The notes beneath the pieces are model-generated. The model did no database searches, had not been told where the DNA came from, and worked only from the letters and a program-made list of their open reading frames with translations. Both the position numbers and the translations under genes were made by a program. A stretch of 64,000 nt of DNA from Candidatus Zixiibacteriota bacterium (lineage in GTDB: Bacteria > Zixibacteria > MSB-5A5 > GN15 > JAAZOE01): the NCBI GenBank assembly GCA_043819555.1, contig JBDREQ010000020.1, positions 64,001-128,000 on the forward strand, in the 5' to 3' direction. Shown piece after piece: positions 1 through 64,000 of this stretch; the first letter of the stretch is position 1; each line of letters opens with the position of its first letter.

Positions 1-705
1 CCGCCAAAACGAAAAAGCTGTCGTCCCGGCCATCTGATAACTGAAAATGATGTACGCTTGTATTAGAAACGGAATGATTGCAACCAGAAAAGTGGCGATC
101 AATATCGCAGTTTTAGACCATTGCCGTCTCCAAAAGATTTCATAGAGAAAGATAAATCCAATGACAAATAAATATACTGGAGAGATTATGAAAGCGATTC
201 CCCATAGAATTCCTGTCAGAATGCGTGTTAAATTTGTTTGTTTTTCTCTAAGATAGATCCATATTCCGGCGATAAAAATAGGCAGTGAAAAATAAAATGC
301 TGTCGCCAAAAAGAGATATCCCGGACCCATATACTGATTAATGTAAGGAATCATTGCTGACGTCAACAAAGCCGTCGTTTTATCGAATATTCTGCATAGC
401 ATTAAATAAGAAAAAATTAAAAGCAGCCACACATTGATGATTGCCATAAACAGGGGCATAATCTCAAGCGAAATTCCGATAGATGCCGCGCCGGATAAAA
501 ATAAATGATAAAAAGGCGGATGAAAGGACGGGAAGCCGGTGACTGGATCGTCATATAAATTACCGCGCATAACCGCCAATGTTTTAGCTTTCATATATTG
601 AATATCGGGCGTGTGAAAATACGGAGGCGATTGGAAAATAAGAAGAGGGCCGATAATCACAATAATTATCAGCCCCAAAAATATCTCATGAGTATATTTA
701 TTCAT
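1..705 (-). CDS. Polytopic membrane protein, probable GT-C fold glycosyltransferase (3'-truncated by window edge)
   Basis: Not in the ORF track; translated by hand from ATG at 705: MNKYTHEIFLGLIIIVIIGPLL...PDIQY...LYDDPVTGFPSFHPPFYHLFL..., open to base 1, many hydrophobic segments; acidic first loop plus HPPxY motif typical of GT-C enzymes; lies just downstream of secA. Confidence 0.6.
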   Translation of the reverse strand, partial: MNKYTHEIFLGLIIIVIIGPLLIFQSPPYFHTPDIQYMKAKTLAVMRGNLYDDPVTGFPSFHPPFYHLFLSGAASIGISLEIMPLFMAIINVWLLLIFSYLMLCRIFDKTTALLTSAMIPYINQYMGPGYLFLATAFYFSLPIFIAGIWIYLREKQTNLTRILTGILWGIAFIISPVYLFVIGFIFLYEIFWRRQWSKTAILIATFLVAIIPFLIQAYIIFSYQMAGTTAFSFWR

Positions 706-727
706 TTGAGCCCGTGTAAAATATTTA

Positions 728-3691
728 TCACTGCTTCATTTCGCAGCATTTTTTATATTTCTTGCCCGAACCGCATGGGCAGGGATCATTGCGCCCGACT
801 TTTGGCTGATCTCTCTTAATCGGTTTTTGTTTGCCTCTCTTGCTCGCTTCCGCCATAGGGCTTTTGCCCAAATTACTTTCAGCATCGCCGGCGCTTTGTT
901 CTGCGGATGAATATCCCATCCCTGTTGTATCGGCATGGCTGGCGACCAGATGGGGCATGGGCCGGTCGGTCCGTGGTTTTTGCGCCGCCGATTGAACTTG
1001 CATGCGGAAGACTTTTCCCACCGTATCCCGATCAATATTATCGATCAGAGCAGAAAACAAGGTAAAGGCTTCTTTCTTATATTCCATTAGTGGATCGCGC
1101 TGTCCATACGCCCGCAGTCCGATTCCGGTGCGAAGCTCGTCTATTTCATTAAGATGATCGCGCCAGTATTGATCAATGGTTACCAGGGCCGCGTATCTTT
1201 CCAAACGGCGCATCAGTTCCGGCCCATAAGCGTCTTCCTTGTTCTGATAAATTACCAAAGCCGCCTGCTTTATCTGTTCGAATAATTTTTCACGGGTCAA
1301 ATCCTGAATATCATCATCCTTAAATTTCAAATCGAGAAGGAAGGAATGCAAAACCTGTCTGCGTAATTCAAATAGATTCCAATTTTCCGGGTATTCTTTT
1401 TCAGGACAATTAGCCTCAATAATAGCTTCAATATTGATATCGATCATTTCCATAATCGTAGATTTAATATCTTCGTTTTCCAAAACCCGCAGGCGCCGTC
1501 CATAAACCACTTCGCGCTGCTGATTCATAACGTCGTCATACTTCAAAGTATGTTTGCGGATGGAGAAGTTTTGCGCTTCAACTCGTTTCTGGGCCCGTTC
1601 AATTGCCTTTGAAATCATGCTGTGAGTGATAACTTCGCCCTCTTCGACGCCAAGTCTGTCCATTATGCCCGCGATGCGATCCGAACCAAACAGACGCATA
1701 AGATCGTCTTCCAAGGAAAGGAAAAACTGCGATGAACCGGGATCGCCCTGGCGTCCTGAACGTCCTCGCAGCTGCCGATCGATGCGCCGCGATTCATGCC
1801 GTTCAGTTCCGAGGATATGCAGCCCCCCCGCCTCTACGACGGCCTCACTGAGTTTAATATCCGTGCCTCGTCCGGCCATGTTGGTTGCGATTGTTACTGC
1901 TCCGGTTTGTCCCGCTTCGGAGACAATTCCTGCTTCCTGCTGATGACGCTTGGCATTTAACACATTATGCTTGATGCCTGTTTTCTGCAACATCCGCGAC
2001 AGGATTTCACTTACTTCAACAGAAATCGTACCGACCAGGACAGGTCGACCGATTTTATTCATCTCCACAATTTTATTTATAATAGCGGCGTATTTTTCGC
2101 GCCGCGTTCGGAAAATTTCATCCTCCATATCATCACGAATGACTGGGCGATCAGTTGGTATGACAACCACATCTAACTTATAAATATCAAAAAATTCGGA
2201 CGCTTCTGTTTCCGCGGTACCGGTCATACCGGCCAGTTTTTTGTACATCCGGAAATAATTCTGGAGAGTGATTGATGCCAGAGTCTGTGTCTGAGCTTCA
2301 ACTCGAACGCCTTCTTTGGCTTCAATGGCTTCGTGCAGGCCATCACTAAAACGCCTGCCCGGCATGAGCCGTCCGGTGAATTCATCGACTATGAGGACCT
2401 TTCCTTCCTGAAGCACATATTCATTATTCTTTTCATAAAGAGAATAAGCTTTCAGGAGCTGGCTGATATTGTGGACTTTTTCGGATCGCTCCCCATGAAT
2501 TTTATAAATCGCGTCAGTTTTTTGAGTTTTTTCCTCAACCCCCATCGATTCGTCCCCTTCAATCATCGACAGCTCGGTGGAAAGATCGGGGATGACAAAT
2601 AATTCCTGTACATCTGCGGGAAACTGAGAACGGCCATTGTCGGTCAAATCAATTGAATGCTCCCTTTCGTCAATGACATAATAAAGCTCTTCATCGAGTT
2701 CAAACATTTTTTTATCGCGCAACAATGCCCCTTCGGTCTGCTGAATCAGCTTTTTAATGCCTGACTCTTTTTCCATACGCAGGAGCTTTTTGTGCTTGGG
2801 TGCGCCGCGCCGCGCCGACAATAGGCGCAAGCCGGCTTCGTATTCGTTTCCCTCCTTAAGGAATTTTTCCGCTTCGGTGATATACTGGTTTACCAGGTTG
2901 TTTTGTTTTCTGACCAATTGATCCACATACGGCTTCATTTCTTTGTAACGTCCCGTATCGCTCGATTCAACTGTTCCCGATATGATCAGCGGCGTTCGAG
3001 CCTCGTCAATCAGGAGGGAATCGACTTCGTCGACAATGGCGTAATTATACCCGCGATGCACCCGGTCTTCAGCCGTTTGAACCATATTATCGCGGAGGTA
3101 ATCAAAACCGAATTCATTATTTGTGCCATGCGTGATATCACAATTGTATTCAACTTTGCGCTCCGCCGGAGACATGTCGTGCTGAATACATCCCACCGTC
3201 AAACCCAGAAATTCATAGATTTTGCCCATCCATTGTCTGTCGCGCAAAGCGAGGTAATCGTTGACGGTGACGACATGGACCCCAAAGCCGGTCAGCGCAT
3301 TAAGATAAACCGGTAATGTCGCCACCAGCGTTTTACCTTCACCGGTTGCCATTTCGGCTATTTTGCCCTGATGAAGGACGATCCCACCAATTAGCTGAAC
3401 ATTGTAAGGAATCATATTCCATTCGGTCTCTATTCCAGCAACTTCCCAGGATTGACCGTAAAGGCGTTTACAGGCTTGCTTGACCAACGCGAACGCTTCG
3501 GTGAGAATATCTTCGAGTGTCTCGCCGTTGGCCAGTCGTTTTTTGAATTCTCCGGTTTTTGCTTTTAGCTCGTCATCGGTAAGAGAATCAAAAAGGTCGT
3601 AATGGCTGTTTATTTCGTCTACAATTGGTTTAAGTTTTTTTATATCGCGATCGTGCTTGGTGCCGAACATTTTTGTAATCAGACTTTTCAT
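728..3691 (-). CDS. secA: Preprotein translocase ATPase SecA
   Basis: MATGEGKT Walker [46 protein letters not shown]-terminal [17 protein letters not shown]. Confidence 0.99.
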
Positions 3692-3957
3692 TCAAATATT
3701 CTCCCCAAATGTAATCTCATATAATAATAACCACCGTTCAGTCAAACAAGTCTTTTCATACGTCATAGATTATACAAATACTAGCGGTTACTATTCACTA
3801 ATTGTGAGAAAAACAGGATTCTTTGTCCAAAGTCTCATTTATGTAATTCTGGCTCATTATGAAAACGGCTAATGCGGTTTATGCCTTGCGTTATAAATAA
3901 ATTATGAATCTTTTTGATTACACCGCTTTCAACAGAATCATCGCATAATCATCAGAC

Positions 3958-4959
3958 ATGCAGTTCAAACGGTTGACCTTGCAAGATAAAAACAATATAT
4001 TTAACTTAATCTCAGGGAGAATAAATACGGACAGGAATACGGAAAAAAAGGAAGGGATTGTTACCCGGGGGCATGGAAACCGTTTCATTGTCTTCTCTGA
4101 CAACGAATATATTCCCTGCCAGCTTAGGGGCATAGTTAAACATAAAACTTCTCATTCCACACCGGTTGCCGTTGGAGATAATGTTTTGATATCACTTATT
4201 GATGACGGCGAAGGAGTAATCGAAGAAATACTTCCAAGAAAATCGGTTCTTTCTCGGCCGGTAACCGGCCGAGAATCGCATGAGCATGTTATAGCCGCCA
4301 ATGTTGATTCGCTTATAATTGTTACTTCAATAAAACAACCGCTTCTCAAATCCGGTTTAATTGACAGATTCCTGATTGCCGCCCAGGTTGGCCAGTTGCA
4401 TCCGGTTATTGTCATTAATAAAATCGATCTTGGACCTGAACCGCATATTAATGAAATTATAGAAACCTATCGTGATTTAGGTTTTGATCTGTTTTTAACA
4501 TCGGCCAATGAAGAAAAGACCAAACCTGAGAATGAACTCAATTTATTCGGCAAGTATTTAAATAATCACAAGTCGATATTGGCGGGCCATTCTGGCGTTG
4601 GAAAATCTTCGCTGTTGAATCTTCTAATACCGGGCTTAAATTTGCCGACATCGAGCATATCGAAATCAACCAATCGCGGCCGCCACGCGACCAGTTGGAT
4701 GGAGTTAATTCAATTACCGGGAGGCGGTTTTGTCATTGACAGCCCCGGCGTAAAAGTACTTGGTTTATGGCAAGTTGAAAAAGAAAATATACTCAAGTAT
4801 TATCCCGAAATGATGGACTTTCAGGGCGAATGCCGTTTTATGCCTTGTACTCATACTCATGAGCCCGATTGCGCCATAAAGAAGGCCGTGGAATCCGGAA
4901 AGATTATGAAATTTCGCTACCGCAATTATCTCCAGATTTATGAATCGCTTGAGAGCTAA
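3958..4959 (+). CDS. rsgA: Ribosome small subunit-dependent GTPase A (start uncertain)
   Basis: OB-fold VAVGDNV, circularly permuted GTPase (NKID before GHSGVGKSS, then DSPG), Zn site CRFMPCTHTHEPDC. Confidence 0.95.
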   Translation: MQFKRLTLQDKNNIFNLISGRINTDRNTEKKEGIVTRGHGNRFIVFSDNEYIPCQLRGIVKHKTSHSTPVAVGDNVLISLIDDGEGVIEEILPRKSVLSRPVTGRESHEHVIAANVDSLIIVTSIKQPLLKSGLIDRFLIAAQVGQLHPVIVINKIDLGPEPHINEIIETYRDLGFDLFLTSANEEKTKPENELNLFGKYLNNHKSILAGHSGVGKSSLLNLLIPGLNLPTSSISKSTNRGRHATSWMELIQLPGGGFVIDSPGVKVLGLWQVEKENILKYYPEMMDFQGECRFMPCTHTHEPDCAIKKAVESGKIMKFRYRNYLQIYESLES

Positions 4960-5017
4960 TTTTATATAAGGGGCAAAGGAATCATATTTTGGGCCGAAAA
5001 TATACATAAGGATATGT

Positions 5018-5920
5018 ATGATCTCGAAAAATGTAGAATTTAAGGTTGGGTTGCTGGTTTTAGTCGGGGCGGCGATTGTGGTTTTCTCCATCTGGCTGGC
5101 CAAAGGTTACCGCTATGGACAGGATTACTATTCCGTATCAGTTGTGTTTCCCGAAGTCGGCGCGCTGGCGACCGGCGATCCGGTTGCGGTATCGGGTGTA
5201 ACTAAAGGAAAAGTTAAAAACATAAGCCTTTATGAAGGCCAAGTCTTAACGGTTTTGGATATGGCTACAGATGTGCAGCTAAAAGAAGACGCGACTTTTA
5301 TTGTAAAAAATATCGGCCTCATGGGCGAGCGATTTATTTCGGCTAAAACCGGCGTATCAGATATTCCTCTGGCTCCAGATCGTCCCGCACTTGGCACTTT
5401 CGACCCTGGAATCCCTGAAGTAATGGGCATGATGGGTATGGTAATATCAAATATGAATCGACTTGTCACTTCGCTTGAACAGACTGTCATATCGCCGCAA
5501 ACGCTGGATAAATTTTCCATGACAATTTCAAACTTACAGGCCTTGACCAACAGATTAGAATCGGCGGCCGAATCGGACCTGCCCAAAATCGATACCGCCC
5601 TGGATAATTTTGTCAGCCTGTCGGAATCATTGAAGGCCGGCGTTGATCGCAATCGACCTCATATCGATTCCGCCGTCCAAAATATGAATGAAGCAGGCAA
5701 GAGGTTTCTAACGCTTCTTGATGATATGGATGAGGCTTCGCAAAAACTTAAATCATTCGCAACCGATTTAGATAATTCCGACGGTACCATGCGGATGCTG
5801 ATGGAAGACCGGCGGCTATATGATGATCTCCGAGCCACGTCAAAAAAACTCGACAGCCTGGTAACAGATATCCGCGCCAACCCCAAAAAATATATCAATT
5901 TTTCGCTGGAGATATTCTAA
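5018..5920 (+). CDS. mlaD: MlaD/MCE family protein
   Basis: N-terminal TM (EFKVGLLVLVG), MCE motifs GALATGDPVAVSGVTKGKV and GLMGERFI, helical tail ending DIRANPKKYI. Confidence 0.85.
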   Translation: MISKNVEFKVGLLVLVGAAIVVFSIWLAKGYRYGQDYYSVSVVFPEVGALATGDPVAVSGVTKGKVKNISLYEGQVLTVLDMATDVQLKEDATFIVKNIGLMGERFISAKTGVSDIPLAPDRPALGTFDPGIPEVMGMMGMVISNMNRLVTSLEQTVISPQTLDKFSMTISNLQALTNRLESAAESDLPKIDTALDNFVSLSESLKAGVDRNRPHIDSAVQNMNEAGKRFLTLLDDMDEASQKLKSFATDLDNSDGTMRMLMEDRRLYDDLRATSKKLDSLVTDIRANPKKYINFSLEIF

Positions 5921-5922
5921 TA

Positions 5923-8112
5923 ATGAAATTCAAGCTGGCTTTCGCTCTGCATAATCATCAGCCGGTCGGTAATTTTTCGGCGGTTTTCGAAGAAGCGCAT
6001 AACAAATGTTATGCGGCCTTCATGGAATTGTTAAAAAAATATCCCGAATTAAAAATTTCCTTGCATCAGTCGGGGATATTATGGGATTGGCAGAAGCAGC
6101 ATCATCCCGAATATTTTTCGGCAATTGGGGAATTAGTTGATCGAGGTCAAATAGAATTAATATCAGGGGCCTTTTATGAACCCATCCTGACGGCCATTCC
6201 GGATAGGGATAAAATCGGCCAGATAAATTCATTAAACTCATTTTTGAAAAATCATTTTGAAGTGCACGCGCGGGGGATGTGGTTAGCCGAACGAGTATGG
6301 GAGCCGCATTTGCCCAAAGTTATCAATCAATGCGGCCTTCGGTTTCTTCCTCTTGATGATACGCATTTTTATTTTGCCGGTTTGCGTGAGGATGAAATGT
6401 ATGGTTCATATATTACCGAGGAAGAAGGACGGAATATCACGCTTTTGCCGATTTTAAAGGACCTGCGCTATTTAATCCCTTTTGGTACTCCCGAAAAAAT
6501 TATTGAGTTTTTGCGCAATGCCGCGGCTCGTCATCCGGGAGGAATGGCGGTTTATGCCGATGACGGTGAAAAATTCGGAGTCTGGCCGGGAACCTTCAAG
6601 CACTGTTACACCGATGGCTGGCTGAAGCGATTTTTAAATATTTTAAATGAAAACTCTGACTGGCTGGAGGTCGTCAGTTTGGGGCAGGCTGTGGAAGAAA
6701 ATCCACCTCTGGGAAGAGTTTACCTGCCATCGGCTTCCTATTCGGAAATGCTGCACTGGGCTTTGCCCGCCGACGGAGTGGCGGCCTTTGAAGAATTTGA
6801 AAATCGGCTGAAAGAGTGCGATTTGTTTTATGAGAACGAGCGATTTGTGAGGGGAGGACATTGGCGCGGATTTTTGACCAAATATCCCGAATCGAATTTG
6901 ATGCATAAAAAGATGCTGGCCGTTTCAAAGATGCTTGAAGAAGTTTCCAAATTAGACAACATAGATTTTGAACGATTGGCCAAAGCCAGAAATTTTCTAT
7001 ACGCCGGACAATGCAACTGCGCTTATTGGCATGGTGTCTTTGGAGGACTCTATCTTCCTCATTTACGGTGGGCTATTTATAATAAGCTGATTCGGGCCGA
7101 AACAATTTTGCGCCAGCTGTGCGGCCGCGAAGTTTTTTATAACTTCGAAGACATTGACCATGACGGCTTTCGAGAAGTAAGATTGGGTAATAAAGAATTG
7201 TCTATAACCATTTCACCGCAAAAAGGCGGACAGATAATTGACTGGTCATGTCACAGTAGCAACATCAATCTCGTTGACTGTCTGGCTCGACGCCGTGAAG
7301 GTTACCATAAAAAGCTGATGGAATTTCGGTCCTCAGATCAAAACACTGTGACAAAATCGATCCATGATTTGGTGGCGGTCAAGGAAAATGGTTTGGAAAG
7401 ATTACTGGCTCAGGATAAGTACCTAAGACGCCCATTAACCGATCATTTTTTCCAGGAAGGAATGGAACTTGATTCATTCTTCAGCGGAAGTTATAAGGAG
7501 CTTGGGGATTTTGTCAATGGCGCATTTGACCCGAGTTTTGTCGAGTCAGATGACAGTTACCAGTTAATTTTATCCAGGCGGGGCAATGTTTGGTACGGAG
7601 ATTATCATTGCCCTTTAAAATTAGACAAAGAAATCATCTTTCCCAGACATGGCAATTCGATTCAAGTAAAATATCGTTTACTGCAAAATAGTCTGGAAAT
7701 CATGCCCGTTAATTTTGCTGTTGAATTTGATTTTAACCTGTTGGCTCCCGAGGCCGAAAATCGTTATGTCTTAATAGATGGCATACGGCCCCACGAAAGA
7801 TCCAATCTGGGCGCCATTGACGCAACCGGTCCCGCCTCGAGTATTTCTCTTAATGACGAAAACCAGCAAGTGGGCATTCAAATCATTTCCGACAAATTGG
7901 GCAAAATTTGGCGTGTTCCCATATTTTCCGTTTCTATTTCTGAAGAAGGATTCGAAAAAATTTATCAGGGAACGTCAGTGTTATTCCTGTTTGATAATTC
8001 CCTTGTCTCGGGCCGGGAACAAATTATTAAGTTTGATATTTATACAGGCCCCCTGGATTTAATGCCTGCCCTAAATTCTCCCGAATGCAAGGCTATTCCA
8101 GAGACAAAATAG
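5923..8112 (+). CDS. GH57 alpha-amylase/4-alpha-glucanotransferase
   Basis: HNHQPVGN, FYEPIL, GMWLAERVWEP (nucleophile Glu), DDGEKFGVWP (acid/base Asp), QCNCAYWHGVFGGLYLPHLR. Confidence 0.92.
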   Translation: MKFKLAFALHNHQPVGNFSAVFEEAHNKCYAAFMELLKKYPELKISLHQSGILWDWQKQHHPEYFSAIGELVDRGQIELISGAFYEPILTAIPDRDKIGQINSLNSFLKNHFEVHARGMWLAERVWEPHLPKVINQCGLRFLPLDDTHFYFAGLREDEMYGSYITEEEGRNITLLPILKDLRYLIPFGTPEKIIEFLRNAAARHPGGMAVYADDGEKFGVWPGTFKHCYTDGWLKRFLNILNENSDWLEVVSLGQAVEENPPLGRVYLPSASYSEMLHWALPADGVAAFEEFENRLKECDLFYENERFVRGGHWRGFLTKYPESNLMHKKMLAVSKMLEEVSKLDNIDFERLAKARNFLYAGQCNCAYWHGVFGGLYLPHLRWAIYNKLIRAETILRQLCGREVFYNFEDIDHDGFREVRLGNKELSITISPQKGGQIIDWSCHSSNINLVDCLARRREGYHKKLMEFRSSDQNTVTKSIHDLVAVKENGLERLLAQDKYLRRPLTDHFFQEGMELDSFFSGSYKELGDFVNGAFDPSFVESDDSYQLILSRRGNVWYGDYHCPLKLDKEIIFPRHGNSIQVKYRLLQNSLEIMPVNFAVEFDFNLLAPEAENRYVLIDGIRPHERSNLGAIDATGPASSISLNDENQQVGIQIISDKLGKIWRVPIFSVSISEEGFEKIYQGTSVLFLFDNSLVSGREQIIKFDIYTGPLDLMPALNSPECKAIPETK

Positions 8113-8281
8113 TCGATTAGATATATTTTTTTTGTAAGTTCAGGCGGCGCCTTTTCTCTTTTCCCCCCCAATGCTGCATATTAATTGCGTATATCTATAT
8201 TAAATCGGGTTGCGGTTTCAATCAGAAATAGCAATATTTAATGAATTCATCAGTTTGTGTAAATATAAAAGGAGATGATGG

Positions 8282-9490
8282 ATGCAGAATTTTACATTTT
8301 ATCTTCCAACGAAAATTACTTTCGGCGCCGGGACAATAGATCAGGTCGGAATCGAATCAGTCGCGTTGGGAAAAAGGGCCTTGATTGTCACCGGCAAACG
8401 ATCGGCTTCGGCTTTCGGGATAATTAAACGAGTTACCGATTATCTGGAAAGGGAGGGAATTGAAGCAGTCGTTTTTGATAAGATTGAACCGAATCCACGG
8501 ACGACGACGATTGATGAAGCCGGAGAGCTTGCCCGAACAAATAATTGCGATTTCGTAATCGGTTTGGGCGGTGGTTCGCCGATGGATGCCGCCAAAGCTA
8601 TTGCCGTGGCCGCGGTGGAAGCAAAACCTATATGGGAATTCATTCCGCATGGCGCCGGACCAGCCCGACCCATAAAAAGAGCCCTGCCGATTCTGGAAAT
8701 ACCCACTTTGGCCGCAACCGGCTCGGAAGCCGATGCCGGCGGCGTTTTTACAAATTGGGAAACTCATGAAAAGGCCGTATTATTCAGTCCCTTACTATAC
8801 CCAAAGGTATCAATCATAGACCCGGAACTTACGGTCACGGTACCCAAAGATTATACAGTCGATGGCGGGATAGATATTATTTGTCATGTCATCGAAGGAT
8901 TCTTTACTGGAGCCGATAATACTCCGATTCAGGATCGTTTCGCTTTGTCGGTAATCAAAACCGTAATGGAAAACCTGCCTAAAGTAGTCGAAAACCCGAA
9001 AGATATAGAAGCCCGCGCCAATCTATCCTGGGCATCGGCTGTTGCTTTATCCGGCATGGTTAATTCCGGCCGCGGGGGTTCGTTTCCCATCCATGCCCTG
9101 GAACACTCATTATCGGGACATTATGATATATCTCATGGCCTTGGTTTGGCATTGCTCCTGCCGGCCATAATGGAATATGGTTACAAATCTAGGCCATCCA
9201 AATACGCCATGCTGGCCGAAGAGCTATTTGATATTCATCGTGACGGGCAGACCGATGAACAATTGGCGGAAAAGGCCATCGAGCAAATGAAGAGATTCTT
9301 GAAATCAGTAGGCCGGCTGCTTTCTCTCAAAGACGTTGGTATTAAAAACGACGCAAAATTAGTAAAAATGGCCGACGACGCTCTCAATATCTATGGAGTT
9401 GATGGTCAATACCTCGACAATCCAAAAAAGCTCTATAAAAATGACATCCTGGCGATTTTTGCCAAGCTGGCAAGCCAGGGTAATAGTTAA
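8282..9490 (+). CDS. Iron-containing alcohol dehydrogenase (BDH-like)
   Basis: GLGGGSPMDAAKAIA, PTLAATGSE, metal-binding HALEH...H..SHG; AAGGAG RBS. Confidence 0.93.
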   Translation: MQNFTFYLPTKITFGAGTIDQVGIESVALGKRALIVTGKRSASAFGIIKRVTDYLEREGIEAVVFDKIEPNPRTTTIDEAGELARTNNCDFVIGLGGGSPMDAAKAIAVAAVEAKPIWEFIPHGAGPARPIKRALPILEIPTLAATGSEADAGGVFTNWETHEKAVLFSPLLYPKVSIIDPELTVTVPKDYTVDGGIDIICHVIEGFFTGADNTPIQDRFALSVIKTVMENLPKVVENPKDIEARANLSWASAVALSGMVNSGRGGSFPIHALEHSLSGHYDISHGLGLALLLPAIMEYGYKSRPSKYAMLAEELFDIHRDGQTDEQLAEKAIEQMKRFLKSVGRLLSLKDVGIKNDAKLVKMADDALNIYGVDGQYLDNPKKLYKNDILAIFAKLASQGNS

Positions 9491-9653
9491 TCGGTAATGC
9501 AACAGCCTAATATGTATGAGTATAGAAAGCGGGATTGCCGCTCAGAAAGTTCAGGAAAACGGTTGCTATCTCAAACAATTTAGCATATTTTTTGTTTAAT
9601 GATATTTGGAATGTGATGCGAAGGTCGCATATGCCGATAAAAAGGAGTAGGAA

Positions 9654-9971
9654 TTGAATATACCGATATTATTGTCCAATCCGCCCGCAGGAAGCGAGGG
9701 CGGGGCGGGATCAATGCTGGTGTCGCTTGGTCCGATTGTATTGATTTTTGTGATTTTTTATTTGCTTCTTATAAGACCCCAGCAAAAAAGACAGAAAGAA
9801 CATCAAAAACTTGTTGCGGCTCTTAAAAAGGGTGACAAAGTCGTTACTAACAGCGGGTTATACGGAGTAATATCATCCATTAACGATGAGAAAAATATTG
9901 TTGTCCTAAAAATAGCTGAGGACGTAAAAGTTGAGTTTACAAGATCTTCCGTTGCCGGTAAGATCGAATAA
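9654..9971 (+). CDS. yajC: Preprotein translocase subunit YajC
   Basis: IFYLLLIRPQQKRQKEHQK...LKKGDKVVTNSGLYG; TTG start after AAGGAG. Confidence 0.95.
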   Translation: MNIPILLSNPPAGSEGGAGSMLVSLGPIVLIFVIFYLLLIRPQQKRQKEHQKLVAALKKGDKVVTNSGLYGVISSINDEKNIVVLKIAEDVKVEFTRSSVAGKIE

Positions 9972-9990
9972 TTGAATTTATGGAGCAGTA

Positions 9991-10497
9991 ATGGCGATAA
10001 GACCGATTTTGAAATATGGTGAGCAGGTCTTACGAGAAGTCGCAAAACCGGTGGAACAAATTACCGCCGATATTAAAGAAATTGTGGCTAGATTAAAGGC
10101 CACTTTAAAAGATGCCAAAGGGCTGGGATTGGCGGCGCCTCAAATAGGCGAATCGCTGCGAATATTTGTAGTTGATTTATCGGTGGTGGATTTAACTGCC
10201 GAAACAACCGTATTTATTAACCCGGAAATATTGGAAACATCCGGCTCGATTGAGTTTGAAGAAGGATGCCTGTCTTTCCCGGGAATTTATCAGCGATTGA
10301 CCCGTCCGGAACGGGTAAAAGTCAAAGCTCTTGACGAAAATGGCAAAGAATTTTTTCTGGAAGCCGACGGATTAGCCGCTCGAGCCATCCAGCATGAATA
10401 TGATCACCTGGATGGGGTTTTATTCATAGACCATTTTTCCGCCATAAGCCGGGCATTAATTGACCGCAGACTCAAAAGATTGGCAAAATCCGCATAG
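9991..10497 (+). CDS. def: Peptide deformylase
   Basis: GLGLAAPQIG, EGCLS, QHEYDHLDG motifs. Confidence 0.98.
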   Translation: MAIRPILKYGEQVLREVAKPVEQITADIKEIVARLKATLKDAKGLGLAAPQIGESLRIFVVDLSVVDLTAETTVFINPEILETSGSIEFEEGCLSFPGIYQRLTRPERVKVKALDENGKEFFLEADGLAARAIQHEYDHLDGVLFIDHFSAISRALIDRRLKRLAKSA

Positions 10498-10528
10498 ATT
10501 CCAGTCTTATCGCTTTGCTGACAATTGA

Positions 10529-11482
10529 ATGAAAATTGTGTTCATGGGAACACCGGAGTTCGCCTGTGAAGGACTCGTGACTCTGGCTAATTCCTCTCAT
10601 GAGGTGGCGGCAATTGTCACCGTGCCGGATAAAAAATCCGGTCGCGGGCAAAAACTATCGCCTTGCGAAGTAAAAATCAAGGCTCTCGATATGGGCTTTA
10701 AGGTTTTCCAGCCGGAAAACCTTAAAGAGGATTCTTTCATTGATGAAATGAAAACGATCGGGGCTGATTTATTTGTCGTCATTGCTTTTCGAATTCTTCC
10801 CAAAAAGCTCTATTCCCTTCCGTCGTTGGGAGCAATAAACATCCACGCCTCAATTTTGCCCAAATATAGGGGCGCGGCGCCGATAAATCACGCCATTCTT
10901 AATGGCGAAACAGAAACAGGACTGACTTCATTTTTCCTGGCGGGAAAAATCGACGCCGGCAAGATTATTGATCAGGAAAAAGTGAAAATTGGACCTGATG
11001 AAAACTTCACATCTGTCTATAATCGCCTGTCGCAATTGTCAGGTCCCTTTCTTCTGCGGACTCTGGATAAGATAGAGAATCAGGAATTTTCACCAATCGA
11101 ACAGGACAATTCGAAAGTTTCTCCGGCGCCGAAAATTTCACCCGAAGATTGCTTGATTGATTGGAATAAAAAGGCGACAGAAATTCATAATCAAATTCGG
11201 GCGTTTTCGGAAAAACCTGGAGCATACTCATATTTTGATAACAAAAAACTCAAAGTATTGGCATCCCGTATTGAAATCGAAGAGGAGGTCAAAAAATTAT
11301 CGTCAGGTCAAATTTGTGCGCATGAAAAGAATTTATACGCGGGTACCGGAGATGGTCTCCTGCGCATTTTAAGACTTCAACCGGAGGGGAAAAAGATTGT
11401 CGATGCGCCGGCATTCATTAACGGTTATATGACAGCAGAACCAAAACAAATGACAAACGAGTGGAAGGAGGTGATTAAATGA
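10529..11482 (+). CDS. fmt: Methionyl-tRNA formyltransferase
   Basis: MKIVFMGTPEFA, INIHASILPKYRGAAPI; follows def. Confidence 0.98.
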   Translation: MKIVFMGTPEFACEGLVTLANSSHEVAAIVTVPDKKSGRGQKLSPCEVKIKALDMGFKVFQPENLKEDSFIDEMKTIGADLFVVIAFRILPKKLYSLPSLGAINIHASILPKYRGAAPINHAILNGETETGLTSFFLAGKIDAGKIIDQEKVKIGPDENFTSVYNRLSQLSGPFLLRTLDKIENQEFSPIEQDNSKVSPAPKISPEDCLIDWNKKATEIHNQIRAFSEKPGAYSYFDNKKLKVLASRIEIEEEVKKLSSGQICAHEKNLYAGTGDGLLRILRLQPEGKKIVDAPAFINGYMTAEPKQMTNEWKEVIK

Positions 11483-13011
11483 AAAAAGAAATTATTGTCA
11501 ATTCCACCCAGTATGAAACCCGGGTCGCGCTTCTCGAAGATGATAAGTTAGTTGAGCTCCTTGTGAAAGGAGCCGACGAACATCGCTATGTCGGGAATAT
11601 TTTCAAGGGCCGGATCAAAACCGTCCTGCCGGGTATGCAGGCGGCCTTTGTTGATATCGGTATGGATAAGGCGGCTTTTTTGCATGCTTCGGATATCGGT
11701 AAAATTGGCGGAGGCTACTATGAATACGACGAAGACGAAGAAGCGCCCGCGGATATTGTCCGCAAAACAAGATTCGCCGGCATCGAGACGGTTGTCAAAG
11801 AAGATCAGGAAATACTTGTCCAGGTCATAAAAGAGCCGATTTCAACTAAGGGACCGCGCGTCTCATCCGAGATTTCCATTGCCGGGCGATACGTTGTTCT
11901 CGTCCCCGATGATCAAGGTGTCCGAGTTTCAAAGAAAATTTCCGATTGGGGAGAAAAGAAAAGGCTCCGTTCTATCGTCAGAGAATTGAGGCCGGAAGGA
12001 TTCGGATTTATTATCCGTACCGAAGCTGAAGGACGAACCGAATCGGATTTTAAATCCGATATCAAGCGGCTTTTGAAGTACTGGCAGCAGCTCAAAAAAC
12101 GGGCCGACCGGCTCGAACCTCCGGCGCTATTGCACCAGGAAATGAGCATGATAACCGGAATCATTCGTGATTTATACTCCGATGACGTTGAAGCGCTGGT
12201 GGTCGATAATCGCACCGTTTACCGTGAAGTTCTGTCTTTTGTCCGGGAAATAGCACCGGCCCTTAAAGGACGGGTAAAATTATATCGTGATAAAACTCCG
12301 GTTTTTGACCATTATAATATCGAGCCGGAAATCGAAAAAATGATTGACCGTAAGGTCTGGATTAAGAAAGGCGCGTATCTGATAATTGACCAGACCGAGG
12401 CAATGGTCACAATTGATGTAAATACCGGACGCTTTGTCGGCCGTAAAGATCAGGAATCAACGATACTGAGAACCAATCTCGACGCCGCCCGCGAAGTCGC
12501 GCGCCAAATCAGGCTGCGTGATATCGGCGGTTTGATTGTTATCGACTTTATCGATATGTATAGCCGTGAAAATCGGCGCAAACTTTATGATCATTATTGT
12601 CATCACCTAAGAAATGATCGGGCCAAACGAGCGGTTACTCCCGTTTCGGATTTTGGTTTGATTGAGATGACGCGCGAAAGAATAAGGCCGTCTTTGATGA
12701 CGGCTCTGTCTGACCCATGTCCGCACTGCAACGGATTGGGCCGCGTCTTATCAAGACAGACAATGTCGACCAAAATAGAAAGATGGTTCCTGAGAGCCAA
12801 GGTCGATAATACGCAGAAACGATTCAACCTGATCGTAAATCCCGAACTGGCCGATTTTATAACTGATGGCGAGACCAATCGCGTCGCCAAAATGGCCAAT
12901 CGCCATCGTTTCCATATCAATCTTGTCCGCGATACCACTATTTCGCTGCAGACTTTTATGGTTACTGATGCTACAACCGGTGAAGATTTGACCGCATCCA
13001 ACGCGGCTTAG
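11479..13011 (+). CDS. rng: Rne/Rng family ribonuclease (RNase G-sized)
   Basis: S1 domain (GNIFKGRIKTVLPGMQAAFVDIG), IDVNTG, RLRDIGGLIVIDFIDM, CPHCNG Zn-link; ATGA overlap with fmt. Confidence 0.93.
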   Translation: MKKEIIVNSTQYETRVALLEDDKLVELLVKGADEHRYVGNIFKGRIKTVLPGMQAAFVDIGMDKAAFLHASDIGKIGGGYYEYDEDEEAPADIVRKTRFAGIETVVKEDQEILVQVIKEPISTKGPRVSSEISIAGRYVVLVPDDQGVRVSKKISDWGEKKRLRSIVRELRPEGFGFIIRTEAEGRTESDFKSDIKRLLKYWQQLKKRADRLEPPALLHQEMSMITGIIRDLYSDDVEALVVDNRTVYREVLSFVREIAPALKGRVKLYRDKTPVFDHYNIEPEIEKMIDRKVWIKKGAYLIIDQTEAMVTIDVNTGRFVGRKDQESTILRTNLDAAREVARQIRLRDIGGLIVIDFIDMYSRENRRKLYDHYCHHLRNDRAKRAVTPVSDFGLIEMTRERIRPSLMTALSDPCPHCNGLGRVLSRQTMSTKIERWFLRAKVDNTQKRFNLIVNPELADFITDGETNRVAKMANRHRFHINLVRDTTISLQTFMVTDATTGEDLTASNAA

Positions 13012-13032
13012 ATTTAGTCATCATATAAACAT

Positions 13033-13063
13033 AAGGGAAGCCTTTTTCAGGCTTCCCTTTTTT
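13033..13063 (+). terminator. Intrinsic terminator after rng
   Basis: AAGGGAAGCCT-TTTTC-AGGCTTCCCTT followed by T run. Confidence 0.85.
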
Positions 13064-13154
13064 AACTAAATATTTCATTTCACACGTATAAAGTACAAAT
13101 CTGCGCATTTCCAAAACTTCTTGACTATAAATCACTTTCGATTAAATTCCCGTA

Positions 13155-14024
13155 ATGAGTACGCTGATTTATATCTTCCTCTGTATTGTCTGGGGCACTA
13201 CATGGCTGGCAATCAAGTTGGGGCTTCAGGAAATGCCACCTTTTTTCGGCGCATTTATTCGGATGTTATTGGCCGCCCTATTGCTCCTCGTTTACAATCA
13301 AATCACACATCAGGCGATTTCTGGCAATTGGCGTGAAAAATTAAAAATCGCCTGGCCCGGTTTGTTTATTGTTGGCATATCCTATGCCCTGGCCTATTTT
13401 GGAATGCAGTATGTTAATTCCGGTATGGCGGCGGTTTTGTTTGCCACGATTCCGCTCTTTGTTGTTATCATTTCACCGTTAATGAATAAATCCGACAGGA
13501 TAACTACCCAATCGATAATTGGCGTTTTTATTGGCTTCGGCGGCATTATAGTAATATTCAATGGCTCAATAGCGTTAAATGAACATTCAATCCTGGGGTC
13601 AATGTTATTTTTATCATCTTCCGCGATCGCCGGATTCTTCACTGTCTATCAAAAAGTTTATCTGACAAAGATTCCCATTGCGCCTATGCTTGCCTGGCAA
13701 TTTTCTTTTGGAGGATTGATTCTTTTGATTCTGTCAATGCTGACCGAACCGTGGTCCGGAATTAATATCGGTATGACCGGCGCGGGAAGTATATTATATT
13801 TAACTCTCTTTGGTTCAATCTTATGTTTCGCCGGTTATTACTGGCTTTTAAGGCGCTTCAGCGCATTGTCAATGTCAATGATCGCCTTTATTACGCCAAT
13901 TACGGCGCTGATTGCCGGATATTTAGTTTTGGATGAAAAGCTTGATTTGAATGATGGCCTGGGATCAATACTGGTGCTGGCCAGTATATTAATTGTCAAT
14001 CTCAAAAAGAAACTAAGGTTTTAA
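13155..14024 (+). CDS. EamA/DMT family transporter
   Basis: IVWGTTWLAIK, about 10 hydrophobic segments, LYLTLFGSI, ITPITALIAGYLVLDE. Confidence 0.92.
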   Translation: MSTLIYIFLCIVWGTTWLAIKLGLQEMPPFFGAFIRMLLAALLLLVYNQITHQAISGNWREKLKIAWPGLFIVGISYALAYFGMQYVNSGMAAVLFATIPLFVVIISPLMNKSDRITTQSIIGVFIGFGGIIVIFNGSIALNEHSILGSMLFLSSSAIAGFFTVYQKVYLTKIPIAPMLAWQFSFGGLILLILSMLTEPWSGINIGMTGAGSILYLTLFGSILCFAGYYWLLRRFSALSMSMIAFITPITALIAGYLVLDEKLDLNDGLGSILVLASILIVNLKKKLRF

Positions 14025-14957
14025 ACGGGGGAATCGTTCCTTTGACATTATTAACCCATCATTTCCGCCAATAAAAATTTTGTTTTCCGTGATGCAAACC
14101 GTTTTCAAATCCGTATCGATTCCGCAATGACTTATCGTAAAACGGTCACCGCTGTCATTAAAAAATAGTACCAGTCCGTCTTCACCAACGCCGACTCCGG
14201 AAAATTTATCAAATATCTCAACGGCGAAAAGACTCTTGGTTATTCCCAAATCGATCTCTTCCCAATTGCGTCCATGATCGAAAGTTCGGGCAAAAAATCC
14301 CTTGCTCCCGACTATAAATCCCCAGTCATCGATAAAATCAAAACCCCAGGCTAAACGACTGCCGCTATATTTTCCGGGAAAAAAATGAATTCCCTTACTT
14401 ATTGAGTGAAAAGCCGTTTTGGACGCCAGAAGATAGATTTTTTGGGGCGGCTGAACAACGAGATCAGTATAGCCGTTGCCAAGATGTTTCTTCTTTAGCC
14501 AGGTTTTTCCCGAGTCATAAGTCTGATAGGCAACCCCCACGGTTTTAGACATACTGTTTTGGTCAGTGCCACAGACAATTGTGCTGGTATCGTTGACCAT
14601 CCCTATCGCAACGAAATTAAATTTAATGTTTTGTGACATATCGACCCAGGTTGCGCCCCGATTGCCGGTCTTCATTATAAGTCCGCGGTCGCCGGTTAAG
14701 TACCCGACCTGCCCTCTCATATCAATATCGTTTATTGTGCGTTTGGAAATTTCCTTTACCTGCCAACTGTTTCCACCGTCCCAGGTGGATAGCAATTCAC
14801 CTGCGGAAGTCACCGCCCAGCCGTAATGGGGGCCATCAAAATATATTTTATTTATAGTCGCGGTTGTGGGGATATCAACTTTTTCAAAGTCGGCTCCGCC
14901 GGATATCCCATAAGCTAAGATTAAAAACAGCATTATCGGAAGTCGAATGATATTCAT
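14013..14957 (-). CDS. Secreted YCF48-like/BNR-repeat beta-propeller protein
   Basis: Signal peptide; repeated TxDGGxxW Asp-box motifs (TWDGGNSW, TGNRGATW, TYDSGKTW, TFDHGRNW). Confidence 0.8.
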   Translation of the reverse strand: MNIIRLPIMLFLILAYGISGGADFEKVDIPTTATINKIYFDGPHYGWAVTSAGELLSTWDGGNSWQVKEISKRTINDIDMRGQVGYLTGDRGLIMKTGNRGATWVDMSQNIKFNFVAIGMVNDTSTIVCGTDQNSMSKTVGVAYQTYDSGKTWLKKKHLGNGYTDLVVQPPQKIYLLASKTAFHSISKGIHFFPGKYSGSRLAWGFDFIDDWGFIVGSKGFFARTFDHGRNWEEIDLGITKSLFAVEIFDKFSGVGVGEDGLVLFFNDSGDRFTISHCGIDTDLKTVCITENKIFIGGNDGLIMSKERFPRLKP

Positions 14958-15202
14958 ACTTTCTCCATTTTAATCTTGTAAACATTTCGCCGGCTTATTA
15001 ACATTTCCTTAATGTAGTACATGTAAACGACTCTGTCAAATTATCCGACAGTTGCGGCGCCTTTTTATGGGCACATGTACTGGTTATACAAAAATTATCG
15101 GCCGTAAATCCCGTTTTTTTCGGCTCTCCTGTAATATCTTTGTAGAAATATCGGATATTGAACAGGGGATAGGCCGGGAATACAGAAATAAGGAATATCT
15201 AT

Positions 15203-15856
15203 TTGCTAAGCATAAAGGATGTATGCTTTTCATTTGGTCACCAGGAAATTTTTAATGGATTGACCTTTGAATTAAAGCGAGGGAATTATCTTGTAATTTC
15301 CGGTTCCGACCGGGCCGGAAAAACGACTTTGGTAAAGATGCTTACGGCCATGATTTTACCGGATTCAGGGGAGATTTTAATTGATGGCGAGTTTCTCGAT
15401 GAAATAGCCCGTTCCAAAACCAGGATCCGCAAACTGCGCCAGAAGATTGGAGGCGTTGGGGGAGTTTTTTCACTTCTCAATGATCGCACCATTCTTGAAA
15501 ATGTCTCGTTATCGGCTGAGATTTGCGGCATTCCTGCCCGTAAAGCCCGCAAATACGCCGTCGAAGCATGTTGCAAATTTCGCCTCAGCCATGTCATGTC
15601 CTATTATCCCGATGCTGTCTCAAAAGTGGAACAAAGGATGGCGCTTTTGGCCCGCGCTGCCGCCGCCCGAAAGGAATTGATAATTGCCGATGCCCCCACC
15701 GACGGTCTGGACGAAAGTGCGGCTGGTTTTATCAACGAACGATTGCAGGCGCTTAGACTTTCCGGGATATCGATTTTATATTTAACAACCGGCCCCGGCC
15801 CCCAAAGCGGCCCTGATGAATACTTGCATCTCAAGGCGGGGAGGGTCGATAAATGA
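15203..15856 (+). CDS. ftsE: FtsE-like ABC ATP-binding protein with degenerate catalytic motifs
   Basis: Walker A GSDRAGKTT and LRQKIG..LLNDRTILENV resemble FtsE; position upstream of ftsX/envC; Q-loop, signature, Walker B Glu and H-loop altered. Confidence 0.75.
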   Translation: MLSIKDVCFSFGHQEIFNGLTFELKRGNYLVISGSDRAGKTTLVKMLTAMILPDSGEILIDGEFLDEIARSKTRIRKLRQKIGGVGGVFSLLNDRTILENVSLSAEICGIPARKARKYAVEACCKFRLSHVMSYYPDAVSKVEQRMALLARAAAARKELIIADAPTDGLDESAAGFINERLQALRLSGISILYLTTGPGPQSGPDEYLHLKAGRVDK

Positions 15857-16707
15857 ATGCCGCAAAGCAACTCGTATGGCAGATTTATAAACACGCTGGA
15901 CGAGAAAAAAGACTGTCACTGGGTTCATTTTTGGTCATCCTGATAGTCTTAATGATGGTCGATTTTTTTTGGATCGCTACGATCAATATAAACAGCCATT
16001 ATGATTCCCTGATAAGAACAGTTAAAATGGAAGTTTTTGTCGCCGATGACTATCCCGACAGTCTGCTTTCGATGCTTGAGATTACATTTTATGAATTGGC
16101 AGATATTGCCGCCACAGAATATATTTCCAGGGAAGATGCCGCCCGCATCCTTGAAACCGATTTGGGACCGGAATTTATGGGGGGACTAGACGAAAATCCT
16201 CTTCCGCGATCAATAATCATTAATTTTAAGGAAGGAAAAACGCTAAATGAGTTGGATGAAATAGCGGCCGCAATAAATCGTTTGGAAAGCGTGCAGGCGG
16301 TCGATTTTGGGCGCACCTGGATTGAGAAGGTCGAAAACTTTGGACGCAATCTCAGTCGAATCGGTTATTTCATCGGAGGACTAATCTTAATCGTAGTATT
16401 GCTGACGATGGCAAACACAAACCGTCTGACTGCCCGAACCAAATCGAGTGAGTTTTTACAACTAAGGTTATTGGGGGCCGGACCATCATATCTCCTGTAT
16501 CCATTTTTAGCCGAGGGATTCTTTTCGGCCTTAATCGCCGCGATAATGGGATGGTTGGTTATAATCTACTTATCACAGCAGATTACTTTTGAGGAATTTG
16601 ATTTAATCTTTCCTAATTTTGAACAACTCGCGATCTATTGTCTTGCGGCTGCAGTGACCGGGATGATAGGAGCTTATCTGGGTATTCGCAGGTTTTTACT
16701 GTTATGA
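15853..16707 (+). CDS. ftsX: Cell division permease-like protein FtsX
   Basis: 4 TM plus periplasmic domain with YISREDA and ENPLPRSI, LRLLGA..YL.YPFLAEG; ATGA overlap with ftsE. Confidence 0.88.
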   Translation: MNAAKQLVWQIYKHAGREKRLSLGSFLVILIVLMMVDFFWIATININSHYDSLIRTVKMEVFVADDYPDSLLSMLEITFYELADIAATEYISREDAARILETDLGPEFMGGLDENPLPRSIIINFKEGKTLNELDEIAAAINRLESVQAVDFGRTWIEKVENFGRNLSRIGYFIGGLILIVVLLTMANTNRLTARTKSSEFLQLRLLGAGPSYLLYPFLAEGFFSALIAAIMGWLVIIYLSQQITFEEFDLIFPNFEQLAIYCLAAAVTGMIGAYLGIRRFLLL

Positions 16708-17879
16708 TGAAAACTGCTCTTTATAAGGTAGTTATCTTTACTCTCTTGGGCATCACCTCAGCATTCGCCGATGATGATAATTCTAAAATTCATGATAACA
16801 GAAAGGAACTCGACGAATTAAAACAGCAAATATCCAGAACCAGGAACAAAATTGACAGCCTGCAAAATATTGAATCGAGCATTTCCAAATCCATCTCATC
16901 CTATGGAGATAATGTCAGCCGCAACAAAACTCTGGTTGATAAATTGGGTCAGAATCTTAGAAAAGTACGCGGAGAATTATCAAAAAACAAGCAGGACATG
17001 ATCTTAACCGAGGATCGATTAAATCGCATTAAAGAGGGATATATTGAACTCCTGAAAGACTATTATATCCATCGACGAAGCGGGACCGAAGATGTCGGTT
17101 GGGATTTTGATATCCTACTGTCAAAAAACCGCCTTTCGAAGTATCTGGCCTCAATTTCAAACGCATCGACTTATAAAATCACAATGGCCGATGATTCCGT
17201 TAGGCGCCTGACCACTCAGGTCGATAGTTTATCCCGCCAAGATTCACAAATAAATCGAATGCGGGAAGAAAAAAAATCAAAGATAAATTTGGATCTGGCC
17301 CTGAAGGAAAAGGAAGAAAAAAGCCTCAATATTGTACGCCGACAAACCAATATGATGCGCGACCGTTTCGAGTCCCTCTCCGAGATGGCTCAACAAATGG
17401 AGGAGATTATCGCTCAGCTCGAAAGGGAACATGAGAGAAAACGGCAGGAGGGCAAAACGATTCCCAGATTTGCATCCGGTTCATTTGCGACCTTGAAAGG
17501 ACTTATCAGCCCGCCCGTTAAGGGCCGTATTGTCTCAACCTTTGGATGGAAAGTCAACAAGACTACTAATCTGAAATCATTTTCGCCCGGAATTGACATC
17601 GCTCCCAAGCAGGGGCATAAAGAAATTCATGTTGGGGCGCCGGGGCGAGTCGCCTATGTTGGAAACCTCCGAGGCTATAGCAATTTTGTGATTGTTGAGC
17701 ATGACGACGGCTATTATACTACTTATGCCGGCATGGTTTCAGTCAATGTCGAAACCGATGATATTATTTTGAACGGCGATAAGCTGGGCGTATGCGGAAG
17801 TAATAACATTCATTTTGAACTACGTCGGGAACGAGAACATCTCGACCCCGTAATCTGGTTGAATCTCGATGAATTTTAG
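16704..17879 (+). CDS. envC: Murein hydrolase activator EnvC (coiled coil + degenerate M23/LytM domain)
   Basis: Start reassigned to ATG 16704 overlapping ftsX stop; signal peptide, long coiled coil, PVKGRIVSTFG..SPGIDI..TTYAG..IHFELR lacking Zn-binding His residues. Confidence 0.8.
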   Translation: MMKTALYKVVIFTLLGITSAFADDDNSKIHDNRKELDELKQQISRTRNKIDSLQNIESSISKSISSYGDNVSRNKTLVDKLGQNLRKVRGELSKNKQDMILTEDRLNRIKEGYIELLKDYYIHRRSGTEDVGWDFDILLSKNRLSKYLASISNASTYKITMADDSVRRLTTQVDSLSRQDSQINRMREEKKSKINLDLALKEKEEKSLNIVRRQTNMMRDRFESLSEMAQQMEEIIAQLEREHERKRQEGKTIPRFASGSFATLKGLISPPVKGRIVSTFGWKVNKTTNLKSFSPGIDIAPKQGHKEIHVGAPGRVAYVGNLRGYSNFVIVEHDDGYYTTYAGMVSVNVETDDIILNGDKLGVCGSNNIHFELRREREHLDPVIWLNLDEF

Positions 17880-18969
17880 CATGTTACAGGGACAGGAAAA
17901 AGTCCGCGACATACTTATAAAAACCGCCAACAACGGTCAATTGCCCAATAGTTATCTATTCTCGGGTCCCGAAGGAGTTGGCAAATGGGCTGCCGCACTG
18001 AGCCTGACAGCTTACCTCAATTGCAATAATCCAGCCTCGGATGATAGCTGCGGTACGTGCCCCTCCTGCAAACAAATTTCAAAATTACAACATCCCAATT
18101 TATTTATTGCTATTCCGACACCGCCCTCAAAAACAGAAAAAGAAGAACTGGACAATTACTGGGAAATCCTGGGGAATAAAATCGCGGAACCATATTCATT
18201 AATCACGGGCCAGAGGCAGATGTCAATCCCAGTGACAACGGTTCGCCAAATTAAAAAGAAACTGAATCAAAAAGCCGATTTGAGCGGCAAACGGGTGATT
18301 ATAATTGATCAAATGGATCGTATGCTAACCTCTTCCGCCGATGCTCTCTTAAAACTTGTGGAAGAACCTCCGCGCGATACCTTGATTATTATTACCAGTT
18401 CAAATCCTGAGAAACTCCTCGATACTATTGTATCGCGATGCAGAGTGATTTCGTTTCCCCGATTATCTGAAGATGTTATTTCCTCTTATCTTATTGAAAA
18501 GGAAATTGCCGTCGATAAAAAGGCATATCTTCTCGCAAGGTTATCGCAGGGTTCTATCGGTCGCGCCCTGTATCTTTCAGAAGACGATATTACTCAGGAC
18601 AGGGAAATCGCCAAGCTAATTTTCAAAGGGATATTTCTTGGCCCGGCGATTAACGTGATCACCGAAGCGGGAGATTTACTCCCGTACCGGGATCGATTTC
18701 GCATTACACGAATTCTCGGTTTTTGGCAATCGTTATACAGGGATTTAATCCTGATTAAAAACGGATATGATAAAGAAAAACTAATCAATATCGATTATGC
18801 CGCCGAACTCGAACGCCTCGCGGCCAGGAATATAGCCGGTGAACCTTTACTAAAAATCCCATCTTATCTGGGCGAAGTTATACATGATATCGAACTCAAT
18901 GTTGATACCCAAACCGCGATCGCGGCTCTATTGATTGAAATTCAAAACCGATTGAATTTGCAGATTTAA
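17869..18969 (+). CDS. holB: DNA polymerase III subunit delta'
   Basis: SYLFSGPEGVGK, CNN...CGTCPSC Zn module, ALLKLVEEPP, TIVSRC. Confidence 0.9.
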   Translation: MNFSMLQGQEKVRDILIKTANNGQLPNSYLFSGPEGVGKWAAALSLTAYLNCNNPASDDSCGTCPSCKQISKLQHPNLFIAIPTPPSKTEKEELDNYWEILGNKIAEPYSLITGQRQMSIPVTTVRQIKKKLNQKADLSGKRVIIIDQMDRMLTSSADALLKLVEEPPRDTLIIITSSNPEKLLDTIVSRCRVISFPRLSEDVISSYLIEKEIAVDKKAYLLARLSQGSIGRALYLSEDDITQDREIAKLIFKGIFLGPAINVITEAGDLLPYRDRFRITRILGFWQSLYRDLILIKNGYDKEKLINIDYAAELERLAARNIAGEPLLKIPSYLGEVIHDIELNVDTQTAIAALLIEIQNRLNLQI

Positions 18970-18979
18970 TAAAATCATC

Positions 18980-19009
18980 AAAAAAACCCGCCGCTGAGAG
19001 CGGGTCTTT
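18980..19009. terminator. Probable bidirectional terminator between holB and DUF2723 gene
   Basis: A-run, ACCCGC...GCGGGT stem, then CTTT, between convergent genes. Confidence 0.65.
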
Positions 19010-19015
19010 CGAAGA

Positions 19016-21949
19016 TTATTCACTACCAGTGTCAGGAGGTACGATTTGAACCGGAGGCGCAGTTGGAGTGGTCTGAGGCGGAGGGGCAAGTCGCTGCTGC
19101 TGCATCATGGACTGAACTCTTCGTAAGATATCATTTGCGACGGCATCATCATCATGATATTGTTTGTATTCCCTGGCTAATCTGACTAAATCACCGGTAC
19201 GCTCTTGTTCGAAATAAAGAGTAAGTAAAGCGCGGAAAGTCTGTTCTTTGTCACGGTTCATTTCCCAGGCGGTATTCAGATATTCCTCTGGTTTATCATT
19301 CTCTCCTAAAGTTAGATACATCATCCCCAAGTATTGATAGAAGAAAACATTGTCCGGATTCATATTAAGAAATCCATGCAAATACTGTTTCATTTCTATT
19401 TCAATTTCCATAGCCCGTAGAGTATCGCCTTTTTCTCGAGCACGTTGAGCTTGAGTCATGCGCGAACGCCAATAAGAAGGAATCGCTTCACATATTTTTT
19501 CCAGTACTGAGTCGGCTTTTTCAATCTTGCCTTTTTCCATAAGATATGAATGATAATCGAGCATTTTTTCCGGGAAAGCCAATGAAATACCGGATGTGTT
19601 TTCGCTCTGAGCAATTAATGTATCGCTGAGATTGTCATACTTATAGACTTCAAAAAACAGGCTGTCGGTAATATCTTCCCGATAAGCCAGATTGGTTTCA
19701 TCGGCTGATAATGTCAAAATGATGCCGTCGCGGTATAATCTATCCATCAACTTCAGCGGTGTATTTCTGACTTCACCCGCCGCGGAAGTAAAGTGAATCG
19801 GATATTTCCAGCGATTAGTCAGAATAATATCTTCAAGCATTATTTGCGCGACCTTAAGAGTACTTTCTTCATAATATGTCGGCACTAATAGCGCGCTCCG
19901 TTTCCGCACCCGGTCATAAAACGGCTTTTTAGGCCGTGTTATTTCCTGGCCATTGGGAGCGATATCTACTTCCCAAAGAATCTGGTCGTCTTTTAATGAA
20001 ATCGGAACATCGGGAAGGATTCCGATATCAACCGGTTCAACTTCCTGGCCTTCAAGCATAATCTTTCCGTCTTTCCAGGGGATGGCGGCCGGGTCATAGC
20101 CGGCATTTATGGCCGAATGAGTATCAAGATGTTTCATCTGCCAGATATACCAGTCAGTATTAAGAAGCGAGAAATTTATAACCCTGACGTCTTTGCGAAT
20201 ACCGTAAATTTCCTGAATGCACCAGACAGGAAAAGTATCATTATCGCCGGAAGTAAACAAAATGGCGTTTTTCTCACATGAGTTCAAAATATTCCAGGCA
20301 TAATTATAAGCCATCCGATTTTTGGATCTGTCATTGTAAAAAAAGCTCGCCTGGGCCGGTATAATTGGCGTTAAAACCAAAACTAATGAGGCATAAACAG
20401 CCATCTTGCTCGTTCTCTCGCTCATTTCGGCAGTTGCTTTTCTAATCAACTCCATAATTCCGGCCATACCCAGCCCAATCGCAATGCCAAACAGAACAAA
20501 CGCCGGAGTAAAGAAATAATATCTGTCGCGAACCTCCTGATATGCGTCACCGGTGTATTTATTATAATGCGTCCCGTCGGCAAAATTCATGTACAAGACT
20601 AACCCCACCGAACCAACCAGTATAAGGGTGATAAAAATATACCCCCACTTAGGATATTTATAGGCCATCATTCCCAGGCCAAATATCCCAATCGCGAGAA
20701 ACACCGGAAATAATTTTTCATTGGAATATTGCTCTTTGAAAAAACGCAGAAAACCCATCCGGGCGTGATCCCCAAACTGATTAGCCATTTCTCCCCGACG
20801 TACAAACATTCTTTCAGTCATAGAAGTGGAGCCGTACTGCTTGCGGTCGAGGAAATTAACGAACGTCCGAAAATCTCGGGAAGGGGTGTTTTCATCAATA
20901 ATCGGGTGCGTATTCGAACGGATTGGTATATAAACATGAACCGAATAACCGATAATCGCGCATAATATTATTAAGAACGACAAACGCCACAATTTGTCTC
21001 TTTTAACGAACCAGATGACAAAACTGATAATGAACCAGCCCAGAACCGAGAACATAAACGGATAAAAACCCATCATAATTGGCGAAATAGCCCCAAAAGC
21101 CAGGAAAATCGGCCAATTAACTTTATGCCTCATATATATCGCCAAACCGACAAATTGAAGCCCCGCTAAAACCAAAAATATTTTATATCTTGATGCCCCA
21201 ATGCTTTCATTGAGAGTAGGGATTGATTTGTCGGCCAATAAAATAATCAGAATCAACTGAATGATAAAAAATCCGGAAATTAGAGCCCAGTCGATTTTTG
21301 TCGCCGTTCTTTTGAGGCCAAACATAATCGTCACAATCGGAACAATCAAAAATACCGTCAGGTGAATCCCCAAAGAAATGGTCGCCAGAAAAGCTGTCAA
21401 AAGAATAATCCTCTGCCCGGTATTATTAAAACGATGGTTATACCATTTAAGACTCAGCCATAACATAGCCAGCATTATAAGTATTGCCATGCTGCGCGGT
21501 TCGGTTTCCACCGAATTGGTCCAGTTTGCTCGGCTAAACGCTACAAACAGTGAACCGATAAAACCCGAAGCATATGCAATAATTCGCCCGATTTTATAAT
21601 TGTCGGAATTGATATACCAGCTCGAAACCAGGCGAACTATAATCAGGTAAGCGAATAGAGCCGAAAAAGTCGAGGACATGACCGACATCATATTAATTCG
21701 GAAGGCTACGTCCGAAGCAATGGGCAACAGGTCAAAAAATCGCCCCACCAGCATAAACAGGGGCGTGCCCGGCGGATGCGGATTGCCCATAATATGCGAA
21801 CTGGCGATAAATTCACCGCAATCCCAATAACTCAAAGTTTGTGCCACTGTCAAACGATAGATTATAAATGCAATGATTGTGGCAATCACCCCAATTACGG
21901 CGTTGATTTTATCGAATTTTTTCTCCTGACCAAACAACGATGGCTCCAC
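19016..21949 (-). CDS. DUF2723 (TMEM260/GT117-like) membrane glycosyltransferase with TPR-like C-terminus
   Basis: SYWDCGEFI, PHPPGTPLF, many TMs, EVRDRYYFF, FTSGDNDTFPVW, LLNTDWY; GTG start after GGAGG. Confidence 0.85.
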   Translation of the reverse strand: MEPSLFGQEKKFDKINAVIGVIATIIAFIIYRLTVAQTLSYWDCGEFIASSHIMGNPHPPGTPLFMLVGRFFDLLPIASDVAFRINMMSVMSSTFSALFAYLIIVRLVSSWYINSDNYKIGRIIAYASGFIGSLFVAFSRANWTNSVETEPRSMAILIMLAMLWLSLKWYNHRFNNTGQRIILLTAFLATISLGIHLTVFLIVPIVTIMFGLKRTATKIDWALISGFFIIQLILIILLADKSIPTLNESIGASRYKIFLVLAGLQFVGLAIYMRHKVNWPIFLAFGAISPIMMGFYPFMFSVLGWFIISFVIWFVKRDKLWRLSFLIILCAIIGYSVHVYIPIRSNTHPIIDENTPSRDFRTFVNFLDRKQYGSTSMTERMFVRRGEMANQFGDHARMGFLRFFKEQYSNEKLFPVFLAIGIFGLGMMAYKYPKWGYIFITLILVGSVGLVLYMNFADGTHYNKYTGDAYQEVRDRYYFFTPAFVLFGIAIGLGMAGIMELIRKATAEMSERTSKMAVYASLVLVLTPIIPAQASFFYNDRSKNRMAYNYAWNILNSCEKNAILFTSGDNDTFPVWCIQEIYGIRKDVRVINFSLLNTDWYIWQMKHLDTHSAINAGYDPAAIPWKDGKIMLEGQEVEPVDIGILPDVPISLKDDQILWEVDIAPNGQEITRPKKPFYDRVRKRSALLVPTYYEESTLKVAQIMLEDIILTNRWKYPIHFTSAAGEVRNTPLKLMDRLYRDGIILTLSADETNLAYREDITDSLFFEVYKYDNLSDTLIAQSENTSGISLAFPEKMLDYHSYLMEKGKIEKADSVLEKICEAIPSYWRSRMTQAQRAREKGDTLRAMEIEIEMKQYLHGFLNMNPDNVFFYQYLGMMYLTLGENDKPEEYLNTAWEMNRDKEQTFRALLTLYFEQERTGDLVRLAREYKQYHDDDAVANDILRRVQSMMQQQRLAPPPQTTPTAPPVQIVPPDTGSE

Positions 21950-22106
21950 TCTGGCCTCCTAAAGATAATTTTCAAACCCGTCGATAATAATTATACAGAT
22001 AAAGCCGGCGATTTCTTCACCAGCAAGACCACAATATACGATTTCGCCGGTTAGACACAAGGAAATTTAGGTTAGATGTAATTTAAATAATTTTGCGATT
22101 TGGAGG

Positions 22107-22361
22107 ATGCTCATGCTATTATGGAGCGCAATATTGTTTCTTCTGGGAGTCACCGCCTTTTTGGATGCCCTTTTTAATTATGGCGAAATATTCCGTCAAA
22201 TAAATTCGGTGTTGTTTCTCCTGGTTTCTTTGGCAATTTTGATCCGGACCACGACTAAAAAGAAACTGGCCAAAATGGAACATTATGCCCAAAAAGTGGA
22301 AGATCTTGAACAAAGAATCACAAATTTGACCCGCCCTAAAGATACTTCTGTCTTCAAATAA
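22107..22361 (+). CDS. Small hypothetical membrane protein (2 TM + coiled-coil tail)
   Basis: GGAGG at 22102; ATG at 22107 or 22113; two hydrophobic helices then charged heptad-like tail; fills the gap between two minus-strand genes. Confidence 0.7.
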   Translation: MLMLLWSAILFLLGVTAFLDALFNYGEIFRQINSVLFLLVSLAILIRTTTKKKLAKMEHYAQKVEDLEQRITNLTRPKDTSVFK

Positions 22362-22399
22362 GAATTTTATGACAGCAACTTTTTTCAATAAAAAGTTGC

Positions 22400-24256
22400 C
22401 TAAATTTCGTTGTCTCCTTCGGATTCACTCCGGAGGAGATCTCTGATTGGGGCGCTAAAAGGATAATTTGAATGATCCCGCAATAAGCCTCTATAAATCT
22501 CCAGAGCTTTATCTCGGCGCTCCGGATTTTCAAAATATATATCTGCCTTAAGTTTTAAACCATAAGGCAGGAAATACGATTCCGGGTACTGGATCTGCAG
22601 ACTATCAATGGTATTAATCGCGGCTTCTGCTTGATTTTGCCCAAAATATAAATTTGCAAGATTTAGGTACGATACCGGCGAAAGAGCGGGAATCTTGATT
22701 TGACATATCTTTTTTAAATAAAATTCCAGGGAATCTCTTTGATTGTTATAATCAAAATACTCGGAGGCGCAATAAAGATCAATCTGTCCCGAAGCAGAAC
22801 CAATTGCCTCACTCAAAATAAGAGAATATTCAATCGCGTTATTGACATAAAATCCCCTGGGATAGCGGCTGATAATCTGTTTGAATGAATCCCGGGCCGA
22901 CATATATTCATAGGAAAAGAGTTTAATTAGACCAATCATATAATCGGCCTTTTCCTTAAAACTGTCATTTAGCTCAAGATTCTTCAGCAAGGTACAGCAA
23001 GCCAGAGCGGAATCGAGTTGGTTTTCTCTTATCAAGAGATCTGCAAGTTCGAAGCGGGCCTGAATATCATAACGTGACCTTGGGGCTGTCGCAATCACCT
23101 CATCAAGAAAATCCCTGGCCCGATCCAAATCGTGCAGATAATTTTTATAAAGAACACCGATTCGTATTCTTGCTTCTGCTTTATGAGGCGCCGATACGAA
23201 TTTATCCTCAATCGAATGATATATTGCAAGAGCCTTTTCATATTCTCCCGTCGCCGTATAAGCTTCGGCCATCAAAAATTGCGCATTGCCGATAATTGGC
23301 GAAATTTCATGCGAAGCTGCTAATGCTTCACCGGCTAAAATAGTCTGCATGTATTCACCGCTCTTATTGCACCATTTCATGAAATATAAAATATCATTGC
23401 CGCCCTTATTGCGCAAACTGTCTAATTCGACGTAAAACTCGCGGGCCTTATCGAATTGGCCCCGATCCATAAGAAGTTGTCCGTAGGCATTGATAAGTCT
23501 GAAATTGTCATAGTGATTTCTAATCTGTTGGGACAAAATTGCCAAGACGGTATCAGCCGATTCCGGGTACCGGATCATTGAAATCAATTTGGCCTCTGCC
23601 TCGGCTGCAGCCACCGAATCTTTTTCCATGTGCGTCAAATACTCGCGCGTGGCCTGCGCATAATTACCGTTGGCGGTCAAAACATCACCCATAATGCTGG
23701 CCAATAGATTAGGATTATTCGTCAGTATTCTTACTGAATCGATGAATACTACAGCATAATCATAATAGCCCAGACGCTGATAATTCTGTGCAATCGATAC
23801 GAGAATCGGTTGGCGATCCAATGACATTGAAGCGCTTTCAAAGAAATAATATTGTGCCGAATCAACATCTCCGATTAGCAAATGCGCTTCACCGGCATTG
23901 TGCAGCAGCATAAAATTAACAGGTTCGGATAAAATCCTCAATCTCATCAATGCCAGTAACTTCCCATAATTTTTGCTATTTTTATAACATTGGGCCAACA
24001 GTGATTTTAATGTGAGATCATCAGGACTTCTACTTAATTCATCTTCAGCCAAAGCGCCTGCCATTTCATATTGTCCCATCGTCATCAAACGCCTGACGCG
24101 GTCAAACGCGGCGCTGCCCGAATTATCCTTTTTTATGGGAGAGTTGCCAATTTCTTCCCGCTGAGGTTTAGCATCATCGCTTTGAGCCATTACCGGTACA
24201 ATAATGACCGATAGCCAAACGAATAGGAATATACCTGATATCTTACTTATGTTCAT
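22400..24256 (-). CDS. Secreted tetratricopeptide repeat protein
   Basis: Likely start MNISKISG (24256) with signal peptide ending VMA-Q; repeated TPR-like helices (AQFLMAEAY...GEYEKALAIY, ADYMIGLI...FKQIISRYP). Confidence 0.8.
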   Translation of the reverse strand: MNISKISGIFLFVWLSVIIVPVMAQSDDAKPQREEIGNSPIKKDNSGSAAFDRVRRLMTMGQYEMAGALAEDELSRSPDDLTLKSLLAQCYKNSKNYGKLLALMRLRILSEPVNFMLLHNAGEAHLLIGDVDSAQYYFFESASMSLDRQPILVSIAQNYQRLGYYDYAVVFIDSVRILTNNPNLLASIMGDVLTANGNYAQATREYLTHMEKDSVAAAEAEAKLISMIRYPESADTVLAILSQQIRNHYDNFRLINAYGQLLMDRGQFDKAREFYVELDSLRNKGGNDILYFMKWCNKSGEYMQTILAGEALAASHEISPIIGNAQFLMAEAYTATGEYEKALAIYHSIEDKFVSAPHKAEARIRIGVLYKNYLHDLDRARDFLDEVIATAPRSRYDIQARFELADLLIRENQLDSALACCTLLKNLELNDSFKEKADYMIGLIKLFSYEYMSARDSFKQIISRYPRGFYVNNAIEYSLILSEAIGSASGQIDLYCASEYFDYNNQRDSLEFYLKKICQIKIPALSPVSYLNLANLYFGQNQAEAAINTIDSLQIQYPESYFLPYGLKLKADIYFENPERRDKALEIYRGLLRDHSNYPFSAPIRDLLRSESEGDNEI

Positions 24257-27200
24257 CCGCCTGACGTCCCATTCCGGAGATAGCCTTGAAATAAGCCTTG
24301 ATTTGCTGCTCATATTGGCGGGGAAACCCCTCTTTTAAGTATTGATTTAGTCTATCCTGGAGGCTTTCCGATCCGGTCATATTACCTTCATCAAGCGCCC
24401 CTGGAGAGTTTCTTAGTACATCTTTTCCAATTACGGATTGCCTTTCTTTTGTAAAATCACGGCGGTTTAATGATTTTTGTACATCGAGCATTCTCGAATA
24501 TACACGTAATTGCATATCAATCAATTCCTGCCCGGCTTGTCCCTCATCAAGTAATTCCTCGACTTCTTTTATATCATTGGAAAGCGCGTCAAGGCGGCCC
24601 AGTATATCCCGGCGATTGCCAAATTCCTTCTGGAGTTCCTCCATAGATTTTCGGACCGTGCCTTGTTCTCCGGCCAGTCGTTTTAAAGCCTGTTGCGAAT
24701 CATTTGGATTTTTCCCGGGATTATTGCATTCCTGCTGTGTTTGTTTATTGATCTCGCTTTGTTTCTGACACATGGATTGCATTTTCTGATTCTTCTTATT
24801 GCATGAACTGCTGCTATTGCAATCATTCTGCTCCTCAAGCCCGTCAAGCAACTTGACCGACGCGCGATTGAGATTATACATCGCCTCCTGTTGGTTTTCG
24901 TATGCGTCGGAAGTTCGCCGTTCGCCAAGATTATCACATGAAGATTGCATATTCTGGCGACTTTGCTCTATGAATGACTGTGTTTCGGCCGCCAAAAACG
25001 GTGATTTCTTGCTTAATTCATTGACTCTTTGTGCAAGAGAATTCAACGATTCTCGAAGCGTCATCTGTTCAGCGGCCATGTTTCGCAGATAATCGGTTTG
25101 GGTTGAGCCATTTTTTAGCGATTCATAAATATCTTCCTGCTTCTGTGATAGGTAATTCGCATCATTGATTGCGTTGAGCATTTCCTGAGCCATTTTGCGG
25201 CCCTCTTCATCGGAAAAAGCGGCCATGATATCCTGCATTTTTTTCACCAAACCGCTCAACTTTAAAGAAGATTCTTCACCGTGAGGCGTCGCTTTATTTG
25301 CGTTTTTATAATTAAGTTCCTGCTCCATCCGGTTCATATCCAAATCAGCCTGGTTATTCATAACCGCATCAGCAAAATCATTTTGCAAATCCGTGTTCTG
25401 CAATTCCGATTTCTCAATAAGATCCTTTAATTTATCAGCCTCATTTTTGAGAGCATCCATTTGGTCCTGAAGCTTATTTTCTCTGCGAGATAATCGAGGA
25501 TATTCATCGTCCGATTTTAATTGCTGTGTTTCGATATTGATGCGATTCTGCTCCAATAGCATCTCTTCGGCCATTTTCAGCATTGCAGCCATTTTCTGTT
25601 CAGCCTGCATTTTCTTCAGAAGTTCAACTGAGCGTTCCAGCCTCTTGAGCATTTCTTCCTGAGAAACCTGAAAATCTTTCATCGCCTTTTCTATTTCTTC
25701 CGGATTCATATTCTTCAAGGCTTCGGCGAGTTTGCGCATCGCTTCTTTCATTTCGGGCGTGGCGATTTCATTAAACAGCTTCTGCAGTTCCATCATTTTT
25801 TGCATTATCTGTTCTGACAGAAGATTGTTTTGCTCCATCTGTTTTATCGATTCTTCCATCTGCTCGGCCATTTTTTCGATATTCTCCGCGGTCAGATTCT
25901 GCTGCTTGACCATATTTTCCAGTTCTTTTGATTTTTGCCAGTCGATTTTCTTCGCAGATTTCATCTCACGAGCCAGCTCTTTTAACTGGTCAGCCATTTC
26001 CCTCTGTTCCCGCAAAATCTTTTCCGCCTCAAAAATGCGGCTTTCCTGCTGGGCGCCGGTCTCAGCGATTATCTCATCAATAGAGGGCAATCGGGCCGCA
26101 AATACTCGAGTACTGCTTGTTTTTGGACCCGAAACGACATCATTATCTGATATTTCAAAATGATATAAAATTAAATCTGAAGGCAATAAGTTAAAGCGGT
26201 CAACATCCCAGTTAAAAGCCACTTCGCCTTCGGTTGAAATATCATCCGAAAAATTGATCACCGCCACATTTTCTTCTCCTTGCTGGCCACTTGATATTAT
26301 TCGATATTTCATGACCAACGAGCCAAGGCCGAAATCATCGGAAATGGAAAGATTAAATGGAATTATCATCCGATCATCGAGGTTTATATCGTATCCGGGA
26401 GAATTGACATTTATATACGGATACTCATCGGGAATAGCCGTTACCATGTACTCAATCGGATCCGGGTTAGTCTCACCATTCTTATCATACAGTCTGACGT
26501 GATAAGAAAAATCATTTTGTACGGCGAGGTTGATTTTGCCCAGAGATTTTTCAAAATCTATTGGCAAATTGATCGAATCATCCCTTATTAAATATCCGGA
26601 TTCAATATTGCGATTGGCTTCAATTTCAAGAAATACGCGGCTGCCAACCAGCGCCGCGAACGATCCGTTATTTTCATCGGTAGTCAAGTCGGCCAGCGCA
26701 GTATATTCAGGTGGTTGAATAATAAGCTTCAGGCTGGTTACGCGAGGTTTCTCCACAATGTTTATGGCGTATTTATCCGATGTGATGTCACCGGCAACAA
26801 TATAATAATCAAACGATCTTCTGACCTGCTTCAACGAAATGCCAAAGGGGAGGGTATCAACATGAAGATTACCGTTACCGTTAACTGAAAAATTATAAGA
26901 GTCTTCTACCGGGATTTTCTCGGATTGCCAGCGGCCGTCAGTGAATTTATAAAATATTTCAATCCTGTTCGGAAATCCGTCGCCGACTAACCGGCCCCCA
27001 ATTTCAATATCCGAATATTTGACTTTTTCGGCATTACCAGGTTGAATGAAAATCGCAAAACCGGGAGGAGGCGCGATTCGGGTCGTCGGGTGCGAATAAA
27101 CTTCCAGTGCATTGGAAAATATTCCCGGAGCCAAAACAGCAGTCAGTACCGCCAGGATAACCACAACTGCTCCTGAACGGATTTTTCTATATAATGGATA

Positions 27201-27635
27201 GCCTGAGATTATCTCGTTGAAATTAATATCCCGAGTCAGCTCAAGAGCCTGTTTGCCAGTCATATCAACAAGAGCCGGGGAGAAGTTGGTTTTTTCGAAA
27301 TTAAAGTCGCGGAACTGCAAAGCGGCAACTAGCCGATTCTTCAAATTCGGGTGCTTCTGCTCAATCATCAAAGCCGCCGAAATCAAATCGCCGCCTTTTT
27401 TGACCGGTTTATACACATATCGAATAATCGCAAAAATCAAAAACCCGCATGTAATTGCCATCAAGGATAATTTCAGGAAAACCGGCAGAATGATAACCGC
27501 CGCTATCGCCGATAAGAACAACCCCAAACCAATAATTGTTGAAATTGTAGCAACGATTCCCGCCCCGAATAGAATTACCCTGTTTTTCCGTATTGCCCCC
27601 TTCAATCGCTTTTCTAATTGAATTAGTTTCTCCAT
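24243..27635 (-). CDS. DUF4175-family membrane-anchored protein
   Basis: 3 N-terminal TMs, LKNRLVAALQ, Ig-like region with PEYT and SDDFGL, long Gln/Met-rich coiled coil, C-terminal FPRQYEQQIKAYFK. Confidence 0.75.
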   Translation of the reverse strand: MEKLIQLEKRLKGAIRKNRVILFGAGIVATISTIIGLGLFLSAIAAVIILPVFLKLSLMAITCGFLIFAIIRYVYKPVKKGGDLISAALMIEQKHPNLKNRLVAALQFRDFNFEKTNFSPALVDMTGKQALELTRDINFNEIISGYPLYRKIRSGAVVVILAVLTAVLAPGIFSNALEVYSHPTTRIAPPPGFAIFIQPGNAEKVKYSDIEIGGRLVGDGFPNRIEIFYKFTDGRWQSEKIPVEDSYNFSVNGNGNLHVDTLPFGISLKQVRRSFDYYIVAGDITSDKYAINIVEKPRVTSLKLIIQPPEYTALADLTTDENNGSFAALVGSRVFLEIEANRNIESGYLIRDDSINLPIDFEKSLGKINLAVQNDFSYHVRLYDKNGETNPDPIEYMVTAIPDEYPYINVNSPGYDINLDDRMIIPFNLSISDDFGLGSLVMKYRIISSGQQGEENVAVINFSDDISTEGEVAFNWDVDRFNLLPSDLILYHFEISDNDVVSGPKTSSTRVFAARLPSIDEIIAETGAQQESRIFEAEKILREQREMADQLKELAREMKSAKKIDWQKSKELENMVKQQNLTAENIEKMAEQMEESIKQMEQNNLLSEQIMQKMMELQKLFNEIATPEMKEAMRKLAEALKNMNPEEIEKAMKDFQVSQEEMLKRLERSVELLKKMQAEQKMAAMLKMAEEMLLEQNRINIETQQLKSDDEYPRLSRRENKLQDQMDALKNEADKLKDLIEKSELQNTDLQNDFADAVMNNQADLDMNRMEQELNYKNANKATPHGEESSLKLSGLVKKMQDIMAAFSDEEGRKMAQEMLNAINDANYLSQKQEDIYESLKNGSTQTDYLRNMAAEQMTLRESLNSLAQRVNELSKKSPFLAAETQSFIEQSRQNMQSSCDNLGERRTSDAYENQQEAMYNLNRASVKLLDGLEEQNDCNSSSSCNKKNQKMQSMCQKQSEINKQTQQECNNPGKNPNDSQQALKRLAGEQGTVRKSMEELQKEFGNRRDILGRLDALSNDIKEVEELLDEGQAGQELIDMQLRVYSRMLDVQKSLNRRDFTKERQSVIGKDVLRNSPGALDEGNMTGSESLQDRLNQYLKEGFPRQYEQQIKAYFKAISGMGRQADEHK

Positions 27636-27690
27636 GTCATCATCCCGATAAAGGCTCTTATTTTATTGACGGCAATCGGCAGGTATAAGT

Positions 27691-28416
27691 TTAGTATGCC
27701 ATCGCGTAAGCCACTATATTTAATCCCATTTTCAGGGCTTTAAGTCTTTTTTCCGGCGGATCATTATGGACATGCTCGTCTTCCCAGCCATCAATAATAT
27801 CAGATTCAAACAAGTAGAATAATACTATCCGCCCGTCGATTACGACACCAAGGCCGGAGGCCGGTTTGTTGTCGTGTTCGTGAATCTTGGGGGGACCGTT
27901 GGGAAAATCAAAAAACGAATGATAGATAGGGTGCTCAAAAGGGATTTCCTGCAGAGGATTGCCTGGAAATAAGTCGGCCACCGCTGTCCTGACCGATTTA
28001 TCCATTCCGTAAGAATCGTTGATTAATAGAAATCCGCCGGTTATTAAATATTGGCGCAACCGTGCCATTTCATTTTCAGTAAATTTTATCACGCCGTGTC
28101 CGGTCGCGAATAAAAAAGACGATGAAAACAAATCATCATCCTCAATCCTGACCTGTTTTTCCTCCAGATCAACCGGCCACCCGGTTTGTTCGGATATAAA
28201 ATTCAATATGTTAGTTCCCGCGGAATTCCCTAAGTACCAGTCACCTCCGCCGCCGTAATGAAGTCTCGTCAAAGTTATTGAAGAAGGATTTTGTGCTTGA
28301 ACAGTCTCTGCCCGCACAAACGGATTGGTCCCCGGAATCTGCCTTAATTGATCCTGCGCCGGAATTTGCGAAACGGTCAATGCGCAGATTAACGCTGTCA
28401 CTATTTGATGCTTCAT
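27691..28416 (-). CDS. DUF4159 domain protein
   Basis: RLHYGGGGDWY, FATGHG, GGFLLINDSYG, HPIYHSFFDFPNGPPKIHEHD, ALKMGLNIVAYA. Confidence 0.85.
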   Translation of the reverse strand: MKHQIVTALICALTVSQIPAQDQLRQIPGTNPFVRAETVQAQNPSSITLTRLHYGGGGDWYLGNSAGTNILNFISEQTGWPVDLEEKQVRIEDDDLFSSSFLFATGHGVIKFTENEMARLRQYLITGGFLLINDSYGMDKSVRTAVADLFPGNPLQEIPFEHPIYHSFFDFPNGPPKIHEHDNKPASGLGVVIDGRIVLFYLFESDIIDGWEDEHVHNDPPEKRLKALKMGLNIVAYAMAY

Positions 28417-28647
28417 ACCATTAACATTATACTGCCAAAACCAGGAATTGATAGAAAAAAATGAGACGATTAAGGTTTTTAATTGATTTTTCCATGTATC
28501 AGAGGCATAGTTTTTCTTGCGTTCGGGTTTATCAAATTACTAATTTAGACAATTGCCCGGGGGCATTGATTATTGATTCTGACAAGAATTCTTACCCCGG
28601 GCTTGGGTTATTACGTAATTTAAACATAAAATACAGGGAGAGCAATT

Positions 28648-29571
28648 ATGCCATTAGCGTCATTGATTGATATGTATGCGAAGGCGAATAAGGGATATTA
28701 CGCTATACCGCAATTCAATGTAAATAACCTGGAATTTATCCAGGCCGCTCTGGAAGTTTCCGAAGAAATGAAGGCTCCGGTTATTCTGGCCGCCTCAACT
28801 TCAGCCATCAAATATGCCGGTATTGACTATCTGATGGGTATGGTCAAAGCCGGCGCCGCCAATGTCTCCGTCCCGGTCGCCATGCATCTTGATCATGGCG
28901 CCACGACAGCCGACGCCAAAATGTGCATCGACGCCGGATTCACTTCAGTTATGATTGATGCCTCCAAAGAATCACTGGACAAAAATATCTCAATCACTCA
29001 GGAAGTAATGGCTATGTCTAAGGCCAAAGGAATTTGCGTTGAAGCCGAACTGGGCTTGTTGGGCGGCATAGAAGATGATGTCGTTGTGGATGAAAAGGAT
29101 GCTTTCCTGACTAATCCTAAGGAGGCCGAAAGATTTATCAAAGAAACCGGTTGCCATGCATTGGCCATAGCAGTTGGAACCAGTCACGGGGCATATAAAT
29201 TCAAACATACGCCTGAACTGGCGATGGAGCGCATAACTCAGATTAAAGAAATAACAGGAGCAGCACTCGTGCTTCACGGCGCCAGCGGTGTGCCCAAAGA
29301 TTTGCTCGAACTGGCCGCCAAATACGGCGCCGAACTCCCTGGAGCGATGGGCGTCCCCGATGAAGCATATACCGAGGCTGTTAAACGGGGCATCAACAAA
29401 ATTAATATTGATACCGATTTGCGCCTTGCCTTTATGAGTCACATTCGTGAATTCCTTACCAATAATCCCAGCCAGTTTGATCCGCGCAAAATATTGAAAC
29501 CTGCCAAAGAAGCAATCAAAGTCCAAATGCGCAACAAAATCAAATTATTCGGCTGCGAAGGTAAAGGATAA
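28648..29571 (+). CDS. fba: Class II fructose-1,6-bisphosphate aldolase
   Basis: HLDHG, SVMIDAS, VEAELG, GTSHGAYKF, LVLHGASG, KINIDTDLR, DPRK. Confidence 0.97.
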   Translation: MPLASLIDMYAKANKGYYAIPQFNVNNLEFIQAALEVSEEMKAPVILAASTSAIKYAGIDYLMGMVKAGAANVSVPVAMHLDHGATTADAKMCIDAGFTSVMIDASKESLDKNISITQEVMAMSKAKGICVEAELGLLGGIEDDVVVDEKDAFLTNPKEAERFIKETGCHALAIAVGTSHGAYKFKHTPELAMERITQIKEITGAALVLHGASGVPKDLLELAAKYGAELPGAMGVPDEAYTEAVKRGINKINIDTDLRLAFMSHIREFLTNNPSQFDPRKILKPAKEAIKVQMRNKIKLFGCEGKG

Positions 29572-29599
29572 GAATAGATTTTAATTTGAAGTATTGATG

Positions 29600-29630
29600 A
29601 AAAAATGGCGGATTCATTATCCGCCATTTT
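29600..29630. terminator. Bidirectional terminator between fba and omptin gene
   Basis: AAAATGGCGGAT-TCATT-ATCCGCCATTTT. Confidence 0.85.
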
Positions 29631-29641
29631 AACATTTGCGT

Positions 29642-30655
29642 TTAAAATGTTCCGGTAATTGAAAACGTTAACGACTTCTGACTACTTTTCAAATCATAGT
29701 CTATTCCGCGTAAGAATAATCCCGTCTCATCATCAGACGTACCCGGATCGTCTCCATAGAATTCCTGTCTTTGCTCACCCGAAGTACTTATACTCAAATA
29801 TCGATAACCGAGATTAATTGAAAAATCCGATCCATTTTGCCTTTTCCAAAATGGCCATTCGATATCTCCCGATAGAATCAAAGTCGCCCCACTACAGGTT
29901 CCTTCGCCCGTTTTCTTTCGCAGTACATGATCATCAAAATCCCTGCCGAATGTTAGCGGAGAAAATCCTAAATTGAGATTGAGGTTTATCGGGTTAATCG
30001 CACGAATTTGGCTTTGCAGGGCCAAATAGGGAATGTGGTATGTGTATTTATTGATGAGAACAAGCGTGTCATTATATTCTTGATAGTAAACACTATCATA
30101 CTGGTCATTCTCATATGTCAGATACCATCCATCGATTCCAAACGCCTTGAAACTAAATTTCTGATACATATAACCAGCGGCAGCACTAATCGTAAATTTC
30201 GGCTTATTAGCAAGGTTAAAGGCAACATTTATATCAATGTCCGTTGCCTTTAGAGTATTATCCGATTCAGTATAACTAAATTTTTCATCAAAATCATAAG
30301 TTAAAGATTTTAACCAATCAGAATCTAAGGCTGGTTTAGTCGGATCCTTCAAATTCGTGAAGTAGCTTAAGTTCAGTAACCACTTCAAATCCCCTTTAAG
30401 TTTTCCAATAAATGAAAGATGTCCTCCTCCCATATATGTATCAAGTGGATATTCAATCTCACTATCAATTTGGGTTAAATCGTCAATATAAAAATATGAA
30501 AATCTCTCAGTGAATGAAAGATGCAATAACGTCGATCCCGAAGTCTTCCGACTTTCTAGTGACGCTTTAACCTTCAGGTAATCCCCAAGTATCCCCGAAG
30601 TTGCTGTTGATGAAAGAAAAAGCCCCAAAATCGTAAGAATGATTAATCGTTTCAA
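29642..30655 (-). CDS. Omptin-family outer membrane protease
   Basis: TTG start at 30655 after GGAGG; signal peptide; SEIEYPLD, DSDW and DDHVLR match omptin catalytic motifs; amphipathic strands and terminal Phe. Confidence 0.75.
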   Translation of the reverse strand: MKRLIILTILGLFLSSTATSGILGDYLKVKASLESRKTSGSTLLHLSFTERFSYFYIDDLTQIDSEIEYPLDTYMGGGHLSFIGKLKGDLKWLLNLSYFTNLKDPTKPALDSDWLKSLTYDFDEKFSYTESDNTLKATDIDINVAFNLANKPKFTISAAAGYMYQKFSFKAFGIDGWYLTYENDQYDSVYYQEYNDTLVLINKYTYHIPYLALQSQIRAINPINLNLNLGFSPLTFGRDFDDHVLRKKTGEGTCSGATLILSGDIEWPFWKRQNGSDFSINLGYRYLSISTSGEQRQEFYGDDPGTSDDETGLFLRGIDYDLKSSQKSLTFSITGTF

Positions 30656-30787
30656 TTGTACCTCCCGCCTGACCTCAATCGAGATCTCAACGCCCCGATA
30701 ACAGCCCCTTTCTGTTTTCATAAGAATAAAAATAATATATAACAGATTGTCAAGTGAAGAATAGAGAATTCCCATACGTATTATGAT

Positions 30788-32173
30788 TTAATTCTTAAAT
30801 GGCTCTAAATGAAGAGTTATTGATTTCAGCTCGGGTATTTCATCATGTAGTTTTTCCTGGACCCGAATAGAGACAGAGTCGGTTTTGGCCAGAGTCATTT
30901 TGCCATCAAGGCGCATATCGGCCGAAAGCGCCAGTCCGTTTTTGTGAGGCGTCAAGACAATATTATGGCAGTCTTCAACATCCTGAAACGACTCCACTAT
31001 AGATTTAACTCGTCCCGCAACCCAGTCAATGTCGGGAAGCGCCCCTCCGGCCAGAGATGTATCCGATTTATAAGGCTGAGTATAGATTACGACCTTTTTC
31101 AAACCTGTAACGGTTTTATGAAGTTTTTTGGTTATTTCACCGGTCAAATTGTGAGCGTCATTAAGCGTCGTGTCGCCCGGCATTTCAATATGCATAGACA
31201 CAAAATGTCCGCCTTCTTCCTCGCTGATAATGACATGATGATTTGAGAGGCCGAATGATGAGACAATATATTGAATGGCCGATGTGATTTTTTCCGATTC
31301 AGGGGAGATCGGACGGAATGAACAGGTAACATCTACATCTTTCATGGCCAGTCGCACATTTTCATGCAACCTGTCTTTCAATTCGCTTGTACGCGCAAAG
31401 CTTAGGGAACGGTCGACATCCAGAATTAACTCGGCAAATGTCGTCCGGCCATCGCTTCTTAATCGAATAGAATCGACTCCAATAACTTCAGGTTCAGAGG
31501 TCACTATCTTAAAAATTTTCCCTTCCGTATTCACCGGAGCCCGATCCAAAAGGACATCAATTGATTGTTTCCCCAAACGATATATGGCGGTAATAATAAA
31601 CAGGGCCACACCGATAGCGGCGATGGCATCAGCCATGGGCCATCCCAAAGATACAGCCGCCAGACCAAACAAAACTACCATCGAAGAATAAATATCGGTC
31701 GAAAAATTCAGGGCGTCGGCTTCCAGCGCCTGACTTTTGTATTTTTTCGCGACTCGTCTCAAAGCTCTAACCCTGGTTATATCGATTATCATCGCCGCCA
31801 CGATCACAATAAATGCCCATGGTGTCATCTTGATAATTGATTCACCCACAGCCAGTCGCCCGACCGCTTCATGAATTATCCAGATGCAGGTCACAAATAA
31901 TATAATAACCTGGGCCAGCGCGGCCAGCGATTCCACCTTAGTGTGCCCAAAATGATGATGTTGATCAGCCGGCCGATCGGATATCCGCACCGCAAAATAC
32001 GTTATTATTGACCCGCCCATATCAAGAAGTGAATGCAGCGCATCGGTGAGAATAGCCAATGAACCAGTCATAAGGCCAATAATCGATTTACCGACTATCA
32101 TTACAACAGCGGCCAGAATTGAATATAACGCGACCGCCCTCTTTTCATTCTTGGGGCCAGGAAAATTTATCAT
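30788..32173 (-). CDS. Cation diffusion facilitator with three tandem C-terminal dimerisation domains
   Basis: GSLAILTDALHSLLD, PADQHHHFGHTKVESLA, LEADALNFSTD, then three repeats of the ZT_dimer-like alpha/beta unit ending LHLEP; start likely ATG 32173. Confidence 0.9.
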   Translation of the reverse strand: MINFPGPKNEKRAVALYSILAAVVMIVGKSIIGLMTGSLAILTDALHSLLDMGGSIITYFAVRISDRPADQHHHFGHTKVESLAALAQVIILFVTCIWIIHEAVGRLAVGESIIKMTPWAFIVIVAAMIIDITRVRALRRVAKKYKSQALEADALNFSTDIYSSMVVLFGLAAVSLGWPMADAIAAIGVALFIITAIYRLGKQSIDVLLDRAPVNTEGKIFKIVTSEPEVIGVDSIRLRSDGRTTFAELILDVDRSLSFARTSELKDRLHENVRLAMKDVDVTCSFRPISPESEKITSAIQYIVSSFGLSNHHVIISEEEGGHFVSMHIEMPGDTTLNDAHNLTGEITKKLHKTVTGLKKVVIYTQPYKSDTSLAGGALPDIDWVAGRVKSIVESFQDVEDCHNIVLTPHKNGLALSADMRLDGKMTLAKTDSVSIRVQEKLHDEIPELKSITLHLEPFKN

Positions 32174-32318
32174 ACGCCATGAGTCTAACATCTTTATAGC
32201 CAGGACGCAATTATTTATTGCTTGAAGTTTTATTGAACTTTTATTAAAATAAAATAAATTCTTATTCGGCAATTAATATTGTCGAATAATTTCCGACGTT
32301 ATTTTTAGAGGGGGAATT

Positions 32319-32711
32319 ATGAACTCCAAAAAAATCTTAGTTGTAGATGATGAACAAGCAATCAGATTATTAGTTTCGTCGCTTTTGCGCAAATTAGGAC
32401 ACAGCGCCATTATTTCCGAAAACGGTAAACAGGCAGTCGGTATTTATGAGCAATTTTCATCGGAGATAGATATTGCCATAATTGACATGCAAATGCCGGA
32501 AATGAGCGGGCCTGCAACCTATGAACGGCTAAAATCAATTGACCCTGATATCAAAGTTATTTTTTCCAGTGGTCAAATATGTGACCAGATGAATCAATTG
32601 GTCCGCGATTCCGGATGTATCTGTCTTGCAAAACCGTATAAAATGGCACAATTGACCGAGGCATTGGAAGAATTGGGTGCGTTTACAAAAATCGAAGGAA
32701 ATGACGATTGA
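32319..32711 (+). CDS. Single-domain response regulator
   Basis: ILVVDDE, IIDMQMPEMSG, IFSSG, AKPY. Confidence 0.92.
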   Translation: MNSKKILVVDDEQAIRLLVSSLLRKLGHSAIISENGKQAVGIYEQFSSEIDIAIIDMQMPEMSGPATYERLKSIDPDIKVIFSSGQICDQMNQLVRDSGCICLAKPYKMAQLTEALEELGAFTKIEGNDD

Positions 32712-32714
32712 TAT

Positions 32715-34406
32715 TTATATGTTCGAAATCTCGATTTCTTTGTCAGTGATTTTCTGATTAACTGGCAAAGCAATTATGAAATTAGTACCCTGGCCCGGTA
32801 TTGATTCCACCTTAATAGAACCTTTATGTTTATCAATTATCCCCTTACACACAATAAGCCCAATCCCGTGACCCGATTCCTTTGTCGTAAATTTTTCCTT
32901 AAATAATTTACCAATTTTATTTTCCGGAATTCCGCAGCCATAATCCTTTATAGAAATTTGGATAAGATCATTGTTTGGCTTGCTTGTTGAAATTTCAATT
33001 TTCTTAATTTCCGATTCCGATAAAGCATCAGCCGCGTTATTAAGAAAATTGTAGAGAACCTGCTCGAAAAGACTGGCGTCAATTTCAGCCTCCAGAACTT
33101 CCGTATTGGTTTTGATTTCGATGTCGAGATCCCTGAATCTCTTTTGTGGCTGCAAAAATTCCACGATTCTCTCCAGGAGCGAAATTACATCGGTAATCTT
33201 AAAAACAGCAGATTTGGCTGAAGAATGATCCATAAGATTTTTCGTGAACTGACTGATTTTATCAAGATGATTGTTTATAGATTCAGTAAACCTTTCCAAT
33301 CCTTCAGTAATGCCTTTTTGTAAGCGAATATTCATTAGTTGAAAATTAGCCATTACAACCCCGATATAATTATTCAGTTCATGGCCAATTTCAGCAGACA
33401 TTTGACCGCGTGTGGCCATTTTTTCCATCTGAATGGTTTGATCCTGCAAGTATTCAAGATTTTTATAGGCTTCTCGCGCTTCATCCAATAGCTGGAAATT
33501 CTCAAGCGATATCGCCAGCTGGCTGGCAATAAAGGATAGCAGTTGTGTGTCGGTGGATTCATTCTTATTTGCGGCATCATCATTAAATAAGGTAATGAAT
33601 CCCAGGATGTTACCGCCACGACACAGGGGTGCCAAAGTCGTCCCACCTGTTTCAAAGAACTGTTTAGGCAAGAAAGTATCCTGATTATTTTGAAATACTT
33701 CTGTGTCTCCCAAGGGATAATTCTCAATCGAATTAAGGAAAATTGGTTCAGTAAATTGTCGGATATTGCTCATGTCTTCATCGGAACACTCAAAATCAAT
33801 GGTTTCCGTGAACCCGACTTGATTTTCTTCCTGGTGCATAACTGTGATTTGATTGCACTTATTATTAATATAGACTGCGATTCCGAATATGGCCTTGCTT
33901 TGCACCATTGCGAATGATAATGATAGTCCAAGCAATGATGCCAAATCACCAGAAGCGTACATTTGTTTTGATAAATATGCTATTTTATTAAGCTCTTTGG
34001 ATAATGCCGCCGAACTATTCCACTCCATTTTTTGGACCGCCCGGGACATCGCCTGACGAATCTCAGATAATTCAAAAGGTTTCATTATATAATCATAGGC
34101 GCCTTCCTTGATGGCCTGCTTGGCGCTATCAAGATTGGCGTAACCCGTCATAAAAATAACGCCGATAGCAGGATTAAAATGTCGAATCTCACGCGCCAAT
34201 TCAATACCGTTCATATCAGGCATTCGGATATCAGTAAGTAAAAAATCAAATTGCTTATTTTTCGCGAGTTTAATTGCTTCTGATGGCGTTAAGCAAGTAG
34301 TTATTTCATAACCTTCATCGGTCAAAGTATCTTCGATGAGACTGAGAACAATTTGTTCATCGTCTACGACGAGTATACTGGCGATTATGTCAGTATTCTC
34401 ACTCAA
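32715..34406 (-). CDS. Cytoplasmic hybrid kinase REC-GAF-HisKA-HATPase
   Basis: REC (LVVDDE, TDIRMP, MKPF), GAF-like segment ending FIASQLAISLEN, H-box IGHELNN, N-box NFLNNAADA, DYGCG, GHGIGL; no TM. Confidence 0.92.
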   Translation of the reverse strand: MSENTDIIASILVVDDEQIVLSLIEDTLTDEGYEITTCLTPSEAIKLAKNKQFDFLLTDIRMPDMNGIELAREIRHFNPAIGVIFMTGYANLDSAKQAIKEGAYDYIMKPFELSEIRQAMSRAVQKMEWNSSAALSKELNKIAYLSKQMYASGDLASLLGLSLSFAMVQSKAIFGIAVYINNKCNQITVMHQEENQVGFTETIDFECSDEDMSNIRQFTEPIFLNSIENYPLGDTEVFQNNQDTFLPKQFFETGGTTLAPLCRGGNILGFITLFNDDAANKNESTDTQLLSFIASQLAISLENFQLLDEAREAYKNLEYLQDQTIQMEKMATRGQMSAEIGHELNNYIGVVMANFQLMNIRLQKGITEGLERFTESINNHLDKISQFTKNLMDHSSAKSAVFKITDVISLLERIVEFLQPQKRFRDLDIEIKTNTEVLEAEIDASLFEQVLYNFLNNAADALSESEIKKIEISTSKPNNDLIQISIKDYGCGIPENKIGKLFKEKFTTKESGHGIGLIVCKGIIDKHKGSIKVESIPGQGTNFIIALPVNQKITDKEIEISNI

Positions 34407-34809
34407 TTGAGACTCTCCGTACTCGGCAAATTTGAGATATTATCTTCCTGAGTTCATCCAAATCAAAAGGTTTTTGCAGGCAACACAATGCACCTTCCGC
34501 TGTTGCACTGGCGGCCAATTTATCAGGAAAACTATCGGTCAAAACAATCTTTGAATGAGGCTTTATGGCCATGAGTTCTCGCACTACTTCCAATCCATTT
34601 TTGAGAGGCATATGCACATCAGAAATAATTGCATTATAATCCTGAGCTATGGCTTGATTCAATCCGATCTCCCCGTTTTCCGCCGTATCGACCTGATATC
34701 CATCATCGGACAATATATCTAAAAGAAGATTTCTCATTATCGGTGAATCATCAATAACAAGAATTCTTAAGTTCTTAAAACCGGTCAAATTGTCCTCTTG
34801 CTTACCCAT
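34399..34809 (-). CDS. Single-domain response regulator
   Basis: ILVIDDS, SDVHMPLKNG, QKPF; start likely ATG 34809, 2 nt after the upstream stop. Confidence 0.9.
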   Translation of the reverse strand: MGKQEDNLTGFKNLRILVIDDSPIMRNLLLDILSDDGYQVDTAENGEIGLNQAIAQDYNAIISDVHMPLKNGLEVVRELMAIKPHSKIVLTDSFPDKLAASATAEGALCCLQKPFDLDELRKIISQICRVRRVSIE

Positions 34810-34811
34810 AT

Positions 34812-35174
34812 TTAACTTTCGAAACATTTTCTCACTTCATCACGCAACTGAACGATCGTAAAAGGTTTCGCCAGAAAACCGATAGCTCCCAGACGAACGC
34901 ATTCACTGGCAATATTCAATGATGTATAACCGGTTATCACCATAACCGGTAATTCTGAATTAAACTCTTTCGCATACTTTATGACTTCTTCACCGCCCTT
35001 TTTGGGCATCTTGATGTCGGTAATTATCAAATCAGGATTGAATTGAGGAATTTTGTCAATGGCATCTTGTCCATCAATTGCCTGACAAATACTATAATCC
35101 TCAAGCACTTCGGCAACGAATTCGCGAATTATTTCTTCATCATCTACAATAAGAATTCGGGCTGTTTGATTCAT
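34812..35174 (-). CDS. Single-domain response regulator
   Basis: ILIVDDE, TDIKMP, VITGY, AKPF. Confidence 0.92.
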   Translation of the reverse strand: MNQTARILIVDDEEIIREFVAEVLEDYSICQAIDGQDAIDKIPQFNPDLIITDIKMPKKGGEEVIKYAKEFNSELPVMVITGYTSLNIASECVRLGAIGFLAKPFTIVQLRDEVRKCFES

Positions 35175-35179
35175 GAATT

Positions 35180-36841
35180 TTAACTTTCTTTGTAGTCTTT
35201 TTTCAAGTCATTTATATCTATATCGGAATCCGGCACTTTTTTCTCAAGTGGCAGAATGATAGTAAAAGTTGTCCCGCAATCCTCAATCGATTCGACATTT
35301 ATCTCTCCACCATGCTCATGAATAATCCCGTAACTTACTGATAATCCCAATCCGGTACCCTGTCCGATGGACTTTGTTGTGAAGAACGGTTCGAATATAT
35401 TTTTCTGTATTTCAGTCGGGATGCCGATTCCGTCATCGGCAATGCTTATTTCTACCGCCCCTAAGAACTCTCCCAGGCCGGGCGAATGGCGGGAAGTAAT
35501 CAAAAGATTGCCTCCATTTTCCATAGCATGGAGGGCATTAATAATGATATTTGTAAAGACTTGCTGAAGCATTGCTGTATTACCCATGATAGCTGGAATA
35601 TTATCGGACAGGTCCGTCGCCAAATTTATTTTGTGCATTGAAAGTTGATGTTCAATGAGAGTGATAGTTTCCAGCAAAGTACTATTGATATCGACTTCGG
35701 ATTTTTCAATTTTCGAGGTTGATCGTGAAAACTTCAACAAATTCTGAACAATTTTCTTGCACCGCCTTGTTTGAATCTCAATATCTCGCAGATGCTTCTT
35801 GTATGATTCAAAATCTTTTTCTGTGATTTCAGAAAATGGCTTACGGTTCATTTTTTCCAAAGTATATTGACTGTAACCGAGAATCCCACCCAGGGGATTA
35901 TTTAATTCGTGGGCCACGCCCGCCGAAAGCTGACCAATGGCTGCCATTTTTTCGGTTTGGATAAGTTGCGATTGGGCCTTTTCCAGTTCATGCGTTCTTT
36001 CTATTATTTTTTCTTCCAAAGTGCGGTTATATTCTTCAATTTCCCATCGGGAGTCTTTTAGCGACTCGACCATTAAATCAAATGATGTCGCCAACTGGCC
36101 GATTTCATCAAATCGTTTAATTCCTGTCGTTAATGATAAATCGCCCTGAGCGATTTTTTCAGCAGCCGTGGCTAACTGCTCGATCGGTTTGGTAATTAAA
36201 TTTACAAACCCAAAAGTGAGCAGTATCGTCGCCGAAATCACCAGAAGAATGATTATGATTGCGCCGCGTACATTATTATCCGCCTCGGCCATTGTATTGG
36301 AAACAGATATCCCCAATCGAACATTACCGATTACCTCAGTGATTACATGACCTCGGGTTTTGCCTATATCGCCCAGGATTTCGCGTGAAACAATACTGTG
36401 AGTTGTCACAACCGCATGACATAATTCGTAATAATAATCCTCGACATTCTTATGAAATAATTTTCTGATTGTAATTGAATCTTCTTGATTTAAAATAGGA
36501 GGATTGGCAGGTATCTCTATGTCCAATTTTGACTTCTGGGCCAGGATGTCGCCGTCAAGATTCTGTATGACAATATAAGTAATATCCTGTTCTTTGACAG
36601 TCGCATCGATAAGCTCCATCAATACCATTTCGTTTTCGATAAACGTACCGTATTCGCAGTTGGCCGCCAAAACTTCGATCAGGGCTGAACCTTTATCGAT
36701 CAATCCCTCTTCGGTTGACCGAATTTGGGTCGAAATTAAGTAATAAGATACAGAAAAACCGCTGGCAATAATAAGAAGCGAAAACGTCAGGATAAATTTC
36801 ACCCGCAAGGAAAGAATTTTGAATTTGCCCAGGAGACTCAT
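35180..36841 (-). CDS. Membrane sensor histidine kinase (TM-periplasmic-TM-HAMP-HisKA-HATPase)
   Basis: Two TMs, HAMP (TKPIEQL...DEIGQLATSF), EKMAAIGQLSAGVAHELNNPL, FEPFFTTK, GTGLGLS. Confidence 0.95.
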   Translation of the reverse strand: MSLLGKFKILSLRVKFILTFSLLIIASGFSVSYYLISTQIRSTEEGLIDKGSALIEVLAANCEYGTFIENEMVLMELIDATVKEQDITYIVIQNLDGDILAQKSKLDIEIPANPPILNQEDSITIRKLFHKNVEDYYYELCHAVVTTHSIVSREILGDIGKTRGHVITEVIGNVRLGISVSNTMAEADNNVRGAIIIILLVISATILLTFGFVNLITKPIEQLATAAEKIAQGDLSLTTGIKRFDEIGQLATSFDLMVESLKDSRWEIEEYNRTLEEKIIERTHELEKAQSQLIQTEKMAAIGQLSAGVAHELNNPLGGILGYSQYTLEKMNRKPFSEITEKDFESYKKHLRDIEIQTRRCKKIVQNLLKFSRSTSKIEKSEVDINSTLLETITLIEHQLSMHKINLATDLSDNIPAIMGNTAMLQQVFTNIIINALHAMENGGNLLITSRHSPGLGEFLGAVEISIADDGIGIPTEIQKNIFEPFFTTKSIGQGTGLGLSVSYGIIHEHGGEINVESIEDCGTTFTIILPLEKKVPDSDIDINDLKKDYKES

Positions 36842-37833
36842 TTTATAACCTCCTTGGCAATCGCCAGCAATTCCTCGGGAATCTGAATACTAATTAGCCT
36901 GGCAGTTTTTTCATTATACTTGAAGTAAATTATACCAGCCCCGGGCGTTAGTACGGGAATTTCCGAGGGGTGTTTTCCTTTCAATACTTGTATGGTTATT
37001 TCACCAGCCTGACGGCCAATATCCTTAAAATCAAAATCAAGGGTAAATAGTCCGCCGGCCTCAACCAGAGCCTGAGAAAATCCCATTAGTGGAATTCTAT
37101 GACGCAGGGTCTGGAGAATTATATGCTGAGTTGATTGTGGGGTAAATATTTTTTGATCGGCTACCGTCCAAAAAGCGTCAACAATGGTGCACAAAGAATC
37201 CAATACTTTGGGAATCTCTCGTTCCGATTCTATCTTTGAGGCAATTAACTCAATGCCTAATTGCTTGGCTGCGATTTGTGCCGGGTGTATCAGGTTCTCA
37301 GTTTCATCCGAGTAAATAACGCCCATTTTTTTAATGTGCCCAACAACTTTTTGATAATACTTAAATTGTATGTTAGGCGGCACATCAAGAGCGGCGCCGC
37401 TTATATTCCCTCCCGGGTAATTCATCGATGAAACAAAACCCGATGCCGAAGGATTTATAACGGTCGCGAATATAATGGGTTTATTGGGGAAAAACCTGGA
37501 TGCTGTCAATGTTGCGAATGATCCTATGGTGATTAATATATCCGGATCAAACGACGCAATCTCATTCATCAATCCCGCATCCGCGGACTGCTCGCCGGTA
37601 AGAAGCGTATTTTTGTATAAAACTTCAAATTCCGAACTGTCCAGGGATTTTTTTAAGCCTCGAATAGTTCTTTGTGTAGAGGGGTCTTCATCAATGCTGA
37701 TAATGGCAACTTTTTTTGCATTGGATGCAAAGATCGAATCTGTGCAAATCCCCGGCAACAAAAGAACCAATAGGACATAAAGCGCTGCCGGTCCAACGGT
37801 AAATTGCTTTATTACCCGGACAAAAACCTGCAT
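36838..37833 (-). CDS. ABC-type substrate-binding protein (ABC_sub_bind-like), no cognate transporter nearby
   Basis: Signal/TM, PDILITIG, PIIFATV.NP, GGNISG, GVIYS, DIGRQAG, NEKTA..I.I.IP; ATGA overlap with the kinase gene. Confidence 0.85.
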   Translation of the reverse strand: MQVFVRVIKQFTVGPAALYVLLVLLLPGICTDSIFASNAKKVAIISIDEDPSTQRTIRGLKKSLDSSEFEVLYKNTLLTGEQSADAGLMNEIASFDPDILITIGSFATLTASRFFPNKPIIFATVINPSASGFVSSMNYPGGNISGAALDVPPNIQFKYYQKVVGHIKKMGVIYSDETENLIHPAQIAAKQLGIELIASKIESEREIPKVLDSLCTIVDAFWTVADQKIFTPQSTQHIILQTLRHRIPLMGFSQALVEAGGLFTLDFDFKDIGRQAGEITIQVLKGKHPSEIPVLTPGAGIIYFKYNEKTARLISIQIPEELLAIAKEVIK

Positions 37834-37935
37834 AACCGCCTATTATTTTTAATCAAGATGCTAAATTGTTGTATTCCTGCCGGATGAATCTAATAGTCAA
37901 CAGATGTAATACCGGCTGCACCATAACTATTTTGT

Positions 37936-37962
37936 GTATCGGACGCCTTCATAAAATCTTAA
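37936..37962 (-). promoter_or_regulatory. Candidate sigma28 (FliA/WhiG)-type promoter for SBP-kinase operon
   Basis: Minus strand TTAA-N15-TCCGATAC versus consensus TAAA-N15-GCCGATAA. Confidence 0.45.
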
Positions 37963-38073
37963 CCGGGATATACCTGGACCAAATTATCCAACCATTTGAA
38001 TAGCTGTCCTTAAGAAATATTTATAAAGAGGATTAATTAAATCGAAATATTAAAAAATATCAAAAACACGCTC

Positions 38074-38100
38074 TAAAGGAATGAGTGGGATTTCCGATAC
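38074..38100 (+). promoter_or_regulatory. Candidate sigma28 (FliA/WhiG)-type promoter for TonB receptor operon
   Basis: TAAA-N15-TCCGATAC. Confidence 0.5.
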
Positions 38101-38135
38101 CTAAAAAGACATATATATCTAATGCGTAATGAAAA

Positions 38136-40856
38136 ATGTCCAATTATGAATACTTTTTTAAAAAGTATTCATACAAAACGAAGGAGTCGGGCTTGTTGGC
38201 ATTAAACAATGCAGCCAGGCTATTTATCCTGTTCAGTTTTCTTGTGCCACTTTGCGTTTCTACCGCATTTGGGGGTACGACAGGAAAAATAGCTGGAATG
38301 GTGGCTAGTGCGGAAACAGGGGAAGAACTGAGGGGAGCAACTATCCGAGTTCTGGAAACTCAAACGGCAACAATGACTGACCCGGATGGAGAATTTTATA
38401 TCATCAATCTACCGGTTGGTGTTTATACATTGGATATCTCGATAATCGGATATGAATCAGCGATTGTCCGGGAAGTCAGAGTTTTAATGGACCTGACTAC
38501 TCCGGTTGAAATTAACCTAGATGTCAGTCCGGTGGATCTTAACAAATCAGTGACAGTCTATGCTAAACAACCATTAATACAACGCGATAAGACATCATCG
38601 GGGGCGATTGTCACTCGCGATGATATCATGGCTCTTGCTGATGCCAGAGATGTCGGTAGTATTATTTCAAATATGAGCGGTTCTGTTGTCGGTGGCGATG
38701 GCGCGGTGCATGTTCGCGGCGGACGTATGGGGACATTATCATACTTCTTTGACGGATTCTCGGTTCAGGATCCTTTTTTCTCCACCATGGGAATGAGAAT
38801 AGTCCCTGAAGCCCTGGAAGAGCTGTCAATGACTTCAGGCGGCTTGGCCCCTGAATATGGCGAAGCCCTGGCTGGTGTGGTCAACGCCATTACTCGCGAA
38901 GGTACCGATGAATTTCAGGGGCGTCTAAAAGTCTTCGACGGTGCCTCTCACACCTACAATGTTTATACTGGTGAATTCAGTAATCTTAGGCGAATTAATA
39001 ATCATAACATTTCTCTTGATCTTTCAGGACCAATCGCCAGAATTGGCGAACGTAACGCCACCTTTTTCACCTATTTGGAATTTGAGCGCAATGATGGATA
39101 TTTACCTCATAATCGGCACAAATCATATTCCGGAGTCGGTAAAATTGTTTCCTACCTGTCGAATAACACCAAATTGACATTTAACGGCGCCTACCATAGT
39201 TCTGACGAGCAAAGATATAATCACCGGGATAATAACCTTCTGTCTTATGATTTCAATCTTGATGGTTCCGGAAAATATGAGGATAAATCGTACCTATTCG
39301 GTGTTAAATTTGACGTTAACAAATCAGCCAATACAGTGTACTCATTCAAAGTCAATAAATTCAGAACGCAACGAAAATTGGCGCCGGAACATCTTTTTGA
39401 TTTGTATTGGAACCAATGGCCTGGTTATTCTGAAGATGAAAACGGAGTTTATAATGGCACTATTCAGGATTCCAACTATATTCGTTCCCCGGAATACTAT
39501 TACTGGGGTTACACCACAGGTGATGATTTTTATCCGGTCTATATGGAACGATGGTCGGATTATTCAGGCGCGAATTTTTCATTGCTGTCACAGCTTGACA
39601 AATTTCATCAGTTGAAATTTGGATGGGATCTGCGTCATTATGAACTGCATTGGGATACACGCCAATTTTTCAATGAATTACCATACGGTGAAACCTATAC
39701 CGCATTTCCCTGGATCGGTGCGGCTTATCTGCAGGATAAAATCGAACTTAATGACCTGATCGTAAATATTGGCATGAGGTTTGACTATCTTAATTCTGAC
39801 GCCGAATACTGGAATGATCCAATTGAGCATGATTATAAGAAAAACGCAAAAGCAAAATATCAGATTTCACCGCGACTTGGTATTTCACATCCGATCAGCG
39901 AAAATTCGGTATTGCATTTCAATTACGGCTACCTGTTTCAACCCCCTCAGGCCTCGATTATGTACACCAACCTGAAAGGCGAACTCGATAGCGGATTTCC
40001 GCTATTCGGCAATCCTGATTTGGAAGCCGAAAAAAGCATTTACTATGAACTTGGCCTGACTCAGTTGCTGAATAACAATATCAGGATGCAGATTACCACA
40101 TACTATAAAGATATCAGTAATATGGTGGGCGCCCGCGAAGTTGTTGACGGCATCAATAATTATACCGTCTACATCAACTCCGATTACGGTTCAACTAAGG
40201 GCGTTGATCTTATTCTGGAAACGACTAATCAGAAACTGCTCAACTGGTCGCTCAACTACTCATATATGATTGCACGCGGAAACGCCTCCGACCCGGATGA
40301 TTGGTATTATAATTATTACACCATACTCGATTTGGATGATCGGCCTGAAATCCCGACCCGCGAATATCCGTTGGCATTTGACCAACGACACAGCCTGTCA
40401 GCTGTTATTGATTTACAGGTGCCCAGATATGAAAAGCTGCGGGTATTAGGAAAGAAAATGCCGACGGCCTGGGGAATTAACCTCCTGGCACGCTATGGCT
40501 CAGGATTAGCTTATACCAGAACAGATAAGAATGGCCGACCGGTAGGTTCGCTTAATGATGAACGACTGCCTTCAACTCTTAGAATAGATTCGCGCTTTAA
40601 TAAAGATTTCTATTTGGCACAAAACAGCGATAGATACATGACTTTTTATATCGAGGTTGTGAACCTGTTTAACCGGAAAAACGTTCGCCAGGTTTACACT
40701 TCGACCGGAAAACCGGATGACGATGGTTTTGATGTCCTGAATATTTCGAGCGCGACATATGAGGAAGAAGTGCTTTATCATAGTCTTTTGGAAAGAGATC
40801 CCCAAAACTACGAGCCTCCGAGGCAACTCCGGTTTGGCTTGGAGTTTAATTTCTAA
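38136..40856 (+). CDS. TonB-dependent receptor with N-terminal carboxypeptidase-regulatory-like domain
   Basis: GTTGKIAG.V...TGE.L.GA, plug VHVRGGR, GG..PEYG...GVVN..TREG, SPRLGISHPI, GNPDL.AEK, C-terminal RQLRFGLEFNF; probable true start TTG 38193 after AAGGAG. Confidence 0.92.
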   Translation: MSNYEYFFKKYSYKTKESGLLALNNAARLFILFSFLVPLCVSTAFGGTTGKIAGMVASAETGEELRGATIRVLETQTATMTDPDGEFYIINLPVGVYTLDISIIGYESAIVREVRVLMDLTTPVEINLDVSPVDLNKSVTVYAKQPLIQRDKTSSGAIVTRDDIMALADARDVGSIISNMSGSVVGGDGAVHVRGGRMGTLSYFFDGFSVQDPFFSTMGMRIVPEALEELSMTSGGLAPEYGEALAGVVNAITREGTDEFQGRLKVFDGASHTYNVYTGEFSNLRRINNHNISLDLSGPIARIGERNATFFTYLEFERNDGYLPHNRHKSYSGVGKIVSYLSNNTKLTFNGAYHSSDEQRYNHRDNNLLSYDFNLDGSGKYEDKSYLFGVKFDVNKSANTVYSFKVNKFRTQRKLAPEHLFDLYWNQWPGYSEDENGVYNGTIQDSNYIRSPEYYYWGYTTGDDFYPVYMERWSDYSGANFSLLSQLDKFHQLKFGWDLRHYELHWDTRQFFNELPYGETYTAFPWIGAAYLQDKIELNDLIVNIGMRFDYLNSDAEYWNDPIEHDYKKNAKAKYQISPRLGISHPISENSVLHFNYGYLFQPPQASIMYTNLKGELDSGFPLFGNPDLEAEKSIYYELGLTQLLNNNIRMQITTYYKDISNMVGAREVVDGINNYTVYINSDYGSTKGVDLILETTNQKLLNWSLNYSYMIARGNASDPDDWYYNYYTILDLDDRPEIPTREYPLAFDQRHSLSAVIDLQVPRYEKLRVLGKKMPTAWGINLLARYGSGLAYTRTDKNGRPVGSLNDERLPSTLRIDSRFNKDFYLAQNSDRYMTFYIEVVNLFNRKNVRQVYTSTGKPDDDGFDVLNISSATYEEEVLYHSLLERDPQNYEPPRQLRFGLEFNF

Positions 40857-40882
40857 TGGATGAAAATCACGAGGATTTAAAA

Positions 40883-43537
40883 ATGAAAATTGACGTTATA
40901 AAATCTGGTCTATTTGCTCTGCTATTATTGGGTTGGACTTTGTCTCCCATTATTGCGGCGGAGCAGGCGCCGCAGGCGCCACCCTCCAGCGTCATTAATC
41001 AAATCATCCATAATCAGGGGAATATAGGTTTGGCCGTTACAAATTTCGGCTATTTGGGTGATTATTATTGGGCAGGAATACCGTCGGGCAGATGGCCCGC
41101 GAACAGTACACACGATTACCTCGCCCAGATGGTGTTTTGGATAGGCGGCGTTAATGCCGCAGGTGATACGCTCCTGGCAAATACTATGGATGATTTTTAT
41201 CCTATTCTGAATGTCGCATCGGGCAACAATGATTATCGAATTATGGTTTCAAACGACACCACAACTTATAATTATGATGCCTCTGATACAACCGGAGCTG
41301 GAATCGGTTTTCCCGCCCATGGCTGGAGAGTCTGGGATATCACCGCTCAGCAATGGGATTATAATCAAGTTTATAACAGCCTTTCATCGAGTTTTCAGCC
41401 GGGAGGAGCGGTTTCGGTTCAGGAATCAATTTGCCGATATGGCGACGATGCCTCCGGCACGCCCGTCTTGGGTCTTGAAATAACCCAGACAATAAGGCAA
41501 TGGAATTATAAGCATATCGGCGATATGATTATAATTACTCTTGAAATTACCAACGCCAGCACCGAAGATTATCATGATGTCGCTTTTGGACTTTATTGCG
41601 ACTTCGATATTGGCGGACCGGATCCAAATACGGGTGAAAATGGCCGTTTGGGCGATCTGGTTAATCATGATACCGATTTGGATTTGGCATGGACCTTCGA
41701 CGAGGATGGATACGATCCCGGCTGGGGTCCTGGTGTTCGTACCGGATACATGGGAACGACTTTCCTTTCTACACCGGGCGATATCGGTATGACATCCTTT
41801 AGTACCGGACAGTGGGAACTGTTGCCGACAACTGACCGGGCACGGTATCAAATGATTGATGGAACTGAATTCGCTCAATCTCTTCCACCCACCGATCAAT
41901 ATTATGTGCAAGCGATTCGTGGTATGGATCTAGCCGCCGGCGAGTCTATTAGAATTGATTATGCTCTCATTGCCGGTTCCAGCGAAGATAAACTCAAATC
42001 GGTTGTAAATGATGCCAGAAATTTATATGCCAATAATTTTATATCTTCGCGTCCCCCTGATAACGCCTCTGTCCAGTCAACGCCACGCTCTAATAAAATC
42101 GCCATTTCCTGGGATAATACCTCGGAATTATCTGTAGATCCATCGAATAACTCAACAGATTTTCGCGGTTATAAAATATTTCGTTCAACTGACATGGGAA
42201 AAACATGGGGAAATTTGATTGAAAATGTGGATGGTTCCAAAGGCCCGGATTATGTGCCTCTGGCACAATACGAGCGGGACGCCTTTGGCCGTATTCCTCA
42301 TACTTTCATAGATTCAAATTTGACTAATGGAATGGAATATTGGTACGCTGTCATACCATATGACAGTACCGCGCTTGAAATTGATTTCAACTCGGGCAGA
42401 CCTGAAATCGCCAGTTATATCGTCTCTGCTTTTCCACGCGCAGAACCGTTGGGATATCAACATCCGGTTGAGACTATCGAGCATGCTTATTCCGGTAACT
42501 GGAAAGGCGACGAGGATGCCGTATCGCTCTTCGTCATTAATGATGCAGATATTACCGGTGACGATTATCAAATTACTTTCAACGAGGATTGTCTGGATAT
42601 AACCTGGAATCTGATAAATACGACTACTGGAGATACCGTTCTTGGTGACCAAACGCAGACATCGGGTTTGCCAAATTCTTATCCTATTGCTGATGGTCTT
42701 CAAATAATTGTTACAGTCCCCACAGTAGATGAACACTACTTGCCTGAAACGGCAGAACAACTCGAGTTTTCAACGTCAGGAGTAGAGACAATATTGCCGG
42801 ATTTCATCGAGAAATTTTATCCTGAAGATAATTGCTTTGAGCATTTTAGGAATGATATAGAAATCAGGTTTACCGATAATGGTTCATTTGGTTATGATTT
42901 CGGGGCATTGGTCTGGTATGACGCCATTGTTCAAGTACCTCTGCCTTTTGAGGTCTGGGATATAACGAATGAAATTCAACTTGATGTCTGGATCGTTGAT
43001 TGGTCGGAAGACGGTGAATGGACTATCGCCGATTTCGATTGGCTGATCCTGACCAATTATCAATATGATAATGGAAATCTTCAACTCGAAGCTATCCCTG
43101 ATTATTTTACATGGTTGGTGGAACTAAGTGATATCAGCGCTCCCGCTACTGGTGATATTTATTCGATTAGTGGCGTACCGATTGTCTCTTCCGATGATGA
43201 GTTTCTTTTCTCATCTGAAAAAATTATCGCCGGTCAAGTCTCAGCCAATCTCGATAAAATACATACTGTACCCAACCCATATATCGGATATGCCAAATGG
43301 GAAACCGGACGAGGAAATCGGAAAATGCAATTTGTCAACCTCCCCGATATCTGCACTATTCGAGTATACACTTTATCGGGGGAGTTGATTAACACTCTGG
43401 AGCACACCGACGGTTCAGGCGCCCATGACTGGAATATGCTTTCCGAATCGGGACGGAGCATCGCCGCCGGAGTTTATCTATATAATGTTGAAAGTCAATA
43501 CGGAAATTTCAACGGCAAATTTGCCGTTGTCAAATAA
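40883..43537 (+). CDS. Large acidic secreted protein with fibronectin-III-like domain and T9SS/FlgD-Ig-like C-terminal domain
   Basis: Start 40883 (GAGGA RBS; alternative ATG 40856); Sec signal without lipobox; HNQGNIGLAVTNFG..GRWP domain; ISWD..FRGYKIFRS..NGMEYWYAV; tail VPNPY..FVNLP..TIRVYTLSGELI..WN...IAAGVYLY...GKFAVVK. Confidence 0.75.
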   Translation: MKIDVIKSGLFALLLLGWTLSPIIAAEQAPQAPPSSVINQIIHNQGNIGLAVTNFGYLGDYYWAGIPSGRWPANSTHDYLAQMVFWIGGVNAAGDTLLANTMDDFYPILNVASGNNDYRIMVSNDTTTYNYDASDTTGAGIGFPAHGWRVWDITAQQWDYNQVYNSLSSSFQPGGAVSVQESICRYGDDASGTPVLGLEITQTIRQWNYKHIGDMIIITLEITNASTEDYHDVAFGLYCDFDIGGPDPNTGENGRLGDLVNHDTDLDLAWTFDEDGYDPGWGPGVRTGYMGTTFLSTPGDIGMTSFSTGQWELLPTTDRARYQMIDGTEFAQSLPPTDQYYVQAIRGMDLAAGESIRIDYALIAGSSEDKLKSVVNDARNLYANNFISSRPPDNASVQSTPRSNKIAISWDNTSELSVDPSNNSTDFRGYKIFRSTDMGKTWGNLIENVDGSKGPDYVPLAQYERDAFGRIPHTFIDSNLTNGMEYWYAVIPYDSTALEIDFNSGRPEIASYIVSAFPRAEPLGYQHPVETIEHAYSGNWKGDEDAVSLFVINDADITGDDYQITFNEDCLDITWNLINTTTGDTVLGDQTQTSGLPNSYPIADGLQIIVTVPTVDEHYLPETAEQLEFSTSGVETILPDFIEKFYPEDNCFEHFRNDIEIRFTDNGSFGYDFGALVWYDAIVQVPLPFEVWDITNEIQLDVWIVDWSEDGEWTIADFDWLILTNYQYDNGNLQLEAIPDYFTWLVELSDISAPATGDIYSISGVPIVSSDDEFLFSSEKIIAGQVSANLDKIHTVPNPYIGYAKWETGRGNRKMQFVNLPDICTIRVYTLSGELINTLEHTDGSGAHDWNMLSESGRSIAAGVYLYNVESQYGNFNGKFAVVK

Positions 43538-43555
43538 AACGCCTGGGAGAAAGAT

Positions 43556-44551
43556 ATGAAAAAGGTAGTAATACAAATCGCTGTCCTTTTAATTCTGCTG
43601 GGCGGCATGAGCCAGGCCGATCAATTTAGCAAAATCGGATCGGTTGGCGCGCAATTTCTAAAAATCGGAGTCGGCTCCCGGTATCAGGGATTGGGCGAGG
43701 CATCCGTAGCAATCGTCAATGATGCCTACAGCCTTTATTGGAATCCCGCGGGATTGGCTTATATTGAAGGCAGTAACCTGACCTTTACCAATGTCAACTG
43801 GGTAACCGATGTTAATCTCAATTACGTTGCCTTTGGTACCAGGATTGAAGATTTTGGGACTCTGGGCATATCCGCGGCTCTTCTATCAATGGGCGATATG
43901 GAAGTTACGACTATTGATGAGCCCGATGGAACCGGAGACATGTTCACCGCCTCCAGTTTCGCTCTGACCTTTGGCTACGCTCGATTTCTAACGACTCGTT
44001 TAGCCTTTGGAGCTTCATTCAAATATATTTATGAAAAAATATATACTGAATCAGCTGGGGGCATCGCGTTCGATTTCGGCACCCAGCTTCATACCGGTTA
44101 TAAATCACTCCGAATTGGAATGAACATCTCCAATTTAGGACCCAATATGGAGTTTTCTGGTCCGAATCTAAAAGTACCAATTGAAACCCAATCGGCTACT
44201 TCCAGAAACGGCGAAGTTGCGGTCGATTCGTATGACATCCCGCTGACATTCAGACTGGGTTTGGCGTATGATTTAATCAATGATCCCGACAATACCGTCA
44301 CCATGATCGTTGAGGCCAAACATCCCAATGACCTTGAGCAGCAGGCGTCGCTTGGAAGTGAATACAATTACCGGGATCAGTATTTCCTGCGGGCGGGCTA
44401 CAAATTCAATTACAGCGAACAGGGTCTGACTCTTGGCGGCGGCCTCAATGCGCCAATTGGCAGAAACAGTACTTTAGTTGCTGATTATGCCTGGTCTGAT
44501 TTCGGCCGTTTTGATTCTGTTCACCGCTTTTCAATTGGTTTCAAATTCTAA
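43556..44551 (+). CDS. PorV/PorQ (UPF0164)-family outer-membrane beta-barrel
   Basis: AQFLKIGVGSR..GLGEA.VA..NDA.SLYWNPAGL, FDFG, LRAGY, DYAW..FG.F..VHRFSIGFKF. Confidence 0.85.
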   Translation: MKKVVIQIAVLLILLGGMSQADQFSKIGSVGAQFLKIGVGSRYQGLGEASVAIVNDAYSLYWNPAGLAYIEGSNLTFTNVNWVTDVNLNYVAFGTRIEDFGTLGISAALLSMGDMEVTTIDEPDGTGDMFTASSFALTFGYARFLTTRLAFGASFKYIYEKIYTESAGGIAFDFGTQLHTGYKSLRIGMNISNLGPNMEFSGPNLKVPIETQSATSRNGEVAVDSYDIPLTFRLGLAYDLINDPDNTVTMIVEAKHPNDLEQQASLGSEYNYRDQYFLRAGYKFNYSEQGLTLGGGLNAPIGRNSTLVADYAWSDFGRFDSVHRFSIGFKF

Positions 44552-44571
44552 TTACGCTTAGATATATCATT

Positions 44572-44601
44572 AAAACCCCGTCATCTCGGCGGGGTTTTTT
44601 T
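44572..44601 (+). terminator. Intrinsic terminator ending TonB-PorV operon
   Basis: AAAACCCCGTC-ATCTC-GGCGGGGTTTTTTT. Confidence 0.85.
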
Positions 44602-44675
44602 GTGGTATTTTTCTTCTAATGCCGGCTGAAATCATTGCATAATAGTAAATGGGATTTGCATGCTTGTCCATTTAG

Positions 44676-44709
44676 AAAACCGCCGCCTCGCTAGCGCGAG
44701 GCGGCGGTT
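44676..44709 (-). terminator. Terminator of rpmB
   Basis: 14-bp stem AACCGCCGCCTCGC/GCGAGGCGGCGGTT, T-run on minus strand. Confidence 0.75.
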
Positions 44710-44734
44710 CTTATTGACAGGGGGGTTGGTGTTT

Positions 44735-44938
44735 TTATAATTTTTTCTTAACGGTTTTGGTTACTTTTCCAGCCTTGAGACAAGATGTACATACTCTCAT
44801 TTTTTTCGGGACGCCATTAACTTTGGCGTGCACCGTCTGGAGATTCGGGTTCCAGCGCCGTTTAGTACGATTCTGGGCGTGAGAGACCGAATTACCGACT
44901 CCCGGCTTCTTTCCGCATATTTCACAAATTTTCGACAT
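44735..44938 (-). CDS. rpmB: 50S ribosomal protein L28 (Zn-ribbon form)
   Basis: [34 protein letters not shown]...[11 protein letters not shown]. Confidence 0.97.
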
Positions 44939-44970
44939 CAAAAACAACCTTTCTAAGCGTCGAGTGTATC

Positions 44971-44998
44971 ATTTTATACTTAAATCCAAAATTGTCAA
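44971..44998 (-). promoter_or_regulatory. Sigma70-type promoter of rpmB
   Basis: TTGACA-N16-TAAAAT on minus strand, about 30 nt before ATG. Confidence 0.55.
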
Positions 44999-45098
44999 GA
45001 GAAATTTTAAATTTAATGGCTATATCTTTATCGGACTTTGATTCCAAAATCCATACTATCAAGGTAAAAACAACTCCTCTTCAAAATGTACGCTTGTA

Positions 45099-45127
45099 TT
45101 GACGAATAGACCAAATATTGCTATTAT
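45099..45127 (+). promoter_or_regulatory. Sigma70-type promoter of the GTPase gene
   Basis: TTGACG-N17-TATTAT with TG extension; strong GGAGG RBS downstream. Confidence 0.55.
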
Positions 45128-45151
45128 AAGGCGGGAGGAGGAGGCACTATC

Positions 45152-46153
45152 ATGCCGGCCAATCTGCCGCCGCAATATTATGAGCTGGAGCGAGTCTTTA
45201 AGGCCGAACGGGATCCCAGGGAAAAACTGCGTCTGGCTCAGGAGCTTCTGGCGATGATGCCTAAACATAAGGGCACCGATAAGCTGCAGGCTGATCTTAA
45301 ATCCAAAATATCCAAGCTCAAAAAACAACTGATTTCCGGCGGAAACAAAGCCGGAGCGGCCAAATCGACTTCACTTGACCATATTGACAAAGAGGGCGCG
45401 GGACAGGTTGCTCTGATTGGTCCTCCCAACTCCGGCAAATCCTCGTTGGTTGACGCTTTGACCAACGCCCGTCCGATGATTGCCGATTACCCCTACACTA
45501 CTCGCGAACCGGTGGCGGGGATGATGCCATATGAGACAATTCAGATTCAACTGATCGATACGCCTCCGATTTCCCCAGATATGTTTGAACCCTGGATGCT
45601 GGGAATAATCCGCAATGCCGATTTGATTTGCCTGGTTGCCGGAGTCGGCGACGATGGTTTCGAAGAACGGGTGCAGTATGTCTTTGATAAACTCAAAGAG
45701 CGGCGAGTAATCCTGACTCACGCTATCCCAAATCCGGAAGATGTGGACGATCCCAGCCTGGCATATAAACGAACGATAATCGCGGCCCATAAATTTTATG
45801 ACGATGGGGGTGGGAAGCGTTTTAGTAGGTTTACCGAGCTCTATCCCGGATTTTCCGTCATTGGTACCTCGATTCTCGATGAAGAGACGCTCGAGAGATT
45901 CAAAAAGATGATGTTTGATAATTTGAATATCATGCGCGTTTATACCAAAACTATCGGGCATGAACCGGATTTTACAGATCCAATTATAGTTCCACCCGGT
46001 TCGACAGTCGAAGAAGCGGCTTTGATGCTCCATAAAGATTTTGCCTACAAACTGCAGTTCGCCAAAATTTGGGGCTCCGGCAAATACGACGGCCAACGAG
46101 TTCAAAAATCATATGTCCTTCGGGACAAAGACATCATCGAATTTCATATTTAG
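45152..46153 (+). CDS. OBG-family DRG-like GTPase with C-terminal TGS domain
   Basis: MPANLPP..PKHKGTDKL N-terminus, G1 GPPNSGKSS, G2 YPYTT, TGS (RVYTK..P...GSTV...HKDF..AKIWG..GQRV...L.D.DIIEFH). Confidence 0.9.
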   Translation: MPANLPPQYYELERVFKAERDPREKLRLAQELLAMMPKHKGTDKLQADLKSKISKLKKQLISGGNKAGAAKSTSLDHIDKEGAGQVALIGPPNSGKSSLVDALTNARPMIADYPYTTREPVAGMMPYETIQIQLIDTPPISPDMFEPWMLGIIRNADLICLVAGVGDDGFEERVQYVFDKLKERRVILTHAIPNPEDVDDPSLAYKRTIIAAHKFYDDGGGKRFSRFTELYPGFSVIGTSILDEETLERFKKMMFDNLNIMRVYTKTIGHEPDFTDPIIVPPGSTVEEAALMLHKDFAYKLQFAKIWGSGKYDGQRVQKSYVLRDKDIIEFHI

Positions 46154-46200
46154 AAAGTTGGAGCCTGAAATGCTCCAGCCATATCGTATGATAACTATAG

Positions 46201-46241
46201 ATCGTCGCGTCGTTCCGCATGGCGGAACTCCTCGCGATGAC
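46201..46241 (-). repeat. CGTC-type REP-like palindrome
   Basis: Minus strand GTCATCGCGAGGAGTTCCGCCATGCGGAACGACGCGACGAT, nested hairpin. Confidence 0.55.
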
Positions 46242-46547
46242 CGGTAAAGAGAAAAAGCCGAAGTTATCCACATTTTGTTTCATAAAATTCCTTATAATAC
46301 GATGTATTTCTGTTGGTTACAGCAAATTGGCTTTGTTCTGTCATTTTTCAGGCAAAAGCCTGTTTTCAGCTGTCGCGCGGTTGACTTGGTATCGGTTCAC
46401 CGCTTCTCCAAGGAAGCGACAGGACCTGTGCGAAACTTCTAAAATGGGTTTGTTTGCTCAGATTAACGTTTTTGGTCATATCAAATCGGTGTTGATTGTG
46501 GCAAAAGCCACTTATTGGCTGTCGTATAGATAACTTGGATTTTTCCG

Positions 46548-46620
46548 GCAGGGGTCGCTTGCGTGAGACCCGAAGATTCGTCACAACATTTGGGACGGGC
46601 TCGTCGCGACGAGCCCCTAC
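46548..46620. repeat. Inverted doublet of GTAG-type REP-like palindromes
   Basis: GCAG-GGGTCGCTTGCGTGAGACCC on plus strand facing GTAG-GGGCTCGTCGCGACGAGCCC on minus strand. Confidence 0.6.
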
Positions 46621-46741
46621 GATTCCGTATATCTTTTTTTATATAATCCATACTACTAAACGTTGATTGTTTCGGAAACAATGGGGGATTGGTTGGGTAA
46701 TTGTAATTATACGGGTGAGGGATTGTCGGAAAATTGGGGAA

Positions 46742-46767
46742 GGCGACAACTCGAGAGTTGTCGCTAC
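46742..46767 (-). repeat. GTAG-type REP-like palindrome
   Basis: Minus strand GTAGCGACAACTCTCGAGTTGTCGCC. Confidence 0.6.
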
Positions 46768-46917
46768 GTAAAGTAACACACCGCGCCCCTGCGGGTGATG
46801 GCTTTATTGTAATTTGTTTCATTTTACATATGGTGATGATTTCGGAAATAGAGGAAAACAGGGTAGATAAATGCTATTTTTATATACGGAACTCGAAGGT
46901 GGAAATTCTAAATATTA

Positions 46918-46943
46918 GCAGGATCGTGGCGGTCCTGCCCCAC
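46918..46943 (-). repeat. GTGG-type REP-like palindrome
   Basis: Minus strand GTGGG-GCAGGACCGCCACGATCCTGC. Confidence 0.45.
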
Positions 46944-46963
46944 TGGCGCAATAGCAATTTCGC

Positions 46964-46994
46964 AAAAAAAAAGGCCGATATCAGTCGGCCTTTT
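46964..46994 (-). terminator. Terminator of dockerin-protein gene
   Basis: AAAAGGCCGA-TATCAG-TCGGCCTTTT with long A run (T run on minus). Confidence 0.8.
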
Positions 46995-47017
46995 GAATTC
47001 TATATCATCAGATCAAT

Positions 47018-49669
47018 TTACGGACAATCAAAACATGGTGGCGGGCCGCCTTTGAAGACGGTGCTGATCATATATACCGCATCGCCAACATTGCATTGAT
47101 CGTCGCAGTTGGAATCGCATGCTTCAAATGGGTAAGGGGGGGGACCGCCTTTAAAAACATGATTAATGACAAACACCGCGTCCCCAACGTTAACTTCATC
47201 ATCACCATTGGCGTCGCCGCATTTAAAAGGACTTACCAAATTAACAGACACTATCATTCTTGTCTGCACATCCGGCTGCGGGTCAGCCCAGGGATTAAAA
47301 TCAGGATCATTTGAGCCTATATCGATATAAAAATCATTCCGACCTTCCTGTAAAGCGGTGGGATCAATTTCAAATGCGAATATTGTTGTATCTCCCGGAC
47401 CAAGAATTTCAGCAGTAGTTTCATTGCCGGACGGCGGATTGTACCAACTTACCCAGCTTGGCGGTATTTGGCTTTCAGCATTTTTGTTTGCCTTTGGAGG
47501 AGTACCGGCAACGAGTGTAGCAGTATATTCAAGCATCTCGTAGCCAAGGTTGGCAATGGCGGCACCGTTAATAAATCGGAAAACAGGTTCGGTTTCAGTG
47601 GCCAAAATTGAATCGAGAGATAAAATGATTTGGGGAATATGCATTCTGGGCCGATAAGTTTGCTCAACCGCAAAGGCATACAGATAAGCATAAAAATCTC
47701 CTGAGGCTGGAGTGCTCCAATCGCATGTGACGACATAATTCTTACCGTCAGAGCCATGGGCAATTGCGGTTGCCAACGGATAATCAAGATGATATTGTAG
47801 CAGGAATTCACCGGTTTCGGCGTCGTGTATCCTCCATCTACCATTACGCGTACCTGAGAAGATGTATGGATCGCATGTTAATGATGGAGGCATTGGAAGA
47901 TAATCTGCATTGGTATCAATGTCTTCTTCCTGCCATACAATTGTGTTAGTCTCAATATCGACAGCTTTTAAACCCAAATCTGATTGCGGTGAAGGATAAT
48001 CGCTGCCGAAATAAGCAATTCCATTATAAACCGCGGGAGTAGAATACAGTGAACGCCCCATCTCGTAATCACTCCATTGCTCTACCCCGAAATCGACATT
48101 GAGATTAATTCTATATCCATCATGCCCATTATTGGCCTCCGGGAATCCGACATTGGCATGGGCAAGAAGATTGCCTTTATAAAAGACCGGACTGGATGTA
48201 AATCCATCCGAAAGGGTTGATTGATTGATATTTCTATATTCCCATTGCATGGCCAAAGAACCATCGGCGGATATAGCCCAAATTGATCCCGGTCCGGAAG
48301 AGCCTGATGCGGTGCCAAAAAAGAGTAAATCCCCGAATAGATCAGAATGTCCAAAACAGGGGGAGTTCCAGACGTTGGCGCCCACTGAATAATAATTAAG
48401 AACATAGCCGGTATATTTGTCTACCATATAAATACATCCGTCCTGAGTTCCAAAAAATACGTAGTCACCAACTATGACGCTATGTGCCCAACGAGTCGCA
48501 CCGTGAGAACTGCATGGAAGAGGATCGTCGGACATTAATCCTTTTGCCCATATAATGTTTCCAGTACTGCCATCCGCGCATATAAATCCGGCGGCCGACC
48601 CAGTTCCAAAATAAATATAACCGGTTTCTAAATCTACGGTCGGGGCGCTTCTCGCTTCACCTAAGAATAAATTGGAATAACTGGGATGAGTATAAGCACT
48701 CCATATAAGTTCGCCGGTCAATAAATCATAGGCATGAATCCCAGCATTTACAGATGTTATATAAACAATGTCATTAGCGATTACCGGAGAAGCAAAACGA
48801 GGGTAGTCATGTCCGGAAATTTGAGATGCCCATTGGCGAGTGAGACCGGTAATATCACCCAGTTTTATTCCAGAGCGGGATGTACGGCCGTAGTCGTGCG
48901 CATACGTGGGCCATTGGTCATTGGGATCGCAGACATCCAAATCACAGTCATTGGATGTCGAACTTTCCCCTTCCGACCAAAGCATAAGATGATCCATACC
49001 CTGGTCAACAACCAGATCTTTCCAGCCGACCCCCCAATCATTATATAGCGCACAGGCACGGGCCGATGAAGGATTATCCGCCCATATTCCAATTGTTCCC
49101 CATCCGATATATTCTGAAAACAAAATACCGGCAAAATATGGACCATTGACACAAAACGGACTACTGAAATAAATAGTTAAATCGAATACCATGCCAGTTG
49201 CCGGAATTGAAACGTCTAATAATGAACCGGTTAAAAGAACTTCACCCGGTTTGGGACAACCGGGCTCAGAATAATCGACATCCCAGATCATTACTCTTAT
49301 TCCATTCAGATTAATAGAGGAGGTGGTCACATTTAGTAATTGCATCCTGACAAAATCTACTCCAAAAGGATAGGTATCAGTGCAGCCCTGTTCTGATGGA
49401 TCCTGGTAAACGGCATAGTATTCGTTGCCGGTGTACCAATTAAGATAATAACCATTTATTGGCCCCTGGAATTTACCCGTGCATCCCGCCGCTGATGATT
49501 TATTTTGCTTATCGCCTAAATCTAGGATATTGGAGGTGATGATTTTTTTTGAAGATGTTTTTTCGGGTTTTTCCGAATCGATTATGAAAATTTCATCAGC
49601 TGCCCAGATATTGGCTGCGCCGATCAACATGAAAATGATGGCAGTGAATAGAGAAATGGACTTTTGCAT
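47018..49669 (-). CDS. Secreted PQQ-like beta-propeller protein with C-terminal type-I dockerin
   Basis: Signal peptide; WPTYAHDYGRT, repeats such as AYDLLTGELIW and SLYSTPAVYNGIAYFGS; SNDPD Ig-like segment; two EF-hand-like repeats GDANGDDEVNVGDAVF..FKGGPPP and CDSNCDDQCNVGDAVY..FKGGPPP. Confidence 0.85.
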   Translation of the reverse strand: MQKSISLFTAIIFMLIGAANIWAADEIFIIDSEKPEKTSSKKIITSNILDLGDKQNKSSAAGCTGKFQGPINGYYLNWYTGNEYYAVYQDPSEQGCTDTYPFGVDFVRMQLLNVTTSSINLNGIRVMIWDVDYSEPGCPKPGEVLLTGSLLDVSIPATGMVFDLTIYFSSPFCVNGPYFAGILFSEYIGWGTIGIWADNPSSARACALYNDWGVGWKDLVVDQGMDHLMLWSEGESSTSNDCDLDVCDPNDQWPTYAHDYGRTSRSGIKLGDITGLTRQWASQISGHDYPRFASPVIANDIVYITSVNAGIHAYDLLTGELIWSAYTHPSYSNLFLGEARSAPTVDLETGYIYFGTGSAAGFICADGSTGNIIWAKGLMSDDPLPCSSHGATRWAHSVIVGDYVFFGTQDGCIYMVDKYTGYVLNYYSVGANVWNSPCFGHSDLFGDLLFFGTASGSSGPGSIWAISADGSLAMQWEYRNINQSTLSDGFTSSPVFYKGNLLAHANVGFPEANNGHDGYRINLNVDFGVEQWSDYEMGRSLYSTPAVYNGIAYFGSDYPSPQSDLGLKAVDIETNTIVWQEEDIDTNADYLPMPPSLTCDPYIFSGTRNGRWRIHDAETGEFLLQYHLDYPLATAIAHGSDGKNYVVTCDWSTPASGDFYAYLYAFAVEQTYRPRMHIPQIILSLDSILATETEPVFRFINGAAIANLGYEMLEYTATLVAGTPPKANKNAESQIPPSWVSWYNPPSGNETTAEILGPGDTTIFAFEIDPTALQEGRNDFYIDIGSNDPDFNPWADPQPDVQTRMIVSVNLVSPFKCGDANGDDEVNVGDAVFVINHVFKGGPPPYPFEACDSNCDDQCNVGDAVYMISTVFKGGPPPCFDCP

Positions 49670-49959
49670 GGATTTCTCCTGATATATGCGCTTTTCAGGT
49701 CTATCATTGATATTAATTAAGTGCCTTTTTGCCCCCTTATAAAGGTGTTCGTTCGAAAAATAAAACTACATAACCTAAAATACCGATTATGGGCCAATTT
49801 GTCAACGGAAAAACGCACAGTACTCTGCTTCACAGAAACAGGTGGCATTCTCATTAGTAAATGGTCTGAAGTCCCATAGATTCTATTCTTGCAACTGCGA
49901 CAGGGAAACATGACAAGAAAAATGTAACAAAATTGTACGATTTTCGTTAATTTCTGATT

Positions 49960-50511
49960 ATGAAGCAGCCTAAATTACATACTGAAAGAATAATTCTGAG
50001 GCCGTTTGAACTGTCCGATGCCGGTGTCGTTCAGAGACTAGCCGGTGAATTTGAAATCGCCGATACGACTATTCTAATTCCGCATCCATACGAAGACGGG
50101 ATGGCGGAAGAATGGATTTCCACGCATCAACCGCAGTTCGAAGCGGGGGAGATTGCCAATTTTGCGATTACGCTGATCGAATCCGGGGATTTGATCGGCG
50201 CTATCGGGTTGGTTATTAACCAGCGACATAATCATGCCGAGATGGGTTATTGGATCGGTAAACCATATTGGTCAAAGGGGTATTGCACCGAGGCGGCTCG
50301 TGCCATATTGGAATTTGGTTTCACTGAGTTAAGCCTGCATCGCATTCATGCGCATTATATGACGCGAAACATCGCCTCCGGGAAGATTATGGAAAAACTC
50401 GGGATGACTCGGGAGGGATTGATGCGGCAACATATCAAAAAGTGGGATAAGTTCGAAGATATAATTTTGTATGGGATATTGAAATCGGATTGGGAGCTGG
50501 CGGGCAGTTGA
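49960..50511 (+). CDS. GNAT N-acetyltransferase, RimJ/RimL type
   Basis: LHTERIILRP, AEMGYWIGKPYWSKGYCTEA, NIASGKIMEKLGM.REG. Confidence 0.92.
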   Translation: MKQPKLHTERIILRPFELSDAGVVQRLAGEFEIADTTILIPHPYEDGMAEEWISTHQPQFEAGEIANFAITLIESGDLIGAIGLVINQRHNHAEMGYWIGKPYWSKGYCTEAARAILEFGFTELSLHRIHAHYMTRNIASGKIMEKLGMTREGLMRQHIKKWDKFEDIILYGILKSDWELAGS

Positions 50512-50538
50512 ATTTAGTATTGCATGCCAGGCTTTGAT

Positions 50539-50625
50539 ACGTGATGCATAAAGGGGCAGACGAGGACGTCTGCTGCCCACGAACGTGATGTATAAAGGGG
50601 CAGCGAGGACGTCTGCTGCCCACGA
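50539..50625. repeat. Two-copy tandem repeat (44/43 bp) each carrying a GTGGG-type REP-like hairpin
   Basis: ACGTGATG(C/T)ATAAAGGGGCAG(A/-)CGAGGACGTCTGCTGCCCACGA at 50539-50582 and 50583-50625. Confidence 0.85.
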
Positions 50626-50679
50626 AAATATGTGACAAAAATCCCAGCATAGGGTTTTAAAAATTCGTCTGATGGCTAT

Positions 50680-51804
50680 TCATACCAAAGCTTTTCTGGT
50701 AAATTTATTTTTAAGCTGAGGATGAACAAATTTGCCGTTTTTGCGAATCAGTTTACCATCAAACCAGATCTCCCCGCCGCCATAATCGGGACGCTGAATG
50801 CAGACCAAATCCCAGTGGATGGCGGATTTATTGCCGTTATCGGCTTCATCGTAACATGCGCCCGGAGTAAAGTGAAAAGAACCATCGATTTTTTCGTCAA
50901 AGAGAGTATCCATCATTGGTTCTTTAATCATAGGATTGACTCCGATGGCGAATTCGCCGATATATCTCGCCCCGGCGTCCGTATCAAGATGCTTATTCAG
51001 TTTTTCGTTATTATTAGAGCAAGCGGCTTTGATGATTTTCCCGTTTTTGAATTCAAAGCGAATATCGGTGAAAAGGCTTCCTTCGTAGAGAGAAGCGGTA
51101 TTGAAAGAGATGACTCCATTGACGGAGTTTTTTACCGGGGCGGTGAAAACTTCACCGTCGGGGATATTGAATTCGCCATCGCACTTGATGACATTAATGC
51201 CCTTGATAGAGAAAGTCAGGTCGGTGCCTTTGCCTTTGATATGAACTTTGTCGGTTTTTTTCATCAGTTTCACGAGGGGATCCATCGCTTTTGACATTTT
51301 GGCATAATTGACGCAGCAGACATCGTAATAAAAATTGGCAAATTTCTCTTGCGGTTGTTTGGCCAGTTGCGCCATGGCGTAATCGGGATAGCGAACTGCA
51401 ACCCATTTTTTACTTTTGGTTATGATGTTGGACATAACCGGTTGATAGAAATCTTTGCGAATCATTTGCTTCGTTTTTGGGGGAATGTCGGTCATCTCGA
51501 ATGGATTATTGGCTCCCGCAATGCTGATGTAGCAGTCGCAATCTCGAGCTATTTTCTTAAAGAGTGACGCATATCGCTTGAGCTGTTTATCATTCATTTT
51601 CAGACAGAATTGTCTCATATAGGCATCGTCGGAAAACATCCAGAACGGGACGCCGCCAACCTCGGTTACTTTGCGAATCAGGCTAAAACCCAAATCGCGG
51701 GCGCTGTCGCCTTTTACTGATATGACAACCAGTTCTCCTTTTTTCACTCGGCAGGAATAATTGACAAGGACGTCAGCCAGTTTATCATTGCGTGGATCAT
51801 TCAT
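50680..51804 (-). CDS. M29 family aminopeptidase (AmpS/PepS-like)
   Basis: MNDPR..KLA.VLVNYS, NIPDGEVFTAP, GEFAIG.N, LFDEKI.GSFH, SAIHWD; start ATG 51804 after AAGGA. Confidence 0.93.
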   Translation of the reverse strand: MNDPRNDKLADVLVNYSCRVKKGELVVISVKGDSARDLGFSLIRKVTEVGGVPFWMFSDDAYMRQFCLKMNDKQLKRYASLFKKIARDCDCYISIAGANNPFEMTDIPPKTKQMIRKDFYQPVMSNIITKSKKWVAVRYPDYAMAQLAKQPQEKFANFYYDVCCVNYAKMSKAMDPLVKLMKKTDKVHIKGKGTDLTFSIKGINVIKCDGEFNIPDGEVFTAPVKNSVNGVISFNTASLYEGSLFTDIRFEFKNGKIIKAACSNNNEKLNKHLDTDAGARYIGEFAIGVNPMIKEPMMDTLFDEKIDGSFHFTPGACYDEADNGNKSAIHWDLVCIQRPDYGGGEIWFDGKLIRKNGKFVHPQLKNKFTRKALV

Positions 51805-52024
51805 TGGGATATTCCTTATAAATAGATTTTTTAGTTTACGGTTCTTAATCATGTCGAATTTATAATAATCGCATATAGATATCAAGGCGTTACATAAATA
51901 TTCTTATAATTCGTATGATGCTATAAAATTAAATGCAGAATGGGAAAAATACAGCTTTGCGATTTCTTCGGTGTTTGATATATTTATCCAACAGCGAAAA
52001 ACTGATATGTGATTAGGAGGTTTC

Positions 52025-54148
52025 ATGCATAATAGTCGCTTTATCCGGTACTTTGCGTTAATTGCGTTTTTTGTTTGCCTGGTATCATGTGAGTTTAAAT
52101 CGAGCACAAATATTTATTCATACCCTGCGGCTCATACCGTGGATGTCGTCGATGATTATCATGGAACTCTGGTGGCAGATCCTTATCGATGGCTGGAAGA
52201 TTTGAATTCTCCCGAAACTCGGACCTGGATTGCCGCAGAAACGGCAATTACTGACCAATATCTTGAAAATACGGATCGCGAAGAAATGGGAAATGAATTA
52301 ACCAAGAAGTGGAATTATGTCAGGTACGGTGATCTCAGGATTGAAGGGGATTGGTATATATTTGAGAAAAACGAGGGTCTTCAAAATCAATATGTTTATT
52401 ATAAACAAAAATCATTTTCGGACGCGCCGGAAGTATTGATTGACCCCAATACTTTGAGTAATGACGGTACGGTCGCGCTCGGATCAATGTATTATTCCAA
52501 TGATGGTTCGCTGGTCGCCTATACAGTTTCACAGTCGGGGAGCGACTGGCGGGAAGTGCGCATCCGCAATGTGGCGACCAATGAAGAATATGACGAGACA
52601 ATTAGATGGACGAAATTTACCGCTATTGCCTGGATGAATGATAACTCAGGGTTTTATTATGGCCGATATCCGGATTCCAATCTAGTTGCACTCGAGAACC
52701 GCACTCTGGATAACAAAGTTTATTATCATAAACTGGGGACGGATCAGGTCGAAGATGAACTTGTTTATGAAGATTCTGAAAATAGGGAACTGGGATTTGA
52801 CCCCTTCATTACAGAGGACGGTATGTACATAGTGCTTAGGGTCTGGCGGGGAACGGATGTCGAAAATCGAATATATTATTTGAGGCCGGGGAAAAGTGAG
52901 GTTATCAAGCTTATTGATCAACCAGAAGCCGAATACATTTTCCTGGAGAACATTGGCAATAAATTTTATTTCTTGACGAATAATGAGGCGGCCAATTACA
53001 GGATAATCGCGATTGATATAACCAGGCCCCAAAAATCGAAATGGCATGAAATTATACCGGAAAATGATGATGCCATACATTCGGCCAGGATGATAAATAA
53101 TCATCTGATCGTTAATTATATGCACAATGCCTGTAGCGTGCCAAAGATATTTGATCTGAAAGGAAAATTCATTCAGGATATTGAGCTTCCTGTGGCCGGA
53201 ACAGTCTCCGGCGTTAAGGGGAATAGAATGGGAACGGAAATGATTTATAGTTTTCAATCATTTACCTATCCCCAGCGTTTCTATCACTATGATTTTGAAA
53301 CTGGCGAAACCATACTTCGATTACGAGATGATATTGAAATTGATTCCGATCTTTATGAAACGAAACAGGTCTTTTTTCCGTCGAAGGATGGTACCAAAAT
53401 ACCGATGTTTATAGTTCATAAAAAAGATTTGGAAATGAACGGCAATAATCCGACTATTCTAAATGGTTACGGCGGATTTAATTCCAGTTCAAGGCCATAT
53501 TTTAGTCATACATATTTGTATTGGCTGGAAAAAGGCGGAATATATGTCAAAGTAAATCTGCGCGGAGGCGGTGAGTTTGGCGAGGAATGGCATAAGGCCG
53601 GCATGCTTGACAAAAAGCAGAATGTGTTTGATGATTTTATCGCAGCCGCCGAATGGCTGATTGAAAATAAATATACAAGTACACCAAAGTTGGCGATCTG
53701 GGGCGGAAGCAATGGAGGATTATTGGTCGCGGCTTGTATGGTTCAAAGACCAGAACTTTTTAGCGCAGTTGTTTGCAGCGTTCCCGTGATTGATATGCTT
53801 CGCTATCATAAATTTACGGCCGGAAGATATTGGACCGGCGAGTACGGCAATGCCGAAGAAAACCCGGAGCATTTTGAATTTTTATATGCCTATTCGCCGT
53901 TGCATAATATAAAACCGGGGATGAAATGTCCTCCGATAATGGTAACGACTGCGGAATCGGACAATCGCGTCTATCCGGCCCATTCATTGAAATTCGTGGC
54001 CGCTATTCAGGCGGCCGATGGAGGAGATAATAGTATCCTTTTGCGGTATGAATCAAAGGCCGGTCATGGAGCGGGGAAGCCAATGACAAAGCAGATTAAT
54101 GAGAAGGCGGAAATTTTTGGATTTTTATTCAAAGAATTAGGCATGTAA
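52025..54148 (+). CDS. Prolyl oligopeptidase (S9A), predicted lipoprotein
   Basis: LVSC lipobox, VADPYRWLED, GYGGFN, NLRGGGEFGEEWH, GGSNGG (Ser), DNRV (Asp), GHG (His). Confidence 0.95.
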   Translation: MHNSRFIRYFALIAFFVCLVSCEFKSSTNIYSYPAAHTVDVVDDYHGTLVADPYRWLEDLNSPETRTWIAAETAITDQYLENTDREEMGNELTKKWNYVRYGDLRIEGDWYIFEKNEGLQNQYVYYKQKSFSDAPEVLIDPNTLSNDGTVALGSMYYSNDGSLVAYTVSQSGSDWREVRIRNVATNEEYDETIRWTKFTAIAWMNDNSGFYYGRYPDSNLVALENRTLDNKVYYHKLGTDQVEDELVYEDSENRELGFDPFITEDGMYIVLRVWRGTDVENRIYYLRPGKSEVIKLIDQPEAEYIFLENIGNKFYFLTNNEAANYRIIAIDITRPQKSKWHEIIPENDDAIHSARMINNHLIVNYMHNACSVPKIFDLKGKFIQDIELPVAGTVSGVKGNRMGTEMIYSFQSFTYPQRFYHYDFETGETILRLRDDIEIDSDLYETKQVFFPSKDGTKIPMFIVHKKDLEMNGNNPTILNGYGGFNSSSRPYFSHTYLYWLEKGGIYVKVNLRGGGEFGEEWHKAGMLDKKQNVFDDFIAAAEWLIENKYTSTPKLAIWGGSNGGLLVAACMVQRPELFSAVVCSVPVIDMLRYHKFTAGRYWTGEYGNAEENPEHFEFLYAYSPLHNIKPGMKCPPIMVTTAESDNRVYPAHSLKFVAAIQAADGGDNSILLRYESKAGHGAGKPMTKQINEKAEIFGFLFKELGM

Positions 54149-54155
54149 AAATGAT

Positions 54156-54191
54156 GCGGCGGTATCTCCGGTCATGATACCGCCGCTTTTT
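54156..54191 (+). terminator. Intrinsic terminator after prolyl oligopeptidase
   Basis: GCGGCGGTATC...GATACCGCCGC followed by TTTTT. Confidence 0.85.
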
Positions 54192-54265
54192 ATTTATATT
54201 TATTAATTCATTCATTTCTCGATTTTCCTTGCAAATAGAAATACCATATTTATCTTAGTCCGATT

Positions 54266-55420
54266 ATGGCCCTCGGGATAAATAAAGTTTCAATAAAGAC
54301 AATTACCTTTTCGGCAATCGTAATGTGGGTCGGGTTTTATGCCTGGCGGATAATGTTTAATAATTTCGCGGTTGAGGTGTTTGATGCTTCGCCCACCGAT
54401 GTCGGCATCATTCAGGCTGTACGCGAAATTCCGGGACTTCTGGCATTTGGTGCAGGAGCGCTGGCGATCTATTTTACTGAATCCAAAATTGCCTCGCTGG
54501 CTCTAATAGCGATGGGGTTAGGACTGCTATTTTGCGGATTCTCACCTACTTTGGTGGTATTGGGATTGGCGACCGTTATGATGTCATTCGGGTTTCATTA
54601 TTTTGAACCGGTAAATTCCTCGCAACTCCTGGCATTATCGGATACCAATGAAGTCGGTAAAACACAGGGTCGTTTACTCTCTAATGAATCAATGGCCGGC
54701 TTACTTGGAGCCGGGCTGGTACTCCTGATGACGCTGTTTATTAGTTTTCGCAACTCATTCATAATTTTCGGCAGCGCAGTAACGTTAATCGGTTTGTATC
54801 TTGTTTTGGCCCTGCCGCCCAATCGAGGCAAGCAGGAAAAAAGAAAGATCAGGATTAAGAAAAAGTACTGGCTATATTATGCGTTGTCATTTCTACGCGG
54901 GTGTCGCCGCCATATTTTCACGACATTCGCGATTTTTCTGCTGGTGAAAAATCACGATCTCAGCATCACCGCAGTATCAATGATAATGCTGCTCAATAAT
55001 TTCATCACCATTTTTACCAATCGTTATCTGGGGAATTTAAGCGATCGTTACGGAGAGAAATATGTCCTTGTGGGATGCTCGTTCTTTCTGGTATTTATTT
55101 TTTGCGGATATGCCTTCGTCAGCCAGTTGTCGATGTTAATTGCCTTATATGTCATTGATAACGTCCTGTTCGGATCATCCATTGCTCTTAAATCTTATAT
55201 CAGGAAAATCTCCACTGAGGAAGATTTAACCGGATGCCTATCGTTCGGAATGACTTCCAATCATATCACGGCAGTTGTAATCCCGATTGCGGGCGGAGTT
55301 ATGTGGAGCATGTTTGGATATCAGATAACTTTTTTGGCCGGTGCTTTCATTGTCCTTATAGATTTATTGCTGGCGCTGAAAATGCCGGGTAAGCGAGTGC
55401 TGTTGATTGTTTCGAAATAA
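54266..55420 (+). CDS. MFS transporter
   Basis: About 12 hydrophobic segments, motif-A-like GNLSDRYGEK, VREIPGLLAF. Confidence 0.88.
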   Translation: MALGINKVSIKTITFSAIVMWVGFYAWRIMFNNFAVEVFDASPTDVGIIQAVREIPGLLAFGAGALAIYFTESKIASLALIAMGLGLLFCGFSPTLVVLGLATVMMSFGFHYFEPVNSSQLLALSDTNEVGKTQGRLLSNESMAGLLGAGLVLLMTLFISFRNSFIIFGSAVTLIGLYLVLALPPNRGKQEKRKIRIKKKYWLYYALSFLRGCRRHIFTTFAIFLLVKNHDLSITAVSMIMLLNNFITIFTNRYLGNLSDRYGEKYVLVGCSFFLVFIFCGYAFVSQLSMLIALYVIDNVLFGSSIALKSYIRKISTEEDLTGCLSFGMTSNHITAVVIPIAGGVMWSMFGYQITFLAGAFIVLIDLLLALKMPGKRVLLIVSK

Positions 55421-55554
55421 TATAGACTTCGCCATGGTGAAATGTCATCCAGAAAATATTTCTGAGAAAATGCCGATAAAATAAATGTCATGGAAATTAT
55501 TAATTGTGGATAAGGAAAGACTGAGGTACAGTTGATTTGAGAAGGTTAATAAAA

Positions 55555-55752
55555 ATGCCGGCTGATATTTTGGATATCGGGGATAGGGTAGATATCAAGA
55601 AGTCGAAAAGTGATGTATTGCGGGAGCAAAAGGATGTTATGAAAATTGTCAAAGAGGAATTTGACGATATTATATATAACTCGCATCTACATGACGACTT
55701 TGACATCGTCATTGACGAACCAATCAAGATAGACGTTCAAACAAACCAGTAA
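55555..55752 (+). CDS. Small acidic hypothetical protein (65 aa)
   Basis: AAGGT upstream of ATG 55555; soluble-protein-like composition; occupies an otherwise empty gap. Confidence 0.5.
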   Translation: MPADILDIGDRVDIKKSKSDVLREQKDVMKIVKEEFDDIIYNSHLHDDFDIVIDEPIKIDVQTNQ

Positions 55753-55827
55753 ATCTCTTTTTCATATTTCATTTGCGCATACGATTTCCAAGTATTTCCT
55801 TATAACTAAACCATAAGGGGTACTATC

Positions 55828-57489
55828 ATGAAGAAGATTGCCTGCCTGTGTGCGTTTATTGCTGCGTTTGGATTAATTGCGCAGTATGGATGTTGCGGAA
55901 TTGACTCCGAAGAAATAACGGTTAACAATGTTAAAAATGCCGAAAAAATAATCGGATTGAGTTTTGAGCCTGACGAGCGTGATTCCATGCTTACTGACTT
56001 GTCGGATAATTTGGAATCTTATGCCGAAATAAGAAAGATCGAGATTGACAACTCGGTTCCGCCTTCGCTCTGGTTCAATCCTCTGCCGCGGAATTTCGAA
56101 ATTAATTATAAGCAGGAAAAAGTAAAATTCAATCGACCCAAAAACGTAGTTATGCCTGAGAATATCAAGGATCTTGCCTTTTATTCAGTCGGTGAGTTGG
56201 CGGAATTGGTGCGGACGAAGAAAGTCACATCGATCCAATTGACCCGGTTGGCTCTGGACCGATTGAAAAAATTCGATTCGGATTTGCATTGTGTTATTAC
56301 TTTAACCGAAGATTTGGCATTGACCCAAGCCGCCCAGGCTGACAAAGAAATTAAATCCGGGAAGTATCGAGGACCATTGCATGGTATTCCTTATGGAACC
56401 AAAGATTTGTTAGCCGCGAAAGGATATAAGACAACGTGGGGAGCGATGCCTTTTAAAGATCAAGTTCTCGATTATGATGCGACGGTGACAAAAAAACTGG
56501 AAGCAGCGGGAGCCGTGCTAGTGGCAAAACTATCTCTGGGAGCATTGGCCTGGGGCGACGTCTGGTTTGCCGATACGACGCGCAATCCGTGGAATCTGGA
56601 GCAGGGTTCAAGCGGTTCGTCGGCCGGGCCGGCATCAACCGTGTCGGCCGGACTGGTGCCTTTCGCGATCGGTTCGGAAACATGGGGCTCCATTGTTTCG
56701 CCTTCGACTCGGTGCGGAACGACCGGCCTGAGGCCAACCTATGGCGCGGTCAGTCGAGCGGGTGCGATGGCCCTGAGCTGGTCGATGGATAAACTGGGAC
56801 CGATCTGCCGCACCGTTGAAGATTGCGCCCTGGTTTATGATGCCATTCGCGGAACGGATGGTATTGATGTATCAGTTGTTGACGCGGCCTTCAATTACAA
56901 ACCAGAAATAGAATTGAAATCGTTAAAGATCGGTTACCTCAAGAAAGATTTTGATAACGACTCGAGTTATATGGGGCATAACAATAATGCTCTTCAGGTA
57001 ATGCGCGATCTGGGAGCGGAGTTGATTGAGATTGAACTCCCCAATCTTCCTATTATGTCAATGTCAATAATTCTCAGCGCTGAAGCGGCTGCCGCCTTTG
57101 ATGAATTGACACGATTCAATCGTGATGATTTGCTGGTCAGGCAGATAAAAAATTCATGGCCCAATTCTTTTCGCAGCAGCCGGTTTATTCCGGCCGTTGA
57201 ATATATTCAGGCCAATCGCATGAGAACACTGATGATCGAGGAAATGGCCGATTTGATGAAGAACATTGATGTTTATATTGCGCCTTCGTTTGAGGGAGAT
57301 AATCTCCTGTTGACCAATCTCAGCGGACATCCTTGCGTGGTTTTACCGCACGGATTTGATGACGAAGGCTCGCCGACAAGCATTACTTTTATCGGAAGAT
57401 TGTATGATGAAGCAACTGTTTTGGCGGTGGCGGGGAAATTTCAGAACGCAACTGATTTTCATTTGAAGCATCCGGAGAGGTTTAAGTAG
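55828..57489 (+). CDS. Exported amidase-signature family enzyme
   Basis: GPLHGIPYGTKDL (Lys), GSSGSSAG (cis-Ser), GSETWGSI (Ser nucleophile); N-terminal signal with Cys residues. Confidence 0.92.
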   Translation: MKKIACLCAFIAAFGLIAQYGCCGIDSEEITVNNVKNAEKIIGLSFEPDERDSMLTDLSDNLESYAEIRKIEIDNSVPPSLWFNPLPRNFEINYKQEKVKFNRPKNVVMPENIKDLAFYSVGELAELVRTKKVTSIQLTRLALDRLKKFDSDLHCVITLTEDLALTQAAQADKEIKSGKYRGPLHGIPYGTKDLLAAKGYKTTWGAMPFKDQVLDYDATVTKKLEAAGAVLVAKLSLGALAWGDVWFADTTRNPWNLEQGSSGSSAGPASTVSAGLVPFAIGSETWGSIVSPSTRCGTTGLRPTYGAVSRAGAMALSWSMDKLGPICRTVEDCALVYDAIRGTDGIDVSVVDAAFNYKPEIELKSLKIGYLKKDFDNDSSYMGHNNNALQVMRDLGAELIEIELPNLPIMSMSIILSAEAAAAFDELTRFNRDDLLVRQIKNSWPNSFRSSRFIPAVEYIQANRMRTLMIEEMADLMKNIDVYIAPSFEGDNLLLTNLSGHPCVVLPHGFDDEGSPTSITFIGRLYDEATVLAVAGKFQNATDFHLKHPERFK

Positions 57490-57563
57490 AATTTATAATT
57501 TCGGGAAAATGACCTCTGATTAATTTGATTCAATAAACTAATTATAGAGATTATGCAAACGAT

Positions 57564-57595
57564 AAAGGCGGGATGTCCGATAAGACAACCCGCCT
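57564..57595. terminator. Hairpin/terminator between convergent genes
   Basis: AGGCGGGATGTC-CGATAA-GACAACCCGCCT. Confidence 0.6.
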
Positions 57596-57624
57596 AAGAT
57601 GTCAAGCGAGATGCCATCGCGACT

Positions 57625-59508
57625 TTATGGCAATAGGGTATAAGCGGCCAATTTGCTGTTATACAGTCGCGGCACAATCAGCAGATTTTTCTCGGGGATG
57701 AAAGTAATATCGGCTGTGAACCTGTCGATCGCGTTGGTGTTTATCAAAGGTGTTTTTTCTCCCGCTAAATTGACGCGAAAAATCCTTCCATAAAAGTCGG
57801 ATATTATATAATTGCCCTGGCCATCCGGCGTTATTCCATCCATCAGGGCTCCGGCGCCAAGGCTGACAATTGGCGTTACTTCCTGTGTTTCAATATTGAT
57901 TGATTTAAGGCATCCATCTCCGGTACACCCAACCAATAAGCGGCCGTTGTCATAGAGTAATCCGTTAGGTGAGATGATATCATCGGATTGAAACCAGATT
58001 TTAAATTCCTCATTATCAGATTTATAAATAATGTTCTGATCGCCATCAGAAAGATATCCGATGCCATTTTCATCGAGAGTGAAATCATTGGGGAAGGCTG
58101 GATTTGGAATTGCAAAGCGATTGAGTATTTGACCGCTTTCTATATCAATCTCGGCCAGGTTGGTTCGCTCGACCGCATATAATTTATTATCAAACATGGC
58201 TAATCCGGTCGGCCTATTTAGGCGAGAGACCCATTTCAATTCCTGAATCTGACCATCGAGAGTGATTTTTGATATGAATTCCTGACCGGCGTTGTAATAA
58301 TTAGTGATGTAAATCAGTTCTTTTTCTGTATCGTAAACGGCTGATTCCGGCATTCTAATTTTGTTTTCAATTTCCCAGGTTTTTGTAATTCCCTCAGCAA
58401 GAAAAACGGTATCGGCGTCACGGCACATAAAACCCCAGCCGCCGAATGTTTCGATAATGGCAAAGATGAGTTCGTTTTCACCCTTTTTGAGAGGCAAATA
58501 TACGGCGTCATTATAACCGATGATGCCTAAAAATGACGGATCGCGACCCTGATAGGTGCTGACTCCCGCAAAAATCAATTGGTCGTTCAGGAAAATTTTT
58601 ACCGCATCGCTGTAACCAAATGTAAATTCTCTTACTTGATCCTCAGCCGAATAGATACTTGTTTTTGCCCAGACCAAATTGGCGTCCATATAATTCCAAT
58701 TATAATACCGGCAAATATCAACCAAACCGTACGGGTCGCATTCGATGCTTTTCCATGTCAACTCGATCAACCCAAGTTGATTGGGTGTCTTTTCGTCATT
58801 GATATCATATTGACTAACTGGTTCAGATAATTCCCATTTCTTAATGATGCCCAAAATGGGTTCTTTAATCGGCATTGGATCAATGCGGACATTGGAATCA
58901 AGAGTATAAGAGAAATTTGAAAAATACGAGGTCCCGTCAGCAGGTCCGAAAACGCCAATCGAACCCTTTCGTATTCCTGATCTTAATTCCGGTATTGAGA
59001 GAGCAGGTTTTTTATCATCATCTATAAATAATATGGCCTGGGTTCCTTTGATAATCATTTTTAAATGAATCCATTGATTTACTGGAATGGTGGCCTTTTC
59101 AGTATATCCTTCACCGGCGTAAAGCTGCCACCCGGAAACACCATTTATTGTAGGCGAATATTGTAACACATCCGAATATAGAGCTGAACGGTGAGGCCTG
59201 ACGTAAAAACGCTCATAGGTCTGTCCCTGAACGCGGAATATGATTCCCGGGTATGATTTTTCGCGATCTGTTGTCACTGCAATATCAAATTCGATTATCC
59301 CATCTTCAAATTCGACATCTTTCAGTACAGCGATTCCTTCAAAAGCCGTTCGCCCCATGTGCTCGGCAACTGCCCCACTCAGAATAGTCCAGCGGTTTGA
59401 ATCAAAACCTGTTGTTTCCGCATAAGCCCATTTATAAAAGGCACTTGTATCAAAAATAATTAGAAGAAAAACGAAAACAAAAATTCTACGAGGATAATGA
59501 TTTTTCAA
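57625..59508 (-). CDS. Secreted multidomain protein: DUF1080/ConA-like N-terminus plus SMP-30/gluconolactonase-like propeller
   Basis: FEDGIIEFDI..PGIIFR..WIHLKM..GSIG..YFSNF; C-terminal PESAVYD, PTGL, PNDF, PNGL, DGI, ADI repeats; TTG start after GGAG. Confidence 0.65.
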   Translation of the reverse strand: MKNHYPRRIFVFVFLLIIFDTSAFYKWAYAETTGFDSNRWTILSGAVAEHMGRTAFEGIAVLKDVEFEDGIIEFDIAVTTDREKSYPGIIFRVQGQTYERFYVRPHRSALYSDVLQYSPTINGVSGWQLYAGEGYTEKATIPVNQWIHLKMIIKGTQAILFIDDDKKPALSIPELRSGIRKGSIGVFGPADGTSYFSNFSYTLDSNVRIDPMPIKEPILGIIKKWELSEPVSQYDINDEKTPNQLGLIELTWKSIECDPYGLVDICRYYNWNYMDANLVWAKTSIYSAEDQVREFTFGYSDAVKIFLNDQLIFAGVSTYQGRDPSFLGIIGYNDAVYLPLKKGENELIFAIIETFGGWGFMCRDADTVFLAEGITKTWEIENKIRMPESAVYDTEKELIYITNYYNAGQEFISKITLDGQIQELKWVSRLNRPTGLAMFDNKLYAVERTNLAEIDIESGQILNRFAIPNPAFPNDFTLDENGIGYLSDGDQNIIYKSDNEEFKIWFQSDDIISPNGLLYDNGRLLVGCTGDGCLKSINIETQEVTPIVSLGAGALMDGITPDGQGNYIISDFYGRIFRVNLAGEKTPLINTNAIDRFTADITFIPEKNLLIVPRLYNSKLAAYTLLP

Positions 59509-59725
59509 TTTTAGCTCCAGGCGCTATTTGTGCAACAAAGTTTTTTCAATTCCTTTAGACGCATTATCGTCTTCTTTGTTTAAAAAAGACGAGGCCATAA
59601 AATAAAAATATGGCGCATTTTTTAGAATTTTTTGAAAAAAATCATAGGTAATTACCGAAAACTCAGATTCGACGTATCAAGATTCCTCGGAACTATCAGC
59701 AAATTTCCAAAAATCTAAAGAAAAA

Positions 59726-59916
59726 TGTCCAGTATCTGGACAAAATTAAAATTAGCGTAACTTATTTTTAGATATATGGATAAATTGTTTTGGCGTGCGA
59801 AGCTTATTAAAAATGTATATAGCATAAACAGTTTCGAGAATTAGATTTGGGTCAAAAATATAAATCATTGATTATTAACGAGTTAGATTTTTGATTAAAC
59901 TGGTATAAATTTTGCT
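59726..59916 (+). promoter_or_regulatory. Sigma54 promoter with IHF site and two 17-bp upstream activator-like sites (PEP-CTERM gene 1)
   Basis: TGGTAT-AAATT-TTGCT (59901-59916); IHF-like AATCAA-TGAT-TTA on minus (59861-59873); TGT-N11-ACA at 59814-59830 and 59726-59742. Confidence 0.75.
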
Positions 59917-59961
59917 GGGACTTTTGCAGGTAAAATGAAAATTAACTATATGGAGGTTAAA

Positions 59962-60576
59962 ATGAAAAAGGTTTTGGTGTTAGGGTTTGCGTTTTGCCTG
60001 CTAAGCCTTACAGCCCCGTCATTTGGTTACAGTTATTTTGAAATGATTGGCGATAATGATGGTTATGGATATGGTTTGGCTGACAATGCTACGCTGCCGG
60101 CGACCAGTCATCCGTCGGGTAACTGGTTCTTTGATAACCGTTCCGCGGCCGAAATGGCTGCCGCGAATGGCGCTCAATTTACCGATAACGAACCGACTTA
60201 TGTGATTAATGCACTGTTTAGTTTCGCTCCGTTTGCTGCTACAACGTATACCACTGCGATGTTTACAATTGATGTGGCCGGTATCCAGACTTCCAGTTTT
60301 GGTCAGAGCAGACTTTGGTTTGACGGCGTTGAAGTTGCCGGCGCTTTTGCCGGAGTTGAATTGGGCGTTTGGGGCTCTCAGGTATTCACATTTGCTATCC
60401 CAGTCGCAACCTTAACTGACGGTATGTTAAGTGTTGACTACGCTGGTGGTAGCAACGATGCGACCGCGATCGATTTCGTATCAATCGATATCGTTGCCGT
60501 TCCAGAACCGGCTTCAATGGCTCTTTTGGGACTTGGTTTGCTTGGGACTGGTTTGGTTCGCAAATTCAAAAAATAA
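59962..60576 (+). CDS. PEP-CTERM sorting-domain surface protein 1
   Basis: GGAGG RBS, signal peptide MKKVLVLG, C-terminal VPEPASMALLGLGLLGTGLVRKFKK. Confidence 0.93.
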   Translation: MKKVLVLGFAFCLLSLTAPSFGYSYFEMIGDNDGYGYGLADNATLPATSHPSGNWFFDNRSAAEMAAANGAQFTDNEPTYVINALFSFAPFAATTYTTAMFTIDVAGIQTSSFGQSRLWFDGVEVAGAFAGVELGVWGSQVFTFAIPVATLTDGMLSVDYAGGSNDATAIDFVSIDIVAVPEPASMALLGLGLLGTGLVRKFKK

Positions 60577-60595
60577 CATGAGTTCGAATAGTGAG

Positions 60596-60627
60596 AAAAT
60601 ACCGCCTTTAGGGGCGGTATTTTTTTT
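60596..60627 (+). terminator. Intrinsic terminator
   Basis: AAAATACCGCC-TTTAGG-GGCGGTATTTTTTTT. Confidence 0.88.
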
Positions 60628-60711
60628 GGATATTAAGTTTTTGCTAAAATTGTCAATTATTTTTCTGTTTTTCCTCAGACAATAATTAATTCGAGTTTTC
60701 CATTCTGAAAG

Positions 60712-60902
60712 CGTTCAAAGTTTGAACAGTAGCAAAACCGCTATAAGTTATTACAGTATAATGATATAGGCGATAGGCGCAGTCAGGGTCAATTATATTT
60801 GTCGAGTAAACATACAGTTTCACAGGCCAATTTTAAGCTAAAATTTTAAGTTGTTGATTATTAACAGTTTAAATGTTCGATTTAATTGGCATGGGTTTTG
60901 CT
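60712..60902 (+). promoter_or_regulatory. Sigma54 promoter with IHF site and two 17-bp upstream activator-like sites (PEP-CTERM gene 2)
   Basis: TGGCAT-GGGTT-TTGCT (60887-60902); IHF-like AATCAA-CAAC-TTA on minus (60847-60859); TGT-N11-ACA at 60800-60816 and CGT-N11-ACA palindrome at 60712-60728. Confidence 0.8.
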
Positions 60903-60951
60903 AGTATTATAATTAAGTAAAATGAAAATAAAATATTTAAGGAGGCTAGTA

Positions 60952-61572
60952 ATGAAAAAGGTTTTGGTATTAGGATTTGCACTTTGTTTGCTTAGCCTGT
61001 CCGCCCCGTCATTTGGTTACAGTTATTTTGAAATGATTGGCGACAATGATGGATTCGGATATGGTATAGCCGACAATGCCACACTTCCGTTTTCTGATGA
61101 TCCATCAACGGGAAATGGCTGGTTCTTTGACAATCGTTCTGCGGCCGAAATGGCTGCCACAAACGGCGCCCAGTTTACTGATGTCGAGCCGCATAATGTC
61201 CTTAGCGCCACCTTTAATTTTAGCCCATTTGCCGCATCCGCGTTTCATGAAGGCACATTCATGATTGATCTGGCCGGCATTCAGACTGCTGATTTGGGTC
61301 AAAGCAGACTCTGGTTTGACGGTGTTGAAGTATTCAATGCTTTTGCCGGAGTTGAAATGGGTGCCTGGGGCTCTCAGGTATTCACGTTTTCTCTCGGCGC
61401 GTTAACTTTGGCTGATGGCATCCTGAATGTTGACTACATGGGCGGTAGCAGTGATGCATCCGCAATTGACTATGCGTCGCTAAAAGTTGTCGCCGTTCCT
61501 GAACCGGCCTCGATGGCTCTTTTGGGACTTGGATTGCTCGGAACTGGTTTGGTTCGCAAATTCAGAAAGTAA
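60952..61572 (+). CDS. PEP-CTERM sorting-domain surface protein 2 (paralog of protein 1)
   Basis: AAGGAGG RBS, signal peptide, VPEPASMALLGLGLLGTGLVRKFRK. Confidence 0.93.
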   Translation: MKKVLVLGFALCLLSLSAPSFGYSYFEMIGDNDGFGYGIADNATLPFSDDPSTGNGWFFDNRSAAEMAATNGAQFTDVEPHNVLSATFNFSPFAASAFHEGTFMIDLAGIQTADLGQSRLWFDGVEVFNAFAGVEMGAWGSQVFTFSLGALTLADGILNVDYMGGSSDASAIDYASLKVVAVPEPASMALLGLGLLGTGLVRKFRK

Positions 61573-61591
61573 TACGAGTTTAATGAACGTT

Positions 61592-61623
61592 AAAATGCCG
61601 CCTTTAGGGGCGGCATTTTTTTT
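61592..61623. terminator. Intrinsic (probably bidirectional) terminator
   Basis: AAAATGCCGCC-TTTAGG-GGCGGCATTTTTTTT. Confidence 0.88.
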
Positions 61624-61650
61624 GGATATTTTTTTCTAAACATCGCTGGA

Positions 61651-64000
61651 TTATTTTTTTAGGTTTTCCTCAAACAATTTATATATGCGTCTATATTCGT
61701 CGATCCAATTCTCTTCCTTCCGGAAAGTATGTCCATCGAGAGGGTATGAAGCCAGCTCCCAATTATCCTTACCCAGTTCGATTAATCTCTGGCAGAGGCG
61801 GACAATATCCTGATATTGAACATTCCTGTCGAGCATCCCGTGACACATTAATAGCGCACCTTGAAAACCTTCGGCATAATAAATAGGCGAGCTTCGAATA
61901 TAAGCGATGCTATCCAAATGGGGGACATTCAGGATATTGGAAGTATATTCATGATTATAATGAGCCCAGTCGGTAACAGCGCGGAGGGCCGCCCCGGCTT
62001 TGAAAACTTCCGGTTCTTTAAAGAGTGCCATAAGGGTTAAGAACCCTCCGTAAGATCCGCCGTAAATCCCGATTCGAGTTGAATCGACGCCATAAGTGGA
62101 AATTAGATATTGGGCGCCATCAACATAGTCATCCAAATCTTTCCCGCCCATATTACGATAAATGCCCGTTCGCCAATCTCGCCCGTATCCGGCGCTTCCA
62201 CGATAGTCAACATCAAGAACGATGTAGCCGTTATCGACCAGTAAATTGTGAAACATGTATTCCCGGTAATAACCACTCCACCGTTTGTGGGCGTTTTGCA
62301 AGTAGCCGGCGCCATGGACAAACATTACCGCCGGCGCGCCGGGGTTCAGGTTGTCCGGCTTATACAATCGGGCATAAATAATCATGGAATCCCGGGCCAT
62401 AAATGTAACTATTTCCGGAGTTCTCCACGGATATGTTAAAAATTCATCGGTAAGAGAAGAGGTGATTTTTCTCATGGGTGCGCCGGGATTATTTTCCATA
62501 AGGTACAATTCAGGGGGATGAGTTGGAGTTGAATAAAGAATGGCCAGAGTTTTTTCATCTGGTGAAATAGAGATATTATAGCCCCCGCTAAGCGTCGAAA
62601 TGCGCTCTCGGTTGCCACCCAGTAATTTCATCCGATAGAATTGTTGTTCCCCGGGGTGAATTTCATTCGAGATAAAATACCAATATTCTTTATATCGAGA
62701 CATTTCAAGATCTCGAATTTCAAAGGGACCTGAAGTCAGTTGAATTTTCTGACCGGAATTTACGCTGACAGTATAAAGATGCGAATACCCTGTTTCCTCC
62801 GATTGGAACCAAATTGATTGATTGTCGGGGAGCCATCCGATACTCCGTCCATACCATCCATCGATTCCGGGTCCCCCGATCCAGGCCTCATCATGTTGAC
62901 GGTCGAGCAATTTCAAACTTCCGTCGGATAAATTTAAAAGCATAATCCAACGGTCTTTATTGTCCAAAGACATTATTTCAACGACGGCTTGCGTGCCGTC
63001 GTCAGACCAGACCGGGTCATAGATTATAATTTCACGTTTCAAAGGCCGGTTGGCAGTATCGGAAAGGGAAGGATAATCCGCATAATACTCCAGCTGATCA
63101 AAAATGCCGGGAATACTATCGGTTTCGACATAGTAAACAGTGTCCTTCCCAATATTATAAATTCCAAATTCATAAGTTGATCCCGGCCGTCCAACCTTGG
63201 TACGAGAATTAATATCCTCGGTAAAGCCGCTTCGAGTAACATAGTTTGGAACGATTGTTTCCGGGGATTCGGAAGGGCTTAGTGTTAGGCGAAAGGTAAT
63301 AAATCTCTCATCCGGGCTCAAATTAAGATTTGATTGTCGTTTTCCACCCAAAAATATCTTGTGTGGTCGGTCTGAGTTTTTTTTGTTACGAGATTGATTT
63401 ACTTTTTCATCACTCTTATTTTTCTTTTGAAATGATTGAAAAAGATTTTTTTGCTGGTCACTCAACCACTTTTCGTGTTCAGATTTTCCCCCTCCTCTCT
63501 GTTTACTTTCTGAATCCTCCTGGAAATCGGTCAATTGGCGGACAGTTCCATCATTAATGTCCCACATGAAGAGATTACCATCGTTCAGGTAGGTTATACT
63601 TAATTCATCATGCGTGAAACGGGGACTGGATTCACGGCGGACAGTGTTTGTGATTTGTAAAGTAGAATTGTCCCTAAGGTTATATAAGAAAATATCGCCG
63701 TCACGTTCATATAGTTTACGTTTTCGATTTTTGTCATAATGACCATAACGGGACGGCTGGGCGTCGATTTCATCCGAAGAAACTATATGGGGTTTATTCC
63801 CGTCGATGTCTATAACATACAAGGAGTCTTCGTTGGAATTTTCAGGATTCCAACGAAAATAGACTCTTTTACCATGTTCGCCCCAGTAAGCGTTCTTAGG
63901 CCAATTTCCCATCCAGGCGCGATCGCGCATGATTTTTTTGACCGTTAATGGGGCCAACTGCGTTTTGGTTGATTTTTGTTCGGCAAATGCTGATACAGCC
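61651..64000 (-). CDS. S9 family (DPP IV-like) peptidase, 5'-truncated by window edge
   Basis: Frame stays open to the window end (..AVSAFAEQKSTK..); propeller repeats, FVHGAGYLQN, DYRGSAGYGRDWR, GGSYGG, DRNV, GHTF. Confidence 0.92.
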   Translation of the reverse strand, partial: AVSAFAEQKSTKTQLAPLTVKKIMRDRAWMGNWPKNAYWGEHGKRVYFRWNPENSNEDSLYVIDIDGNKPHIVSSDEIDAQPSRYGHYDKNRKRKLYERDGDIFLYNLRDNSTLQITNTVRRESSPRFTHDELSITYLNDGNLFMWDINDGTVRQLTDFQEDSESKQRGGGKSEHEKWLSDQQKNLFQSFQKKNKSDEKVNQSRNKKNSDRPHKIFLGGKRQSNLNLSPDERFITFRLTLSPSESPETIVPNYVTRSGFTEDINSRTKVGRPGSTYEFGIYNIGKDTVYYVETDSIPGIFDQLEYYADYPSLSDTANRPLKREIIIYDPVWSDDGTQAVVEIMSLDNKDRWIMLLNLSDGSLKLLDRQHDEAWIGGPGIDGWYGRSIGWLPDNQSIWFQSEETGYSHLYTVSVNSGQKIQLTSGPFEIRDLEMSRYKEYWYFISNEIHPGEQQFYRMKLLGGNRERISTLSGGYNISISPDEKTLAILYSTPTHPPELYLMENNPGAPMRKITSSLTDEFLTYPWRTPEIVTFMARDSMIIYARLYKPDNLNPGAPAVMFVHGAGYLQNAHKRWSGYYREYMFHNLLVDNGYIVLDVDYRGSAGYGRDWRTGIYRNMGGKDLDDYVDGAQYLISTYGVDSTRIGIYGGSYGGFLTLMALFKEPEVFKAGAALRAVTDWAHYNHEYTSNILNVPHLDSIAYIRSSPIYYAEGFQGALLMCHGMLDRNVQYQDIVRLCQRLIELGKDNWELASYPLDGHTFRKEENWIDEYRRIYKLFEENLKK

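Follow-up and report, generated by a model that had tools for sequence, protein, structure and literature searches.

In Bacteroides PULs, import by SusC goes together with hybrid two-component systems that sense in the periplasm. In LuxP-LuxQ, TorT-TorS and ChvE-VirA a periplasmic binding protein that has no transport function docks on a membrane kinase, and the genes of both partners are adjacent. The Bacteroides BtuB-BtuG pair carries a surface-exposed protein on top of a large barrel, and in FecA-FecR-FecI a TonB-dependent OM protein is tied to trans-envelope signalling. To our knowledge, the Zixibacteria are uncultured and their sensing and feeding are almost wholly undescribed. T9SS cargo with cognate anchors has been reported as the pairs PorZ-PorQ and PorU-PorV and as type B CTD proteins with PorP/SprF (PMC10202324). 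BamG, a 14-stranded FadL-like barrel, is described as binding a surface protein with its loops and packing against the large barrel BamA (PMC12578637).

The window analyzed here is a 64,000-nt stretch of a Candidatus Zixiibacteriota genome. Its block 32319..44601 consists of a minus-strand sensing arm with an SBP, a membrane kinase and receiver proteins, and a plus-strand transporter arm with a TonB-dependent transporter (TBDT), a secreted protein termed X and a PorV-like barrel. Both arms diverge from a spacer of 302 nt (37834-38135), for which the preliminary description of this DNA had given about 300 nt. The terminator claimed for the end of the right arm was found at 44572-44598 on the plus strand as an intrinsic terminator with an 11-bp stem including six G-C pairs, a 5-nt loop and a T-run. 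A topology scan predicted a single N-terminal hydrophobic segment in each of the SBP, the TBDT, X and the PorV-like protein, two in the membrane kinase (residues ~7-36 and 189-218) and none in the stand-alone receivers or the cytoplasmic hybrid kinase, which agrees with the earlier assignment of parts to every envelope compartment. The earlier statement that the block 32319..44601 contains no IM permease or catabolic enzyme also holds.

Like the PULs, the locus combines a TonB importer carrying a CarboxypepD_reg-like N-domain with an adjoining gene for putative surface capture, and a sensor reading the periplasm is encoded beside the transporter. It differs from them in that Pfam detected neither a SusD family member nor a glycoside hydrolase among the cluster proteins, the partner at the surface is of the T9SS type and has a PorV-like barrel of its own instead of being a lipoprotein, the sensor is split into SBP and kinase, and no DNA-binding output is encoded. 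Classification of the TBDT as SusC/RagA was rejected, with TIGR04056 reaching 59.7 bits (cut-off 368) over residues 51-170 only, and with no SusD. The description of the locus as unlike Sus/PUL was overstated, since PULs likewise join import and periplasmic sensing; the lack of SusD and the partial match to the SusC model stand on its side. The distinction from ECF-sigma cell-surface signalling was borne out, as neither a FecA-type signalling N-domain nor an ECF sigma or anti-sigma factor was matched among the cluster proteins using Pfam and NCBIfam. In contrast to FecA-FecR-FecI, the signal here would be the transported ligand itself, read by SBP and kinase. As in LuxP-LuxQ, TorT-TorS and ChvE-VirA the SBP gene adjoins the gene of the membrane kinase, and docking is predicted, but here the SBP belongs to PF04392, the kinase is not a hybrid and the pair is fixed beside an OM cassette. 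The similarity to PorZ-PorQ and PorU-PorV is that the CTD-bearing X is encoded beside a PorV-like barrel and its tail matches the PorU and PorZ models, whereas the CTD of X in the window lies below the curated cut-off, a TBDT always precedes the pair and the host belongs to the Zixibacteria and not to the Bacteroidota. BtuB-BtuG and BamA-BamG-BamH may share with the cluster a surface-exposed protein atop a large barrel, but they represent other protein families and functions.

The TBDT (38136-40856, plus strand) consists of an N-terminal CarboxypepD_reg-like domain (PF13715, 55.3 bits) and a barrel. Using Pfam, the Plug match of 22.0 bits fell short of the cut-off (23.9) and PF00593 was not matched. 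Foldseek comparison of an AF2 model (pLDDT 81.2, pTM 0.81) retrieved PhuR, PqqU, FepA, PfeA, FhuA and others with E values of 7.7e-30 to 1e-22 and TM(target) values of 0.62-0.83. In the model the protein is an ordinary TBDT fold with a predicted 22-strand barrel and an N-terminal plug, and its nearest relatives are importers. BtuB1-BtuG1 (8blw) is just one of the many TBDTs that these comparisons retrieved. A full-length paralog on contig C71 of the same genome (27% identical) matches both PF00593 (91 bits) and Plug (36 bits). The genome contains seven matches to TonB_C, six of them above the cut-off, and a TonB-box-like strand, judged by eye only, lies between the N-domain and the plug.

Protein X (40856-43537, plus strand) is a secreted all-beta protein of 893 aa that matches no Pfam family and ends in a weak T9SS CTD. 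The AF2 model (pLDDT 86) comprises an N-terminal super-sandwich (residues ~40-400), FN3-like and other beta domains, and a T9SS-like sorting domain at the C-terminus (~800-893). The N-domain resembles the N-domains of GH15, GH94 and GH116 enzymes (VIA Z 18-20). Although the C-terminus of X itself reaches only 18.8 bits with TIGR04183 (cut-off 23), this model matched the tails of 19 out of 20 family members at E<=0.1, compared with 18 for the PorU tail, 13 for PorZ and eight for type B (PF13585). The CTDs of PorU and PorZ are reported as retained on PorV and PorQ (PMC10202324). The gene following X encodes a FadL-like OM barrel of the PorV/PorQ family (43556-44551, plus strand; NF033709, 231.4 bits, cut-off 90); PorV proper (NF033710, 103 versus 250 bits) and PorQ proper (NF033711, 92.7 versus 220 bits) were rejected. 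In most loci the PorV-like gene starts 10-22 nt behind X, and the barrel is likely the cognate anchor of X. T9SS components are present in the same genome, with SprA (602 bits, contig C33) and PorU (623 bits, contig C25) both above their cut-offs; PorU is located at C25:4496-7672 and PorV-like tblastn matches lie just downstream (C25:7828-10380). The GldM model gave no match in the genome, and its control was equally silent. Of 285 genomes, 226 carry X as a single-copy core gene.

The SBP of the sensing arm (36838-37833, minus strand) is a periplasmic PF04392 protein (129.3 bits, cut-off 25.9), present in a single copy in the genome and related to the PDB entries 3lft (E 8.6e-24) and 3lkv. The nearest NCBIfam model is the tryptophan SBP TrpX (NF041285), but 125.3 bits are far under the cut-off of 390 and the SBP was rejected as a TrpX equivalog. 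As a rule, members of PF04392 are parts of ABC transporters. A search for PF02653, the sole permease family searched, gave no match in the 97%-complete genome, with the control positive in 12 of 14 genomes. The stop codon of the SBP gene overlaps the start of the kinase gene in this locus and in 36 of 41 loci; the SBP is translationally coupled to the kinase. The membrane histidine kinase (35180-36841, minus strand) shows the order TM, periplasmic domain of ~150 aa, TM, HAMP (47.4 bits), HisKA (47.1 bits) and HATPase_c (87.5 bits), with a match to sCache_4 at 22.2 bits (cut-off 22.1). Its residues 11-535 align to the BarA model with a score below the cut-off.

A complex predicted from SBP residues 36-331 and kinase residues 38-190 had a median score of 0.57 (best control 0.00), a level at which predictions are, by the calibration of the tool, wrong more often than right unless the guess is likely beforehand. 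In this calibration 116 of 157 solved complexes and two of 215 mismatches attained the mark, but at scores up to 0.60 just 18 of the solved complexes and both mismatches did so. The runs shared at least 95% of the contacts and the partner pLDDT was at least 75. The prediction lends weak support to docking of the SBP on the periplasmic domain of the kinase. Taken together with the single copy, the missing PF02653 match and the gene overlap, it supports the earlier reading of the SBP as a reader of a signal; the protein looks like a sensor rather than a part of a transporter. No description of a PF04392 protein in a sensor role was found in the literature searched. The known PF04392 ligands in Table 1 of PMC10443332 are aromatic amino acids; such compounds have no obvious need of a TBDT.

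Downstream of the kinase the sensing arm encodes two stand-alone receivers, REC1 (34812-35174, minus strand; PF00072, 90.7 bits) and REC2 (34399-34827, minus strand; 76.6 bits), and a cytoplasmic hybrid kinase (32715-34406, minus strand). The hybrid contains an N-terminal REC (PF00072, 109 bits), a middle region with no assigned domain, HisKA (18.7 bits, a weak match below the cut-off) and HATPase_c (84.5 bits). REC2 is kept in all sampled loci, judged by the best-matching stand-alone REC, and REC1 is absent from the sampled loci of families f14, f9 and f10. The hybrid is present in 39 of 40 loci outside family f20 (L017 matched in pieces only) and in none of the five f20 loci. A third stand-alone receiver, REC0 (32319-32711, plus strand; PF00072, 67.6 bits), is convergent with the sensing arm and has homologs in the same position only in L003, L005 and L006, all from the window's own family; REC0 is an accessory gene outside the conserved core. 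Scans with Pfam and NCBIfam detected no output domain on the receivers and no DNA-binding output in the cluster.

The preliminary description had named arms that never co-occur in other genomes as the result that would speak against a link. Instead, the two arms lay side by side in all 45 Zixibacteria loci sampled, arranged divergently in 36, with one arm inverted in four and as a co-directional operon in five. In 40 of these loci, which were anchored on X orthologs, picked for long contigs and distributed over eight families, the TBDT-X-PorV-like trio directly adjoins SBP, kinase and REC in every case; 36 are divergent, and in the four of four f14 loci the sensing arm is the inverted one. The remaining five genomes belong to the deep-branching f20 and all contain a single co-directional row of TBDT, X, PorV-like barrel, SBP, kinase and REC, with an identity of 35-44% for the kinase and 23-35% for the others. 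This tight row argues against independent expression of the arms in f20. The nine proteins listed in the preliminary description are all encoded in the window, but REC0 is kept only in part of its own family and the f20 form has six genes. X and SBP are both near-universal in families f1-f5, f9, f10, f14 and f15 and both absent from f6-f8, f11, f12 and f16-f18. Comparison of the pairwise distance matrices for the five core proteins gave correlations of r 0.82-0.95 and none of 999 permutations reached the observed value, as would be the case for any genes with vertical inheritance. Such an arrangement lies far beyond chance, and the two arms form a conserved unit. Flanking genes are kept only within the window's own family, among them the CDF transporter gene (30788-32272) adjoining the block.

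The matching promoter-like motifs noted earlier in the spacer are real. A bipartite motif GTNAAG-N15-CCGATA occurs once per arm, each copy oriented like the arm that it precedes. The copy of the sensing arm (37931-37964, minus strand) consists of GTTAAG (37958-37963), N15 and CCGATA (37937-37942), which begins 109 nt upstream of the SBP start; the copy of the transporter arm (38072-38105, plus strand) consists of CTAAAG (38073-38078), N15 and CCGATA (38094-38099), beginning 42 nt upstream of the TBDT start. Using a matrix built from other genomes, these two sites were the best matches in the whole 3.35-Mb genome (27.8 bits for the minus and 24.6 bits for the plus strand), followed by a third match with 20.5 bits. 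A sense-oriented CCGATA was found upstream of the SBP in 36 of 41 loci and upstream of the TBDT in 18 of 41. With a matrix derived from f2 only, 16 of 31 loci from other families had the top match of their 20 kb upstream of SBP or TBDT. The f14 loci lack the motif, and in f9, f10 and f20 it is weak. Since both arms bear the same locus-specific motif, they are probably switched in concert.

Searching with a profile built from the X family yielded 3,214 representative clusters with E<=1e-30. The cassette is known from Ignavibacteriota, Bacteroidota MAGs, Neomarinimicrobiota, Cloacimonadota and Kryptoniota. Among 80 loci outside the Zixibacteria, a TBDT was present in 71 and a PorV-like barrel in 65, and neither the SBP nor the kinase of the sensing arm was found in any of them. 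The genome of the window itself contains a further trio of TBDT, X-like and PorV-like proteins on contig C71 and, on contig C24, a pair of TBDT and PorV-like barrel followed by an unmatched 710-aa protein; SBP and kinase were not found at these two sites either. The trio is thus an independent, widespread FCB cassette, and the sensing arm is an add-on and not intrinsic to it.

We give a probability of about 0.5 to the reading that the locus is one co-inherited Zixibacteria envelope module, in which the OM cassette and the signalling arm are joined by a ligand-to-kinase logic. One unit would be the FCB-wide cassette of TBDT, surface-exposed T9SS-sorted X and cognate PorV/PorQ-like barrel, which probably holds X via its retained C-terminal domain. 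The other unit would be a soluble PF04392 SBP, for which no ABC permease was detected and which probably docks on the periplasmic domain of the BarA-like kinase; the kinase would feed the receiver-only proteins and, in most lineages, also the second, cytoplasmic receiver-kinase. X would catch a substrate at the cell surface, the TBDT would import it or a fragment of it, and the SBP would bind it in the periplasm and switch the kinase, with the relay acting via a factor encoded outside the cluster. We infer this passage of a ligand via TBDT and SBP to the kinase; the ligand, the contacts of X with the barrel and of the SBP with the kinase, and the output are put forward equally conditionally. 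As PF04392 ligands are amino acids and the fold of the X N-domain is known from glycan enzymes, no single ligand is indicated. A bolder version appears rather improbable to us: the trio might be an undescribed FCB-wide alternative to SusC/SusD, in which the T9SS delivers a surface capture protein and a dedicated PorV-like barrel holds it on the transporter, and the Zixibacteria ortholog might serve as an obligatory sensor gate, so that only TBDT-imported ligand reaches the orphan SBP and switches the kinase, and the receiver-only outputs work through contacts with proteins, envelope motors for example, and not on DNA.

A more conventional explanation differs from the preferred module only in the route of the ligand. 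The SBP-kinase relay could sense a periplasmic solute of any entry route and control the cassette, with the TBDT as regulated target. A regulator beside its own operon is the commonest cause of such linkage, the motif common to both arms resembles an autoregulated regulon, the known PF04392 ligands are small amino acids, and the cassette functions elsewhere without the sensor arm. However, the cluster encodes no DNA-binding output, and adjacency in three gene orders including the f20 fusion, while fitting both readings, suggests stoichiometric co-production; we regard local regulation alone as possible but doubtful. Surface display or export is a less probable purpose. The barrels together with X could place or move X on the surface, for adhesion or export, while the relay reports the envelope or surface state, as the T9SS-like CTD with its cognate PorV-like barrel is the layout of anchored T9SS cargo, the single-copy core status of X suits a housekeeping surface function and the Oar transporter of Myxococcus is an export precedent for a TonB-type barrel. 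Yet the ordinary TBDT fold with plug region and importers as closest relatives, the presence of TonB genes and the failure to find export-specific features make this unlikely.

That the SBP hands its substrate to an unrecognised IM permease encoded elsewhere, with the kinase as a side branch of ordinary nutrient uptake, would suit the usual role of PF04392 and the TrpX model as nearest relative (125 bits), but it is quite improbable given the TrpX score far under its cut-off, the coupling of SBP and kinase genes in 36 of 41 loci and the lack of a match to PF02653, the one permease family searched, in the 97%-complete genome. Least credible of all is an adjacency of two unrelated operons by chance or mere inheritance. 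The sampled genomes all belong to one phylum and shared ancestry inflates the counts, but the adjacency outlasts the f14 inversion and the f20 operon fusion while all flanks change, and X and SBP units were lost and kept together by family.

In the preferred reading, a module of six to eight genes that almost every member of the main orders has kept is a strong candidate for a core role in physiology, and it offers testable parts, namely one SBP for ligand screening, one kinase and a defined promoter motif. The trio is a large cassette so far unannotated and may be the means by which FCB bacteria that lack SusD link capture at the surface with TonB-dependent import. Some of its carriers, for example Melioribacter, are cultured, so that the cassette can be studied directly.

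The open reading frames and family scans upheld the gene content of the preliminary description, including its two divergent arms. On the minus strand the sensing arm contains a solute-binding protein (SBP; PF04392, 129 bits; 36838-37833) and a membrane histidine kinase (35180-36841), which carries HAMP, HisKA and HATPase_c domains and, in its periplasmic part, a borderline sCache_4 domain. These genes are followed by two stand-alone receivers, REC1 (34812-35174) and REC2 (34399-34827), and a cytoplasmic receiver-kinase hybrid (32715-34406). Family scans assigned these three genes as well as a further stand-alone receiver, REC0 (32319-32711, plus strand), which is convergent with the sensing arm. 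The transporter arm, on the plus strand, comprises a TonB-dependent transporter (TBDT, 906 aa; 38136-40856) that has an N-domain resembling CarboxypepD_reg and weak matches to TonB receptors, the 893-aa protein X (40856-43537), which belongs to no Pfam family and shows a weak match to a T9SS sorting domain, and a PorV/PorQ-family barrel, here called PorV-like (43556-44551; NF033709, 231 bits with a cut-off of 90). The spacer of roughly 300 nt and the closing terminator claimed earlier were also found: the arms are separated by 302 nt, and a strong terminator at 44572-44598 follows the last gene of the transporter arm. The hydropathy of the cluster proteins agrees with the compartments proposed for them. 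None of the receivers carries an effector domain, the block contains no regulator gene, and Rfam and tRNA scans of window positions 31000-47000 gave no match. A search of sequencing runs for RNA reads over window positions 34800-44600 listed none. By the source names of its close homologs, the organism belongs to Zixibacteria.

Of 285 Zixibacteria species genomes, 226 have a full-length ortholog of X; they represent 102 of 130 genera. To compare gene order we used 40 X-ortholog loci of 20 kb each from eight families, selected solely for having enough contig on either side. Using tblastn with the window proteins, the trio of TBDT, X and PorV-like was found directly adjoining the SBP-kinase arm in all 40 loci, 36 of which show the divergent order of the window. 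At the four loci of family f14 the sensing arm is inverted, so that all genes point one way. In family f20, which branches deeply, all five genomes contain a tight co-directional row of TBDT, X, PorV-like, SBP, kinase and one receiver, with identities to the window proteins of 23-44% (kinase 35-44%, others 23-35%). The two arms are therefore linked in other genomes, and their adjacency has outlasted three gene orders.

The same six genes form the invariant core. The hybrid kinase gene is absent from all five f20 loci and was found in 39 of the 40 others; one locus of family f15 (L013, genome G235) is without it, and at one locus of family f4 (L017, genome G158) it matched in two pieces covering residues 11-417 only and is possibly disrupted. 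REC1 is missing from the f14, f9 and f10 loci, and the genes on either side of the block (CDF transporter, omptin-like protein, GTPase and REC0) are common only to members of the window's own family. The tallies of X and SBP agree by family: both are near-universal in f1-f5, f9, f10, f14 and f15, and both are absent from f6-f8, f11, f12 and f16-f18. Families f13 (5 of 9 genomes) and f19 (2 of 3) gave weak X matches only and no SBP match; these X matches probably represent a paralogous cassette. In about 58 further genomes, counted approximately and by eye (among them G141, G146, G142, G172 and G163), the X and SBP matches lie 3-4.5 kb apart on one contig. They are on different contigs in approximately 17 listed genomes, which is uninformative; nearly all of these assemblies are fragmented (G042 has only about 40 contigs). 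The distance matrices of the five core proteins correlate (r 0.82-0.95); while this fits joint vertical inheritance, the same is expected of any vertically inherited genes.

The SBP gene occurs in a single copy in the genome, and its stop overlaps the start of the kinase gene at 36 of the 41 loci; the overlap is 4 nt long at 32 of these and 1 nt at four. A search for a PF02653-type permease gave no match in the 97%-complete genome of the window and was positive in 12 of 14 control genomes. An apparently orphan SBP is coupled to a kinase at this locus. Among solved structures the SBP is closest to 3lft and 3lkv, and it falls far short of the TrpX equivalog cut-off; Table 1 of PMC10443332 gives L-Trp, L-Tyr and L-Phe as the ligands of the three solved PF04392 proteins. 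When residues 36-331 of the SBP were co-folded with residues 38-190 of the kinase, using alignments of 34 orthologs each, the median score was 0.57, compared with 0.00 for the best control; at least 95% of contacts were common to the runs, and the partner pLDDT was at least 75. In the calibration, 116 of 157 solved complexes attained the mark, as did 2 of 215 mismatches; scores at 0.60 or under included only 18 of the 157 solved complexes and both mismatches. The co-fold weakly suggests that the SBP contacts the periplasmic domain of the kinase. The SBP looks like a sensor part, a role that was not described in the papers found on PF04392 proteins with histidine kinases.

Both arms share a sequence motif. 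In 36 of 41 loci the 220 nt ahead of the SBP gene contain CCGATA in sense orientation, and in 18 of 41 it precedes the TBDT gene, with a chance rate of about 5% per locus by our own arithmetic; the aligned sites give the bipartite element gT(C/T)AAGtTT-N12-CCGATA. Both strands of the 3.35-Mb genome were scanned with a matrix derived from 38 sites in other genomes and none in the window. The two best matches were the two spacer sites (27.8 and 24.6 bits), which confirmed the matching promoter-like motifs described for the spacer; the third match reached 20.5 bits, and 41 matches exceeded 14 bits. A matrix from the 18 sites of family f2 only was applied to 31 loci of 20 kb from other families, and in 16 of them the best match was located ahead of SBP or TBDT (f1 5/6, f15 2/2, f4 4/4, f5 2/5, f9 1/3, f10 0/2, f14 0/4 and, at low scores, f20 2/5). 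A housekeeping promoter was rejected because the exact pattern T[CT]AAG-N15-CCGATA is not enriched genome-wide (6 occurrences, no more than the 2-16 of other spacings) and because the genome has canonical sigma-70-type sites unlike the cluster motif: a perfect TTGACA-N16-TATAAT (12/12) is located at 44714-44741 (+), ahead of a GTPase/TGS gene (45152-46153). A sigma-54 type promoter was dropped, as no GG-N10-GC element was seen in the spacer by eye. The motif is a candidate dedicated promoter or operator common to both arms. PilB-like, PilT-like and SprA genes are preceded by weak matches of 15-19 bits (C73:166670 (-), C20:52326 (+) and C33:6341 (+), contigs of the same genome); with 41 matches above 14 bits, we treated these as noise and at most as a lead to a possible regulon.

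The AF2 model of the TBDT (pLDDT 81, pTM 0.81) matched solved TonB-dependent transporters in Foldseek with E values of 7.7e-30 to 1e-22, and TonB_C genes are present in the genome. Three TonB_C-domain matches occur in tandem at C71:28244-29233; this contig also carries one of the paralogous cassettes. The model of X is all-beta (pLDDT 86). Its residues 40-400 fold into a super-sandwich that resembles the N-domains of GH15, GH94 and GH116 enzymes (230-270 aligned residues at an rmsd of 3-4 Å, VIA Z 18-20), and the catalytic helical barrel of these enzymes is absent from the model. The super-sandwich is followed by FN3-like and other beta domains and by a C-terminal domain. Of 20 members of the X family, 19 matched the type A CTD with this domain at E<=0.1, 18 matched the PorU tail and 13 matched PorZ. 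PorZ (5m11), the top Foldseek match of the whole model, was discarded as its fold (TM 0.11-0.13, partial chain). The N-domain of X (window 40973-42055) has no Pfam family and only unnamed neighbours in the protein atlas. It is found again in clusters of unnamed T9SS cargo from Ignavibacteriota, WOR-3, Fidelibacterota and Bacteroidota (TM 0.77-0.81 to the atlas structure), shows many invariant Asp, Trp and Gly positions and is a candidate new domain family.

The T9SS genes SprA and PorU were identified in the genome; the GldM model (TIGR03517) gave no match there, and a control search was likewise silent everywhere. In PMC10202324, PorU and PorZ are reported as cargo with the CTD kept on PorV and PorQ, and type B cargo genes as clustering with cognate PorP/SprF barrels. 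Given the PorU/PorZ-like tail, the T9SS genes and the PorU/PorZ precedent, X and its own PorV-like barrel are a known kind of pair. The constant feature here is the TBDT ahead of this pair.

The trio extends far beyond the locus. An X-family profile searched against 1.84 billion representative proteins had 22,803 matches at E<=1e-3, of which 3,214 reached E<=1e-30; many are full-length (930-1150 aa), and the named members belong to Ignavibacteriota and Neomarinimicrobiota. Non-Zixibacteria members, used to scan species genomes, yielded 80 loci from Ignavibacteriota, Bacteroidota MAGs, Melioribacter, Kryptoniota, Cloacimonadota and Neomarinimicrobiota. By tblastn, 71 of these contain a TBDT, just upstream of X where positions were readable, and 65 a PorV-like barrel just downstream. 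The SBP was found in none of the 80, several of which are short fragments, the kinase in two (weak and distant matches) and the hybrid in one. The genome of the window itself has two related sites, neither with an SBP or kinase beside it. At C71:4085-11537 (L001) a TBDT of 1013 aa, an X-like protein of 1128 aa and a PorV-like barrel lie downstream of a MacB/HlyD efflux pair; at C24:17103-23707 (L002:8103-14707) a TBDT of 1150 aa and a PorV-like barrel are followed by a 710-aa protein without X similarity or Pfam family. In Zixibacteria, then, one ortholog of a general cassette has gained the sensing arm, which is specific to this phylum.

From the known roles of the parts and their conserved co-location we infer that X would capture a substrate, which the TBDT would import and the SBP would bind, and that the SBP would then switch the kinase. 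The main rival is that the relay merely regulates the cassette and senses a solute without need of the TBDT of the transporter arm. Known arrangements include PULs with a periplasmic hybrid sensor and SBP-dependent kinases such as LuxPQ and TorTS. The logic of the locus resembles both. The preliminary description had set it apart from Sus/PUL systems; this holds for a Sus-like PUL, because the SusC model stayed below its cut-off and no SusD was found, but not for the likeness to PULs with a periplasmic hybrid sensor. The distinction from ECF-sigma cell-surface signalling stands, because the locus has neither the signalling domain nor the ECF pair of FecA-type signalling. It further resembles T9SS cargo with cognate PorV-like anchors, as presented in PMC10202324. 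The combination had not been recognised as a described system, and in the literature searched (with most subscription journals outside its coverage) we likewise found no description of it or of the cassette. Papers on PorV-like proteins with TonB-dependent transporters did not describe the TBDT-X-PorV-like cassette, and no paper was found on PF04392 proteins with TonB-dependent transport or on Zixibacteria with type IX secretion. The value of the locus lies in its solid phylum-wide conservation and in an undescribed FCB-wide cassette.

On the side of the sensing arm, at 29642-32272 (-), an omptin-like outer-membrane protein (PF01278, 51 bits) adjoins the CDF transporter, a 494-aa protein with three ZT_dimer domain matches. 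Beyond the transporter arm, window positions 47018-49669 (-) encode an 883-aa protein in which a BamB/PQQ-like beta-propeller and DUF7451 occur together with a type I dockerin domain at the C-terminus, a combination that is unusual for the phylum.
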